A DNA stretch of 64,000 nucleotides from Alphaproteobacteria bacterium (GCA_013911655.1 JACESU010000002.1:64901-128900); one strand, 5' to 3'. Counted from the stretch's first letter, positions 1 to 64,000 are shown. The notes: generated from the letters alone by a model not told the origin. Numbers and translations: made by a program.

Positions 1-129
1 TAGTCGTATGCGCTCTTTACGGGCGATGGGATCATATTCTTCGATCATTTCTATCTTTGCAGAACAAGAAGAAACTAAAAGATTAAAAATATTGAAAAAA
101 ATAAAAGGTTTGATCAGGTGTTTTTTCAT
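1..129 (-). CDS. possible 5' end of a lipoprotein/secreted-protein gene running off the left edge (partial)
   Basis: A reverse-strand ATG at 129-127 opens a frame that stays open for 43 codons to position 1: MKKHLIKPFIFFNIFNLLVSSCSAKIEMIEEYDPIARKERIRL. It has a basic N-terminus, a hydrophobic stretch and a lipobox-like VSSC. There is no convincing SD, and it is too short to appear in the ORF track. Confidence 0.3.
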   Translation of the reverse strand, partial: MKKHLIKPFIFFNIFNLLVSSCSAKIEMIEEYDPIARKERIRL

Positions 130-223
130 CGGTTTTCTTGGTTGTTGTTTTTTGCTCAGACTGGTTTTAATACACATGAGGCAAAAAAGTCAAGAATTGC
201 CCATTTGCATGCAAGCGCTTTTC

Positions 224-2014
224 TTAGAAAGCAGAGCTTACCCGACTTAACCACTGGGCTGTCCTCGCGTCCAGATGAGGACTTAGCGCGTCCCTTACTC
301 GCTGATGATAGGCCGCAACCCATTCTTTTTCATCATGGGTAAGGAGGCTTTTTTCCACGAGTCTTAAGTCAAGGGGCGCAAGGGTTAGCATCTCAAAATC
401 AAGAAATCCTGGATGTTGCGTTGATGCTTTTACGAACTGCAGGCTTTCGATGCGAATGCCGTAGGCCCCTTCAAGATAGTAGCCAGGTTCGTTGGATACA
501 ATCATGCCGGCTTCTAGAGGGACGGCGCGGGGGGCACTGGAAATGCTTTGGGGGCCTTCGTGGACCCCAAGATACGCGCCCACCCCGTGTCCTGTGCCAT
601 GGGCATAATCAAGGCCCTTTTGCCAGAGGGAAAATCTGGCAAGGGCGTCCAGTTGATGGCCTGAGGTCCCCTTGGGAAAGCGCGCCCCTGCAAGAGCGAT
701 ATGCCCCTTGAGTACCCGGGTAAAGTGCTCCTTTTGGAGGTCGGTTGGCGTATCTCCTAAGAAGACAGTGCGGGTGACGTCCGTGGTTCCTTCAAAGTAC
801 TGTCCCCCTGAATCCACGAGAAAAAGATCACCTTTTTGAAGAGCACGGTCGGTCTCGGGCGTCACGCGGTAATGGACGATGGCGCCGTTGGGACCAGTTC
901 CCGCGATGGTTTCAAAGCTTGGTTCTTTAAAGGCTGGATGTTTTTGCCGTTCAGTCAAAAGTTCTTTAGAAGCTGAGAGTTCCGTCACAGGGCGCCCTTC
1001 GCGCATCTGCTCATCAAGCCAACATAAAAAACGAGTGAGCGCAAGCCCATCATAGAGATGGGCCGTTTTAGCCCCCTCTAATTCAGCAGATGTTTTAAGG
1101 GCACGCGGTCTTGTACAAGGGTCCTCACCTAGGGTGATAAGGGCGCCTTTTTTCTCGAGAAGGAGCTGAGAGGCATAGGGCGCTGTTCCCTTATCAAGGA
1201 GCACTTTTTGTCCGTTTTGGATGTGCCTTTCAAGATGGGGGTTAAAGTCTTTATAAGAATGAAGAGTAATCTTAAGAGAGGTGAGGCGCTCTTTTAAATC
1301 TGGGGCTACAAGGTCTTTTGCGACAAAGAGATCAGCAGTGCCGTTTTTGTGGATCAGGGCGTATCCCGTCACAAGGGGGCTGTAGGGCACATCACGAGCC
1401 CGTATGTTAAAAAGCCAGCACAAGGATTCACCCACACTTAAAAGCGCGGTATCCAGGTTTTGCGCTGTCAGGTACGCGTAAAGATCCGCAAGCTTTGCGT
1501 CAACGCTTTTGCCGGTGAACGTGTCCGGGTGAGCGCTTACAGGGGTAAAAAGAGCCGCAGGCCTGTGGGGCCACAGCGACGTCCAAAAAGCGTCAACCTG
1601 TGCAAGAGGTATGAAAGTGGCCCTGTTTTGCTGAAATAGAGCGTCGTATCGAGGATACTCTCCCACACTGACGCACCAAGGGTCAAACCCGATGCGTGCA
1701 CCTTGGGGGACGGCGGCTTCTTTTATCCACGCCTCGATACTGGACCAGGAATAGGGTCTTAGGTCAAAAAGAGCATCGTCTACTTGATGCTGGGCTTGTA
1801 GCGTATAGCGGCCATCTACGAACAAAACAGCTTTGTCTTGAAGGACGAGGCAAAGGCCTGCAGAACCATCAAACCCTGTGATGTGGGTGAGGAGCTTACT
1901 GTGCTCAGGCAGAAACTCGTGCGCATGCTGATCCGAGTGAGGTATGAGGAGGCCGTAAAGGCCGTCCGCCTGAAGAAGCTCTCGTAGGGTTTTAAGGGAT
2001 GAAGATCGAGTCAT
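224..2014 (-). CDS. pepP: Xaa-Pro aminopeptidase (M24B, aminopeptidase P family)
   Basis: 596-aa ORF. The C-terminal pita-bread metal-ligand motifs are visible (DSGGQY, HGTGHGVG, SNEPGYY, IRIES). The long N-terminal creatinase-like region fits the ~600-aa aminopeptidase P type. Confidence 0.88.
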   Translation of the reverse strand: MTRSSSLKTLRELLQADGLYGLLIPHSDQHAHEFLPEHSKLLTHITGFDGSAGLCLVLQDKAVLFVDGRYTLQAQHQVDDALFDLRPYSWSSIEAWIKEAAVPQGARIGFDPWCVSVGEYPRYDALFQQNRATFIPLAQVDAFWTSLWPHRPAALFTPVSAHPDTFTGKSVDAKLADLYAYLTAQNLDTALLSVGESLCWLFNIRARDVPYSPLVTGYALIHKNGTADLFVAKDLVAPDLKERLTSLKITLHSYKDFNPHLERHIQNGQKVLLDKGTAPYASQLLLEKKGALITLGEDPCTRPRALKTSAELEGAKTAHLYDGLALTRFLCWLDEQMREGRPVTELSASKELLTERQKHPAFKEPSFETIAGTGPNGAIVHYRVTPETDRALQKGDLFLVDSGGQYFEGTTDVTRTVFLGDTPTDLQKEHFTRVLKGHIALAGARFPKGTSGHQLDALARFSLWQKGLDYAHGTGHGVGAYLGVHEGPQSISSAPRAVPLEAGMIVSNEPGYYLEGAYGIRIESLQFVKASTQHPGFLDFEMLTLAPLDLRLVEKSLLTHDEKEWVAAYHQRVRDALSPHLDARTAQWLSRVSSAF

Positions 2015-2025
2015 TAAAAGAACTC

Positions 2026-4161
2026 CTAGGGTTTCTTTTCAGGAATGCGAATGATGAATTCTGTGAATTGGCCCTCCTGGCTTTCCACCGCAAGCGTGCC
2101 GTGATGTTGATTTACGATAATATCATAACTAAGGGATAGACCCAATCCCGTTCCGCTTCCTGCAGGTTTTGTTGTAAAAAACGGATCGAAGATTCTTTTC
2201 TTAACAGAAAACGGAATCCCAGGACCGTTATCCTTGATACGGATTTCGATCATTCCTTGATCTCGTTTTGTACTGATGGACAGCACCGGATCAAATTTGT
2301 CGCCCTGGGTTAGTTTTTTCTGGTTTAGGGCGTAACACGCATTGTGAATCATATTGAGAAGGACACGTCCAAGGGCTTGACGGTAGACTTTGATAATAAG
2401 GGTGGGAGTAAAAGACTTCTCAACAGCCGGCGAAATACCTTGTGATCGAAAGGCGGAAATCGCAAGGATCGTATTTTCATCGAGGAGCTGATTAATATCC
2501 GTGTCTTGCTCGACGTCGGTGCCGCCTTTGGCGTGAACCAGCATACTTTTAACAATAGAGTCGGCGCGGTGAGCGTGCTGATCAATGCGCTGCATGTTAT
2601 GGGCAATGGTGGTGATTAAGTTATTCAGCTCACCGTAATATTCGGGCACAAGGTTTTCTTGCTCGATTTGCTTGAGAAGAGCTTTGGCCTCTTCGGTAAA
2701 CTCTTGGCAGACTTCTGAAAAGTTAATGATAAAGTTCAAAGGGTTTTTGATTTCATGGGCAATGCCGGCTGTGATAGCACCAAGTCCTGCCAGTTTTTCT
2801 TGGACAATGACTTGCTGCTGAGCTTTGCGCAGATCCACAAGGGCGCGCTGAAGCGCTTCGTTCTTTTTGGAGATTTCCTTGGTACGCTCTTGTACCTTGG
2901 CGTCCAAGGTTTGAATGTGTTCTTCGAGCTTTAACACAAGGGCGCGGTTTTGCTCGAAAACCTGAGAAACCGCGTCAAACCACGTGTGCCAGGGTTCTTG
3001 GATGTCATCATAACTTTGTCCGTCTTTGCCTTGTCCTTTTTCCGAAATATGGCTCACAAGGCGCTGGGTCGGGTTAATAAATTCCCTGGAAATAAGCTTG
3101 TTGGTAAACAGCAAAAAGAGCATCCCAAAAATTAAGACAAACAGGACGCTTGGCCCCACGTGAAGAAGGGTTGCAATCCCAAGGTCTGTCGAGTTGATGT
3201 AAAAAAGAACGTTCCAAGGCGCAAAGTCTGTACGCGCGCGGTACACCCAATAGCCATTGTCTTCGGTCAAAGAGTGTTCTTCATAGGAAAGGATTCGTTC
3301 TAACGACAAGGCCTTGGGAAGAATTTCATGGGCGCGGATGAGCCTTGTTTTTTCGTTATCATCTTCGGTATCGGACACAACGGTCCCTTTGTCATTTACG
3401 ACTAAAAGACGACCATTTCGATAATAAATACTGTCGATGAAGTAGTCGACCGCCTCGAGGGTAAAATCAAGGGCGACAATCCCAAGAAACCGGTTGCCAC
3501 GATAAACAGGTGCACTGCACGTTTGCATAAGCTCGCCCGTTTGTTGGCTGACAAACGCGTCGGTCCAAAAAATCTCTCGTTTAGGGTTATGAGAGGGAAG
3601 CGCTGACGAGAAGGCTTCCTCATGAAGCAAAGTGGGTTGAAATCTTGCTTGAAAAGAGGTTGTCCAAGGGTAGAGATTTTGAAAGCCCGATTTAGAGATA
3701 TATCGCAAAGACGACGTCGTTTTAATATTTTCTTTGATCACTTTAAAAAGGGGATTGAGGGCATACGCCATGTGAATTTCTTCCCAGACTTCTTCTTTTA
3801 GATTTTCAACGGCGCCAAGTCCTGTGATGTTGCCCACAAGCTGAAAGTGTGTTTTGGGGGCATCTAGATGGAAATAACTTCCGTCTGCCGAAGACTCAAG
3901 GGCGAGCGTGTTAATGTCTGAGAAGGCAAAAGGTGTTTTGATGAAATCTTCAGCCTGCAGGCGCATGCCGTTGACGGCGTCGTAACGAATACGTAGCAAG
4001 TAATCAAGGGCTTGAGTTTGCTCCAGAAGGCGCAGCCTGAGAGAGGAAAGGCGGCCTTCTAAGTTTTCCTTATAAAGGACCCATAAAAGAGCGATGGCGC
4101 AGAAGAAGATGACCCCGTAGGTAAGCGCAATAATGCGGCGAAAACGGGAAAAAAAAGTCAC
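2026..4161 (-). CDS. membrane sensor histidine kinase with large extracytoplasmic domain
   Basis: 711 aa. N-terminal TM ([20 protein letters not shown]), a ~300-aa loop, a second TM ([14 protein letters not shown]) and a coiled coil. H-box [12 protein letters not shown]-box [11 protein letters not shown]1 DNGPGI, G2 [11 protein letters not shown]. No response regulator gene is adjacent. Confidence 0.9.
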
Positions 4162-4191
4162 ACACCGCCTCCTTTATGTGTAAGACCACGC

Positions 4192-6033
4192 CTACTTTAC
4201 GTAACGTCCTGGCGCGTCCTCTATGGGGGGGAACTGACCCGATCCAAGTTTTCTTGCAGGAATCATAGGGCCACCGTGATCTTCAAGCCATTTGACCCAT
4301 TCAACCCACCATGAACCAGAGTGCTGCGCGGCTTTTGTCAGCCAAGACTCAGTACCTTTAGGGTCAATGTCACCCGTCCAATAACCGTATTTATTTTTGT
4401 CAGGATGGTTAAAGATACCGGCCACATGTCCCGAGCCGCCCAAAACAAAGCGGGTAGGACCCCCAAAAATCTTGGCGCCTTCGTAGCCGCAAGGCCAGGG
4501 GGCAATGTGATCTTCTTTGGTGTTCAGGATAAAGGAGGGAACTTTGACCTTTGACAGGTCTATGGGACGTCCTTTAATGCTGATACCTGCAGGCTTAATC
4601 AGTTTGTTTTCAAGAAACATGTTGCGTAGGTAGTAAAGGTACATGGCCGCTGGTAAATTTGTATAGTCCGAGTTCCAGTATAAAAGGTCAAAGGCCATGG
4701 CCTCTTTACCCATAAGATAATTGTTGATCACAAAGGACCAGATAAGGTCGTTAGAGCGCAAAAGGTTAAAAGTGCGCGACAGGATGCGCCCATCAAAATA
4801 GCCATGATGGCGAATGGCACGTTCCATTTTCCCAAGTTGCTCTTCATCAATGAAGATTTTAAGATCTCCCGCGTCTTCAAAGTCAAAAAGAGTCGCAAGA
4901 TAGGTGGTACTTTTAAGGGGATTATCTTTGTCGCCTGCGCGGTAGCCGCTGTAGGTTGTTAAGAAGTTACCACCAATACAAAACCCAAGGGCGTTGATTT
5001 GGGGTTCTCCTACAATGCGCCTAGCGGCTTCTACAGCGCCACCAATGCCTTCGATGACATAATCTTCAAAAGTTTTATGCGCCAGACGCTCGTCTTTGGG
5101 GTTGACCCATGACACCACGAAAACCGTCCATCCTTGATTTAACAGCCAGCGCACAAATGAGCTTTCTGGCCTAAGATCAAAGATATAGAATTTGTTGATA
5201 CAGGGCGGTACCAACAGAATAGGGATTTGACGAACCTTTTCGGTGATGGGTTCGTATTGGATGAGCTGTAAAATCTCGTTTTCGTAAACGACCTTTCCTT
5301 TGGTCGTGGCGATGTTCTTTCCAATATGAAAGAAATCCCGCTCAACCATGGAAATTTGTAGACGGCCATCACCTTCTTCGAGATCTTTATAAAAATTGGA
5401 AATACCTTGGATGAGGCTTAGTCCATTGGTTTCTGCAATACGTTTGATGACTTCTGGATTGGCCCAGGCGAAATTGGTGGGCGCCATGGTGTTAGAGAGT
5501 TGCCTTGTGAAAAAAGACACTTTGTGGGCGACCTTCGGATCAAGCCCTTCGATGTTCGAGATAATATCTTGAAGCCATTGATCCCACAGAAGATAAGACT
5601 GCTTCATAAAATCAAAACCAGGCACCTCAGACCAGGCGGGATCCGAAAAACGCCGATCAGCTCTGGGGGTGGGAATGACTTCATCAAGGCCTTTATCTTT
5701 TTTAGGATCAGATAGCGTTTGGTAAGCTGACTTACATAGGGCGGTATAACGCTTTAAATACGCGTGACTTGCCTGAAAAAGCGGGTTTGGATCTTCGGCA
5801 AGTTTAAGACCTGCTTCCATAAAAGCTTTGGCCGCGTTCCAAGGGTCCATGGGATCGGGTGGGGCATCTTCTTCAGTTTTAGCGATCATTTCATGGGCAC
5901 ATGTAATCGCCATGCGTTGAAAATTCTCCCCCAAGGCCATCAATCCTGTTGCCATGGCAAAAGGATCAATGGTGGGAGATAAGTTCTTAAAAAATGGGTC
6001 GGGTTCTCCGACCTTGGCTGGTGGTTTGCCCAT
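4192..6033 (-). CDS. phaC: class I poly(3-hydroxyalkanoate) synthase
   Basis: ~610 aa alpha/beta-hydrolase with the PhaC lipase-box variant GFCIGG and a PhaC-type N-terminal region. The ORF track starts at GTG 6045. I prefer ATG 6033, which is preceded by GAGGG; the start is uncertain by 4 codons. Confidence 0.88.
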   Translation of the reverse strand: MGKPPAKVGEPDPFFKNLSPTIDPFAMATGLMALGENFQRMAITCAHEMIAKTEEDAPPDPMDPWNAAKAFMEAGLKLAEDPNPLFQASHAYLKRYTALCKSAYQTLSDPKKDKGLDEVIPTPRADRRFSDPAWSEVPGFDFMKQSYLLWDQWLQDIISNIEGLDPKVAHKVSFFTRQLSNTMAPTNFAWANPEVIKRIAETNGLSLIQGISNFYKDLEEGDGRLQISMVERDFFHIGKNIATTKGKVVYENEILQLIQYEPITEKVRQIPILLVPPCINKFYIFDLRPESSFVRWLLNQGWTVFVVSWVNPKDERLAHKTFEDYVIEGIGGAVEAARRIVGEPQINALGFCIGGNFLTTYSGYRAGDKDNPLKSTTYLATLFDFEDAGDLKIFIDEEQLGKMERAIRHHGYFDGRILSRTFNLLRSNDLIWSFVINNYLMGKEAMAFDLLYWNSDYTNLPAAMYLYYLRNMFLENKLIKPAGISIKGRPIDLSKVKVPSFILNTKEDHIAPWPCGYEGAKIFGGPTRFVLGGSGHVAGIFNHPDKNKYGYWTGDIDPKGTESWLTKAAQHSGSWWVEWVKWLEDHGGPMIPARKLGSGQFPPIEDAPGRYVK

Positions 6034-6088
6034 CTCCGCCCTCACTGTTTTTGTGTAATTTTTATAAATTATATAGATTTAAAGAATT

Positions 6089-6415
6089 TTAGGAAGCCAT
6101 ATGTTTGCCGATCCAACTTTCAAAAACGGGCATGGGCAAGGCACCTACTTGTGTGTCCACATTTTGTCCTTTTTGAAAGAGCATCAATGTGGGGATACTG
6201 CGCACGCCGTACTGGGAAGGCGCTTCGGGGTTTTTATCGATATCAACCTTACAGATTTTAACTTTTCCGTCATACTTTTCGGCCAATTGATCTAAAAGAG
6301 GCGCGATGGCGCGACAAGGTCCACACCACTGAGCCCAAAAATCGACTAATACCAGGCCTTCGTGATCTAGAACTTCGGCTGTAAAGGTATCGTCTGTCAC
6401 ATGATGAACACTCAT
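6089..6415 (-). CDS. trxA: thioredoxin
   Basis: WCGPC active site. The ORF track gives 122 aa, but the ATG at 6415 (MSVHHVTDDTF...) has GGAG 8 nt upstream and yields a canonical 108-aa thioredoxin. Confidence 0.93.
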   Translation of the reverse strand: MSVHHVTDDTFTAEVLDHEGLVLVDFWAQWCGPCRAIAPLLDQLAEKYDGKVKICKVDIDKNPEAPSQYGVRSIPTLMLFQKGQNVDTQVGALPMPVFESWIGKHMAS

Positions 6416-6511
6416 AGATTTTTCTCCATTCATAACACTTGGCTTATTATACGCCATCTCTTGCCAAGTGACAAGAAACCCTAGCTCTTGGCATAAGATG
6501 GCCCAAGAATT

Positions 6512-7273
6512 CTATTGTTTTTTTGCTTCTGGCGTTGGCGCACTTGACGCTTGGCTCAAAAGCTTTTGAAGTTCTTCAAAAGGAAGACCTCCTTCTACCA
6601 CACTGTCGTCGATGATCAGCGTTGGCGTTGCCTCTAGCTGAATTATTTCAGCTTCTTTTTGCATTTTTGTGAGGTACGCCTCCACAGCAGGATTTGTCAG
6701 ATCTTTTTTGAGTTTCTCAAGGTCAAGACCTTTAACGGCGCCGAAAGCTTTTGGGAAATCGTCAAGAAGTGTTTGAGGATCTTCCTTTAAAATCAGATCG
6801 ACAACAGGCTGATAAAGATTTTGTTCTTTGGCGGCAAGCATGGTTCTGACAGCGATCACAGAAGGGGTGCCCAAGATCGGGATATTCTTGACAATGATTT
6901 TAAGATCAGGGTTTGCTTTGATCGCTTCGTCCATCGTGGGGTGAAAAGCACGGCAATGACCGCAGAAGGGATCTAAGAACGCGACCATCACCTTTTTGCC
7001 ATTAGGATTGCCAAGAAAAAAATCAGAGGAGTCACGTATCAAAAGGTCTTTATTCTGGGCAATAGCTGTTTTCCTTTTCTGATCAAGGGCGTCTTGCTTG
7101 CGTTTTTGCAAAACGGTAATGGCGTTTTCTACGAGCTCTGGATTGCTCATCAGATATTCTTTGATCACAACTTGGATGTCTTTGACTTGATCCGGGGTAA
7201 AGGACGCGGCTGTGACAATGGGGGTGCAAAAAATACCGACGGCAACAGTGGCGGCAGTGATAGCTAAACGCAT
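6512..7273 (-). CDS. periplasmic DsbA-family thiol:disulfide oxidoreductase
   Basis: Signal peptide (MRLAITAATVAVGIFCTPIVTAA) and a thioredoxin-fold CxxC motif (FCGHCRAF). At 253 aa the size fits DsbA/DsbG-like proteins. Confidence 0.8.
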   Translation of the reverse strand: MRLAITAATVAVGIFCTPIVTAASFTPDQVKDIQVVIKEYLMSNPELVENAITVLQKRKQDALDQKRKTAIAQNKDLLIRDSSDFFLGNPNGKKVMVAFLDPFCGHCRAFHPTMDEAIKANPDLKIIVKNIPILGTPSVIAVRTMLAAKEQNLYQPVVDLILKEDPQTLLDDFPKAFGAVKGLDLEKLKKDLTNPAVEAYLTKMQKEAEIIQLEATPTLIIDDSVVEGGLPFEELQKLLSQASSAPTPEAKKQ

Positions 7274-7388
7274 GGAAAAAGGCTCCTCTCCTGTTTTATG
7301 TCCTCCAACCTATCGGAAAAAGAAGCGCGTGCGCAAGGGGATTCGCGCAAAAAGTGATGGCAAGGTTGAAGGGTGTGATGAAAAAGGC

Positions 7389-7417
7389 TTGACCTCAAAC
7401 TCCAAGGCTGCGATTGT
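7389..7417 (+). promoter_or_regulatory. candidate promoter for the tRNA-CAT gene
   Basis: TTGACC (7389-7394), a 17-nt spacer, then GATTGT (7412-7417), ending 11 nt before the tRNA 5' end. The -10 is weak (3/6 match). Confidence 0.3.
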
Positions 7418-7428
7418 CTCAGGTGCGT

Positions 7429-7504
7429 GGGCCTGTAGTTCAGCGGTTAGAACGCACCGCTCATAACGGTGTTGTCGCAGGTTCGAGTCCTGCCGGGCCC
7501 ACCA
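7429..7504 (+). tRNA. tRNA with anticodon CAT (elongator Met, or lysidine-modified Ile2); not an initiator
   Basis: Hand-folded cloverleaf: acceptor GGGCCUG/CGGGCCC (one G-U pair), D stem GUUC/GAAC, anticodon stem CACCG/CGGUG with loop CUCAUAA, variable UUGUC, T arm GCAGG-UUCGAGU-CCUGC, discriminator A, encoded CCA. Position 1:72 is paired, so it is not tRNA-fMet. The acceptor stem resembles alphaproteobacterial tRNA-Ile, so an Ile2 identity cannot be excluded. Confidence 0.93.
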
Positions 7505-7593
7505 TCTTTCTGTTTTCAAAAATAATAATATAATCACATAACGCCATAAAAGCCCTGTTAAAAAACAACTTATTGAACAATAAGGAAATAAAA

Positions 7594-8349
7594 ATGCTTG
7601 CAAAATATCTTATGGCAGCATTTCTGCTGTTAACTCCCCTCTCGTCTCTTTTAGCGTCTAATCTAGAAGATCTCTTGAATGATTCGGGTAAGTCTCGACG
7701 TGGCAGGGTTGAACAAGAGGATCCTTTTGAAGATCTTGACCAGATGTGGCATACGGGCGCTGTCTACTATGATCCCAATTTTTCACATCACGCGGGCCAG
7801 ACGCTTTATTTGATTGATTCCATAATACCGGCTGCCCGTGTGGATGCGCATGGTTATGCACACTTAAACGCATACGTTTTTGGAGATTGCAAAGAATGGC
7901 ATCAAGAGCAGGCGCGCCAGCATGCCACAACTAAATTTAGTGAGAAAAATGAAAACACCTTAGCCTTTATAAGGAAACTTACGGTCAGCAGCGGCGGATC
8001 GGTAGAGCGGGCGTATCGGAATTATGCGATCAAAGAAGGGGTGGAGTTTGCGAGCGCGTGGCTCGGGTATGTCCTTTATTCAAGTTATGGGGATGAGGCT
8101 CTTCTCGCGCAGATTTTTGGGACGATACCAAATGCTCGCCGCGCTGAGATTTTTGATTTGGTGCTCTTTGAGGTAACACCTGCCATGCCGACAGTTGCGG
8201 CTCTTAAAAGCATGCCGTCGCATCAACATGAAAAATCGGCCTACGCGGCGTTCGAGAGGATGAAGAACCGTTTGCTTGAGGGGGCCGCTTTTCCCAGAGA
8301 AAATCTGGAGTCAGTTCTCGAGACGTTTGTGCGCGAAAAAAATCTTTAG
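7594..8349 (+). CDS. hypothetical secreted protein
   Basis: ATG at 7594 is preceded by AAGGA. Signal peptide MLAKYLMAAFLLLTPLSSLLAS. I recognise no motif. The ORF track begins 7 codons earlier at TTG. Confidence 0.6.
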   Translation: MLAKYLMAAFLLLTPLSSLLASNLEDLLNDSGKSRRGRVEQEDPFEDLDQMWHTGAVYYDPNFSHHAGQTLYLIDSIIPAARVDAHGYAHLNAYVFGDCKEWHQEQARQHATTKFSEKNENTLAFIRKLTVSSGGSVERAYRNYAIKEGVEFASAWLGYVLYSSYGDEALLAQIFGTIPNARRAEIFDLVLFEVTPAMPTVAALKSMPSHQHEKSAYAAFERMKNRLLEGAAFPRENLESVLETFVREKNL

Positions 8350-8359
8350 CTTTTATATA

Positions 8360-8390
8360 AAGAAGCCCCCTGAAGTTCAGGGGGCTTTGG
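8360..8390. terminator. bidirectional hairpin terminator between convergent genes
   Basis: GCCCCCUGA-agu-UCAGGGGGC, a perfect 9-bp GC-rich stem (8365-8385), with an A-rich left flank and UUUG on the right. It lies between the stop at 8349 (+) and the stop at 8401 (-). Confidence 0.65.
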
Positions 8391-8400
8391 GTCATAGAGT

Positions 8401-10779
8401 TTATTTAGATAAGTGTTTGATGCTGGATAGGTATGAAATCCACCCCGGTGATTGAGCGTTTTGACCGTAGTGTTGATACACACCCATGTGCGCTTGCACA
8501 TCCCATGCTTGTCCAGCTGAGTTCACTGCTTGGGCTTTTATAATCTTTAAAAGTGGCGCCTTGTCCTGAAAGGTAGGGAGTGTGCTCAGGTGCTGAAGAT
8601 CTCCTAAAAAGGCCACTCTTTTTTCAGGGTTTGCGATTTGGGAAAAAACATCATTCAGATAGAACTCCCATGATGCCAAATCACCCATGGCAAAAGTAGA
8701 GACACTTGTGATGGCACGTGCGCGCGCTGCGCCGTCAGGTGTTGTGCTGACATACTTTTTGATGAACGACATTTTTCTTTTGCGCTCTGCGTCTCCCCAC
8801 TGTGGGAAATGAGCGGAGGTCGTCATTAAAAGAGCATCATGTCCTGATTGCACGCCTTTGAAGAAAAGGCCAAAGTTTGATAAGGCAGGATCAAGCGCGT
8901 TAGCAGCGCAGGCGCGGGCATGATGGTAACAAAGCGCCAGGACTTTTCCGTCACTAACCGTTTGCGCCATCAAGGTGATGAGAGGAAGCACTTGAGGGTT
9001 TTGGGCGACATCCATGACATTATCTTCGGCAAGAAAGCGCCTTTTTTCACCTGCCGAAAGACGCTCCATAAGCGGCTTCGTTGTGGGAAAGTCGGCGGCA
9101 GTTTGGCCTGACACGCGTGATAAGAACGTGGCTGTTTCTTGCAAGGAAGGTCCACCTGCGTCGGCGAAAAACTCAAGGTCATGAAACAGGTTAGGGTGTA
9201 CGTTGTAAAGCTTGTTGAGCTCGCGTATATGCACAAAATGCGTTTCTGGCGTCCGTTCTCCAGCCGTTAGAGGCAGGGATCTAATTTTGGAAAAAACCTG
9301 CAATTTTTGATCGAAGGGTGCCGTACGGAAAGCCTCTAAGCTCTGCCAGTATTGACAAATGGTGGGACCAAAATAGGAGAGATGATCATCAAAAAATGCA
9401 GCGTCCCGGGGCATGGTAGCAGGCAGAGTTGTTAAAAAGGAAAGAGCTTCAGGCAAAAGTTCGGGAGAAAGACCCAGGCCCATGAGTGCTTGGCCTTGGG
9501 CTGCGAAACGATCAGCGTCGTGAAGATGCGCGCTTGCATTTTGGATAAGCGTCACCCGTGTCCGTGCGTTTTGGACAGGAATGGCCAACACAAGGGGGGC
9601 CAGCTTTTGAAGAGTTTGTCGATTATCGGTCGATTGCCCGATTAAGGTCGGTGCAAGACCATTAAAAACCTTGAGAAGGGGGATGTTGACCATGCCTGGG
9701 GTTAAGACATCAAGGGTTTTTAGGCAAGAAAGGGTGTCGTCTGCCGCAAGACCGCCAAAATGTTGTGAGACCTTTGTAAGAAAAGCGATCTTTGTGTCGT
9801 GATTGTTGAGGCGGTTCATAAGCGCGAAAAGACTGTCTAATAAAGCACTTCTCATACCTGCATGAGCGCCCAGAATATGGGGTTGAAGGGCTTCAATAAG
9901 CTGCTCAGACACAGGATGTGATTGCCCCGCAACAAAGACAGTCGCAAGTCTTTCCATAACGTCTGTGCGTTCGTCACCCATAAGAGGGGCAAAGAAAGGA
10001 GTGAGAGTGCGTAGGCGCTGGATTCTTTGATCCATGGTGCAACCTGCAAAAGCGGGCTCTAAATCTGACAGAATGAAGGGAAGCTCAGTTTGGTCAAGGC
10101 CGCTTAAAAGGGGTTGTAGTTCTTCTAAGGTCCTGTCCATATCTTGAAGGTCGATGGCGGGTACAAGGGTCAGGAGGGCTTGCTGAACGGCGCCGCGGTG
10201 ATTGTTTGCAGTGCGCGCGAGAGTGCTAAGAATAATGGGGATATTTTCTTTCCTATCATCATGGTTGGCAAAGTAATCCAGAAAGGGAAGGGCCAATTTC
10301 AACATGTAAAATTGATCCGCTGGTGCGATGCCAAAAAGGGCTTGGTTGAGTGTGGTCAAAGCAGAGCTGATTGAACGCGCGTCAAAGGGCGCTGTGTAGA
10401 TACCAAGATATCTGGCAGTATCGGGCCAATTGGCGGGAAAGGCCGTGTTAAAAAAAGGACTCGCTGCGCCTAGAATGTCTACTTTTTCTTGTATAGAGGC
10501 GCCGCGCCTGGATAAGGGGGCTGTTTTGGTCAGGAAGATAACTTGCTCATGGGGATTGGGAAAATGTTGGGATAAATGAGGAGACAGATCTCTCAGGTCT
10601 GCTGCTGACAGATCGTCCTTATTAAAAACAGAGCGGGCTTTTTCAAGAACACTCTGCTCAACAAAAGGAATAGCGGCGGCGAGCCCCTTTTCTCGATCTT
10701 CCTGATCTGACGTGAAAGCAGGCGCCGCTCCCATAATCGTGCCACAAAGTAAGGCTAGCGCAAATACATTTTTAGTCAT
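8401..10779 (-). CDS. large hypothetical secreted protein, probably all-alpha repeat protein
   Basis: 792-aa uninterrupted ORF with signal peptide MTKNVFALALLCGTIMGAAPAFT. The composition is Leu/Ala-rich. Short L-x-P-containing helical segments recur (LQPLLSGLDQTEL, LEPAFAGCTMDQR, LTPFFAPLMGDER, LQPHILGAHAGMR, LTPGMVNIPLL, LAPTLIGQSTDNR, LAPLVLAIPVQN). No catalytic motif recognised. Confidence 0.8.
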   Translation of the reverse strand: MTKNVFALALLCGTIMGAAPAFTSDQEDREKGLAAAIPFVEQSVLEKARSVFNKDDLSAADLRDLSPHLSQHFPNPHEQVIFLTKTAPLSRRGASIQEKVDILGAASPFFNTAFPANWPDTARYLGIYTAPFDARSISSALTTLNQALFGIAPADQFYMLKLALPFLDYFANHDDRKENIPIILSTLARTANNHRGAVQQALLTLVPAIDLQDMDRTLEELQPLLSGLDQTELPFILSDLEPAFAGCTMDQRIQRLRTLTPFFAPLMGDERTDVMERLATVFVAGQSHPVSEQLIEALQPHILGAHAGMRSALLDSLFALMNRLNNHDTKIAFLTKVSQHFGGLAADDTLSCLKTLDVLTPGMVNIPLLKVFNGLAPTLIGQSTDNRQTLQKLAPLVLAIPVQNARTRVTLIQNASAHLHDADRFAAQGQALMGLGLSPELLPEALSFLTTLPATMPRDAAFFDDHLSYFGPTICQYWQSLEAFRTAPFDQKLQVFSKIRSLPLTAGERTPETHFVHIRELNKLYNVHPNLFHDLEFFADAGGPSLQETATFLSRVSGQTAADFPTTKPLMERLSAGEKRRFLAEDNVMDVAQNPQVLPLITLMAQTVSDGKVLALCYHHARACAANALDPALSNFGLFFKGVQSGHDALLMTTSAHFPQWGDAERKRKMSFIKKYVSTTPDGAARARAITSVSTFAMGDLASWEFYLNDVFSQIANPEKRVAFLGDLQHLSTLPTFQDKAPLLKIIKAQAVNSAGQAWDVQAHMGVYQHYGQNAQSPGWISYLSSIKHLSK

Positions 10780-10897
10780 GATTATTTCCTCCCTGTCTGT
10801 CTTTATTCGTTAATTTTCAACTTTGACATCCTAGCAGGTTTTCTTCTGAGTAAAAAAGTACTTTTTTACTCAGAAGTTAGATGAAAAAATCAATTAA

Positions 10898-11194
10898 CTA
10901 TTTGGAATATATGAACCCTTGAGGGTCCCTTTGAAAGGAGGCTGTTTTCTTTTTTACGGGTGTGATCTTTTGGTCATTATTTTTGTCTGATGGCCGATCC
11001 TTTTTCTTTTTAGGCACAAAAGAAGGTGTGTGATCGCAGGCCGCTCTGATTTGAAAGGTTAAAAGATCCGAACAAGAAGGCCAAAGAGGAGCACGAACCA
11101 CCCCAAGGTGTCGCTCCCAGTTCTCTTCAATGACAGAGCTTGCGTCACTGAAACAGGGCAAGAAAACGAGAGATAAGAAAACAGCTAATCTCAT
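10898..11194 (-). CDS. small hypothetical secreted protein (Lys-rich C-terminus)
   Basis: 98-aa ORF with signal peptide MRLAVFLSLVFLPCFSDA, several Cys residues and a basic tail (KKKKDRPSDKNNDQKITPVKKK). The only support is ORF length plus the signal peptide. Confidence 0.45.
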   Translation of the reverse strand: MRLAVFLSLVFLPCFSDASSVIEENWERHLGVVRAPLWPSCSDLLTFQIRAACDHTPSFVPKKKKDRPSDKNNDQKITPVKKKTASFQRDPQGFIYSK

Positions 11195-11365
11195 TCATAA
11201 ATCCTTTTTTAGAAAAGAGTTATAAGAAGGTCTCATTGTCCACACTCAAAGCGTGCTTGTCAAAAAAAACCGCTGACGTGCTAAAGACGCGTGAAAAACA
11301 CTTTTTATCGACATAAGGGCATCAAGTCGGTATAAGAAAAGCATGGTCTATAAAGGATGCCGTTT

Positions 11366-12667
11366 ATGCGTTTGCAGCACTATTTTCTTCCCACGTTAAA
11401 AGAGTCTCCCCAAGAGGCGCAAATTGTCTCTCATCAGCTGATGCTGCGTGCGGGCATGATTTGTCAGTCGAGCGCGGGGATTTATTCGTGGTTGCCGCTG
11501 GGAACGCGCGTCCTTCAAAACATTGCTCAGATTATCAGAGAAGAACAAAACCGCGCGGGCGCCCACGAGGTGATCATGCCAACCATCCAGTCAGCAGACC
11601 TTTGGCGCGAAAGTGATCGGTATGATGCCTACGGCGCCGAGATGCTGCGTGTGACGGACCGCCATGACCGCGAGCTTTTGTACGCGCCCACAGCAGAAGA
11701 GGTGGTGACAGATATTGCCCGGCGTTTTGTACGATCCTATAAAGAGCTTCCCCAGATTCTTTATCAAATTCATTGGAAATTCCGGGACGAGATCAGGCCG
11801 CGCTTTGGCGTGATGCGGGGGCGTGAGTTCCTGATGAAGGACGCTTATTCCTTTGATGTGGATGAAAAGGCGGCAAGGCTTTCCTATCACAAAATGATGG
11901 TGGCGTACCTTCGGACGTTTGCCCGACTTGGTCTCGCGGCGGTGCCCGTACGCGCCGATACAGGTCCCATCGGCGGCGATCTTAGTCATGAATTCCACAT
12001 TGTGGCGAACACAGGTGAAAGCCTTCTTTATTACGATAAGGTGTTGGACGACTTCATGGCTTCTCGCGGGGCTGTAGATGTGGATAAACTGATGCAAGTT
12101 TATGCCATGGAAGAAACCATGCATGATGAAAAGACCTGTCCCGTTAAGGCAGAAGATCTTCGTCAGGCACGTGGCATTGAAGTGGGTCACATTTTCTATT
12201 TTGGTACGAAGTACTCCCAAGCTCTTGGGGCCACTATGACAACGGCCGAAGGCAAGCAACTGCCCCTGCATATGGGCAGCTACGGCATTGGTGTATCGCG
12301 TCTTGCGGCGGCCATTATCGAGGCGTGCCATGACGAGCGCGGCATCATTTGGCCAGAGGCAGTGGCGCCCTTTAAGGTCGGGCTTGTGAACCTCAAAGCA
12401 GGTGATGCGTCATGTGATGAGATCTGCGAGGCCTTTTACAGCGCTCTTGAAAAACAAGGCATCAGCGTTCTTTATGACGACCGTCAAGAAAGCGTGGGCG
12501 TGAAGCTATCGACCATGGATCTCATTGGCCTACCTTGGCAACTACGTGTGGGGCCTAAGGGTCTTGCGGGCGGCATTGTCGAGCTTAAAAATAGGCGTAC
12601 GGGCGAGACTCTTGAAATACCCAAAGAGACAGCCCTTGATGCCCTTGCCAGCCGGTTGGAGGGATAA
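11366..12667 (+). CDS. proS: prolyl-tRNA synthetase (short form lacking the large editing insertion)
   Basis: Class II motifs [17 protein letters not shown] (motif 2) and [10 protein letters not shown] (motif 3). The N-terminus [13 protein letters not shown] is typical. ATG 11366 has AAGGA 8 nt upstream; the ORF track starts 3 codons earlier. Confidence 0.94.
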
Positions 12668-13914
12668 TGCTACCTTCCCGCTTTGAATGGACTATTGCCC
12701 TTCGTTATTTACGCCCTTCTCGTAAGGAGGGGTTTATCTCTGTCATTGCGGGATTTTCTTTCCTTGGAATTACCTTGGGCGTTGCGGCCCTTATTATTGT
12801 GATGTCAGTCATGAGCGGGTTTCGTGCCAAGCTCATTGATAATATTTTAGGGTTTAATGGCCATATTGGTGTGGCGGCTCTTCAGTCAGGAGGGCTTACG
12901 GACTTTGATCACGGCGTGTCTTTGATCAAGGATGTGCAAGGCATCGTTAGCGTCACACCCCTTATTGAAAAGCAAGCCATGATTACGGGCCAAGGCCAGG
13001 CTACGGGCGCCTTGATCCACGGTATTCGCCTAGAAGATCTGCAAGCAAGAAGGCTGATTTCAGAACATATTGCTTACGGATCCCTTGAGAAGTTCAAAGA
13101 AAAAAACAGCATTGTCATGGGCGTGCGCATGGCCGAACGCCTTCACCTTTTTCCGGGTGACACTGTGACCTTGATCGCACCTGACGGTCAGTCCACTGCC
13201 TTTGGGACGGTGCCACGCATGCGCCGCTTTGAGGTCATCGCCCTTTTCGAAGTGGGGATGAGTCAGTATGATAGTTCTGTTGCCTTTATTCCCTTAGAGT
13301 CAGCTCAAACTTTCTTCAGGCTGCCAGACGCCGTGACGGGCCTTGAGATCTTTGTAAAAGATGCAAACCAGGTTCAGATTACCACGCACGAGCTGAAAAA
13401 GCGCTTAAGCGGTGTGCGCGTTCTTGACTGGCGCGAGGCCAATGCTCAGTACGCAACGGCTCTGCAGGTCGAGCGTAACGTGATGTTTACCATCCTCAGC
13501 CTGATTATCTTGGTGGCAGCTTTTAATGTTATTTCAAGTCTGATCATGCTGGTGAAAGAAAAAAGCCAGGATATTGCGGTTCTTCGCACCATGGGGGCGT
13601 CACGCGGGATGATTCTTCGTATTTTCTTTTTGGCAGGGTCCCTGATTGGTGTTGGCGGCATTGTGCTCGGATGCACTTTGGGTCTTGCCTTTGCCCTGAA
13701 TATCGAAACTATTCGTCAGTGGGTGCAAAAACTCACCGGCACCAACGTCTTTAACCCGGAGATTTACTTTTTGTCCCAATTACCCGCGATTGTTGATCCA
13801 AAAGAGGTCGTGTCCGTGGTGATGACGGCGCTTGTGTTGGTGTTTTTGGCGACCTTCTTGCCGGCCAGACGTGCGGCGCGTCTTAATCCCGTGGAGGCCC
13901 TTCGCTATGAATAA
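12667..13914 (+). CDS. lipoprotein-releasing ABC transporter permease (LolC/LolE family)
   Basis: 415 aa. N-terminus FEWTIALRYLR, a MacB-type periplasmic domain between TM1 and TM2, and a C-terminal FtsX-type 3-TM bundle. It overlaps the proS stop (TAATG) and is followed by lolD. Confidence 0.9.
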   Translation: MLPSRFEWTIALRYLRPSRKEGFISVIAGFSFLGITLGVAALIIVMSVMSGFRAKLIDNILGFNGHIGVAALQSGGLTDFDHGVSLIKDVQGIVSVTPLIEKQAMITGQGQATGALIHGIRLEDLQARRLISEHIAYGSLEKFKEKNSIVMGVRMAERLHLFPGDTVTLIAPDGQSTAFGTVPRMRRFEVIALFEVGMSQYDSSVAFIPLESAQTFFRLPDAVTGLEIFVKDANQVQITTHELKKRLSGVRVLDWREANAQYATALQVERNVMFTILSLIILVAAFNVISSLIMLVKEKSQDIAVLRTMGASRGMILRIFFLAGSLIGVGGIVLGCTLGLAFALNIETIRQWVQKLTGTNVFNPEIYFLSQLPAIVDPKEVVSVVMTALVLVFLATFLPARRAARLNPVEALRYE

Positions 13915-14608
13915 TCATCCAGTCCTTGTGCTCCACGATCTCCACAAATCTTACGTTCAAGGTGGGGGCGAACTCCCTATTTTGCGCGGTGTCCACTTTT
14001 CCATTGAGCCTGGCGAGGTCGTAGCCCTTGTGGGGGCAAGTGGGTCAGGTAAATCAACGCTCCTTCAAATTGCGGGGCTTCTTGATACACCCACAAGTGG
14101 GGATATTCTTATCGATGACGAAACATGCCAACATATGAATGACGATCATCGTACGGCCGTCAGGCGTCACAAGGTTGGGTTTATTTATCAGTTCCACCAT
14201 TTATTGCCTGAATTCACGGCTCTAGAAAATGTGATGATGCCTCTTCTCATTGCGGGAATGTCGCGCCGGGACGCCCACGACCGCGCCGTGACCCTTTTAA
14301 CAACCTTAGGCCTTCAAGAACGCCTCGCTCACCGCCCATCACAGCTTTCGGGTGGCGAGCAGCAGCGTGTGGCGATTCTGCGGGCGCTTGCAATTCAGCC
14401 CTCTCTTTTGCTGGCAGACGAGCCCACCGGCAACCTTGATGAGCGTACAGCCGGCATTGTTTTTGACGAGCTCATGGATCTTGCCAAATCCCACAATATG
14501 GCAGCCCTTGTGGCAACCCACAGCCCGTCTTTGGCCGCGAAAATGGACCGGATTGTTTATCTTCATGAAGGGGTACTGCGCCAAGATCCCCCCTCCCAAT
14601 CCTTGTGA
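13907..14608 (+). CDS. lolD: lipoprotein-releasing ABC transporter ATP-binding protein
   Basis: Walker A GASGSGKST, signature LSGGEQQR, Walker B LLLADEPTGNLD. ATG 13907 overlaps the permease stop by 8 nt. The longer ORF-track start at 13832 lies inside the upstream gene. Confidence 0.9.
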   Translation: MNNHPVLVLHDLHKSYVQGGGELPILRGVHFSIEPGEVVALVGASGSGKSTLLQIAGLLDTPTSGDILIDDETCQHMNDDHRTAVRRHKVGFIYQFHHLLPEFTALENVMMPLLIAGMSRRDAHDRAVTLLTTLGLQERLAHRPSQLSGGEQQRVAILRALAIQPSLLLADEPTGNLDERTAGIVFDELMDLAKSHNMAALVATHSPSLAAKMDRIVYLHEGVLRQDPPSQSL

Positions 14609-15693
14609 TGACGGACGTTTGGGCTCCACCGTGCCCCCTTTTTGGGACGTGCGGAGGCTGCAGCCTGCAAGACCTTTCGTGGGATCAGTACGCAGATTTT
14701 AAGCTTAGAAAACTAAAAGTCCTTTTTGAAAGAGAAAACCTGCCAACAGACGTGATCACGCCTCTTTCCATCATTAAAGGCAAAACAAGAAGGCGCGCCC
14801 TTTTGCGGGCAACGAAGGTGCATCAAAGCGTGCATCTGGGATTCTATCAAAGGGGGTCCCACGATATTGTGAACATGACGGCGTGTGAGGTTCTCAGGCC
14901 TGAAATCTTTGATCTTTTAACTCCTTTAAGAAAACTTCTGTCGTTTTTGATTCCTGCCAAAAAGCGCGTGGAAATCGAGGTATTACACACAGAGGTGGGC
15001 CTGGACGTTGTGATGACGGGCAAGGAGTTGCCAGCGCTTAATCTCTCTCTCATTGAAAAGTTGACAGCCTTTGCAGAAGACCAGGCCCTTGCGCGCCTTC
15101 GGGTCAATGACACGCTCATTTTGCAACGACACGTGCCCGTCGTGTCTTTTAACGGAGTAAAGGTTGCGGCGGATGCTAAAGGCTTTCTTCAAGCAAGTGC
15201 TGACGCTGATGCCCTTTTGACAGAAGCTGTTCTGTCCTTGTTACCTGAAACACCAGATACAGTCGCTGATCTTTTTTGTGGGCGCGGACTTTTTACCTTT
15301 GCCCTGAGGGCGCGTGCGCGGGTCGTGCATGCCTATGACAGTGATGATGCGGCCCTTGGCGCCCTTCGCGCGGCTGCCAAAGCCTTTCCTGGGCGCGTCA
15401 AAGAAGCGGCGCGCAACCTGTTTCAAATGCCCCTTAACGCGTCTGAGTTAAAAGACGTGGACGTGGCCCTGTTAGACCCACCGCGCGTTGGGGCCATGGG
15501 ACAATGTAAAGAGCTCGCAAAAAGTGCTGTCCCCCATGTGATTTATGTGTCCTGCAACCCCGAAAGCTTTGTCAAGGACGCGGCGCGCCTTGTGGCAGGA
15601 GGCTATACCCTTGAGGCCTTGCACCCTTTGGATCAGTTTTTGTGGTCACCCCATCTTGAGGTGATCGCCTCTTTCAAACGCAAAGACTCGTAA
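14605..15693 (+). CDS. RumA/TrmA-family RNA (uracil-C5)-methyltransferase
   Basis: N-terminal Fe-S Cys cluster CPLFGTCGGCSLQD, SAM motif DLFCGRGLF, LLDPPRVGA, and the catalytic-Cys region YVSCNP. Confidence 0.78.
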   Translation: MMTDVWAPPCPLFGTCGGCSLQDLSWDQYADFKLRKLKVLFERENLPTDVITPLSIIKGKTRRRALLRATKVHQSVHLGFYQRGSHDIVNMTACEVLRPEIFDLLTPLRKLLSFLIPAKKRVEIEVLHTEVGLDVVMTGKELPALNLSLIEKLTAFAEDQALARLRVNDTLILQRHVPVVSFNGVKVAADAKGFLQASADADALLTEAVLSLLPETPDTVADLFCGRGLFTFALRARARVVHAYDSDDAALGALRAAAKAFPGRVKEAARNLFQMPLNASELKDVDVALLDPPRVGAMGQCKELAKSAVPHVIYVSCNPESFVKDAARLVAGGYTLEALHPLDQFLWSPHLEVIASFKRKDS

Positions 15694-15702
15694 GGAGCAT
15701 CC

Positions 15703-16098
15703 ATGGCGACTTTTGTCTTTAACAAGCTTGTGCGCGATCTCATCCCAGACATGCTTGGCATGAAGGGACACCAGGTCGAGGTGCGTCCTCTTAATGCGGG
15801 GGAGCTTGAGCACGCCCTTCTTGCAAAACTTCAAGAAGAGGTCAAAGAGCTTTGTGAGGAAAAGACTCAAGAAGGTCGCCTTCAAGAATTGGCCGATGTG
15901 AGAGAGGTTTTAGACGCCCTTATGGCCCTTTGGCAGATAGAGTCATCCCAGGTGGAAAAGGCGCGCCTTGAAAAAGTAGAACGACACGGCGCGTTTTATA
16001 AAGGCGTTTTTGTCGAGGTCGTTAAGATCGATGATGACTGCCTGGGTGATCTTGCCTATCTCAGAAGTAATGCTAACAAATACAGAGAAATATTATAA
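15703..16098 (+). CDS. MazG-superfamily nucleotide pyrophosphohydrolase-like protein
   Basis: 131 aa. The N-terminal FNKLVRDLIPD and the acidic helices (LQEEVKEL, ELADVREVLDAL) match my recollection of phosphoribosyl-ATP-pyrophosphohydrolase-like house-cleaning NTPases. Confidence 0.55.
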   Translation: MATFVFNKLVRDLIPDMLGMKGHQVEVRPLNAGELEHALLAKLQEEVKELCEEKTQEGRLQELADVREVLDALMALWQIESSQVEKARLEKVERHGAFYKGVFVEVVKIDDDCLGDLAYLRSNANKYREIL

Positions 16099-16164
16099 AA
16101 GAAATTTTATAAAGCACTAGAGTGTTCAAATTTTACATAATAAAAAATAAAAAATAAAAAAAAT

Positions 16165-16192
16165 TTGACAACAAATATGTACTTTTTATAAT
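16165..16192 (+). promoter_or_regulatory. near-consensus sigma-70-type promoter
   Basis: TTGACA (16165-16170), a 16-nt spacer, then TATAAT (16187-16192). It sits inside a very AT-rich spacer with A-tracts upstream (UP-like) and lies 78 nt upstream of the 16270 start. Confidence 0.5.
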
Positions 16193-16269
16193 GTCAAAAA
16201 TAGGGCCAAACATGTTTTTAAAAAATTAAAATAATAGTATTAAGATAGTAATAAAATAGGATTGAATTA

Positions 16270-17091
16270 ATGATTATTAAGATATCGACATTTTCTTCAT
16301 TTAAAATCGGTTTTGCGATCTTTTGTCTAGGTTTTTCAATTTTGGCAAAAGCATCAGATGGAATTGTAGAGGGTGCTAGCACCTCTTATTCTGTTAGAAA
16401 TCTTACCAGAAGATTTGAGGTAGATGCCAATAATTTCCAACAAAAAATGCCCGTAAAAGTAGTGAAAAATAAGTCTACATGGATAGGAAAGTTAACAGAA
16501 AATTTTGAACAAGATGCGCAACATGTTGTCACGTATGAAGAACTTCAAACAGATCTAACTTTTATGCATGAAACAAACGATTTTGCGGGCTATCAAGTAT
16601 GTCTGCCAAAAGCGTCTTTGACGCTCTCTCCCCCTTCTTTATCAGCACTTCAAAATTGGTTGGTACGTCGTAATAGCGCGGGTGAGAGGTTTACATATGA
16701 AAACGTAGAGTTTGCTGAAGCAGAAGGGTACCATTGGGGGCCAGCTGCTAAAAACAATATTGTTCATAAGAATATCGAACCAACGCTGATAATTGCACAA
16801 ATTCAGTTTACTTACGGAGATCCAATTTTGTCTTTAACTTACAAAGTTGAAGGTAAAAAGGATGCAACTGGTCAAACTTTTAAATATACGCCGCTTCTTT
16901 ACACTCCTTGTGGTATTCCTAATATGGTCGCTTATGAGTACGAAGACACGGCAACAGGCGAAATGAAACGTATATCATGCAAAGGAAAAATTCACGAAAC
17001 GGTAGATATACTAGATCCAAAGAACTTTAAAGTGTTTTTTGATGATCGCCATTACGTTGTAAAAACAGATCAATACTGGTTATATCATTAG
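16270..17091 (+). CDS. hypothetical secreted protein (AT-rich orphan)
   Basis: 273-aa ORF with N-terminal hydrophobic signal IGFAIFCLGFSILAKA. Codon usage is visibly more A/T-rich than in the flanking genes. No motif recognised. Confidence 0.7.
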   Translation: MIIKISTFSSFKIGFAIFCLGFSILAKASDGIVEGASTSYSVRNLTRRFEVDANNFQQKMPVKVVKNKSTWIGKLTENFEQDAQHVVTYEELQTDLTFMHETNDFAGYQVCLPKASLTLSPPSLSALQNWLVRRNSAGERFTYENVEFAEAEGYHWGPAAKNNIVHKNIEPTLIIAQIQFTYGDPILSLTYKVEGKKDATGQTFKYTPLLYTPCGIPNMVAYEYEDTATGEMKRISCKGKIHETVDILDPKNFKVFFDDRHYVVKTDQYWLYH

Positions 17092-17100
17092 ATTTTTAGG

Positions 17101-17127
17101 TGTCCTCAAAAGGCACTTTTGAGGACA
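17101..17127. terminator. hairpin between convergent genes (terminator candidate)
   Basis: GUCCUCAAAAG-gca-CUUUUGAGGAC, a ~11-bp stem, lies between the stop at 17091 (+) and the rnr stop at 17148 (-). A UGUUUUU run follows on the + strand. Confidence 0.5.
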
Positions 17128-17147
17128 GAAATGTTTTTAAAGGCTCT

Positions 17148-19448
17148 CTACTTTACTTTGGGAGAGGGCCTGTTTTTCTTTTGTGAGGTACGAGAAAGAT
17201 CAGAGCTGTCGCCGCCCTTCTTTACCTTTTTAACGTGTTTTGCCCTTTTTAAAGGCGCTGTCCTATCGGGGGCGGCGCTTTTTTCCTGACTGTTGACGGG
17301 GCGACTTCGTCTAAAGTCAGACATCTTGGTGCTGGCCAACATGAAAGAAAGAGCCCCCTTAAGGGGCACAGCCTCATGTAAGCGCACTTTAAGTTGATCA
17401 CCAAGGGCAAAGACCCGTTTGGTGCGCCTTCCCACGACGCGGTGGTTTTTTGCGTCCAGGCTGTAATAGTCCGACGGCAAATCACGCAAGGGAAGAATGC
17501 CGCTGATCCCGCCTTCTTTCAGGGAGATAAAAAGGGCAAAGTCCGTGACACCCGACACGTACCCTTCAAAGGTCTCACCAACCCTGTCAGCCATATAAAG
17601 GGCTTGATATCGTTCAAGGGTTTCTCGCTCTGCTTGGGCCGCGCGCCTTTCGGTAACGGACAAATGCTGGCCTGTTTCTTGAAAGTCTTCAAGGCTGTAA
17701 TCAAAGGGTTGACGATCGGGATGCTTGATGACCTCTAAAAGGGCGCGGTGCACCAAAAGGTCTGCGTAGCGCCGGATAGGTGAGGTAAAGTGTGCGTATC
17801 GGGCAAGGCCTAGCCCAAAGTGTCCGATGTTCTCGGGATTGTATTCAGCTTGGGCTTGGGTACGCAAGATCAGCTCGTTCACGGCGCGTTCCATGGGAGA
17901 CCCGGCAGCCCGTTCAATGAGGCGGTTGAAAATCTTTGGGGAAATGCCCTGGCCCTTGGAAAGCTCGAGAGGCGAATTTTTCAAGAAATCCCGCAGGGCC
18001 TCGAGTTTTTCTTCGGTTGGGCGGTCATGGATACGGTAAAGACACAGAAGTTTCGCATCATCCAAAGTAGACGCCGCCGCAACGTTGGCCAGCACCATGA
18101 ACTCCTCAATCAGACGGTGGCTATCAAAGCGGGGGCGTAGGCGCATTTCGGCAAGTTCACCCTCTTCATTAAAGACGGCTTTTTGCTCAGGCAGGTTAAG
18201 CTCTAGCGCTCCTCGTTTTTCGCGGGCTTGCTTCAAAACATGGTAAGCGGCATAAAGGGGCTTTAGGATATTTTGAACAAAGACAGGCGTGAAAAAACCT
18301 GGGTTTCCGTCCACGGCGTCTTGGACTTGTCGGTACGTGGTTCTGGCGGCCGAGCGCATGAGACCGCGCACAAAACGCCGTGCAATCAGTTTGCCGTCCT
18401 TGTTAATGGTCACGAAAACCGCAAGGCACGCCCTATCCTCGTTGGGGCGCAGTGAACATAAATCATTAGAAAGGGCTTCGGGCAGCATGGGAACGACTTT
18501 GTCAGGGAAATAGACAGAGTTGCCTCGTTCGTACGCAGTTTTATCAAGGGCGCTGCCCTTCGCAACATAGGCCGCGACATCAGCAATCGCCACCAAAAGA
18601 GACCACCCGCCAGGATTTTTAGGGTCCGTGTCAGGGCTTGCCCAGACGGCGTCATCAAAATCGCGCGCGTCTTCGTCGTCGATGGTAATGAGGGGAATAT
18701 GGCGCAAGTCCTCACGCCCTTTGATGCTAAGGGGTTTGGCTTTGTTGGCGTCAGCAAGCGCGCTTTGGGAAAAAGCATGGGGAATGGTGTACTGTTCGAT
18801 GGCAAGGTCCGACGGCGAAATGCGTCCGCGCTCGAGGGGGCCAAAGACTTTGGTAATGCGGGCAATGGCCCGGCGGTTTCCTTGCCGTTCGGTCACGGCC
18901 TCGACAAAGTCGCCGTCTTCGGCGGTAAGTCGGTCCTTAGGGGCCACCACATAGTCCATACGGTCTTTCTTTTGCAGCGAGATAAAAAGGCCGCCCTCAC
19001 CCACCCGTTCAAAAAGTCCAAGGGCTGTACGCGAATCCCCTTGGGGAAGGGCGCGCAGAAGCGCCGCACGCTCGTCCCGCATGGGTTTAATGAGCGCTTT
19101 ATCACCAACTTTCAGCGCGTTTTTGCGCTCAGTCAGCCAAAACTCTTGCCCCTCTTTATGGGGGTGGTCAGGCTTTACCCATACACCGTCTTCGTCCACA
19201 CGCACGACGCTGGCCAAAAGTGCGTCAGTGGCGGGGGCACGCTCCGGCACGTAATACATCTTGCCTTTGCGCACGATTTTTCCCTCGGCTTCAAGGTCCT
19301 TGAGGGTGTCGCGCACAAGGGTGCGTCCCCGATTTTTCAGATGAAACATCTGAGCAATTTCACGCATGGACACAGGGGCAGGGTGGCTTTCAATAAAGGA
19401 CAGCAGATCTTGGGGACTGGGGATGCTCACGAAACAAAACTTTGTCAA
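17148..19448 (-). CDS. rnr: ribonuclease R
   Basis: 766 aa. RNB catalytic motifs ITIDDEDARDFDDAV and HFGLGLARYAHFTSPIRRYADLLVHR, a C-terminal S1 domain and a Lys-rich tail. The annotated start is TTG, so the start is uncertain. Confidence 0.92.
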   Translation of the reverse strand: MTKFCFVSIPSPQDLLSFIESHPAPVSMREIAQMFHLKNRGRTLVRDTLKDLEAEGKIVRKGKMYYVPERAPATDALLASVVRVDEDGVWVKPDHPHKEGQEFWLTERKNALKVGDKALIKPMRDERAALLRALPQGDSRTALGLFERVGEGGLFISLQKKDRMDYVVAPKDRLTAEDGDFVEAVTERQGNRRAIARITKVFGPLERGRISPSDLAIEQYTIPHAFSQSALADANKAKPLSIKGREDLRHIPLITIDDEDARDFDDAVWASPDTDPKNPGGWSLLVAIADVAAYVAKGSALDKTAYERGNSVYFPDKVVPMLPEALSNDLCSLRPNEDRACLAVFVTINKDGKLIARRFVRGLMRSAARTTYRQVQDAVDGNPGFFTPVFVQNILKPLYAAYHVLKQAREKRGALELNLPEQKAVFNEEGELAEMRLRPRFDSHRLIEEFMVLANVAAASTLDDAKLLCLYRIHDRPTEEKLEALRDFLKNSPLELSKGQGISPKIFNRLIERAAGSPMERAVNELILRTQAQAEYNPENIGHFGLGLARYAHFTSPIRRYADLLVHRALLEVIKHPDRQPFDYSLEDFQETGQHLSVTERRAAQAERETLERYQALYMADRVGETFEGYVSGVTDFALFISLKEGGISGILPLRDLPSDYYSLDAKNHRVVGRRTKRVFALGDQLKVRLHEAVPLKGALSFMLASTKMSDFRRSRPVNSQEKSAAPDRTAPLKRAKHVKKVKKGGDSSDLSRTSQKKNRPSPKVK

Positions 19449-19561
19449 AAAGGGCTTATCTTAAAGGGTGTAGACTATCCCCTGCTTTTTGTCGACTTTT
19501 TTTTAAAACGCGTAAGAAGAGAGGTCTTTTATTTCACAAAAAGCCGCTCTTCTTTTTTACC

Positions 19562-22045
19562 TTAAGCGTCGGTGGTTTTCTTTTTTGTCTTTGTAGTTTT
19601 GGGGGCTGCCGCTTTTTTAGCGGGCGCCTTTTTCTCAGCGACTTTTTTAGGGGCTGCTTTTTTTGCGGACGCAACCTTTTCAGGGACGTCTCCTTGCTTT
19701 TCAGCTTTCAAACGCTTTTTTTCTGCCGAGATCACAAAAAGCTCAAGAGCGCGCTCGAGGCTGACGTCAAACACATCATCCTCTTTGGTAAGAGAGGCAA
19801 AGGTCGAGCCCCGCTTTACGTACGGACCAAAACGTCCAATGGCGGCCGAAATGATCTCGCCCGACGAGGGGTCAGGACCGATCGTACGGGGAAGGGCGCC
19901 CAAAGACAAAGCGCCCTCAAGGCTTGCTTGATCAGGGGTAACCCCTTTGGGCAGGGACATGCGCTTTGGTTTTGTTTTGCCTTCAGCTTCGCCCCACTGA
20001 TAGTAAAAACCATAAGGTCCCTTGCGTAGGGTGACTGTGAGGTTATCTTTGGGATCAGTACCCAGCACCTTTGTCTCAAAAGCGGCTTCTTGGGGTCCGT
20101 TTTCCCTATCCTCACCGTCTGCCGACCCGCCCATCAGCGGCGAGCTGTAAGAGCAAGTGGGATAGTTCGAGCATCCCACAAACCCACCGAATTTCCCCAG
20201 ACGCAAAGAAAGATGCCCGTCTTTGCATAAAGGACAGGATCTTGGGTCGGTACCGTCGGTGCGCTCGGGGAAGATGTAGGACGCTAGCACCTTTTCTAGC
20301 ATCTCAAGGACGTCCGTGATGCGCAGTTTTTTGGCTTCTTCAATGGCCGCGTCAAAGTCCTTCCAAAAGTCCTCAAGCACGCCCATCCAAGGCCGTGTGT
20401 GTTCGGCAATATCATCAAGCTTTTCTTCAAGATCTGCCGTGAAATCATATTCCACATAGGTCCTAAAGTATTCGGTCAAAAAGGCCGTCAACAGTCGTCC
20501 CAAGGATTCAGGGACAAGGTATTTTTTCTCGAGGCGCACATAATGGCGATCAAGCAAGGTTGACAGGATCGAAGCATAGGTCGAGGGTCTGCCAATCCCG
20601 AGCTCTTCAAGTTTTTTCACAAGACTTGCTTCGGAATACCTTGGAGGGGGTTGCGTAAAATGTTGGTTTGCCAGTACTTCAAGGACCTCAAGGGCGTCTT
20701 GAGGAGAAAGAGGAGGAAGTAACCGGTCGCCGTCCTCGCCGTCATCTTCATCATCGCGTCCTTCGGCGTAAAGGGTCAAAAAGCCGTCAAAAGCAAGGGT
20801 CGATCCCGTTGCGCGAAAGATAAACTTTTTGGTTTTAGAGGCAATATCCACACTGACCTGATCCAAAAGGGCGCTTTCCATTTGAGACGCGACAAAGCGC
20901 TTCCAGATGAGCTCGTAGAGAGCTAGCTGATCCTTGTCCAAATATGACGCAAGCGACTGGGGCGTGCGGCGCACGTCGGTGGGTCGGATGGCTTCGTGGG
21001 CTTCTTGGGCGTTCTTGGATTTGTTTTTATAGGCGCGGGGCACTTTAGGCAAATACCGCTCGTCATAATTTTTCTCGATGAACGCTCTGACCCCTTGGAG
21101 GGCTTCGCCGGCAATGTGCACGCTGTCCGTACGCATATAAGTGATCAGACCCACGGTTTCCCCGCCAAGGGCAATACCCTCATAAAGGCGCTGGGCAATC
21201 TGCATGGTTTTTTTCGCCCCAAAGCGCAGCTTACGCGAGGCTTCTTGCTGAAGGGTCGAGGTAATAAAGGGCGCGGCTGGGTGACGCTTGACTTGTTTTT
21301 TCTCAACGCTGTCGACCTCATAGGTTTCGCCGGCTGCCTCGTCTCTGACTTTATGGGCGTCTATGTCCTTAGTAATGTCAAATTTCTCAAGCTTTTTTCC
21401 GTCAAGCTGGATCAGACGTGCGGGGACTTTTTTGTTATCAGCGGTGCTAAAGGTGCCTGTGATGCTCCAATATTCCTGTGTCCTAAAGGCCTCGATCTCG
21501 GCTTCGCGGTCTGACACAAGGCGAAGGGCGACAGATTGGACGCGTCCGGCTGATTTGCTTCCTGGGAGACGTCGCCACAGAACAGGCGAAAGGGTAAAGC
21601 CTACAAGGTAGTCAAGGGCGCGCCTGGCTAAATACGCATCAATGAGGTTTTGATCAAGGTCACGGGGTTTTTGGATGGCTTCTTTAATGGCGCGCTGGGT
21701 GATTTCGTTAAACACAATGCGCTGAACGGTCATGCCCTTGAGGGCTTTTTGTTCTTCAAGTACTTCTTTAATATGCCAAGAAATCGCCTCTCCCTCGCGG
21801 TCAGGGTCAGTTGCGAGGTACAGGGCGTCTGCCCCTTTTAAGGCTTGGGCAATGTCTTTGATATGGCGCGTTGAATCCTTTGAGATTTCCCAAGTCATGG
21901 CAAAGTGCTCGCTTGGCAGCACAGAGCCTTCCTTTGAGGGCAAGTCGCGCACATGGCCAAAGCTTGCCAAAACTTTATACTCATCCCCTAGGTACTTATT
22001 AATGGTTTTGGCCTTAGAGGGCGATTCAACAACAACAACTTTCAT
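19562..22045 (-). CDS. topA: DNA topoisomerase I
   Basis: 827 aa. TOPRIM N-terminus VVVESPSKAKTI, active-site Tyr region ITYMRTDS, Zn ribbon CPLCKDGHL...CSNYPTC, and a Lys/Ala-rich tail (KKAAPKKVAEKKAPAKKAAAPK). Confidence 0.95.
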   Translation of the reverse strand: MKVVVVESPSKAKTINKYLGDEYKVLASFGHVRDLPSKEGSVLPSEHFAMTWEISKDSTRHIKDIAQALKGADALYLATDPDREGEAISWHIKEVLEEQKALKGMTVQRIVFNEITQRAIKEAIQKPRDLDQNLIDAYLARRALDYLVGFTLSPVLWRRLPGSKSAGRVQSVALRLVSDREAEIEAFRTQEYWSITGTFSTADNKKVPARLIQLDGKKLEKFDITKDIDAHKVRDEAAGETYEVDSVEKKQVKRHPAAPFITSTLQQEASRKLRFGAKKTMQIAQRLYEGIALGGETVGLITYMRTDSVHIAGEALQGVRAFIEKNYDERYLPKVPRAYKNKSKNAQEAHEAIRPTDVRRTPQSLASYLDKDQLALYELIWKRFVASQMESALLDQVSVDIASKTKKFIFRATGSTLAFDGFLTLYAEGRDDEDDGEDGDRLLPPLSPQDALEVLEVLANQHFTQPPPRYSEASLVKKLEELGIGRPSTYASILSTLLDRHYVRLEKKYLVPESLGRLLTAFLTEYFRTYVEYDFTADLEEKLDDIAEHTRPWMGVLEDFWKDFDAAIEEAKKLRITDVLEMLEKVLASYIFPERTDGTDPRSCPLCKDGHLSLRLGKFGGFVGCSNYPTCSYSSPLMGGSADGEDRENGPQEAAFETKVLGTDPKDNLTVTLRKGPYGFYYQWGEAEGKTKPKRMSLPKGVTPDQASLEGALSLGALPRTIGPDPSSGEIISAAIGRFGPYVKRGSTFASLTKEDDVFDVSLERALELFVISAEKKRLKAEKQGDVPEKVASAKKAAPKKVAEKKAPAKKAAAPKTTKTKKKTTDA

Positions 22046-22083
22046 GGACGGGTCCTACCGTTTCTTCTTTTTCTCATAGGTCG

Positions 22084-23250
22084 TTAAGGGGCATCCTCTA
22101 GGCGTAAACACACCTGGTTTCCTGGCGCTCGTACCACACGACCTGCTAATTCCAGTTCAAGCAAAAGCAAGCTAAAGCTCGAACTTGAGATGTGACACTC
22201 TCTTCTTAATTCGTCAATACAAATCGGTGTAGCACTTAAAAATGAGAGAATTTTCTCTTGCATGTGTGCTGCTTCTTCGGGGGAAAGTGAGGTGTTTTCC
22301 TCAACGTTTTGAGGGGCGTCAAGGGGATTGGAAAGGGGGGACGCGAAGAGAATCGAGCCAAGGACGTCGATGACGTCGCCCACGCGCTGTAACAAATGGG
22401 CACCACGCTGGATCAGTTGGTTAGTGCCGCCTGCCCGCGGATCTAAGGGAAACCCTGGGACCGCAAAAACTTCGCGTCCTTGATCAAGGGCAAATTTCGC
22501 GGTGATGAGTGATCCAGATCGCAGGGCTGCCTCTACCACAATGACGCCGGTTGAAAGACCAGAAATAAGGCGGTTTCGCCGAGGAAAAAGCCCTCCTTGA
22601 GGCTCGGTTCCCAAGGGAGATTCCGTTAGGATGAGGCCTTTTTGTGTGATCGCTGCATGAAGGGCTTGGTTTTCAGGGGGATAGATTTTATCGATCCCTC
22701 CTGCCACACAGGCAATGGTAGCCTGATCCAAAGCGCCCTCATGGGCGGCTGTATCAATGCCGCGCGCAAGACCTGACACGACGGTATATCCCTCAGCACT
22801 TAGTTCTGCTGCAAGAATCTTGGCGAATTTCTTTGCATTAAGAGAAGCGTTTCTGGCGCCCACGACGCCAACGCACGGCCGCTTGGCCAGGGCGATATTA
22901 CCCTTGTACGTCAACACAGGAGGGGGATCATGGATCGTACGAAGAAGACGAGGATAAAGGGGGTCATCATGAAAAAGAAAACGCGCGCCGTGGGCTAATG
23001 TAGCGTGATATTCCTGAGCCACACTTTCTTCACTGGCAAGGCAAAGAGGGCGTTTTAGCCCCCCCTTTTGGGCATGATGGGAAACCGTGATGAGGGCTTT
23101 GGACGCGCTCCCATAACGCCTTAAAAGATCAAAAAAGGCAACAGGCCCTACGTTTTCTGTACGAATAAGGCGAAGGGTCGCCATACGCTCGAGGGTGAGC
23201 GACCCTATTTCTGTCTCGTCACGGCGACTTTCTCGAACAAGATAGGTCAA
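22084..23250 (-). CDS. dprA: DNA-processing protein DprA
   Basis: Rossmann-like DprA core motifs VGARNAS and SGLARGIDTAAH, with a C-terminal winged-helix-like region. The TTG start at 23250 has AAGGAGG 6 nt upstream and overlaps the plsY 3' end by 32 nt. An alternative start is ATG at 23184. Confidence 0.9.
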   Translation of the reverse strand: MTYLVRESRRDETEIGSLTLERMATLRLIRTENVGPVAFFDLLRRYGSASKALITVSHHAQKGGLKRPLCLASEESVAQEYHATLAHGARFLFHDDPLYPRLLRTIHDPPPVLTYKGNIALAKRPCVGVVGARNASLNAKKFAKILAAELSAEGYTVVSGLARGIDTAAHEGALDQATIACVAGGIDKIYPPENQALHAAITQKGLILTESPLGTEPQGGLFPRRNRLISGLSTGVIVVEAALRSGSLITAKFALDQGREVFAVPGFPLDPRAGGTNQLIQRGAHLLQRVGDVIDVLGSILFASPLSNPLDAPQNVEENTSLSPEEAAHMQEKILSFLSATPICIDELRRECHISSSSFSLLLLELELAGRVVRAPGNQVCLRLEDAP

Positions 23251-23935
23251 TTTTTGCCTCCTTGCCTTGGGTTAGGCGCTTTAGATTATCCCTGTGTTTT
23301 ATGAGCACCAAAAAGGCGATCAAAGAAAACCATATCACAAGGCTAACGGGTGTGCCCAGCAGATAGCATGACACAGGCACGCTCAGAATAGCGACAAAGG
23401 CTGCCAAAGACGAAATTTTGGTTATCCCAAACACAAAAACCCAAGTCCCCAGGGTGATAAGACCCACAGGCCATGAGAGCATAAAAAGAGACCCCGCGCA
23501 GCTCGCAATGCCTTTACCACCTTTAAAGGAAAGCCAAATGGGAAAAAGGTGACCCAGGATCGCAAAGGTCGCGGCCACCAGCATAACGGGGTATGGATCA
23601 AAGGGGGGGGGCGTCACATGTTTTGCAAGGTAAATGGCAAGGGCAGCCTTTAAGGCATCAAGAAGAAGCGTGAAAAACGCAAGCGCCTTGCGTCCTGTGC
23701 GAAGAACGTTGGTCGCGCCAATATTACCAGAGCCAACAGTGCGTAGATCCTCGCCCCCAAAAAATTTCGTCAAAAGAAGGCCGTAAGGGACAGATCCCAA
23801 AAGATAGGCGCACGCCGCTACCGCCGATAAAAATCCAAAGCCGTAAGGGGCAAAGTAAGGCGTGTGGCACGTGGCCCACAATAAAAGGGCAGCGCCAACA
23901 AAAAAAAGTGATCCTTTAAAAAGTAAAGACCTCAT
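23219..23935 (-). CDS. plsY: glycerol-3-phosphate acyltransferase PlsY
   Basis: Polytopic membrane protein with the PlsY motif GSGNIGATNVLR. ATG 23935 (MRSLLF...) abuts the rlmB stop; the longer ORF-track start would overlap rlmB. Confidence 0.92.
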   Translation of the reverse strand: MRSLLFKGSLFFVGAALLLWATCHTPYFAPYGFGFLSAVAACAYLLGSVPYGLLLTKFFGGEDLRTVGSGNIGATNVLRTGRKALAFFTLLLDALKAALAIYLAKHVTPPPFDPYPVMLVAATFAILGHLFPIWLSFKGGKGIASCAGSLFMLSWPVGLITLGTWVFVFGITKISSLAAFVAILSVPVSCYLLGTPVSLVIWFSLIAFLVLIKHRDNLKRLTQGKEAKIDLSCSRKSP

Positions 23936-23937
23936 GG

Positions 23938-24666
23938 TTATGCGCTTTCTTGAGGCAGAGCAGCACGGCACGCATAAAGAGCAACAGCCGCGGCATTGGA
24001 CACGTTCAACGTTGAAAAAGTTTCTGAGGTCGGCAAACGCAGATGCAGATCACAGGTTTTCTTTACAAGGGGTCTCAGGCCCTTACCTTCGGCGCCTAGG
24101 ACAAGTACCAAGGGAAAGGGTGGGGCCTTTTGCCCAAGGGGGTCACCGCGTTCGTCAAGGCCTGCAATCCAGTAGCCCTGCTCTTTTAGATAATCAAGAG
24201 CTCTTGATAAATTCACAACGGTGATCAACTGAACATGCTCAAGGGCGCCAGACGCGGTCTTGGCAAGAAGGGGGAGCTGTTCAGGGCTGTGACGGTCTTG
24301 CATGATGATGCCAGTGACGCCAAAGGCCGCGGCCGAGCGCACGATGGCCCCTACATTATGGGGGTCTGTCACCTGATCCAAAGCAAGAAGGAGTTGGGGT
24401 TTTTCTCTCTCGCAAAAGGTTTCAAGGCCAACGTCCGGCAAGGCGAGCGCTTCAACGCAGATGCCTTGGTGAACGGCTTGGGGACCAAACAAATCTATGA
24501 ACACCCGTTTGTCCACTTGCTGGCACACAAGATTTGGGCGCCCGGCTTTGATTTTTTGTGTATTCTCAGGTGTCAGGGTCAGTGCGCGCACAAGACGCCG
24601 TTGGGGATTGGAAAGCGCATGCATGACCGCATGGTCGCCGTAAATCCAAAGGGTTTTTTGACTCAA
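23938..24666 (-). CDS. rlmB: SpoU/TrmH-family rRNA 2'-O-methyltransferase (RlmB-like)
   Basis: 242 aa. SPOUT motifs LVLGAEGKGLR and LNVSNAAAVALY, with an N-terminal substrate-binding-like domain. Confidence 0.8.
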   Translation of the reverse strand: MSQKTLWIYGDHAVMHALSNPQRRLVRALTLTPENTQKIKAGRPNLVCQQVDKRVFIDLFGPQAVHQGICVEALALPDVGLETFCEREKPQLLLALDQVTDPHNVGAIVRSAAAFGVTGIIMQDRHSPEQLPLLAKTASGALEHVQLITVVNLSRALDYLKEQGYWIAGLDERGDPLGQKAPPFPLVLVLGAEGKGLRPLVKKTCDLHLRLPTSETFSTLNVSNAAAVALYACRAALPQESA

Positions 24667-24890
24667 AGAAAAACCTCGTGGTGTGTATCATTCCTCCCAT
24701 ATCTATCATAAAATCGCGCCACTCCCAATGAGGGTTGTCAAACAAGAAACAAGAGCGGTACACCTGATGCCAACGCGTCATCTATAAAAAATACTATTTA
24801 AAATAGGTAGAACATAGAAATATCTTGTTGTTTATATTGATTTATCAAAATATTATTTGAAGAAAAAAATTCTGTTTCAAGGAGGGGTAA

Positions 24891-25712
24891 ATGCTAAAAA
24901 TGGTGCGAGGGGCTTTTTGTGCGATTTTTTTAGTAGCTCAAGTAGGGGCTAGTGCTGGAGATGAAAGGTCGGAAAGGCCATCATTTACCTCTCAATCGCC
25001 TGTTTTTGAAAGTGAAAAGGGTTCTGTCAATCGTGTGGTAAACACTTCTATGCTTCAAAGCTACCTAAAGGCGCAAATCGAGTTTTTTGAGCAGGATATC
25101 TTACAGCCTCACTTTGTGAGCACAAGAGCCCTGTACGGTTTGTTGCAAGCTGTTTTGATAAAGGATGAGGAGGAAAGGCGTGCCTCTATTGAGATCTTAC
25201 GAAAAAAGACAAGACAACTGAGTGAAGAAAAATTGGCACTAGTTAATCGTTTTTTGCAGACGGTTGATCATGTGGAGACAACAAATTTTGAGTTTACTCA
25301 AAACGCACAAGGGGCAGAGTTGGCTGAGCCCCCTCTTGATCTTTTAAGTGCGCAGGCAGACCCACAGATGCAATTTTGGGAAGGTCCACAAGCGCAATCC
25401 TGGGAAGACTTGGATGTGCAAGCTTGGGTAGACCTGCAGGTGCAACTTTGTAAAATTCTTACTAGTCTTTCAGACTCAGTTCTTGCGTTTACGTCAAAGT
25501 ATAGAGATTCTCTTTCTTGTGTAACCTTTTTCAAGGGGAGGGATCCTTTGACTTTTTTACGACAACAGGCGGCCCTTGCCTTTCATGAAAAGGCACCAGC
25601 AGCCGTTTTAAGAGGTATTATCTGTGATCCTCAGTCGCGAGATCATCTTGCCATGGATGTAGAATGGAAATCAGTGCTTCCTGTCCTTTTTTCCCCTTTA
25701 AAAGAGAAATAA
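24891..25712 (+). CDS. secreted hypothetical protein, tandem paralogue family member 1
   Basis: AGGAGG SD and signal peptide MLKMVRGAFCAIFLVAQVGASA. It shares two blocks with the 26147 and 27071 genes: LQSYLKAQIEFFEQDILQPHFVSTRALYGLL and FLRQQAALAFHEK...DVEWKSVLPVLFSPL. Confidence 0.8.
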   Translation: MLKMVRGAFCAIFLVAQVGASAGDERSERPSFTSQSPVFESEKGSVNRVVNTSMLQSYLKAQIEFFEQDILQPHFVSTRALYGLLQAVLIKDEEERRASIEILRKKTRQLSEEKLALVNRFLQTVDHVETTNFEFTQNAQGAELAEPPLDLLSAQADPQMQFWEGPQAQSWEDLDVQAWVDLQVQLCKILTSLSDSVLAFTSKYRDSLSCVTFFKGRDPLTFLRQQAALAFHEKAPAAVLRGIICDPQSRDHLAMDVEWKSVLPVLFSPLKEK

Positions 25713-25792
25713 ATATTTCTTAGATGTAAGGGCAGCCGTAAAATTCTTTGAAGACGTTCACATATAAAAGACGCTCATGAGGAGAATCAGTA

Positions 25793-26014
25793 GTGAAAAA
25801 TATCTTACACTGGATATTTTGTATCAGTTTTTTTGCAACGCCGGTTTTTGGATCGACCCAGGATGAAGACAACAAGCAAGAGTGCAAGCAAGGAACCAGC
25901 ATCTACATGCCTGGGGATGAAGAGGATTATGAGGCTCATTGGCGAGTCTTGGAGGCAATGTTTGAGGACTTGATTGCGTCTAGTCAAAGGAACCGCACCC
26001 ATGCTTTGGAGTAG
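25793..26014 (+). CDS. short secreted protein; truncated member or remnant of the same paralogue family
   Basis: GTG start with an AGGAG SD. The signal peptide plus acidic stretch MKNILHWIFCISFFATPVFGSTQDEDNKQ parallels ...TGPVFGTADEDGG and ...AGPVFGSAEDEEERG of the neighbours. Both conserved family blocks are missing. It could be a pseudogene. Confidence 0.45.
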   Translation: MKNILHWIFCISFFATPVFGSTQDEDNKQECKQGTSIYMPGDEEDYEAHWRVLEAMFEDLIASSQRNRTHALE

Positions 26015-26132
26015 ACCCGCCGTACAACCCGCCTTGGTAAAAAAAAGATACAGCCCAAGAGGCTGTTAAAATCTTGCCGCTATCTTGTTCTTAAAGAAAG
26101 AAAATCGTACTGATTGAAAACGTCTACTTTTC

Positions 26133-26214
26133 ACAGGGAGTGATCAATGAAAAAATTATATGGGTGGGTCTTGTGTCTGGGGCTTCTCACGGGGCCGGTT
26201 TTTGGCACGGCTGA
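26133..26214 (+). repeat. conserved 5' UTR/SD plus signal-peptide-coding repeat, copy 1
   Basis: ACAGGGAGTGATCAATGAAAAAATTATATGGGTGGG... recurs at 27057. The first 55 nt differ at one position, and about 82 nt are alignable with roughly 10% mismatches before the similarity collapses. Confidence 0.85.
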
Positions 26215-26887
26215 TGAGGACGGGGGGAATAGCCGGACAGTACACACAAGCGTCGATATACGGCTAGATGAAGAGGTTGATCATACCATCCTGGTTCCAA
26301 ACAATTATGCCTTTCAAAAATATTTAAGGGCGCAACTTGATTTTTTTAGTCAAGAAACCCTGCAACCGGCTTTTATGACGACAAAGGCGCTTTATGGTTT
26401 TTTCTTTGCGACCTTGAGCGGTGGTCAAGAGGCGGTCGATCTTTCTGTTAGAATGTTGCTTCAAGATGTTGATGCTTTCACCCCTGAAACCAGAGAGGTA
26501 TTAAATAGTTTTTTACGAAGTGTTGATCAAGAGCCTTCTGACAGGAGAGAAATCACTCCAAAAATTACGATCCTTGATACTTTGATCAGGCAAGCAGAGC
26601 CACAGGTGCAGTCATGTAGGGGTATGACATTCAGGCCAGCTTCCGCATTGGCGCTTCTTTCCAGGAATCGAGATTTCCTACACATAATGGCTTTTCTCAA
26701 GGACAAAAGCTCGTTTATTGGTTTGCGCCAACAAGTGGTGCTTGCCTTTCACGAGAAAGTCCCAGAACCTATTTTCAAAAACGCTATGTGCGGGCCAGAG
26801 CTTCGCCAGGAGCTTGATATAGATGTGAGGTGGGACACTATTTTCCCGCTTCTTTGTGAGGCATTGCAAAAAGAGATTGCTGATTAG
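26147..26887 (+). CDS. secreted hypothetical protein, tandem paralogue family member 2
   Basis: Signal peptide MKKLYGWVLCLGLLTGPVFG. Family blocks FQKYLRAQLDFFSQETLQPAFMTTKALYGFF and GLRQQVVLAFHEK...DVRWDTIFPLLCEAL. Confidence 0.85.
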   Translation: MKKLYGWVLCLGLLTGPVFGTADEDGGNSRTVHTSVDIRLDEEVDHTILVPNNYAFQKYLRAQLDFFSQETLQPAFMTTKALYGFFFATLSGGQEAVDLSVRMLLQDVDAFTPETREVLNSFLRSVDQEPSDRREITPKITILDTLIRQAEPQVQSCRGMTFRPASALALLSRNRDFLHIMAFLKDKSSFIGLRQQVVLAFHEKVPEPIFKNAMCGPELRQELDIDVRWDTIFPLLCEALQKEIAD

Positions 26888-26895
26888 GAAAGACA

Positions 26896-26925
26896 AAAGG
26901 AGGGGGGTACGTCCCCTCCTTTATA
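26896..26925 (+). terminator. hairpin terminator candidate
   Basis: AAAGGAGGGG-gguacgu-CCCCUCCUUU, a 10-bp stem at 26896-26922, begins 9 nt after the stop at 26887. Confidence 0.55.
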
Positions 26926-27056
26926 AAAGGAGTTTTTCTGACTATCTCAAAAAACTATGAAAGAAAAAATCTTTGGATGAAAGTGAAAGGAGGACGCGTT
27001 ATTCACTCTTGTCTTGAAGGTAAAAATTTTCTACTTATTATGGGTGACTAATCATA

Positions 27057-27138
27057 ACAGGGAGTGATCAATGAAAAAATTATATGGGTGGGCCTTGTGT
27101 CTGGGGCTTCTTGCGGGACCAGTTTTTGGGTCGGCTGA
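27057..27138 (+). repeat. conserved 5' UTR/SD plus signal-peptide-coding repeat, copy 2
   Basis: See copy 1 (26133-26214). Confidence 0.85.
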
Positions 27139-28351
27139 AGATGAAGAAGAGCGGGGACAGCACGTTGGCGTTACCAAGGTCAACGCATACGATACTATGT
27201 ATAATCATGTGAGTCGCTTGCCTAACGGTTTTGCTCTTCAAGCCTATCTCAATGCTCAAATCGAGTTTTTTTGGCAAAAGGGCCTGTATAGCGAGTTCGT
27301 TGCGACCAAAGCGATTTATCAGCTTCTTTTAAAGGCGCTGGTGGATGAAGTCGACGCCTGGCCCGCCTATGCAAAAGAAATTCGTCAAACTCTTGAAACG
27401 TACCGGGCAGAAGGGCTAGCGGCCTCTGATGATTTTTTAAAAAAAATTGATGATACGTCTCCGGCTGTGATTGAAAATTGCCATGGCGCCCAAGCGTTTG
27501 CGCCGCGCAAAAGTGTGCTCCAAGAGCTTTGTGAACATGCGCCCGAGCAAGTCCTTGCACTCAAACACGATCTACAGATGCCGGCCTCTGCCCTTGCGAT
27601 GGCGTCTAAAAACAGGGATGTCGCGGCCTTGCTATCCTATTTCAAAGGGATTGATGAGTTACACTTTTTACGCCAACATGCCGCCCTTTCACTCCTTGAG
27701 AAAACAACGGCTGAGGCCCTTGAACACGCTGAGAGTTCACCTGAGTTAAGGAAAAACCTGACGATGTCCGTTGAATGGTCACTCTTGTTGCCGATCATTT
27801 TTTCACCAGCCCTTCCTGTCACAATGGATGACGAGATTTTGTTACATAGTCCTCTTGTGCGCCTTTATTTGGATCACTATGTCAAGGAGCATGAAAAGTT
27901 TAATTTTAAGGCCTCTAGTGGTTTCTTAAAAGCCCTTCAAACCCATACTCAAAAAGCAAATTGGCGAGTCTTCACAGAAGAAATGAACACAGTTACACAA
28001 GTGTATACAAAAGCCACTTGGGAAGATTGCCTTGCCGTGTGGGAAGAAGACAAAGAACGCCTTGCCACCCTGCAAAGCTCATTTCCTGATTTTAAAGCGC
28101 TATTTGTCGCGGAAAATCTTCCCCATACGCTTTATTTTGCCACACTTCAATATTATCTAGGGTGGTTTGCCGTAGAGTTTCATCAAAGAGCACTTTTGGG
28201 AACCTTTCCTAAGGAAGGATTTATACTCGCTTACACAGCGTGGCGTGAGATTGGTCCTGAGTGTTTTCAAGAAGGGAGCATCCCCCTTGAAATCACGCCA
28301 GAAGCGTGGGAAAAGTTAAAGAGTTTTAAACTGCTTCCTGCAAGGACGTAA
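27071..28351 (+). CDS. secreted hypothetical protein, tandem paralogue family member 3 (with ~180-aa C-terminal extension)
   Basis: Signal peptide MKKLYGWALCLGLLAGPVFG. Family blocks LQAYLNAQIEFFWQKGLYSEFVATKAIYQLL and FLRQHAALSLLEK...SVEWSLLLPIIFSPAL. An extra C-terminal region follows (from MDDEILLHSPLVRLYL...). Confidence 0.85.
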   Translation: MKKLYGWALCLGLLAGPVFGSAEDEEERGQHVGVTKVNAYDTMYNHVSRLPNGFALQAYLNAQIEFFWQKGLYSEFVATKAIYQLLLKALVDEVDAWPAYAKEIRQTLETYRAEGLAASDDFLKKIDDTSPAVIENCHGAQAFAPRKSVLQELCEHAPEQVLALKHDLQMPASALAMASKNRDVAALLSYFKGIDELHFLRQHAALSLLEKTTAEALEHAESSPELRKNLTMSVEWSLLLPIIFSPALPVTMDDEILLHSPLVRLYLDHYVKEHEKFNFKASSGFLKALQTHTQKANWRVFTEEMNTVTQVYTKATWEDCLAVWEEDKERLATLQSSFPDFKALFVAENLPHTLYFATLQYYLGWFAVEFHQRALLGTFPKEGFILAYTAWREIGPECFQEGSIPLEITPEAWEKLKSFKLLPART

Positions 28352-28360
28352 GGCACGCGG

Positions 28361-29203
28361 ATGTTTTCCTATCAACATGTCTATCATGCAGGGTCCCTTG
28401 CAGACATCCACAAGCACGCGTTTTTAGCCGTGCTTGTGGAAAGTCTGACGCAAAAGGACCGCCCTGTCAGTTATCTTGAAACCCACAGTGGCCGAGGGAT
28501 GTATGATGTATCATCACCCGAATCTTTGAAGACCGGAGAGGCAAAAAATGGCATTTTGCGCCTGGTGGCAGAGCAAGGCATGTCGAAGGATCATCCCTAT
28601 TGGCGCGCGGTTAATACGCATCAAGACAAATTTGGGGGGGCGAGTTATCCAGGCTCTCCTTGGATTGCGCGTTCTCTTCTGCGCGACCAAGACCAGCTTT
28701 ACCTGATGGAGTGTCACCCCCAAGAAATTTTGCATTTAAAAAAAAATATGAATGAACCCAATGTGCATATCCACGAACGTGATGGATATGAAGGGGTGCT
28801 TGCCCTCAGTCCGCCACAGGCAAGGCGTGGCCTCATTTTTATTGATCCGACCTATGAAGACAAAAACGAATACGAGCGCGTGGTCGCATTTACCAAGACG
28901 CTTCATGATAAATGGAAAGAGGCTGTCATTTGTGTCTGGTATCCGATCTTAAGGGCGGGTCATCAGGAAAAACTGACCAAAGCTCTTTCTCGGACCGACA
29001 TAGAGGTAAGTGTCTGGGAGATGCTGTTTCCTCAAAGCCTTGTGGGGTACGGCCTTCTGGGCAGTGGTCTTTATATCGTAAATATGCCTTATGGGATCAA
29101 GGATGCGCTTCAAAAGACAGACGCCCACTTGATAGCCTGGTTGAAACAAACAGCATCTCTTGCGCTAAGCGAGCAAAAAGAGACTGAAGATTATTTCTTT
29201 TAA
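28361..29203 (+). CDS. rlmJ: 23S rRNA (adenine-N6)-methyltransferase RlmJ
   Basis: 280 aa. The N-terminus MFSYQHVYHAGSLADIHKH matches the RlmJ signature (YRHxFHAGNxADVxKH). The (D/N)PP(Y/F)-type motif is present as IDPTYE. Confidence 0.82.
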   Translation: MFSYQHVYHAGSLADIHKHAFLAVLVESLTQKDRPVSYLETHSGRGMYDVSSPESLKTGEAKNGILRLVAEQGMSKDHPYWRAVNTHQDKFGGASYPGSPWIARSLLRDQDQLYLMECHPQEILHLKKNMNEPNVHIHERDGYEGVLALSPPQARRGLIFIDPTYEDKNEYERVVAFTKTLHDKWKEAVICVWYPILRAGHQEKLTKALSRTDIEVSVWEMLFPQSLVGYGLLGSGLYIVNMPYGIKDALQKTDAHLIAWLKQTASLALSEQKETEDYFF

Positions 29204-29221
29204 ATAAGTATCTTTTGGATA

Positions 29222-29258
29222 TAAAAAAGCCCGACATCACAAATGCCGGGCTTTTTTC
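29222..29258. terminator. bidirectional rho-independent terminator (rlmJ / rpsU convergent ends)
   Basis: AAAAAA-GCCCGACAU-cacaa-AUGCCGGGC-UUUUUU: a 9-bp stem with one mismatch at 29229-29251, an A-run on the left and a U-run on the right. Confidence 0.7.
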
Positions 29259-29273
29259 TGACATCACGTAGAC

Positions 29274-29477
29274 TTAGTAACCGTCACGTTCAAAACGCTT
29301 GCGCAAAAGCTTACGCATACGTCTGACCGCTTCGGCGCCTTCGCGTTTGCGGCGTTCGCAGGGCTTTTCAAAGTCCCGACGAAGCTTCATTTCACGAAAA
29401 ACGCCCTCCCTTTGAAGTTTTTTCTTCAAAAGTCGCATGGCCTGTTCTACGTTGTTATCTCGTACATAGACTAACAC
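29274..29477 (-). CDS. rpsU: 30S ribosomal protein S21
   Basis: ...[42 protein letters not shown]... is a typical S21. I place the start at GTG 29477 (xLVYVRDNN, 67 aa). GTG 29489 and the ORF-track ATG 29534 are alternatives. Confidence 0.88.
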
Positions 29478-29578
29478 GAGAGATGTCACTCTCCTTTCTA
29501 GCTTATGAAGTGGCCTTTCACCAAGAAAGACCAAGCAAGGAAGTGTAGCACGATAAAGTAATATAAGGGAAGCAAATC

Positions 29579-30202
29579 ATGACCGTGGAACACACGTCTG
29601 CGCAACAACAAGAAGAAATCCTTTTGGCAACGCTGTCTCATGTGCCGTTTGAAGGGTGGACCATGGAAGCGTTGCGTCGTGGGTGTGAAACGGTGGGCTA
29701 TCCAAGAGAGCGCGCCAACTGGCTTTTTGGGGCGAGCCCTCTTGGACTTGTTGAGGCCTTTTTTTTGATGACGGATCGTAAGATGCTTTTGGCGTTGGAT
29801 GAGCATGATTTAACACAAATGCGAGTCAGGGACCGCGTGGCTCTTGCCATCAGGCTGCGTCTTGAGCTTTTGGAAGCCCACAAAATAGCTGTTGACCGGG
29901 CATTGGCTTTTTTGTCCCATCCAACCCGTCTTCGTGAAGGACTCTCGTTTGTGGCGCGCACGGTAAGTGAGATTTGGTACGCGGCCGGAGACAGTGCCAC
30001 AGATTTTAACTACTACACAAAGCGCGCCCTTTTGATGGGTGTTTATATGACAACGCTTAGATTTTGGTTGCGGGACACCTCACCAAGCCACACAGAAACG
30101 CACGATTTTTTGGAAAGCAAGCTTGATAAAGTGATGCAAATTCCTAAGGTAAAAGAAAAAATCAAACAAGTGTCTGGAAAACTGGGTAACTTGTTTAGAT
30201 AA
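29579..30202 (+). CDS. COQ9-family protein (the alphaproteobacterial 'rpsU-divergently transcribed protein')
   Basis: 207 aa and helical, transcribed divergently from rpsU exactly as in the family of that name. The N-terminal region EILLATLSHVPFEGWT... is consistent with my recollection of COQ9-like proteins. Confidence 0.7.
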   Translation: MTVEHTSAQQQEEILLATLSHVPFEGWTMEALRRGCETVGYPRERANWLFGASPLGLVEAFFLMTDRKMLLALDEHDLTQMRVRDRVALAIRLRLELLEAHKIAVDRALAFLSHPTRLREGLSFVARTVSEIWYAAGDSATDFNYYTKRALLMGVYMTTLRFWLRDTSPSHTETHDFLESKLDKVMQIPKVKEKIKQVSGKLGNLFR

Positions 30203-30223
30203 AAGCCTATAAAGGGAGGGCCT

Positions 30224-31435
30224 ATGAAAAAGAACACCCTCGGTGCCGTCATTCTTGCGATCATCTGCGGCACGCGCGTGGTCGCAAGCGAGGAATCTGT
30301 ACTGCTCCTTGCCTTTACCGCGAGCGAAGCCAAATCCTTTGAAAGTGTGTCAAAAGAGCTTGTGCGTCTCAACGTTCCTCACGCTTTGGTGGGTCTTGGC
30401 GTTGCCTACGCAATTTTGAAAGATCACCCGCGAGCGCTGTCCTTAAAAGTGAAGTGCGGCCTAAGAGGTCCTGTCCACCGCACGGAGTGGCCCTCAAAAC
30501 AGCGCCTGCCAGAGGGAGATCTTCTCAAGCTCTCGGGATGCCTTGATCCCCACGTCGCAATGTTGGGGACATATGCCCGTGTGCAAGCCCAAATCGCCTC
30601 AATCTTTCGTAAAAAAGGAAGCTATGTGATTTCGTTTTACGATGATTTTTATAAAGATACTCCGCAAATTATGGTCAAAAGCGCGCTTCCAAGATCCCAT
30701 GAAATTTTGTTGCCCACGCCAAAACTGCTCCCCTTTTTCCAAAAGATTTTTCCCCACATTCCAACCCATGTGACGGGAAGACCCAATAACGAGACGTGGC
30801 TTTTTGCCAGAAAGCGCGTCAACGAGGTGCGCCTTCGTGAAAAGCTGATCCCCCAAGCATTTAGAAAGCATAAAATCCTTTTTTATTTGGGGGGATACGG
30901 ACGAGATTACAACGATTCCTTTGAAGAGCTTGTAAAGTTTGTTAAGCAAAAACCAGAGCTGTTAGCCGTTTACTCCCCTTATCCAGGCGACAATGGCAAA
31001 AGAGAAATGTCGCTCATCCAGATGTACGGTGTGAAAAATTTCATCGCGCTTCCCCCAGACGTGCCGGTAGAAGAAGCCGTTTATCTGGCAGACCGCATCT
31101 TGTGTCACAGGTCTAACACAGGGATTCAAGCAGCCTTTGCAGGGCTTGCGGTGGGATATTACGACACCAGCCTTTATGTGTATCAAAATCCTTTGATCGA
31201 TAAAGGGATTGTGCCCCATCTTCAAACCCAGAAAGACCTTCATAAATTCATTGATGAGCCCTATCAGCATCCTCGTCACACCCCAGAAGAGCTGAGTGAA
31301 AAAATGAATTGGCCTTTGGGGGCGGCGCACACCATTGCCCTTCGGATCAAAGAACGTTTGACAAGCCGTCTTCACGCGTCGTCCCTCCAAGGACTTCCCT
31401 GGCAAGGCCCTGGAATCCTTGATCCCTCATCTTAA
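30224..31435 (+). CDS. hypothetical protein with signal peptide; possible Rossmann/GT-B-like C-terminal half
   Basis: GGGAGG SD and signal MKKNTLGAVILAIICGTRVVAS. The C-terminal pattern KILFYLGGYG...LAVYSPYPG...ADRILCHRSNTGIQAAFAGLAVGYYD loosely resembles the nucleotide-sugar-binding half of GT-B enzymes. This is a weak impression only. Confidence 0.65.
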   Translation: MKKNTLGAVILAIICGTRVVASEESVLLLAFTASEAKSFESVSKELVRLNVPHALVGLGVAYAILKDHPRALSLKVKCGLRGPVHRTEWPSKQRLPEGDLLKLSGCLDPHVAMLGTYARVQAQIASIFRKKGSYVISFYDDFYKDTPQIMVKSALPRSHEILLPTPKLLPFFQKIFPHIPTHVTGRPNNETWLFARKRVNEVRLREKLIPQAFRKHKILFYLGGYGRDYNDSFEELVKFVKQKPELLAVYSPYPGDNGKREMSLIQMYGVKNFIALPPDVPVEEAVYLADRILCHRSNTGIQAAFAGLAVGYYDTSLYVYQNPLIDKGIVPHLQTQKDLHKFIDEPYQHPRHTPEELSEKMNWPLGAAHTIALRIKERLTSRLHASSLQGLPWQGPGILDPSS

Positions 31436-31472
31436 AGAATAAGGGGGGTATCGTAGATCCCCTCGAGCATTC

Positions 31473-32048
31473 TTAAGCCACTTTTGTTAACAGTGATCCC
31501 ATGATGGATTTAGGGGCATCTTTGTCCGATAAAAGCGGATAGTCTTTGCTGTTAAAAAGCTGGTAATGCCACCACTCGTTAAAGTAAAAGTCCCACCCGG
31601 CCGTACTCATAATGGCAAGCAGCATAAATCGGTTACGTTCGGCCTCAAGGGTCAGGCCTGTACTCCCGTGATGAGAAAACTCTGTAAAATCATCAAAAGG
31701 GGTACCCATTTCAAGGTCTTGTCCTGTTTTCAGGTCATAAAGCGTCAGGTCAATGGCAACACCGCGTCCATGGGGAGAGCCCTTGCGGGGATCACCGACA
31801 TACCGAGGGTCAGGAACCCGCTCCCACAAGAGCCACTGAGCTTCACTGGGTCGAAAGGCATCAAAAAGGTGCAGGCCGTACCCGTGACGCTTGGCAATAG
31901 AGAGGGCCTTTTGAAGTTTTTCAGCCGCCTCTGCGTGCAAATAGCAATAGGCATGTTCATAGGCGGGCGCCCCCATGAAATTGTTGGATGTTGCATAAGC
32001 AAGGGAGATTTTTAACGCGTCTTGGGGAAGAATTTCAACAAGTGACAT
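31473..32048 (-). CDS. D-alanyl-D-alanine dipeptidase (VanX/DdpX, M15D)
   Basis: Zn-ligand and catalytic motifs SPHGRGVAIDL and NEWWHYQL, with FDAFRPSEAQ. ATG 32048 has AAGGA upstream and gives 191 aa, the typical DdpX size. Confidence 0.85.
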   Translation of the reverse strand: MSLVEILPQDALKISLAYATSNNFMGAPAYEHAYCYLHAEAAEKLQKALSIAKRHGYGLHLFDAFRPSEAQWLLWERVPDPRYVGDPRKGSPHGRGVAIDLTLYDLKTGQDLEMGTPFDDFTEFSHHGSTGLTLEAERNRFMLLAIMSTAGWDFYFNEWWHYQLFNSKDYPLLSDKDAPKSIMGSLLTKVA

Positions 32049-32116
32049 GATTGTTTCCTTTACAAAAACCCACACTTTCATCTATAGACCCCATAGGAGC
32101 CACAGACAAGACTTTC

Positions 32117-32749
32117 ATGCTGACCTTAACTTTTGAAACGGCAAACTTTGGTGCGTCAGGCGCCTTGATCAAAGAGGGAAATATCCTAGCTGAAGCCGCG
32201 TGGACAGAGGTATACGGTCAGGCAAGCTTTCTGGTGCCTGCCTTGAAAACGTTGGTAGAGAGGGCGGGATACGCCCTTAGGGACGTGGAACAGGTGATCA
32301 CGACCACAGGACCCGGGTCCTTTACGGGGCAGCGCGTTGGGCTTTCTATTGCCAGAACCCTTGAAGTTGCAGGCGGGATGCGCGTTTTAGGGATGACATC
32401 GTTCGAGTGGATCGCGGGGGGCTTCGTGCGCGCATATCCCAAAACAGGTCGCCCTCTTTTGGTGACACTCACCACGGGGCGGGCTGATTTATTTTTTCAG
32501 CTTTTTGATGAAAACGGCGCACCCCTCAAAGAACCTGCCAGTTTGGTCCCTCAAGAGATAGGAACATATGCCCCGCAAGAGAGTCTTGTTGTGGGGCAAG
32601 ATTGCCACGTGCTTAAAGAGTTGGGGTGGCAGGCCTATGAAGGACCTTGGCAGCCTCGCGCCCGGGACCTTGGGCTGATGCCAAGGCCCCTTAAGACGGA
32701 TCTGAGTCCTTTTTATCTGCGTCCTGTGGATGCAACGCCTCAGCCCTAG
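32117..32749 (+). CDS. tsaB: tRNA t6A37 biosynthesis protein TsaB
   Basis: ASKHA-fold N-terminus (LTLTFETA...) and the TsaB motif GPGSFTGQRVGL. ATG 32117 is preferred over the ORF-track start at 32051. Confidence 0.82.
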   Translation: MLTLTFETANFGASGALIKEGNILAEAAWTEVYGQASFLVPALKTLVERAGYALRDVEQVITTTGPGSFTGQRVGLSIARTLEVAGGMRVLGMTSFEWIAGGFVRAYPKTGRPLLVTLTTGRADLFFQLFDENGAPLKEPASLVPQEIGTYAPQESLVVGQDCHVLKELGWQAYEGPWQPRARDLGLMPRPLKTDLSPFYLRPVDATPQP

Positions 32750-33344
32750 CTTTTTCTTTTTTGTAACGCAGATATTTGAACGTAATGACGAGAGCAGCTA
32801 CGACGCCTACTCCAGTAAAAAACACAACTTGATAGTGGTGTAGCTTGGCAAAGACGGCTTTGATGGTATCGGCAAAAAAGTACCCAAGAGTATAGCCAGC
32901 GCCGCAGCTCACAACCGCCCAAAAAAGCCCTGAAATCAGGTTAAGGATGATAAAGCGTTTGATGGTAATCCCGCTGGCGCCAATGATGATGGGACTAATG
33001 ATGCGTACCCCGTAGACAAATCTGAACCCCATAATAAACAAGATGTTATATTTATGCAAAAGTCTGAACGCTTTTTCAGAAGGTTTGTGAAGGCTGGGGA
33101 ATCGGTCAATGATGCGTGTTCCGTAATGACGTCCAATAAAGAAAGACACTTGGTCTGCGAAAACGGTGGCGCTAAAAGAAATAGCGACGATCAAAGGAAA
33201 GGAAAGTTTCCCCGTATAAGAAAGAAAACCAGCTGTTAAAACAACAGACTCACCCTCAACCAAAGATCCCAGAAAAAGAATGAGATATGCATAAAAGGGA
33301 TCAATCCCGAAAAGAAAGTCTTCCAATGGTGGTACCAGTGTCAC
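32691..33344 (-). CDS. DedA-family inner-membrane protein
   Basis: 217 aa and polytopic. DedA/SNARE-associated pattern (LGSLVEGESVVLTAGFL, FIGRHYG, F.FVYGVRIISPIIIGASG). GTG start. Confidence 0.82.
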   Translation of the reverse strand: MTLVPPLEDFLFGIDPFYAYLILFLGSLVEGESVVLTAGFLSYTGKLSFPLIVAISFSATVFADQVSFFIGRHYGTRIIDRFPSLHKPSEKAFRLLHKYNILFIMGFRFVYGVRIISPIIIGASGITIKRFIILNLISGLFWAVVSCGAGYTLGYFFADTIKAVFAKLHHYQVVFFTGVGVVAALVITFKYLRYKKEKARAEALHPQDADKKDSDPS

Positions 33345-33396
33345 CTAAACCTGCTTACGGTTATAAGAGGTTTAGGTGCGATCTGACAAGGCTCTT

Positions 33397-34383
33397 TTAC
33401 GAGGATTTGACAGGGGGCGTTGCAAACACGTCAATGCCGTCTGGCAAGGTGAGGCGCAAACGCTTGGCCACTTTTTTGTTAACATACAGCTTCTCAGCGT
33501 GCACGTCTGCGACAGGAATGGTTGACGCTTTTTCACCACTTAGAAGGCGAACCACAAGTTTTCCGGTGGCGCGTCCCACATCGTACTGATCATTGGCAAG
33601 GGCAGCGAGGGCACCCCGCTTCACCGAATCAGGGTCACTTGTGAAAACGGGCACCTCAGAGGCGTTGGTAGTCACAAGCACAGACTCTAGGGCTGAGATG
33701 ACCGTATTATCATTCATGAGAAGGATCGCTTGCACCTTGCCCATGAGGGCTTTGGTCGCACTTGTCACATCGGACGAACGGGAAATGGTTTTCTCGACAA
33801 TTTCCAGTCCAAGTTTGGCGGCCTCTTTTTTAAGAAGGGTCAGTTGAAACACGTTGTTGGCTTCCCCGGGATTGTAAACCGTGCCAATGGCTTTAACCTG
33901 GGGCACGACGTCCTTGATAAGGGTCAGCTGGCGCGCACAAGGAGGCAGATCCGTGGTGCCGGTAATGTTTCCACCTGTGTGATCAAGGGATTGGACAAGC
34001 TTTGCTGACACTGGGTCTGTGACCGCCCCAAAGACGATGGGAATACCGGCGTCCCTGGAGGCGGTCAGGGCTGTTTGGGCAGAGGGTGTTGAAATCGCTA
34101 CAATCACACGGGGAGAAAGGGCGACAAACTTTTGGGCAATTTGCGCGGCAAGGGCGGGGTTCCCTTGGGCGTTATCGTAAACCAAGGACACGCTTTCTTT
34201 ATCGGTGTAACCAGAAGCCACAAGTTCATCTACAATACCTTGGCGGATGGCATCAAGAGAGGGGTGTTGGACAATTTGAGTCAAGGCCACAAGGGGCTGG
34301 GAGACGGCGTTGGCGGGTGTGATGGCACAGAAAATGGTGGCAAAAAAAGCGCTAAGAAACTTTTTAGAGGCTTGGGCAAACAT
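33397..34383 (-). CDS. ABC-transporter periplasmic substrate-binding protein (COG2984/ABC_sub_bind-like), orphan
   Basis: Signal peptide MFAQASKKFLSAFFATIFCAITPANA. Periplasmic-binding-protein pattern VAISTPSAQ, IPIVFGAVTDPV, TVYNPGEANN. ATG 34383 has AGGAG 7 nt upstream. No permease or ATPase gene is adjacent. Confidence 0.75.
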   Translation of the reverse strand: MFAQASKKFLSAFFATIFCAITPANAVSQPLVALTQIVQHPSLDAIRQGIVDELVASGYTDKESVSLVYDNAQGNPALAAQIAQKFVALSPRVIVAISTPSAQTALTASRDAGIPIVFGAVTDPVSAKLVQSLDHTGGNITGTTDLPPCARQLTLIKDVVPQVKAIGTVYNPGEANNVFQLTLLKKEAAKLGLEIVEKTISRSSDVTSATKALMGKVQAILLMNDNTVISALESVLVTTNASEVPVFTSDPDSVKRGALAALANDQYDVGRATGKLVVRLLSGEKASTIPVADVHAEKLYVNKKVAKRLRLTLPDGIDVFATPPVKSS

Positions 34384-34717
34384 GGCATAACTCCTGATCA
34401 AAAAAACGGTATAAAAAGGGGGATTGGGAACAAAGACGCCATCGCCACCATCGACCGTTTTGTAGATGAGGAGTGTTATTAAAGAAGTAAGAGGAGACCA
34501 AGCGCTTGCGTAATGTTATGTGCACGGTGGTCCTCCTTTCCTTCTTAGACCCTAAAAGACCTCTTTAATATGTTGGGGTGCCTTTTAAAAGTCAAGGAGA
34601 TTAGGAATGGTGATGAAAGGGGATAAGATGCTTGAAGGGATCTTTTCTTAAAAAAATCTTGAGTTTTTCATCAAAGGCGGGCATGTCAGAAGAAGATGTT
34701 TTTCTGTAAGGGCGCCT

Positions 34718-35329
34718 ATGTTACGACGACTTTATAACTGGATTATGCAATTTGCGGGTAGGCCCAGTGCGCCCTGGGTGCTGGCTGCAGTCTCCTTTGC
34801 CGAAAGCTCGTTCTTTCCGCTGCCTCCTGATCCTTTGTACATTGCGATGCTCGTGGCCGACCGTAAATCCGTATGGCGGCTTGCGACATTATGTACCATT
34901 TCTTCCGTTGTTGGAGGGGTTTTAGGGTACTACATCGGATACGCGCTCTACGAGAGTTTGGGCGGGTGGATTATTGAGACCTATGGGATGGGAGATGCCT
35001 TTACCACCTTTCAAACAGATTTCAAAAAATGGGGCTTTTGGCTCATTGCCCTTAAAGGACTTACCCCCATTCCTTATAAGCTTGTGACCATTGCAAGCGG
35101 TGTGGCAAAGCTTGATATGGGGACCTTTATTGCAGCTTCTATTTTGGCCAGGGGCTTTAGATTTTTTACCCTGGGTGCCCTTATGTATCACTTTGGTGAT
35201 GACATCAGAGCGCAGCTTGATAAGAATCTCGGCATTATCACAGTGTCAGGGATTGCGGCGCTGGCACTGGGGTTCGTGATTATCAAGTATCTGCCACAAA
35301 TTGGGGCATTTTTCTCCTCCCTCTTTTAA
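34718..35329 (+). CDS. YqaA-like (DedA-superfamily) membrane protein
   Basis: 203 aa. The motif SFAESSFFPLPPDPL is typical of YqaA/COG1238. Polytopic. Confidence 0.75.
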   Translation: MLRRLYNWIMQFAGRPSAPWVLAAVSFAESSFFPLPPDPLYIAMLVADRKSVWRLATLCTISSVVGGVLGYYIGYALYESLGGWIIETYGMGDAFTTFQTDFKKWGFWLIALKGLTPIPYKLVTIASGVAKLDMGTFIAASILARGFRFFTLGALMYHFGDDIRAQLDKNLGIITVSGIAALALGFVIIKYLPQIGAFFSSLF

Positions 35330-35380
35330 AAAAAGCGTGATAGCGTCAAAAGATTGTGACGCGTCATAAGGGCTTTGAAA

Positions 35381-35896
35381 ATGTTTCTTTTTGAAAAAAG
35401 AACACCGTTTTATCTACTTCTTCTTGCAAGTATGGGGGCGCTTGCCTTTGCGTACGGGGCCGAATATTTGTTTGCCATGCACCCCTGTGCTTTATGTCTG
35501 TATCAAAGGTATGTGCTGATGGTGGCGGCGGCTGTGTGCCTGCTTTTTCTGATGCTCCCTCATACGGCTCTTTTGAAAAGGATGGGTCTTTGGACTTTGC
35601 TCGGGCTTTTTCTCTTCAACAGCACTGTTGCCTTTTATCAAGTCCTTGTAGAGCAAAAAATTGTCGAAGCGCCAAAAGTCTGCCGCCTTAAGTCAAAACC
35701 CAAAACCATTGAAGATTTTCTGGCCCAGTCCCAGCAAGTGGCGGTCCCTTGCGATCAACCCCAGGGAACCTTTTTGGGGTTAACCATGGCCGTCTATAGT
35801 CTCTTTTTTTATGTAGGTCTTGGGGGGTATACTGGTCTTGCGCTTTACATGAACCGCTCAGGGAGTTTTTATGGACGTACAGCACTTACCCGGTGA
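35381..35896 (+). CDS. dsbB: disulfide bond formation protein B-like
   Basis: 4-TM protein with a first-loop CxxC (CALCLYQR) and a second periplasmic Cys pair (C...C in CRLKSKPK...VAVPC). ATG 35381 follows AAGGG. Confidence 0.78.
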   Translation: MFLFEKRTPFYLLLLASMGALAFAYGAEYLFAMHPCALCLYQRYVLMVAAAVCLLFLMLPHTALLKRMGLWTLLGLFLFNSTVAFYQVLVEQKIVEAPKVCRLKSKPKTIEDFLAQSQQVAVPCDQPQGTFLGLTMAVYSLFFYVGLGGYTGLALYMNRSGSFYGRTALTR

Positions 35897-36419
35897 TCTT
35901 AGTATTGAGGAAAAGCTTGAGCGTCTTATTCGCGTGAACCACGCGGGAGAGTACGGGGCGCTACGTATCTATGCGGGTCAGCTGGCTGTCCTGAAAGGGA
36001 CCTCGTGCGAGGACATTCTCCAAGAGATGTTGGATCAAGAAAAAGTCCACTTTGCTTATTTTGACGACGAAATGAAAAAAAGGCGGGTGCGCCCGACACT
36101 GCTTTCTCCTTTGTGGCATGGGCTTGGATTTGCGTTGGGGGTTGTGACGGCACGTCTTGGAGATAAAGCCGCCATGGCTTGCACCGTCGCCGTAGAAGAC
36201 GCCATTGATGATCATTACCGCGCACAAGAAGAGATGCTGGAGAAGATCCCGCAAGAGTCTGAGTTAAAAGAAAAAATCACACAGTTTAGAGTAGAAGAGC
36301 AAGAGCATAAAGAGATCGGTCTTGCTCACGGGGCAGAGCAAACGCCCGGCTATCGTCTTGTATATGGAGCAATTAAAAATGCTTCAAGAGCTGCTATTTG
36401 GCTTTCTTCTAGACTCTAA
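35871..36419 (+). CDS. coq7: demethoxyubiquinone hydroxylase Coq7 (di-iron carboxylate)
   Basis: 182 aa. RVNHAGEYGA plus ExxH-type ligands (e.g. EEQEH, and the QEKVH region). It overlaps the dsbB 3' end by 26 nt. Confidence 0.88.
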   Translation: MDVQHLPGDLSIEEKLERLIRVNHAGEYGALRIYAGQLAVLKGTSCEDILQEMLDQEKVHFAYFDDEMKKRRVRPTLLSPLWHGLGFALGVVTARLGDKAAMACTVAVEDAIDDHYRAQEEMLEKIPQESELKEKITQFRVEEQEHKEIGLAHGAEQTPGYRLVYGAIKNASRAAIWLSSRL

Positions 36420-36478
36420 GATGGTTATACTGCCATAAAAGAGATATTCTTTAATATAAATAAAAAGGGAGAATAATA

Positions 36479-37948
36479 ATGACCCACCACATCACATTGA
36501 TTTCAGGTGACGGCATCGGGCCTGAGGTCGTTGGAGCCACACGTACCCTCATTGACGCCACGGGCGTTAAGATCGATTGGGAAGTGTGTGAAGCGGGTAA
36601 AGAGGTCTTTAAAAAAGGCATCACTTCCGGCGTTCCTCAAGAAACCATCGAGTCCATTAAGAGTACGCGCCTTGTTTTGAAGGGGCCTCTTGAGACGCCT
36701 GTCGGGTTTGGAGAAAAAAGCGCTAACGTCACGCTGCGCAAACTCTTTGAGACTTATGCCAATATTCGCCCCATCAAAGAATTTCCCAATGTCGATACCC
36801 CTTATCGTGGTAAAGGCATCGACTTTGTGATCATCCGTGAAAACGTCGAGGATTTGTATGCTGGGATCGAGTATCTTTCCACACCGGGTGTGGCCAAATG
36901 TTTAAAGCTTATTTCGCGTAAAGGGTGCGAAAAGATCGTACGCCTTGCCTTTGAATTTGTACGTTCCGAGGGGCGTAAGTCTTTGCACTGCGCGACAAAA
37001 GCCAACATCATGAAATTTTCTGAAGGGATGCTGAAAAAGACCTTCGAAGAAATCGCACCAGAGTATCCTGATATCGAGGCCCATCACATTATTGTGGATA
37101 ACTGTGCCCATCAGCTTGTGCGCTTTCCCGAAAAGTTTGAAGCCATTGTGACAACCAATATGAACGGCGATATCCTAAGCGACCTTGGATCGGGCCTTAT
37201 TGGGGGGCTTGGGCTTGCGCCTGGGGCCAACATTGGTGACGGCATTGCGATTTTTGAGGCGGTGCACGGTTCTGCTCCCAAATATGCGGGCCAGAACACC
37301 ATTAATCCGACAGCCGTCTTGTTCTCGGGTGTGATGATGCTGCGTCATCTTGGTGAGTTTGAAGCTGCACGCACCATTGAGCAAGCGGTTCTGGCAACCT
37401 TGGAATCCGGGGTGATGCCCCAAGACATCTCGGGCGCGCGTGCTGGGGCTTCGACCACAGGCTTTACCGAGGCAGTCCTCAAGAATTTTGGCAAGACGTC
37501 TCGTGCTTGGAAAGAGCGTGATTATAAGCCAATCAAAATGCCAAAAGTCGACAAAAGGCCTGACCTTGTTGCATCAAAAGAGACAAAGGTGCTTGGGGTT
37601 GATGTGTTCCTTGATTCACCGCTTTTTGGAGAAGATCTGGGACGCTCTCTGACCCGTCTTGTGGAAAAAACAGCTTTTGAGCTGAAGATGATTTCTAACC
37701 GTGGGGTACAAATTTATCCGTCAGCAGGGACGTCTCCTGATGTTGTTGATCTGTGGTCTTGCCGCTTTGTGGGGCGTTCAGGAAATGTGTCCCATGAGGA
37801 AGTGCGTTCTCTGCTGGCGATCCTTGAAAAAGAGCACCGCTGGGTGAATCTTGAACTTCTTCAAACTTTTGATGGTAAAGAAGCTTTCTCCAAAGCTCAA
37901 GGCGAAAACCAAACGGCCGCGCCCCAAAAGGCCGCTGCAAGCGCCTAA
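36479..37948 (+). CDS. icd: isocitrate dehydrogenase (beta-decarboxylating dehydrogenase family) with C-terminal extension
   Basis: 489 aa. Family motifs NMNGDILSD and GSAPKYAG within the first ~340 aa, followed by ~145 aa with no motif I recognise. Confidence 0.88.
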   Translation: MTHHITLISGDGIGPEVVGATRTLIDATGVKIDWEVCEAGKEVFKKGITSGVPQETIESIKSTRLVLKGPLETPVGFGEKSANVTLRKLFETYANIRPIKEFPNVDTPYRGKGIDFVIIRENVEDLYAGIEYLSTPGVAKCLKLISRKGCEKIVRLAFEFVRSEGRKSLHCATKANIMKFSEGMLKKTFEEIAPEYPDIEAHHIIVDNCAHQLVRFPEKFEAIVTTNMNGDILSDLGSGLIGGLGLAPGANIGDGIAIFEAVHGSAPKYAGQNTINPTAVLFSGVMMLRHLGEFEAARTIEQAVLATLESGVMPQDISGARAGASTTGFTEAVLKNFGKTSRAWKERDYKPIKMPKVDKRPDLVASKETKVLGVDVFLDSPLFGEDLGRSLTRLVEKTAFELKMISNRGVQIYPSAGTSPDVVDLWSCRFVGRSGNVSHEEVRSLLAILEKEHRWVNLELLQTFDGKEAFSKAQGENQTAAPQKAAASA

Positions 37949-37964
37949 GGGTTACGACGTATCC

Positions 37965-37998
37965 AAAAAGGCGCCGCAAGTCGGCGCCTTTGTTGTTT
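37965..37998. terminator. bidirectional rho-independent terminator
   Basis: CAAAAAG-GCGCCG-caagu-CGGCGC-CUUUGUUGUUUGU. The GC stem (AGGCGCCG/CGGCGCCU, 37969-37989) has an A-run and a U-rich run on its flanks. It lies between the icd stop (+) and the 38027 stop (-). Confidence 0.75.
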
Positions 37999-38026
37999 GT
38001 AAAAAGGAAATTAAAAAGAGGTTTGC

Positions 38027-38323
38027 TTATTTTTGATCGAACATATAAGGCGCATATTGTTCAAGCAGCCCGCACCGGGGGCACCGACAAGTCACCACAC
38101 ACAAGTATTCTTTATTAACAAGAGAAAGGCCAAAAAAGCCTCCTGTCACGCGGCCCTTAAACCACCGCATAGGCATGGCGCTTTGACCAATATCAGGAGT
38201 GTATCCAATCTCCATGAGACTTTGGGGGCATTTGGGACAGGTAGGTTTTTCGTCGGCAACAAGCTTCTGAGCTTTTTGAAGGTGCTTTTCTTCACTAATC
38301 CGAAAGAGTTTTAGTTTTAACAT
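38027..38323 (-). CDS. hypothetical zinc-ribbon protein
   Basis: 98-aa ORF with two CxxC pairs (CPKCP ... CPRCG). No other support. Confidence 0.45.
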   Translation of the reverse strand: MLKLKLFRISEEKHLQKAQKLVADEKPTCPKCPQSLMEIGYTPDIGQSAMPMRWFKGRVTGGFFGLSLVNKEYLCVVTCRCPRCGLLEQYAPYMFDQK

Positions 38324-38427
38324 AGCGTTTCAGCCTTTGCGGATGTTTGTTATCCTTCTATTGTCCTGCATAAAGGTAAGTTTTTTGTAAAAATAGATGC
38401 ACGGCAGGGCGCCAGGTATGATCGGCC

Positions 38428-38456
38428 TTGACTTTGAAGGAGGAACGCTCTAGAGA
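38428..38456 (+). promoter_or_regulatory. candidate promoter for tRNA-Leu
   Basis: TTGACT (38428-38433), a 17-nt spacer, then TAGAGA (38451-38456), 11 nt before the tRNA 5' end. The -10 is poor. Confidence 0.3.
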
Positions 38457-38467
38457 AAAAAAGTGTT

Positions 38468-38554
38468 GCCCAGGTGGCGGAATTGGTAGACGCGCTAGGT
38501 TCAGGTCCTAGTGAGCTTCGGCTCGTGGAAGTTCGAGTCTTCTCTTGGGCACCA
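38468..38554 (+). tRNA. tRNA-Leu (anticodon CAG), class II with long variable arm
   Basis: Hand-folded: acceptor GCCCAGG/CUUGGGC (one G-U pair), anticodon stem CUAGG/CCUAG with loop UUCAGGU, variable arm UGAGCUUCGGCUCGU, T arm GGAAG-UUCGAGU-CUUCU, discriminator A, encoded CCA. Confidence 0.93.
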
Positions 38555-38581
38555 ACAGTTAAAAGATAAGGGAGGTGGGCT

Positions 38582-39199
38582 GTGTCGCCTGAGATTCATT
38601 TATATGACGAAGATTTACCTGAAGGCTTGGTGTTGGGTCCCATCGTGGCCATTGATACTGAGGCCATGGGCCTGAATCCTCACCGTGACCGACTTTGTCT
38701 TGTGCAGCTGTCCCAGGGGGATGGTGTTTGTCACTTGGTCAAGATTAAGCCCGGACAAAAAAGGGCGCCGCGTCTAGAAGCGCTTTTGCAAGATCCTAGT
38801 ATTTTAAAGCTCTTTCACTTTGCAAGATTTGATGTCGCGATTTTACAGTATACCTTTGGTCTTCGCTGTGCGCCTATCTATTGCACCAAAATTGCCTCGA
38901 AACTGGTGCGTACCTTCATTGACAGACACGGCCTTAAAGACCTCTGCCGTGAGCTTCTGGGGGTCGATATTTCTAAGACACAGCAAAGCTCTGACTGGGG
39001 GGCTGACGTTTATACGCCCGAGCAAAAGCTCTATGCGGCGACGGACGTTTTACATCTTCATGCCCTTAAGGAAAAGCTTGACGCGCTTTTGGCGCGTGAG
39101 GGACGTACAGAGCTTGCAAAGGCATGCTGGGACTTTATTCCTTATTGTGCGGACATCGATCTTTTGGGGTATGAAGAGCTAAAAGTCCTTGCACACTAG
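38582..39199 (+). CDS. DEDDy 3'-5' exonuclease (short RNase D-like)
   Basis: 205 aa. Exo motifs AIDTEAMGL (I), HFARFD (II) and YAATDVLHL (III). GTG start after GGGAGG. Confidence 0.82.
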   Translation: MSPEIHLYDEDLPEGLVLGPIVAIDTEAMGLNPHRDRLCLVQLSQGDGVCHLVKIKPGQKRAPRLEALLQDPSILKLFHFARFDVAILQYTFGLRCAPIYCTKIASKLVRTFIDRHGLKDLCRELLGVDISKTQQSSDWGADVYTPEQKLYAATDVLHLHALKEKLDALLAREGRTELAKACWDFIPYCADIDLLGYEELKVLAH

Positions 39200-39341
39200 A
39201 TGAAATTTGTGTCAAAAAGGAAATTTTTTCTGACGTAGCTCTTTGTTCTTGAGGGGTTTTTACGCAAGAGGTCTGTTGTTTTTCTTCAAATGGAGGTAGA
39301 ATACGTCAGCGTATTTTGGGCAAACCATTGAAGGGGTACAC

Positions 39342-39719
39342 GTGCACGGATTAGATGAAGGCCTCCTCCAGGAATACCTGCCCATTTTCGTGTTCATTTT
39401 TGTCGCGATTGCCTTTTCAGGACTTTTGATTTTCTTGGGATGGTTTAGAGGTCCTAAAAAGCCAGATCCCGAGAAACTCTCGCCATACGAATGCGGCTTC
39501 GAGCCTTTTGAGGCGCCGCGCCGCCGCTTTGATGTGCGCTTTTACCTGGTGGCCATTCTCTTTATTATTTTCGATCTTGAAGTCGCTTTTCTTTTTCCCT
39601 GGTCGGTGTCGCTGTCCGAGGTCGGTGTGTTTGGCTTTTGGTCCATGATGGTGTTTTTGGGCATCTTAACAGTGGGCTTTATCTATGAATGGAAGAAGGG
39701 GGCCTTAGATTGGGAATAG
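39342..39719 (+). CDS. nuoA: NADH-quinone oxidoreductase subunit A
   Basis: 125 aa, 3 [10 protein letters not shown] motif, first gene of the nuo operon. GTG start. Confidence 0.93.
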
Positions 39720-40258
39720 AGGAACTTGTGCGTCAAACGACGCTCCCCACGGGGTTTAGTGAGGATGATCTGGCCAAATCCATGTACGAGGGTGCCGAGA
39801 ATCGCGGCTATTTATTGGGTCAGGTGGATCAGGTGGTTGCGTGGGCTAGAAGCGGGTCTTTGTGGCCTATGACCTTTGGGCTTGCGTGCTGTGCAGTCGA
39901 GATGATGCACACCGCTGCCAGTCGGTATGACCTGGACCGGGTTGGCGTTGTTTTTAGGCCAAGCCCTCGTCAATCAGATTTGATGATTGTGGCGGGGACT
40001 TTGACCAATAAAATGGCCGGCGCTCTTCGCAAAGTCTACGACCAAATGGCAGAGCCCAGGTGGGTCTTGTCCATGGGGTCTTGCGCCAATGGGGGCGGGT
40101 ACTATCACTATTCCTATTCCGTTGTGCGCGGGTGTGACCGCATTGTGCCCGTGGATGTGTATGTCCCCGGATGTCCCCCCACAGCAGAAGCTCTTTTGTA
40201 CGGCATCACACAATTGCAGCGCAAAATTCGCCAGCCAAAACACTTTGTGATTGGATAG
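39689..40258 (+). CDS. nuoB: NADH-quinone oxidoreductase subunit B
   Basis: N2 cluster ligand motifs GLACCAVEM and GCPPT. The exact start is uncertain: ATG 39689 overlaps nuoA, and TTG 39710 is an alternative. Confidence 0.93.
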
Positions 40259-40261
40259 CCC

Positions 40262-40882
40262 ATGACGACTAAAACACTTCACGATTTTGAATCCACCATT
40301 CGTCTCGGGATCAGGGGATCTCTCATCCAAAGCGATATTCATTTAGGTGAGCTTTGCTTGCGCGTGAAGGTAAGCGACATTGTCGAGGTGCTTTTGTATC
40401 TGCGAGATCAATCATCTCTTGCGTTTCGTCAGCTGATTGATTTATGCGGCGTTGATTATCCGGGGCGTGAAAAACGCTTTGAGGTTGTGTATCACCTTCT
40501 TAGCCACCGCCATAACAGGCGTGTGCGCGTTAAGGTAGAAGTTGATGAACAAGAGTGCGTCCCATCGGTTTGTACCGTTTTCAAGGCGGCTAACTGGTTC
40601 GAGCGTGAAGCGTGGGATCTTGTGGGGATCCCTTTTGAGGGACATCCTGATATGCGCCGCATTTTAACGGACTATGGTTTCGAGGGGCACCCCCTTCGTA
40701 AAGATTTTCCGGTCATGGGATATAGCGAGCTTCGGTATGACGTGGTCGAGGGCCGCGTTGTGTATGGACCTGTGGATTTGCCCCAGGCGTATCGTTCTTT
40801 TGATTTTCTCAGTCCTTGGGACGGCATGACGCCGACGGCTCCTGTCCTGCCAGGTGATGAAAAAGCAACGAGGGAGCTCTAA
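40262..40882 (+). CDS. nuoC: NADH-quinone oxidoreductase subunit C
   Basis: 206 aa with the [13 protein letters not shown] motif. It is separate from nuoD, not fused. Confidence 0.93.
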
Positions 40883-40884
40883 TC

Positions 40885-42063
40885 ATGGCCAAGTCCTCGT
40901 CCAATCTTCATACCATTAACTTTGGTCCCCAGCACCCGGCTGCCCACGGCGTGTTGCGTCTTGTCCTTGACCTTGACGGCGAGGTAGTCGAGCGCGCGGA
41001 TCCCCATATTGGGCTCTTGCACCGCGGGACTGAAAAGCTGATTGAGGAAAAAACTTATCTGCAAGCGCTTCCCTATTTTGACCGTCTCGATTATGTGGCG
41101 CCCATGTGCCAAGAGCACGCCTTTGCGCTGGCCGTTGAAAAGCTTTTAGGCCTTGACGTGCCCCTGCGCGGTCAATATTTACGCGTTCTATTTGCAGAGC
41201 TCTCGCGCATCATGAACCATATCTTGAACCTGACAACCTACGCTTTGGACGTAGGGGCCATGACACCGCTTTTATGGGGGTTTGAGGACCGGGAAAAGAT
41301 TATGGTCTTTTGCGAGCGTGCGTGCGGGGCGCGCCTTCATGCTAATTACTTTCGCCCGGGCGGCGTATCCCAGGATGTGCCCGATGGTCTTCTTGAAGAT
41401 ATTGCAAGGTTTATTCAAGAGTACCCCAAAGCCATCGATGATATGGAAGGGCTTTTGACTGAAAATCGCATTTTCAAACAGCGTACCGTGGATATCGGGG
41501 TTGTGAGCAAGGACCAAGCTCTGGAATGGGGTTTTTCAGGTCCTATGCTGCGTGCTTCCGGCATTGCGTGGGACTTGCGGCGCAATCAACCCTATGACGT
41601 TTACGCGGATCTTGATTTCCAAGTCCCCATTGGTAAAAACGGCGACTGTTATGATCGGTATCTTGTGCGGGTAGAGGAACTTCGCCAGTCTGTGCACCTG
41701 ATTGAGCAGTGCCTGGAAAAAATGCCCCAAGGGCCTGTGATGACGGAAAATCCCAAGGTGGCGCCTCCCGCGCGTTCGGACATGAAGCGCTCTATGGAAG
41801 CGCTCATTCACCATTTCAAGTTGTACACTGAAGGCTATCACGTACCGGCAGGTGAAACCTATACAGCCGTCGAAGCACCCAAGGGCGAGTTTGGTGTCTA
41901 TCTTGTGTCCGATGGCACTAACAAGCCGTACCGTTGTAAAATACGCGCACCAGGATTTGCGTTCCTTCAAGGACTTGATTTTATGGCAAAGAAACACATG
42001 CTTGCCGACATTCCTGCCTTGATTGGATCCATGGATATTGTTTTTGGAGAGATAGATCGATGA
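40885..42063 (+). CDS. nuoD: NADH-quinone oxidoreductase subunit D
   Basis: 392 aa. [14 protein letters not shown]-terminal signature. Confidence 0.96.
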
Positions 42064-42644
42064 AGCGTCATCTTAGATCATCGGGTACGCCCTTTGCGTT
42101 TGCGCCAGATAAACAGGCGTCCTTTGAGGAGGCGATCAAGCGTTATCCCGAAGGCCGTCAAAAAAGCGCTGTGATGGCAGGTCTTCATCTTGCCCAAGAA
42201 CAACAAGGCTGGATCAGTGAGGAAGTCGTTGAGACCATTGCGGCGCGCCTAGGTATGCCAGCCCTTCGGGTGTGGGAAGTCGCAAGTTTTTACACCATGT
42301 ACAATCTTGAGCCCAAGGGGACCTATCATCTGCAGGTGTGCACGACAACGCCTTGTTGGCTTCGGGGGAGTGATGAGGTTTTAAAAGCTTGTCACGCCAA
42401 AGCAGCCGCTCACGGTGCCAATGTTTTTAGTGTCACGGAAGTTGAATGCCTTGGGGGGTGTGTAAATGCGCCCATTGTTCAAATCAATAATGACTTTTAC
42501 GAGGACCTAACGGGTGAATCAACAGCTGACCTTTTGGATCAGCTTGCGGCAGGTGAAAACGTGAAAGCCGGATCCATGACGGGGCGCTGCGGGTCGGCAC
42601 CCCAAGGATATGAAAGTGAAAAAGCGGGAGGAGATCATGCTTAA
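42060..42644 (+). CDS. nuoE: NADH-quinone oxidoreductase subunit E
   Basis: 2Fe-2S ligand pattern [10 protein letters not shown] ... [10 protein letters not shown]. Confidence 0.93.
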
Positions 42645-43899
42645 AGATCAAGACCGCATTTTTACAAATCTTTACGGGGATAAATCCTGGCATCTTGACG
42701 ACGCGCTTGCTCGGGGTGATTGGGCGGGGACCAAGGAGCTTATTGGCCGGGGCCGCGAGCAGGTCATCCAAGAAATGATGGACTCGGGCCTTCGAGGACG
42801 CGGGGGGGCAGGCTTTCCCACGGGACGCAAGTGGTCCTTTATGCCAAAGCCAGGCAAATTTCCTCATTATTTAGTTGTGAACGCTGACGAAAGCGAGCCT
42901 GGTACCTGTAAGGACCGAGACATTCTTCGGTTCGAGCCTCACAAGTTGATTGAAGGCGCCCTTATTGCCGGGTTTGCGATCCATGCCCATACGGGGTACA
43001 TTTATATTCGCGGTGAGTTTTATCAAGAAGCCCTTCACTTAGAAGAGGCCATCAAAGAAGCCTATACCAAAGGGCTTTTAGGGAAGAACGCTGCTGGTTC
43101 GGGTTGGGATTTTGATCTTTATGTGCACCGAGGGGCAGGGGCCTATATTTGCGGCGAGGAAACCGCGCAACTTTCCAGCATCGAAGGCGGAAAAGGCCTT
43201 CCTCGCTTGAAGCCCCCGTTCCCTGCGATTTCAGGTCTTTATGGATGCCCTACCATCATTAATAACGTGGAAAGCCTTGCTGTTGTGCCGACAATTCTTA
43301 GGCGCGGCGCCCCGTGGTTTGCGGGGCTTGGCGTGAAGGATTCGGCTGGTACCAAAGTTTTTTGTATTTCAGGGCACGTGAACAAACCGTGCAACGTGGA
43401 AGAAGAGCTTGGCATTCCTTTGAAAACCCTCATTGAAACCCATGCGGGCGGTGTGCGGGGTGGTTGGGATAACTTGCTAGCCATTATTCCGGGCGGATCG
43501 TCTGTGCCTCTTTTGCCCAAAGACATTTGCGACACTATCACCATGGATTTCACGAGTCTGAGCGCTGTAAAAAGTGGTCTTGGGACAGCGGCCGTCATTG
43601 TAATGGATAAGTCGACGGACATTGTCTATGCCATTGCGCGCCTGTCAAAGTTTTATATGCACGAAAGCTGCGGTCAGTGCACGCCGTGCCGCGAGGGTAC
43701 CGGGTGGATGTGGCGTCTTCTTATGCGTCTTGCCAAGGGAGAGGGGACTTTTGCGGACATTGATAAGCTTGAAGATATTTCTTACCAAATTGAAGGGCGC
43801 ACCATTTGCGCCCTGGGAGATGCGGCGGCCTGGCCTGTGCAGGGGCTTTTGCGGCACTTCCGTCACGAGCTTGTGCGCCGCGTGAAAAAGGCGGCCTAA
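42637..43899 (+). CDS. nuoF: NADH-quinone oxidoreductase subunit F
   Basis: FMN/NADH site [10 protein letters not shown] and the N3 cluster [15 protein letters not shown] 42637 ([14 protein letters not shown]) overlaps the nuoE stop by 8 nt. Confidence 0.96.
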
Positions 43900-43915
43900 G
43901 GAAAAAGGGAAAACC

Positions 43916-46000
43916 ATGGTCAAAATTACTTTTGATGATCAAGAAATCGATGTCCCGGCTGGCATGACGGTGCTGCAGGCAGCGCGGTTGGCTGACGTCG
44001 AAATTCCTGTTTTTTGCTATCACGAGCGCCTTGAGATTGCTGGTAACTGCCGCATGTGCCTTGTGGAGATGCAAGGAGCGCCTAAGCCCATTGCAAGTTG
44101 CGCCATGCCTGTGAATGAGGGGATGGTCATTCGCACAAAGACCCCCATGGTGGATAAAGCGCGCAAAGGCGTTCTTGAATTTCTTTTGGCAAACCACCCC
44201 TTGGATTGCCCCATCTGTGACCAAGGCGGCGAGTGCGATCTTCAGGATATCACCATGGGTTATGGCTGTGGAACAAGCCGTTTTGAAGAAGATAAGCGCG
44301 CAGTACCCCCTAAACACCTTGGGCCTCTTGTAAAAACTGAGATGAACCGGTGCATTCACTGTACCCGGTGTGTGCGTTTTCTTGAAGACGTTGCGGGCGT
44401 GCCCGAGCTGGGTGTGGCTGGAAGGGGCGAAAACGCCGAAATTCAAAGCTATTTAGATCAGGCGCTGACGTCCGAACTTTCGGGCAATATTGTGGATTTG
44501 TGCCCTGTGGGCGCGCTGACCTCCAGGCCCTATGCTTTTAAAGGGCGTCCGTGGGAGCTGACCAAAACCGAATCCATTGATGTCATGGACGCCCTTGGGA
44601 GCGCCATTCGCGTCGACTGCGCGTACGGCGCTGTTCAGCGTATTTTGCCGCGTCTTAATGAAGACATTAACGAAGAGTGGCTGTCTGACAAGTCGCGCCA
44701 TGCTTGTGACGGTCTGAAGGTTCAGCGCCTTGATACGCCCTACGTTCGGGACGCGCAGGGACGTCTTCAGCCGGTGTCTTGGGAGGACGCCTTCGAGATT
44801 GTGGCAACGCGCCTGAAAACAACACCTGCTAAAAAAATAGCGGCCCTTACAGGAGACCTTGTGGAGGCAGAAGCCCAAGTGGCGCTTCTTGATTTAATGC
44901 GCGGAATTGGTGTTTCTCATACCGATTGTCGTCAGGACGGTGCGGCCCTCGACCCACGCTACAGAGCAGGCTATGTTTTTAACTCGACCCTGGCGGGTGT
45001 GGATGAGGCGACCGAGTGTCTGATTATTGGCGCAAACATGCGTGAAGACGCGCCCCTTCTGGCGGCCCGCCTTCGTAAGCGTTACGGCACGGGCGCGCTT
45101 CGAGTGTCGTATCTTGGCGCATCTCTTCCGACGCACCGTGATTTCACCTTTCCTGTTGAACGTCTGGGGGAGGATCCTGCGTTCTTGGAAACGCTTTTGA
45201 GCGGCAAGCATCCCCTTTTTGAACGCCTCAAAAAAGCAGAACGCGCCATGATCATTCTGGGGCAGGACGCGCTTACGCGCCCTGACGGAGCAGCGATTTT
45301 GGGGCGCGCGCGTCGCCTTGCCGAGCAATGTGATCTTGTGAAGGAAGACTGGAACGGCTTTAATGTCTTGCACAATGCGGCTGGCCGCGTTGGCGGACTG
45401 GATGTGGGATTTGTGCCGGGTAAAGAAGGTTATGGGACTAAACGGATCTTAGAAGCTGCCGCTCACCAAGAGGTGGACGTTGTTTATTTGCTTGGCGCCG
45501 ATGAGATTGAGACAGGCGCGCTGCAAAATACCTTTGTCATTTATCAAGGTCACCACGGCGACAAAAGCGCCCACGTGGCCGATGTGATTTTGCCGGGCCT
45601 TGCCTATACCGAGAAAGACGCCCACTTTGTGAACACTGAAGGGCGTGTGCAAAAAACCCAACTTGCCCTTAAGGGGCCTGGTGAAGCGCGCGAAGATTGG
45701 CGTACGATTGCCGACATTGCAAAGCGCATGGGCACCCCCCTTGGGTATGAAAACGTTAAAGAGTTACACGAGCGCTTAGTGCGCGCAAACCCAGCCTTTG
45801 TAAAGGGGCATGACCTCGGCCCCCAGCCTTGGGGTGCCTTTGGGGACGAGCAAGCACCCTTGGACAAAGACGTCTTTGTCTGTAATAAGACGCCCTCGTA
45901 TTTATCAAATCCTGTAACCCGCGCGTCCGAGACCATGGTAGCGGTCATGGCAGCCCTTAAGACGCCGTGCACAGGAAAGGGAGGGTGCGCCCATGGTTGA
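43916..46000 (+). CDS. nuoG: NADH-quinone oxidoreductase subunit G
   Basis: 694 aa. N-terminal 2Fe-2S and 4Fe-4S motifs [18 protein letters not shown] and [14 protein letters not shown]. Confidence 0.96.
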
Positions 46001-47000
46001 TGAACTGCTTTCCTACGCACTGCCCCTGATCAAGCTTTTGGGTTATATGATCCTGATCATTCTCCCCCTTGTTCTTTCGGTCGCTTACCTGACCTTTGCC
46101 GAGCGTAAGGTCATTGGGTATATGCAGCTGCGTAAAGGGCCTAATGTTGTGGGGCCCTTTGGTCTGTTGCAGCCCATTGCCGACGCCCTTAAGCTTCTTC
46201 ATAAAGAAGTGATTATCCCAACCCAGGCAAGTCCTCTTCTTTTTTTAACCGCGCCTCTTTTGACCTTTTCCCTTAGCCTCATGGCATGGGCCGTCATTCC
46301 GTTTAGCGAAGGGATGGTCCTTGCTAACATTAATGTGGGTATTTTATACCTCTTTGCGATTTCCTCCCTTGGGGTCTACGGCATTATCATTGCGGGGTGG
46401 GCCAGTAACTCGAAATATGCGTTTTTGGGCGGCCTTCGATCGGCAGCGCAAATGGTGTCCTACGAAGTCTCTATCGGTTTTGTCATTGTAACCGTGCTCA
46501 TGTGTGCGGGATCCTTGAATTTATCGGACATTGTGAACGCGCAAAAAACCGTTTGGTTTGCTGTTCCATTATTTCCTATGTTTGTCGTGTTTTTTATCTC
46601 GGCCCTTGCCGAAACCAACCGCTCGCCCTTTGATTTGCCCGAGGCCGAAGCCGAGCTTGTATCAGGTTATAACGTCGAATACTCATCCATGCCTTTTGCT
46701 CTTTTCTTTTTGGGTGAATACGCCAACATGATTTTGATGAGCGCCATGACGACGATCCTCTTTTTAGGAGGGTGGCTGCCCCCCCTTGACATGAAGCCCT
46801 TTACGTTGATTCCTGGCTTTGTGTGGTTTTCCCTTAAAATCGCCTTTGTTCTGTTCTTGTTTTTGTGGGTGCGCGCAACCTTGCCCCGCTACCGCTATGA
46901 CCAACTCATGCGCCTTGGCTGGAAGGTCTTTTTGCCCTTTTCTTTGGGTTGGGTCGTGTTGACGGCGGCCGTGTTGGTTTTCTGTGATTTGGCGCCGTAG
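45993..47000 (+). CDS. nuoH: NADH-quinone oxidoreductase subunit H
   Basis: 335 aa and polytopic. [18 protein letters not shown] motif. Confidence 0.96.
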
Positions 47001-47011
47001 GAGAGAGATTC

Positions 47012-47500
47012 ATGCAAAAACTTTGGCTCCATTTATCTGCCTTTGGTCTAAAGGAAATCTTGTCGGGGCTTGCTTTGACCTTAAAGTACTTCTTTAAGCC
47101 CAAGATCACCTTGAACTACCCCTATGAAAAGGGTCCGCTAAGTCCTCGCTTTCGGGGGGAGCACGCGCTGCGCCGCTATGCAAGCGGCGAAGAGCGCTGC
47201 ATTTCGTGCAAGCTTTGTGAAGCGGTGTGCCCTGCCCAAGCCATTACCATCGAAGGCGGTGTGCGCAGTGACGGCAGCAGGCGTACCGTGCAGTACGATA
47301 TTGATATGACGAAATGTATTTATTGTGGCCTGTGTCAAGAGGCCTGTCCCGTGGACGCCATCGTCGAGGGGCCAAACTTTGAGTACTCGACTTTTACACG
47401 GGAAGAGCTTTTCTATGATAAAGAAAAGCTTTTGGATAATGGCGACAGGTGGGAGCCTATTTTGGCGGAAAATATTCAATCGGACCAAGCCTTTCGTTAA
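47012..47500 (+). CDS. nuoI: NADH-quinone oxidoreductase subunit I
   Basis: Two ferredoxin-type motifs, [12 protein letters not shown] and [12 protein letters not shown]. Confidence 0.96.
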
Positions 47501-47563
47501 AAGGATGGTATGAACCCAAGGGGACTGGTATAGTATGTGTAGCTTTTTAGTAAAATTTAGCCA

Positions 47564-48484
47564 ATGATCTTAGGGCTCGCCTTTTATCTGTTTGCAACGC
47601 TTTTGCTTCTGGCAAGCCTGGGGGTAATCCTTGCGCGCAACCCGGTCCATGGGGTGCTTTCTTTGATTGTCGCCTTTTTTAATGCGGCAGCCCTCTTTGT
47701 TCTTTTAGGGGCCGAGTTTTTAGCCATGCTCCTTGTGATTGTTTACGTGGGGGCGGTTGCTGTTCTGTTCCTTTTCGTTGTGATGATGCTTGATATCGAG
47801 CCCGGTAAACCAAAGCGCGTTGCTGGCAGGATGAAACACATCATGCGCGGGGTGGGCGCTCTTGGGTATTACATGGCCATTTTCGTACCATTATGGCTCG
47901 GTGTGTATGCGCTGATCTCTTGGGCGCCAAGCCTGCTGTCCCCTGATTGGTCCTTGTGGCAAGAAGGCTTGCCGCTTGTGGGGACCTTCATCCTTCACAA
48001 AGTCGAGGTGTCGTCCCTTGCTTTGACAGCCTCAGGCGCGCTTCTAGTGGTTTGCCTTCTTTTTGCAGCTCCCCTTGCCCGGCGCTGGGGCGGGGTTTCT
48101 GGGATCGCAGCCTTTCTCGAGCTTTTAGAGTATCTACCTCTTTCCTGGATGGTGGGGCTTCTTATCGTGGGCGAGCTTCTTTTCTTCTCGGGCACTTGGT
48201 ATTCGTCAGGTTTTGCTGCGCAAAGTGTGAACGCGCCCCTTCCCCCGACGGATCTTGTGGGCAATACCCAGGCGCTGGCTTCTCTTTTGTACCGCTACTA
48301 CGTTTATGTGTTTCAAGCGTGCGGTCTTGTGCTGTTGGTTGCTATGATCGGGGCGATTGTCTTGACTTTGCGTAAGAAAACGACCTTGCGCCGACAAAAT
48401 ATTCTCGAGCAAGTCACGCGCAATCCCAAAGACTGCGTCACACTTATCACCATCCCAGTGGGAGAAGGGGTTAAAGATGTTTGA
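47564..48484 (+). CDS. nuoJ: NADH-quinone oxidoreductase subunit J, unusually long (306 aa)
   Basis: The conserved N-terminal block ([53 protein letters not shown]) and C-terminal block (YLPL...[27 protein letters not shown]) are in one frame. They are separated by ~110 extra residues. Confidence 0.92.
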
Positions 48485-48788
48485 GATCACCCTGAACCAT
48501 TATTTAGTTGTGGCAGCCCTTGTTTTTAGTATAGGAGGGGCGGGACTTCTTGTGGGACGGCGCAACCTAATTGCCCTTCTTATGTCCATCGAACTTATGC
48601 TCTTGGGTGTGAACATTAACATGGTTGCTTTTTCTGCATCCTTAAAGGATCTCGTGGGGCAGCTCTTTACCCTTTTCATTTTGACCATTGCCGCAGCCGA
48701 GGCTGCCATTGGGCTTGCCATTTTGGTGGTTTATCAACGTCAACGTCAGACCATCGATGTGGATGACGTCAGCCGGATGAAAGGATAA
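48477..48788 (+). CDS. nuoK: NADH-quinone oxidoreductase subunit K
   Basis: 103 aa, 3 [15 protein letters not shown] motif. It overlaps the nuoJ stop by 8 nt. Confidence 0.95.
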
Positions 48789-48792
48789 CCCC

Positions 48793-50694
48793 ATGGCCCT
48801 TATTGCGGTTTTTGCCCCTTTAATCGGCTTTCTTCTCGTCAGTTTCCTTGGCCGGTATCTGGGAGATAAGGCAAGCGCGATCTTGACAACCGCCCTTACA
48901 GGAACGGCGTGCGTGTGCGCGTGGCTTTTGTTTCCAGGGGTTGCTTTTGAAAGTCAGATCTATGACATTACGCTGCTACGCTGGATTGATGTGGGGTCTT
49001 TCCAAGTCAGTTGGGGGATTTATCTTGATACGCTGTGTCTTGTGATGGTCTGCGTTGTGACAACGGTTTCTTCTATCGTGCACCTTTATTCCATCGGGTA
49101 TATGGAGCATGACAAGGGTCTTGCGCGGTTTATGTCATACCTAAGCCTTTTTACCTTTATGATGCTCATGCTTGTGACATCACAAAACCTGATTCAGCTG
49201 TTCTTTGGCTGGGAGGGGGTAGGGCTTGCGTCCTACCTTTTGATCGGCTTTTGGTATCACAAGCCGTCTGCCAGTGCGGCCGCCATCAAGGCCTTTGTTG
49301 TGAACCGCGTGGGGGACCTCGGGCTTGTCCTTGGGATTGGTCTTTTGTATGGCCTTTACGGCACCCTAGACATCAAAACCCTTCTATCCCTTTGTACCCA
49401 GTATCCCCATGATACCCTTTCCTTTGCAGGGATGTCCGTGAATGCCCTTGAGGTTGCGGCGGTCCTTCTGTTTGTGGGGGCTATGGGTAAGTCGGCTCAG
49501 CTAGGGCTTCATACGTGGCTACCTGACGCCATGGAAGGCCCAACCCCAGTGTCAGCCCTTATTCACGCGGCAACCATGGTGACAGCCGGTGTCTTTTTGC
49601 TTGCGCGTCTATCGCCTTTGTACGAGCTTGCGCCCCACGCCCGCACCCTTGTAACGGTCGTGGGGGCCACGACCGCTTTCTTTGCGGGCACCGTGGCGCT
49701 CGCACAAAACGATATCAAACGGGTTATCGCGTACTCCACCTGTAGTCAACTGGGGTATATGTTCTTTGCTGCCGGCGTGTCGGCGTACGGGGTGTCAATC
49801 TTTCACCTTGTGACCCACGCTTTTTTCAAAGCGCTCTTGTTCTTGGGCGCGGGGGCAGTGATCCATGCGCTCTCGGACGAGCAAGACTTGCGTAAAATGG
49901 GCGGCATTTGGCGGGCCGTTCCTGTCAGCTGTACCATGATGTGGATTGGCAGCCTTGCTCTTGCCGGGATGCCGTTTTTTGCGGGCTATTATTCCAAGGA
50001 TGCGATTTTAGCGGCTGCTTGGCATGCAGATACCGCGGCCGGTCATTATGCCTTTTGGATGGGCATTGGCGCCGCCTTTTTGACGGCCTTTTATTCGTGG
50101 CGTCTTTTGTACCTTGCCTTTGCGGGCAAGCCCCGGGCCGATGAAAAGGTCATGGGGCATCTCCACGAGCCTGGATTTACTATGCTAATACCGCTTTTGC
50201 TTCTAAGCATTGGCGCGCTTTTTTCAGGGTATCTTGGGAATCCTTTTGTGGGCGATAAGGCCTTTTGGTCGGGGGCGCTCGTCTTGACAGAAGAAGGGCA
50301 TTTACCGGGGCTTCTTCATTATTTGCCGACCCTAGCGGGGGGAAGCGGCATTTTGCTTGCAACCTACTTCTACCTTAAGGCCCAAGGGGTTGTAGATCAT
50401 ATTGCTCAGAGATTTCAAGGGCTTTATCAATTCCTTCTTAACAAATGGTACTTTGATGAGTTGTACGAGATTCTCTTTGTTAAAAGTGCCAAAGCACTCG
50501 GTCTTTTCTTTTGGCAAAAGGGCGATCAAAAAACCATTGATGGTTATGGTCCCGATGGAATCGCCAGATGGTCGCTTTCGGTCGCAGCGCGCGCCAGTGA
50601 GTTTCAAACGGGTTATCTTACCCACTATGTTTTTGTGATGTTGCTGGCTGTGGGGATCACGGTTGGTGCGCTTGTTTTCTGGCAAGGAGGCTAG
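48793..50694 (+). CDS. nuoL: NADH-quinone oxidoreductase subunit L
   Basis: 633 aa antiporter-like subunit with the WEGVGLASYLLIGFW motif. Confidence 0.96.
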   Translation: MALIAVFAPLIGFLLVSFLGRYLGDKASAILTTALTGTACVCAWLLFPGVAFESQIYDITLLRWIDVGSFQVSWGIYLDTLCLVMVCVVTTVSSIVHLYSIGYMEHDKGLARFMSYLSLFTFMMLMLVTSQNLIQLFFGWEGVGLASYLLIGFWYHKPSASAAAIKAFVVNRVGDLGLVLGIGLLYGLYGTLDIKTLLSLCTQYPHDTLSFAGMSVNALEVAAVLLFVGAMGKSAQLGLHTWLPDAMEGPTPVSALIHAATMVTAGVFLLARLSPLYELAPHARTLVTVVGATTAFFAGTVALAQNDIKRVIAYSTCSQLGYMFFAAGVSAYGVSIFHLVTHAFFKALLFLGAGAVIHALSDEQDLRKMGGIWRAVPVSCTMMWIGSLALAGMPFFAGYYSKDAILAAAWHADTAAGHYAFWMGIGAAFLTAFYSWRLLYLAFAGKPRADEKVMGHLHEPGFTMLIPLLLLSIGALFSGYLGNPFVGDKAFWSGALVLTEEGHLPGLLHYLPTLAGGSGILLATYFYLKAQGVVDHIAQRFQGLYQFLLNKWYFDELYEILFVKSAKALGLFFWQKGDQKTIDGYGPDGIARWSLSVAARASEFQTGYLTHYVFVMLLAVGITVGALVFWQGG

Positions 50695-50695
50695 T

Positions 50696-52237
50696 ATGGG
50701 CGACCTTCCTTTATTGTCCCTCGTAATTTTTCTGCCCCTTGTGGGAGCCCTTGTGGTGCTGCTCATTAAGGGACCTGAAGAAATCATGTCGCGTAACGCC
50801 TGGGCGGTGGGGCTTTTGTCAAGCGGGGCAACCTTCATCCTGAGTCTTGTGCTGCTTGCACACTTTGATCACAAGGTCACGACGTATCAACTTCTTGAAA
50901 GCTATGCGTGGCTGCCAGGTCTGGGTATTTATTATCAGGTAGGTCTCGATGGTATTTCCTTGCCTCTTGTGTTGCTGACAACCCTCTTGGTGCCGATCGC
51001 ACTTCTTGTGAGTTGGACCAGCATTAAAAAGAAAATCAGAACCTACGTCATTGCGTTTCTTCTTCTGGAAACCATGATGCTTGGGTCCTTTTGCGCCCTT
51101 GATTTGCTGCTATTTTATATTTTCTTTGAAGGGGTACTTATTCCCATGTTCTTGATTGTGGGGATTTGGGGGGGAGACAGACGCGTTTATGCAGCCCTTA
51201 AGTTCTTTCTTTACACGCTTCTTGGATCCGTTTTGATGCTGGTGGCGATCATCTACATCTACCGTCAAGTAGGCGCAACAGAACTACAACAAGTCGAGGC
51301 TTACCGCTTTGCAAGGGACGCTCAGCTTTGGCTCTGGCTTGCGTTCTTTGCATCTTTTGCTGTAAAGATGCCCATGTGGCCCGTGCACACGTGGCTACCT
51401 GATGCCCACGTAGAAGCCCCCACGGCGGGCTCTGTGCTTTTGGCCGGTGTCATGCTTAAGATGGGCGCGTACGGCTTCATGCGTTTTTCCCTGCCCCTAT
51501 TTCCCCAAGCGTCCGCTTATTTCGCGCCGGCCGTTTTTGCTCTGAGCGTTATTGCCGTTGTCTATACGTCTTTGACGGCCCTCGTGCAAAAGGACATGAA
51601 AAAGCTTATTGCCTATTCGTCTGTGGCCCACATGGGATTTGTCACGTGCGGTCTTTTTACCTTTTCCTTAGAAGGCGCGCAGGGAGCGTACTATCAAGTC
51701 ATCAGCCACGGCTTTGTGTCGGCAGCCCTGTTCCTTTGTGTGGGTGTGCTTTATGACCGTCTTCATACCCGTGATATTGGTGCCTATGGGGGTATCGCAA
51801 AACTCATGCCTTTGTACGCGACCCTTTTCCTTATCTTTACCCTGGGCAGTATTGGCCTTCCAGGAACTAGCGGCTTTGTGGGAGAGGTTTTGGTCTTAGT
51901 CGCGGCCTTTCAGGTCAAGGGCCTTCTTGCTTCTGGAATGGGGCTTGGTGTGATTTTAGGAGCGGCTTACGGCCTATGGCTTTACGGACGTGTGGCCCTT
52001 GGGCCCCTTGAAAAGGACTCCCTTAAAAAACTTCTTGATCTGACCTGGGTTGAAAAGGCCGCTCTTTATCCCTTGGTGGCGCTGACCCTCTTTTTTGGGG
52101 TGTATCCCACACCTCTTTTGAAAATGAGTGAGGGCGCGATCAAAGAGATGCTCGCTCCCTACGTACAAGGACACGCAAACGAGCAAGCACCGCACACGCT
52201 CGCGGTACCGATGAGGACACATGACATTATTGGGTGA
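50696..52237 (+). CDS. nuoM: NADH-quinone oxidoreductase subunit M
   Basis: Antiporter-like subunit with DAHVEAPTAGSVLLAGVMLKMG. ATG 50696 lies directly after the nuoL stop; the ORF-track start at 50663 overlaps nuoL. Confidence 0.95.
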   Translation: MGDLPLLSLVIFLPLVGALVVLLIKGPEEIMSRNAWAVGLLSSGATFILSLVLLAHFDHKVTTYQLLESYAWLPGLGIYYQVGLDGISLPLVLLTTLLVPIALLVSWTSIKKKIRTYVIAFLLLETMMLGSFCALDLLLFYIFFEGVLIPMFLIVGIWGGDRRVYAALKFFLYTLLGSVLMLVAIIYIYRQVGATELQQVEAYRFARDAQLWLWLAFFASFAVKMPMWPVHTWLPDAHVEAPTAGSVLLAGVMLKMGAYGFMRFSLPLFPQASAYFAPAVFALSVIAVVYTSLTALVQKDMKKLIAYSSVAHMGFVTCGLFTFSLEGAQGAYYQVISHGFVSAALFLCVGVLYDRLHTRDIGAYGGIAKLMPLYATLFLIFTLGSIGLPGTSGFVGEVLVLVAAFQVKGLLASGMGLGVILGAAYGLWLYGRVALGPLEKDSLKKLLDLTWVEKAALYPLVALTLFFGVYPTPLLKMSEGAIKEMLAPYVQGHANEQAPHTLAVPMRTHDIIG

Positions 52238-53687
52238 TTTCATACCGGGGCTTCCGGAAATTTTTATGGCGTTTGCGGGGCTTGTGCTGCTGCTTTGGGG
52301 GGTATTTGCGCCAAAGGCGGCAAAGCACATGCCCGAAGCCGTTATGGGCACCTTTTTGCTGACCATGTTGCTTATTCTATGCTTGCCCACAGACCAAGAG
52401 CAAATGGCATTTTACGGCCTGTTTTTGAGCAGCGGTTATACGCAGTTTGCCAAATTGTTGCTTCTGGGATCATGCTTTGCGGTGTTCCTCATGAGCTATG
52501 ATCAGCTTCATAAAGAAGACGTCACCGACTATGAATATGGTCTTTTAATGCTATTTTCGACCCTTGGCATGATGGTGATGGTGTCGGCTAATGATCTTAT
52601 TGCCCTATTTGTGGGGCTTGAACTTCAAAGCTTACCCCTTTACGTTATGATCGCCATGCAAAAAGACCGCCCCTTGGCAAGCGAAGCTTCCCTTAAGTAC
52701 TTTATCTTAGGAAGCCTTGCGACTGCATTTATTCTGTATGGGTCAAGCCTTGTGTACGGCTATACGGGCACAACCCAATACGCAGGCCTTGCTCAAGCTT
52801 TGTCCACCCAAGAAGAGGTCGTAGCACCCTTCCTGTATGTCGGCCTTGTCTTCTTAGGGCTCGGTCTTGCCTTTAAAATGTCGCTGGCGCCCCTTCATAT
52901 GTGGACGCCCGATGTCTATCAAGGAAGTCCGACCCCGGTGACAGCTTTTCTGGCAGCAGCCCCCAAGGCCGCCGCTGTTTTTCTTTTGGTGCGTGTTCTT
53001 CACGAAATTTTCTCGGATCAGATGATAGTGTGGCAAACTCTTTTGATGGGGCTTAGCGTCTTGTCCATGCTTTTTGGGGCGTTCGGAGCCCTGTACCAAA
53101 CGGATATCAAACGTCTTTTGGCTTATAGCTCTATTGCTCACATGGGCTTTATCACCTTAGGTCTTGTGAGTGGGACCTTTGGCGGCGTTAAAAGCATTTT
53201 TGTGTACGCAGCTATTTACCTTGTGATGGTAATCGGCGCGTTTGCGTGCGTCTTGTCGCTTCGTCGTCACGGAAAACTCATCGAGAAAATTGATGACTTG
53301 GCAGGCCTTTCCAAAGAAATGCCTCTTGTGGCGAGTGCTTTTACGGTCAGCCTTTTTTCCATGGCGGGGATTCCGCCCCTTGCGGGTTTTATGGCAAAAC
53401 TGAGTGTTTTTCTGTCTGTGGTTGAAGCCGGGTTTTATCTGTTGGCCGTGGTAGGTGTGGTCGCAAGTGTCATCACCGCCGCGTACTACCTTAAGGTTGT
53501 AAAGGTCATGTACTTTGATCCATCGCCAAGCGCCCAAGACGGCATGACCCTTGATCCAAGGCAAAGTAAGCCCACAACCTTGATTATGGTGACAGCCCTT
53601 CTTTTGATGGTTACGTACCTCTTCTACCCTGACGTCTTGATGGAGCCTGCCCACCGCGCGGCGCAGGCGCTCTTTTACCGTACGTAA
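52221..53687 (+). CDS. nuoN: NADH-quinone oxidoreductase subunit N
   Basis: 488 aa antiporter-like subunit with the TPDVYQGSPTPVTAFL motif. Confidence 0.95.
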   Translation: MTLLGDFIPGLPEIFMAFAGLVLLLWGVFAPKAAKHMPEAVMGTFLLTMLLILCLPTDQEQMAFYGLFLSSGYTQFAKLLLLGSCFAVFLMSYDQLHKEDVTDYEYGLLMLFSTLGMMVMVSANDLIALFVGLELQSLPLYVMIAMQKDRPLASEASLKYFILGSLATAFILYGSSLVYGYTGTTQYAGLAQALSTQEEVVAPFLYVGLVFLGLGLAFKMSLAPLHMWTPDVYQGSPTPVTAFLAAAPKAAAVFLLVRVLHEIFSDQMIVWQTLLMGLSVLSMLFGAFGALYQTDIKRLLAYSSIAHMGFITLGLVSGTFGGVKSIFVYAAIYLVMVIGAFACVLSLRRHGKLIEKIDDLAGLSKEMPLVASAFTVSLFSMAGIPPLAGFMAKLSVFLSVVEAGFYLLAVVGVVASVITAAYYLKVVKVMYFDPSPSAQDGMTLDPRQSKPTTLIMVTALLLMVTYLFYPDVLMEPAHRAAQALFYRT

Positions 53688-53697
53688 GAGCGCGCCC

Positions 53698-54444
53698 ATG
53701 TCCCTTTGGCACGTGGTGGAGAAAGAGGTTGTCACCTCAACCATGGACGAGATCAAATCGCTTCTTGGAGATAAGAGTTTTATCGCCTTGCAAGCCTACA
53801 ATCAAACCAAGGGTCGGGGGCGGCGCGGAAATGTTTGGGAATGTGGCAAAGGAAACCTCTTAATTTCTTTTGCTGTTATGGTGCCAAGTGCGCGGGCAGC
53901 CCACTTGCCCGAGTGGGCTTTTGGGGTGGGGGTTGCGCTGGCGCGTACGCTTAAAACCTATCTCCCTTCTGATCTTTGCCACCTTAAGTGGCCTAATGAC
54001 GCACTTTTTGATGGTCAAAAACTCTCAGGACTTTTGGTGGAAAGCTACGTCGATCCGCGTACAGGTCACCTGTGGGCCATCGCGGGCATAGGGTTGAACG
54101 TCCACGAAAAGCCGCTTCTTGCAGAAAGGCCCACCGCCTGTCTTGCAGACATGCTAGATCCTTGCCCGTCTCTTAAAAGCGTTCGAGATCTGCTTCTTCA
54201 AAATTTGAGCGAGGCCTATGACGTGTGGAATGAAAAGGGGTTTCCAGCCATTCGCCTCCAGTGGCTTTCACTCGCTCACCCTCCTGGAACACCCCTTATG
54301 GTCAGGCAAGGAGATCAAGAAATACACGGATCGTTTGTGGACCTTGATCTTCAGGGCAGGCTCTTGCTAAAGAAGAGGGATGGAACGGATCTGACCATGA
54401 CGGCAGCAGACGTCTTTTTAGAGCCAAAAGGAGAAACACCGTGA
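53698..54444 (+). CDS. birA: biotin--[acetyl-CoA-carboxylase] ligase (group I, no HTH)
   Basis: 248 aa. Biotin-binding loop GRGRRGNVW. The position after nuoN is typical of alphaproteobacteria. Confidence 0.85.
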   Translation: MSLWHVVEKEVVTSTMDEIKSLLGDKSFIALQAYNQTKGRGRRGNVWECGKGNLLISFAVMVPSARAAHLPEWAFGVGVALARTLKTYLPSDLCHLKWPNDALFDGQKLSGLLVESYVDPRTGHLWAIAGIGLNVHEKPLLAERPTACLADMLDPCPSLKSVRDLLLQNLSEAYDVWNEKGFPAIRLQWLSLAHPPGTPLMVRQGDQEIHGSFVDLDLQGRLLLKKRDGTDLTMTAADVFLEPKGETP

Positions 54445-55262
54445 TTTTGGTTGCTGATATTGGAAATACCAATGTATGTGTGGCGCTTTTTGAAAAAAAT
54501 GCCCTCTTACACGTGTGGCGTTTTGCAAGCCTACGCCAACGACCTGCCGATGAATGGCAGCTGCTGTTAGCCCAAGCCCTTCAAGCCATTGGACAATCCT
54601 TCGAGCGCTTAGAAGCCTTTATTGTTTGCTCCGTCGTCCCTGAAATATCCGAAGCTTTTACCTGCGTGGGCGAACGCATTTTCAAAGAACGCTTCTTGAT
54701 GTTGGGCAAAGAAGGCTCTCCTTTTCCTCATAAAGCCCTTATTGATCATCCGGGTGAAGAGGGCGCGGATCTTATGGTCAATGCGTACGCTGCTCATACG
54801 CTTTACGGACCTGGACCTCTTTTTGTTGTGGATTTTGGGACGGCGACCACCGTGACAAAGGTCGACGATCAAGGAAACTTTTGCGGGGTTGCCATTGCGC
54901 CAGGGATGAATTTGTCCGCAGACGCCCTTTTTAAAGCGGCGGCGGGTCTTCCCCGGTTATCCCTTAAAAAACCCACCAAGGTTGTGGGGACAAATACTGT
55001 TGATTCCGTCAGGTCTGGCTTGTTTTGGGGCTATATCAGCCTTGTGGAAGGGCTTTTGACCCGCGCCCAGCGCGAATCTGGGTTCGAGCGCCCTGTCAAA
55101 GTTATCGCAACAGGCGGGATGGGACACCTGTTTGCCCATGAAATTCCCATGATTGATACGTATGATCCCGATTTAACGTTGAAGGGATTAAAAGTGATTT
55201 ACGCCTATTTGTGCGAGAAAGGATTAATAGATTTTTATGAGGAACAATACAAAGCAGTATAA
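54441..55262 (+). CDS. coaX: type III pantothenate kinase
   Basis: ASKHA motifs DIGNTN and VDFGTATT. GTG start after AAGGAG. Confidence 0.88.
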   Translation: MILVADIGNTNVCVALFEKNALLHVWRFASLRQRPADEWQLLLAQALQAIGQSFERLEAFIVCSVVPEISEAFTCVGERIFKERFLMLGKEGSPFPHKALIDHPGEEGADLMVNAYAAHTLYGPGPLFVVDFGTATTVTKVDDQGNFCGVAIAPGMNLSADALFKAAAGLPRLSLKKPTKVVGTNTVDSVRSGLFWGYISLVEGLLTRAQRESGFERPVKVIATGGMGHLFAHEIPMIDTYDPDLTLKGLKVIYAYLCEKGLIDFYEEQYKAV

Positions 55263-56895
55263 CCCCGAAGAGTTACTCTTTTTACCCTTGGGGGGGGCTG
55301 GCGAGATTGGGATGAATCTCAATCTTTATGGCTATGGTGGTAAATGGCTCATGGTCGATTTGGGGGTTACTTTTACCCAAGATTTAGGCCTTGAGGTTTT
55401 GATGCCTGATCCGGCCTTTATCGTTGAAAATAAAAAGGATCTGGTGGGTCTTGTGTTGACCCATGCCCACGAGGATCACATTGGGGCGGTTCCATACTTG
55501 TGGACGCGCCTAAAATGTCCGATCTACGCCACCCCCTTTACAGCCGCCCTTGTGCGCGCAAAGCTCAAAGAAGCTGGGATTTTACACGAGGTCACCCTTC
55601 ACGAGATTCCCTTAGGCGGTGCCTTTGAGATGGGGCCATTTTCGCTTCAGTATATTTCCCTGACCCATTCGATTCCCGAGCCCAACGCCCTTGTGATTAA
55701 GACTGGAGCGGGTGTGGTTGTTCACACAGGAGATTGGAAGATCGACGAAGATCCTTTGATTGGACAGAGGACAGACGTCGCGGCCCTTCAAAAACTTGGC
55801 GATGAAGGGGTGCTGGCGCTTGTGTGCGATTCGACCAACGTCTTTGAAAAAGGGCACACAGGGTCCGAAGCAGAAGTGCGTAAGCACATGATTCCTCTCA
55901 TCAAAAAGCAAAAAGGACGTGTGGTTGTGGCGTGTTTTGCCAGCAACGTGGCGCGCCTTGCCACCGCCTTTGAGGCGGCCGCACAAACGGGTCGCCGGGT
56001 CGCCCTTGTGGGCAGGTCCTTGCACCGCATGTTAGAGGCCGCACGCGCTTGTGGTTATATTAAAACGGATCTGCTCTTAAAAGAAGAAGACGTGAAAAGT
56101 GTGCCACGGGATGAATTACTTTTGGTGTGCACGGGGTCCCAGGGCGAGTCAAGAGCCGCTCTTTCCCGTATTGCTGCGCGCCAGCATCCCCATGTAAAAC
56201 TGGAAGAAGGGGATACGGTAATTTTTTCTTCAAGGCGGATTCCGGGCAATGAGGACCAGATCAAAGTAGTCCAAGAGGCCCTGACGCAGCGGGATATTAT
56301 CTTGATTACCGACCGGGATGCCCACATCCATGTGTCGGGACATCCGTCCCGCGGCGATTTGAAGGACATGTACACCTGGGTGCGTCCCCAGATTTTGATT
56401 CCTGTGCACGGAGAGAATGCTCACATGCGCGAGCAAGCAAAATTTGGTCTGAAGTGCGGGATTCCCCAAGCCCTTGTGCCACGAAACGGCGACATTTTGG
56501 CAGTTAACACCGAGCGTGCGGGCGTTGTGGATGAAGTGACCTGGGGACGCCTTGCCCTTGACGGTATGGAGCTTGTGCCCAATACAGGTCCCATGGTGAA
56601 AGAACGTCAAAAACTAGCAAGTGCAGGCGTCGTCAGCGTAAGCGTGCGCCTTGTGAAGGGACGCCTTAAAGAGTCTCCTCAGATAAGCCTTTTAGGTGTT
56701 GTTGAGCGAGAGTTTGAAGCCCGTGTGAGAGAGGATATCCTTGAGAACCTGCATATGCTTATTGATGTGACGCCTGTTGAGAAGCTCACGACCGAGGCCA
56801 CCCTTAAAGAGCTGATTAGTGTGACCGTGCGCCGGGCGCTTCAAGCCTTTAAGGGCAAGAAACCACTTGTAATGTCTCATATATTTTTTTCATAA
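55237..56895 (+). CDS. rnj: ribonuclease J (metallo-beta-lactamase/beta-CASP)
   Basis: 552 aa. N-terminus FLPLGGAGEIGMN and the HAHEDHIG metal motif. Confidence 0.9.
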   Translation: MRNNTKQYNPEELLFLPLGGAGEIGMNLNLYGYGGKWLMVDLGVTFTQDLGLEVLMPDPAFIVENKKDLVGLVLTHAHEDHIGAVPYLWTRLKCPIYATPFTAALVRAKLKEAGILHEVTLHEIPLGGAFEMGPFSLQYISLTHSIPEPNALVIKTGAGVVVHTGDWKIDEDPLIGQRTDVAALQKLGDEGVLALVCDSTNVFEKGHTGSEAEVRKHMIPLIKKQKGRVVVACFASNVARLATAFEAAAQTGRRVALVGRSLHRMLEAARACGYIKTDLLLKEEDVKSVPRDELLLVCTGSQGESRAALSRIAARQHPHVKLEEGDTVIFSSRRIPGNEDQIKVVQEALTQRDIILITDRDAHIHVSGHPSRGDLKDMYTWVRPQILIPVHGENAHMREQAKFGLKCGIPQALVPRNGDILAVNTERAGVVDEVTWGRLALDGMELVPNTGPMVKERQKLASAGVVSVSVRLVKGRLKESPQISLLGVVEREFEARVREDILENLHMLIDVTPVEKLTTEATLKELISVTVRRALQAFKGKKPLVMSHIFFS

Positions 56896-56925
56896 TAGAG
56901 GAAAAATATAAACGGAGCATCAGAA

Positions 56926-64000: not shown

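What the first reader, a model, noticed from the sequence alone, without database searches (positions are those of the whole stretch)
24891..28351. Tandem array of four paralogous secreted orphan proteins inserted between rlmB and rlmJ
Seen: four same-strand genes (24891, 25793, 26147, 27071) each have an SD and a signal peptide followed immediately by an acidic stretch (SAGDERSERP, STQDEDNKQE, TADEDGGNS, SAEDEEERG). The three full-length members share two blocks. The N-proximal block is [LF]Q.YL.AQ[IL][ED]FF.Q..L...F[VM].T[RK]A[LI]Y. The C-proximal block is F[LI].LRQ[QH].[AV]L[AS][FL].EK ... P[EQ][LS]R..L..[DS]V.W...[LF]P[LVI][LI]. Elsewhere they have diverged strongly, with different lengths (273, 246 and 426 aa), and the last has a ~180-aa extension. 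I recognise no known domain. A lineage-specific, rapidly diversifying secreted family of this kind is what one expects of surface or effector proteins, or of periplasmic immunity- or chaperone-like proteins. The function is unknown.
Basis: partly seen in the sequence, partly recalled or inferred. Interest (0 to 1): 0.65.

Follow-up and report, generated by a model that had tools for sequence, protein, structure and literature searches.

The report
Orphan exported protein family, tandemly expanded
Between two rRNA-methylase genes, an uncultured alphaproteobacterium carries three intact copies and one stub of an exported, all-helical protein family of unknown function; the family occurs only in a small group of related uncultured bacteria and is real and well conserved there, but nothing points to unusual biology.

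Summary
Four same-strand ORFs sit at the stated coordinates, each with an SD, a Sec-type signal peptide and an acidic N-terminus. The three full-length proteins are clear paralogues (BLASTP E 2e-38 to 2e-44, 31-33% identity over about 245 aa). The 73-aa ORF shares only the first ~45 residues.

The family is an orphan: no Pfam, NCBIfam, PADLOC, PHROG or PDB match, no plasmid or phage match, and only about ten homologues among billions of proteins. However, it is not an insertion. Every relative found has rlmB | short gene | long gene | rlmJ in the same place, or the long gene alone.

The "180-aa extension" is a conserved second domain of the ancestral long form. The short forms are N-domain-only duplicates. 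The window lineage added one copy (A273) and a 5' stub (B73). An 83-nt tract covering the RBS and signal peptide was copied between C246 and D426.

Selection is purifying (dN/dS 0.12-0.27, against 0.04-0.11 in neighbours), with no sign of diversifying selection. An AlphaFold model (pLDDT 77) is all-helical and has no significant Foldseek match.

Best guess: these are non-enzymatic periplasmic binding or scaffold proteins in a clade whose one classified member is in GTDB Caedimonadales. Function is unproven. Interest is modest.

The parts
23938..24666 (-). rlmB-like SpoU rRNA methylase. It is the left border gene and is transcribed divergently from the array.
   Evidence: PF00588 2.9e-36 and PF08032. 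It holds the same position in all related loci.
24667..24890 (.). AT-rich divergent intergenic region (224 nt) with the SD AGGAGG of A273.
   Evidence: GC is 0.39-0.43 here against 0.51-0.54 to the left. Sequence read.
24891..25712 (+). A273: an extra short (N-domain-only) paralogue found only in this lineage. It has a signal peptide, an acidic N-terminus and a ~25-aa Q/W/E-rich insert.
   Evidence: BLASTP E 2e-38 and 4e-34 to C246 and D426. It branches outside the C246+s254 group within the short clade (C246+s254 grouping 100% in 200 NJ bootstraps). It is absent from all 19 other loci. It is present in a second sample.
25793..26014 (+). B73: a 5' stub of a family member. The signal peptide and acidic linker (~45 aa) are homologous and the rest is unrelated. 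It is probably a remnant of a decayed copy.
   Evidence: It matches family HMM positions 2-47 only, E 1e-6, with no downstream remnant in any frame.
26147..26887 (+). C246: the fast-evolving orthologue of the conserved short gene (254-264 aa in relatives).
   Evidence: 49-50% identity to the short genes of L001, L004 and L005, and groups with them in 100% of bootstraps. dN/dS is 0.23-0.27. A Cys pair (C157/C215) is conserved in the near-clade short genes.
26132..26214 (+). 5' conversion tract, copy 1 (RBS plus signal-peptide codons of C246).
   Evidence: 75/83 nt are identical to 27056-27138, while flanks are 45-48% identical and the rest of the proteins 27% identical.
26896..26939 (.). G+C-rich hairpins followed by a T run after C246. 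They resemble a bidirectional terminator separating the short-gene and long-gene transcription units.
   Evidence: Terminator scan. An analogous G+C-rich hairpin follows the short gene in L004. This is a consensus match only and is not proof of function.
27014..27041 (+). Sigma-70-like promoter candidate for the D426-rlmJ unit (TTGAAG, 16 nt spacer, TATTAT).
   Evidence: Promoter scan. The surrounding sequence is conserved upstream of the long gene in L001 and L004. Inferred, not shown.
27056..27138 (+). 5' conversion tract, copy 2 (RBS plus signal-peptide codons of D426).
27071..28351 (+). D426: the ancestral two-domain long form. Signal peptide aa 1-20, disordered acidic linker to about aa 45, N-domain aa ~46-245 (27206-27805), C-domain aa ~252-420 (27824-28330).
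   Evidence: Orthologues are 78% and 70% identical (P0004, P0005). Distant long forms were found by profile search: P0007 at E 5e-32, P0008 and P0009 at 5e-10 and 8e-5, and P0009-P0011. The AF2 model has pLDDT 76.6 and pTM 0.61 and is all-helical, with pLDDT below 50 for residues 1-45. dN/dS is 0.12-0.21.
28361..29203 (+). rlmJ (23S rRNA m6A2030 methyltransferase family). It starts 9 nt after D426 and its SD lies inside the end of D426, so the two are probably co-transcribed.
   Evidence: PF04378 4.8e-47. A gap of 7-9 nt and an embedded AGGA are conserved in near and far clades.

Best explanation
Shown:
- This is a real family of Sec-signal-bearing, soluble, acidic, all-helical proteins, restricted to one clade and inherited vertically.
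- The ancestral gene is the long two-domain form (D426).
- D426 lies directly upstream of rlmJ.
- A short gene encoding only the N-domain lies upstream of the long gene in most lineages.
- This genome has gained one more short copy (A273) and retains a 5' stub of another (B73).
- The RBS and signal-peptide DNA has been copied between C246 and D426.

Inferred:
- D426 is probably co-transcribed with rlmJ.
- The short gene probably has its own promoter and terminator.
- The proteins are exported to the periplasm and cleaved after residue ~20.
- They act there as non-enzymatic binding or scaffold proteins.
- The N-domain is the shared interaction module, so short forms would partner or compete with the long form. 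The C-domain would give the long form an extra function.
For: - Paralogy.
- Signal-peptide features, acidic pI and no TM segment in all 16 members examined.
- A conserved Cys pair in the near-clade short genes is consistent with an oxidising compartment. DsbB is encoded nearby in a relative.
- Conserved synteny rlmB | short | long | rlmJ across loci whose RlmJ is 90, 84 and 52% identical. The lineage at 60% has the long form only.
- Outgroup loci lack the family.
- Purifying selection along the whole length.
- GC and GC3 track each host genome and are always a few points below neighbours, so the genes are ameliorated and not recent imports.
- No plasmid or phage homologues.
- The tree puts near-clade short and long forms together in 100% of bootstraps and never groups all short forms.
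- The 5' conversion tract. Far-clade paralogues show the same shared 5' DNA.
- Residues invariant across the family are mostly aromatic or aliphatic (Y59, F66, Y83, W236; C-domain F, W, Y, L, P, A). The only invariant polar residues are D183, E210, S283 and E393, with R182 near-invariant, and no conserved His or Cys. This fits a scaffold or binding fold better than a typical hydrolase.
- The confident AF2 model is a helical two-domain protein.
Against: - No experiment or expression data exist for any member.
- Export is inferred from sequence with a home-made rule, not SignalP.
- The claim that the proteins are non-enzymatic rests on the absence of a recognisable catalytic set. R182-D183 with E210 could still be an active site.
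- The short/long partnership is pure inference, because no complex prediction was possible.
- Linkage with rlmJ is broken in L011 by an ABC-F gene, so the operon link carries no functional meaning.
Confidence: 0.45

Rival explanations
1. These are host-interaction proteins. They would be stored in the periplasm and released to a protist host, as in Holospora, or passed on by a further secretion system.
For: The one far-clade MAG with a published classification (GCA_020161545.1, L014) is GTDB o__Caedimonadales; f__UBA1908 (PMC9723799). Holosporales in the broad sense are obligate associates of eukaryotes, mostly protists. Holospora obtusa stores lineage-specific 89-kDa, 63-kDa and 5.4-kDa proteins in its periplasm and releases them during infection (PMC11909080). 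The family is orphan, varies in copy number and evolves 3-5 times faster than its neighbours.
Against: There is no sequence relation to any Holospora protein: the exhaustive search found only clade members. dN/dS is well below 1 everywhere. The position is fixed next to housekeeping genes and the long gene is probably in an operon with rlmJ. No eukaryote-like domain is present. The lifestyle of this particular genome is unknown; the window encodes PHB synthase, a Cache-type sensor kinase and complex I.
Confidence: 0.2
2. These are periplasmic immunity or inhibitor proteins against envelope-targeting toxins such as T6SS effectors. The extra copies would be orphan immunity genes.
For: The genes are tandem signal-peptide-bearing paralogues with copy-number variation. 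A T6SS is reported as widespread in Holosporales (PMC11909080).
Against: No toxin, effector, VgrG, PAAR or Rhs gene lies next to the array in any of the loci; all neighbours are housekeeping genes. There is no PADLOC or Pfam immunity-family hit. The 426-480-aa two-domain long form is large for an immunity protein (my own knowledge). Strict vertical synteny is unlike immunity islands.
Confidence: 0.1
3. This is a novel all-helical periplasmic enzyme, for example one acting on the cell wall or on lipids. The R182-D183/E210 cluster would be its active site.
For: R182 (near-invariant), D183 and E210 (both invariant) are the few polar residues conserved in every N-domain, including the far-clade short forms.
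Against: No match to any enzyme family by sequence or by Foldseek. The conserved polar residues could equally be structural salt bridges. Duplicates that keep only one domain are more typical of binding modules.
Confidence: 0.1
4. This is a recently acquired genomic island, or the ORFs are non-functional or spurious.
For: GC is lower than in the flanks (0.43-0.46 against 0.51-0.54). B73 is a truncated stub. The only two differences from a second sample are both nonsynonymous changes in A273.
Against: The orthologues are syntenic and under purifying selection across deep divergence. GC tracks the host genome in each lineage. No integrase or plasmid or phage homologue was found; the window's two tRNA genes are far from the array, and the only sizeable direct repeat in the region is the internal conversion tract. 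The three long ORFs are intact in independent samples. Only B73 is likely non-functional.
Confidence: 0.04

Closest known systems
Holospora obtusa periplasmic infection-stage proteins (89-kDa, 63-kDa, 5.4-kDa)
   Same: Both are lineage-specific, Sec-exported proteins without known domains, in a bacterium of the Holosporales in the broad sense. In Holospora they are stored in the periplasm (PMC11909080).
   Different: There is no detectable sequence relation. The sizes differ. No infectious-form biology is known for this clade. Release to a host is not shown here.
Tandem arrays of periplasmic T6SS immunity genes (orphan immunity islands)
   Same: Both are same-strand tandem paralogues with signal peptides and variable copy number.
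   Different: No neighbouring effector gene is present. The position is fixed and vertically inherited between housekeeping genes. The ancestral member is a large two-domain protein. No match to any immunity family was found.
Generic 'hypothetical protein' orphan families of uncultured MAG lineages
   Same: Members carry only the name 'hypothetical protein' in NCBI or JGI, or no name at all (H2057_05190/05195, C0514_01190). Only about ten 50-90% clusters exist in public data.
   Different: This family now has a defined domain architecture, a duplication history, evidence on selection and a confident structure model.
Helical-bundle folds at the top of the Foldseek list (MATE transporter, NESCA RUN domain, Mcl-1/Bcl-2)
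   Same: All are all-alpha.
   Different: The matches are not significant (best E 0.69, TM 0.11-0.25). They should not be read as homology.

Membership tests
Any curated protein family (Pfam-A, NCBIfam, PADLOC, PHROGs, PDB sequences) | Profile or sequence match at or above the curated threshold | tested here: not met
   The best Pfam hits have E 0.009-0.14 in single members, far below the gathering scores, and none recurs across members. NCBIfam best E is 0.048. PADLOC and PHROGs give only isolated weak hits. The profile search against PDB gives 0 hits at E<=10.
Sec/SPase I exported proteins | Positively charged n-region, 10-15-residue hydrophobic h-region, small residues at -3/-1, and no further TM segment | tested here: met
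   All 16 family members fit (for example VFG|SAEDE, VGA|SAGDE, IWA|SAQEE). The maximum 19-residue hydropathy of the mature part is below 1.5. This used my own rule-based script. SignalP was not available and cleavage is not shown.
Bacterial lipoproteins (SPase II) | Lipobox [LVI][ASTVI][GAS]C at the end of the h-region, with a conserved Cys at +1 | tested here: not met
   Cys10 sits inside the h-region in the context W-A-L-C and is replaced by Ser or Gly in orthologues (P0004, L005). No lipobox is present.
Twin-arginine (Tat) substrates | An S/T-R-R-x-F-L-K-type motif in the n-region | tested here: not met
   The n-regions read MKKLYGW, MLKMVRG or MKEIFKA. L001_s254 begins MRRVLRW, but its RR lies outside any S/T-R-R-x-F-L-K context.
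T6SS or other toxin-immunity modules | An adjacent cognate toxin or effector gene | tested here: not met
   Neighbours in the family-bearing loci L001-L004, L007, L008, L011, L013 and L014 are rnr, topA, dprA, plsY, rlmB, rlmJ, rpsU and COQ9-like genes.
Horizontally acquired genomic island | Patchy distribution, flanking tRNA, integrase or direct repeats, and foreign composition | tested here: not met
   The family is syntenic in all clade members. No integrase, nearby tRNA or flanking repeats were found. GC is 3-7 points below neighbours but tracks each genome.
Gene family under diversifying (positive) selection | dN/dS above 1 overall or in segments | tested here: not met
   Whole-gene dN/dS is 0.12-0.27 and the sliding-window maximum is 0.59. 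Site-level tests were not possible with 4-5 orthologues. Paralogue comparisons are saturated.
Known structural fold | A significant structural match for a confident model | tested here: inconclusive

The most novel reading that the evidence does not exclude
The family could be a structurally new two-domain periplasmic protein, invented in a clade related to GTDB Caedimonadales, that works at the host interface as Holospora periplasmic proteins do. The N-domain-only copies would then be a birth-and-death set of variant binding modules, and repeated homogenisation of the RBS and signal peptide would keep their export and expression matched.
Probability: 0.15. Interest if true: 0.6.

Novelty: new variant of a known kind. 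Interest (0 to 1): 0.33.

Why it matters
If the family does act at the envelope or host interface, it would be a clade marker and a handle on the biology of an uncultured clade whose one classified member is in GTDB Caedimonadales (Holosporales in the broad sense), a group in which almost no interaction molecules are known. It may also have a fold that is not yet catalogued. As it stands it is one of many uncharacterised exported families in MAGs. The practical gain here is a corrected picture: an ancestral long form, truncated duplicates, no insertion and no positive selection. The 5' conversion of RBS plus signal peptide between otherwise saturated paralogues is a small but clean example of partial concerted evolution.

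Tried and rejected
- Internal duplication, with the C-terminal domain as a diverged copy of the N-domain: hhalign gave E 0.17 and probability 0.3%. Rejected.
- More paralogues or remnants in the window or in 19 related loci: none beyond those listed. No other protein of this MAG appeared in the three database searches.
- B73 as the displaced original 5' end of C246: its signal peptide scores slightly better against the s254 type (82) than against C246 or D426 (75-76). The difference is too small to decide, so this is left as a possibility.
- Mobile-element origin: no plasmid or phage hits and no PHROG hit.
- First AF2 run with 5 sequences: pLDDT 50, unusable. It was replaced by an 11-sequence run.
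- Paper searches for sample or assembly names (HARO18, SRR12009695, CoA8N, PNJU01): nothing useful, except the GTDB class of GCA_020161545.1.
- Polymorphism test on A273: only 2 differences, both nonsynonymous. Too few to interpret.
Orthologue comparisons were used instead.
Full report
**1. Observation**

- A273: 24891-25712
- B73: 25793-26014, with a GTG start
- C246: 26147-26887
- D426: 27071-28351

They lie between a SpoU-type methylase on the - strand (23938-24666; PF00588 2.9e-36) and RlmJ (28361-29203; PF04378 4.8e-47). Each start is preceded by an SD-like motif, and the four quoted acidic stretches all begin at residue 21.

The three full-length proteins are unambiguous paralogues. BLASTP gives E 2e-38, 4e-34 and 2e-44, at 31-33% identity over the whole ~245-residue N-terminal part.

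B73 shares only its first ~45 residues, the signal peptide and acidic linker, with the family (HMM positions 2-47, E 1e-6). Nothing family-like follows it in any frame. An independent sample carries the same A273+B73 DNA with 2 mismatches in 1468 nt, and two more contigs carry D426. The array is therefore not an assembly artefact.

**2. What the proteins look like**

All 16 family members I collected share these features:
- a positively charged n-region, a short hydrophobic core and small residues at -3/-1
- an acidic mature protein (pI 4.5-5.5)
- no further hydrophobic segment

They have no lipobox and no Tat motif. This was scored with my own script, not SignalP.

The acidic run after the signal peptide is not special to this family. 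At least five unrelated Pfam-less ORFs in the window show the same arrangement: 7573, 8401(-), 16270, 30224 and 60139.

A first AlphaFold run on 5 sequences failed (pLDDT 50). With 11 sequences, including distant homologues, the D426 model reached pLDDT 76.6 and pTM 0.61. The model shows:
- residues 1-45 are low-confidence and read as the signal peptide plus a disordered linker
- residues ~46-245 form a helical domain with one small hairpin
- residues ~252-420 form a second helical domain

The two domains are not detectably related to each other (hhalign E 0.17).

**3. Orphan status**

No family library or sequence collection gave a meaningful match:

| Search | Result |
|---|---|
| Pfam-A | only isolated hits, E 0.009-0.14 |
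| NCBIfam | best E 0.048 |
| PADLOC, PHROGs | isolated weak hits |
| PDB sequences (profile) | 0 hits at E<=10 |
| Plasmids, phages (tblastn) | no match |
| Foldseek vs PDB | best E 0.69, TM 0.11 |
| Foldseek vs BFVD | best E 0.92 |

A profile search of 1.84 billion representative proteins found only 7 proteins, all of this family. Word-indexed searches of 5.8 billion clusters added three more. Members carry only the name "hypothetical protein" or no name at all. The window's own genome is an NCBI MAG labelled "Alphaproteobacteria bacterium", locus tags H2057_05190/05195.

**4. Context in relatives: not an insertion**

Every contig that carries a homologue shows the same neighbourhood: rnr, topA, dprA, plsY, rlmB (all -), then | short gene | long gene | rlmJ (all +).

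| Loci | Short gene | Long gene | RlmJ identity to window |
|---|---|---|---|
| L001-L003 | 254 aa | 427 aa | 90% |
| L004-L006 | 254 aa | 427 aa | 84% |
| L007, L008, L013, L014 | 264 aa | 467-473 aa | 52% (measured for L013/L014 only) |
| L011 | none | 426 aa, followed by an ABC-F gene before rlmJ | 60% |

More distant genomes labelled Holosporales, Alphaproteobacteria or Rhodospirillales have rlmJ in other contexts and no family member. A family HMM run over six-frame translations of all 19 loci found exactly one short and one long copy per locus, or the long copy only. Nothing like A273 or B73 appeared outside this genome.

Family genes are always a few GC and GC3 points below their neighbours but follow each genome's overall GC. 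The pair is an old resident of this site, and only A273 and B73 are new.

**5. History of the family**

The domains differ in how well they are conserved at depth. In the distant long forms the C-terminal domain is 27-34% identical to D426 and the N-domain 20-26%. The "extension" is therefore an ancestral domain.

A neighbour-joining tree of the mature N-domain (197 columns, 200 bootstraps) gives these results:
- Near-clade short and long forms group together in 100% of replicates, to the exclusion of L011 and the far clade.
- All short forms never group together (0%).
- Short genes therefore arose from the long gene by duplication and loss of the C-domain, more than once, or the paralogues are homogenised within lineages.
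- C246 groups with the 254-aa genes (100%) and is their fast-evolving orthologue (49-50% identity, while RlmB is 95% identical).
- A273 branches outside that group. It is either an older copy lost elsewhere or a fast-diverging duplicate.

Recombination within the array is directly visible. Positions 26132-26214 and 27056-27138, covering the RBS plus the first 22 codons, are 75/83 nt identical. Flanking DNA is 45-48% identical and the mature domains 27%. The far-clade short and long genes also share their RBS and signal-peptide DNA.

**6. Selection**

| Gene(s) | dN/dS (Nei-Gojobori, orthologues) |
|---|---|
| long gene | 0.12-0.21 |
| short gene | 0.23-0.27 |
| topA, rlmB, rlmJ, COQ9-like | 0.04-0.09 |
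| dprA | 0.09-0.11 |

No 40-codon window exceeds 0.59. The genes are functional and constrained but evolve 3-5 times faster than most housekeeping neighbours. There is no sign of diversifying selection at this resolution. Paralogue comparisons are saturated and were not used.

**7. Transcription units (inferred)**

- The long gene ends 7-9 nt before rlmJ in both near and far clades, and the rlmJ SD lies inside its last codons. This suggests co-transcription.
- A hairpin with a T run follows C246 at 26896-26939. A conserved -35/-10-like element (27014-27041) precedes D426.
- The short and long genes therefore look like separate units.
- The link to rlmJ is broken in L011, so I give it no functional weight.

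**8. Lineage**

One far-clade MAG (GCA_020161545.1, L014) is classified by GTDB as o__Caedimonadales; f__UBA1908 (PMC9723799). Caedimonadales is one of the three orders GTDB carves out of the Holosporales. The Holosporales are described as obligate associates of eukaryotes, mostly freshwater protists (PMC11909080).

The placement of the window's own genome was not tested directly. Its window encodes PHB synthase, a Cache-type sensor kinase and complex I, so strong genome reduction is not evident.

**9. Mechanism**

Shown: the family is real, carries signal peptides, is helical, is restricted to one clade, is inherited vertically and is under purifying selection. Its pattern of duplication, truncation and 5' conversion is also shown.

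Inferred: export to the periplasm, and a non-enzymatic binding or scaffold role. The residues invariant across the family are mainly aromatic or aliphatic. The only invariant polar residues are D183, E210, S283 and E393, with R182 near-invariant, and there is no conserved His or Cys. A conserved Cys pair in the near-clade short genes fits an oxidising compartment. Repeated retention of N-domain-only copies beside the two-domain protein suggests that the N-domain is an interaction module and that short forms partner or compete with the long form.

I give this composite reading 0.45. The rivals are:
- host-directed proteins stored in the periplasm, as in Holospora (0.2)
- immunity proteins (0.1; no toxin neighbour in any locus)
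- a new helical enzyme using R182-D183/E210 (0.1)
- a recent island or junk ORFs (0.04, except that B73 is probably a remnant)

**10. Verdict**

This is an uncharacterised family with no detectable relatives and possibly an uncatalogued fold. In kind, however, it is a familiar object: a lineage-specific exported paralogue family in a MAG lineage. Nothing found would greatly surprise a specialist. Interest 0.33.

Noticed in passing
window 7573-8349(+), 8401-10779(-), 16270-17091(+), 30224-31435(+), 60139-62451(+): Five further ORFs begin with a signal-peptide-like N-terminus followed by an acidic stretch (for example AAPAFTSDQEDRE, RVVASEESV, SLCSASTDSLQDEL). Four of them were scanned against Pfam and had no hit; 7573-8349 was not scanned. 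The 'signal peptide + acidic N-terminus' layout is a general trait of exported orphans in this genome. The 403-aa one (30224) is conserved in L001 and in L005/L006 (405 aa).
   Followed up: partly
window 26132-26214 and 27056-27138; L007 and L008 5' ends of the short and long genes: The RBS and signal-peptide DNA is kept near-identical between paralogues that are otherwise saturated (75/83 nt in the window). A similar pattern occurs independently in the far clade. This could be recurrent gene conversion or a shared 5' regulatory element.
   Followed up: partly
window 58216-60090(-), 62885-63967(-): Two more large ORFs (624 and 360 aa) have no Pfam match, so the window is rich in unannotatable proteins.
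   Followed up: no
window 29579-30202(+); L001 18317-19355: A bacterial COQ9-like protein (PF08511) lies next to the array, and DsbB and COQ7 genes lie a few kb downstream in relatives. DsbB-COQ7 adjacency is also seen in the Holosporales-labelled outgroup loci L015-L018.
   Followed up: no
L011 4130-5935: In the lineage that has only the long gene, an ABC-F ATPase gene sits between the long gene and rlmJ. A 361-nt spacer without family remnants separates rlmB from the long gene.
   Followed up: partly
window 39689-57927(+): A complete-looking nuo (complex I) operon (NuoD, F, G, H, J, L, M and N identified). Together with PhaC (4192-6045) and a Cache-type histidine kinase (2026-4161), it suggests a genome that is not strongly reduced.
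   Followed up: no
L020 (SRR21511354) against window 24695-26162: A second sample holds the same population. The only two differences in 1468 nt are both nonsynonymous changes in A273 (R26K, D206G).
   Followed up: yes
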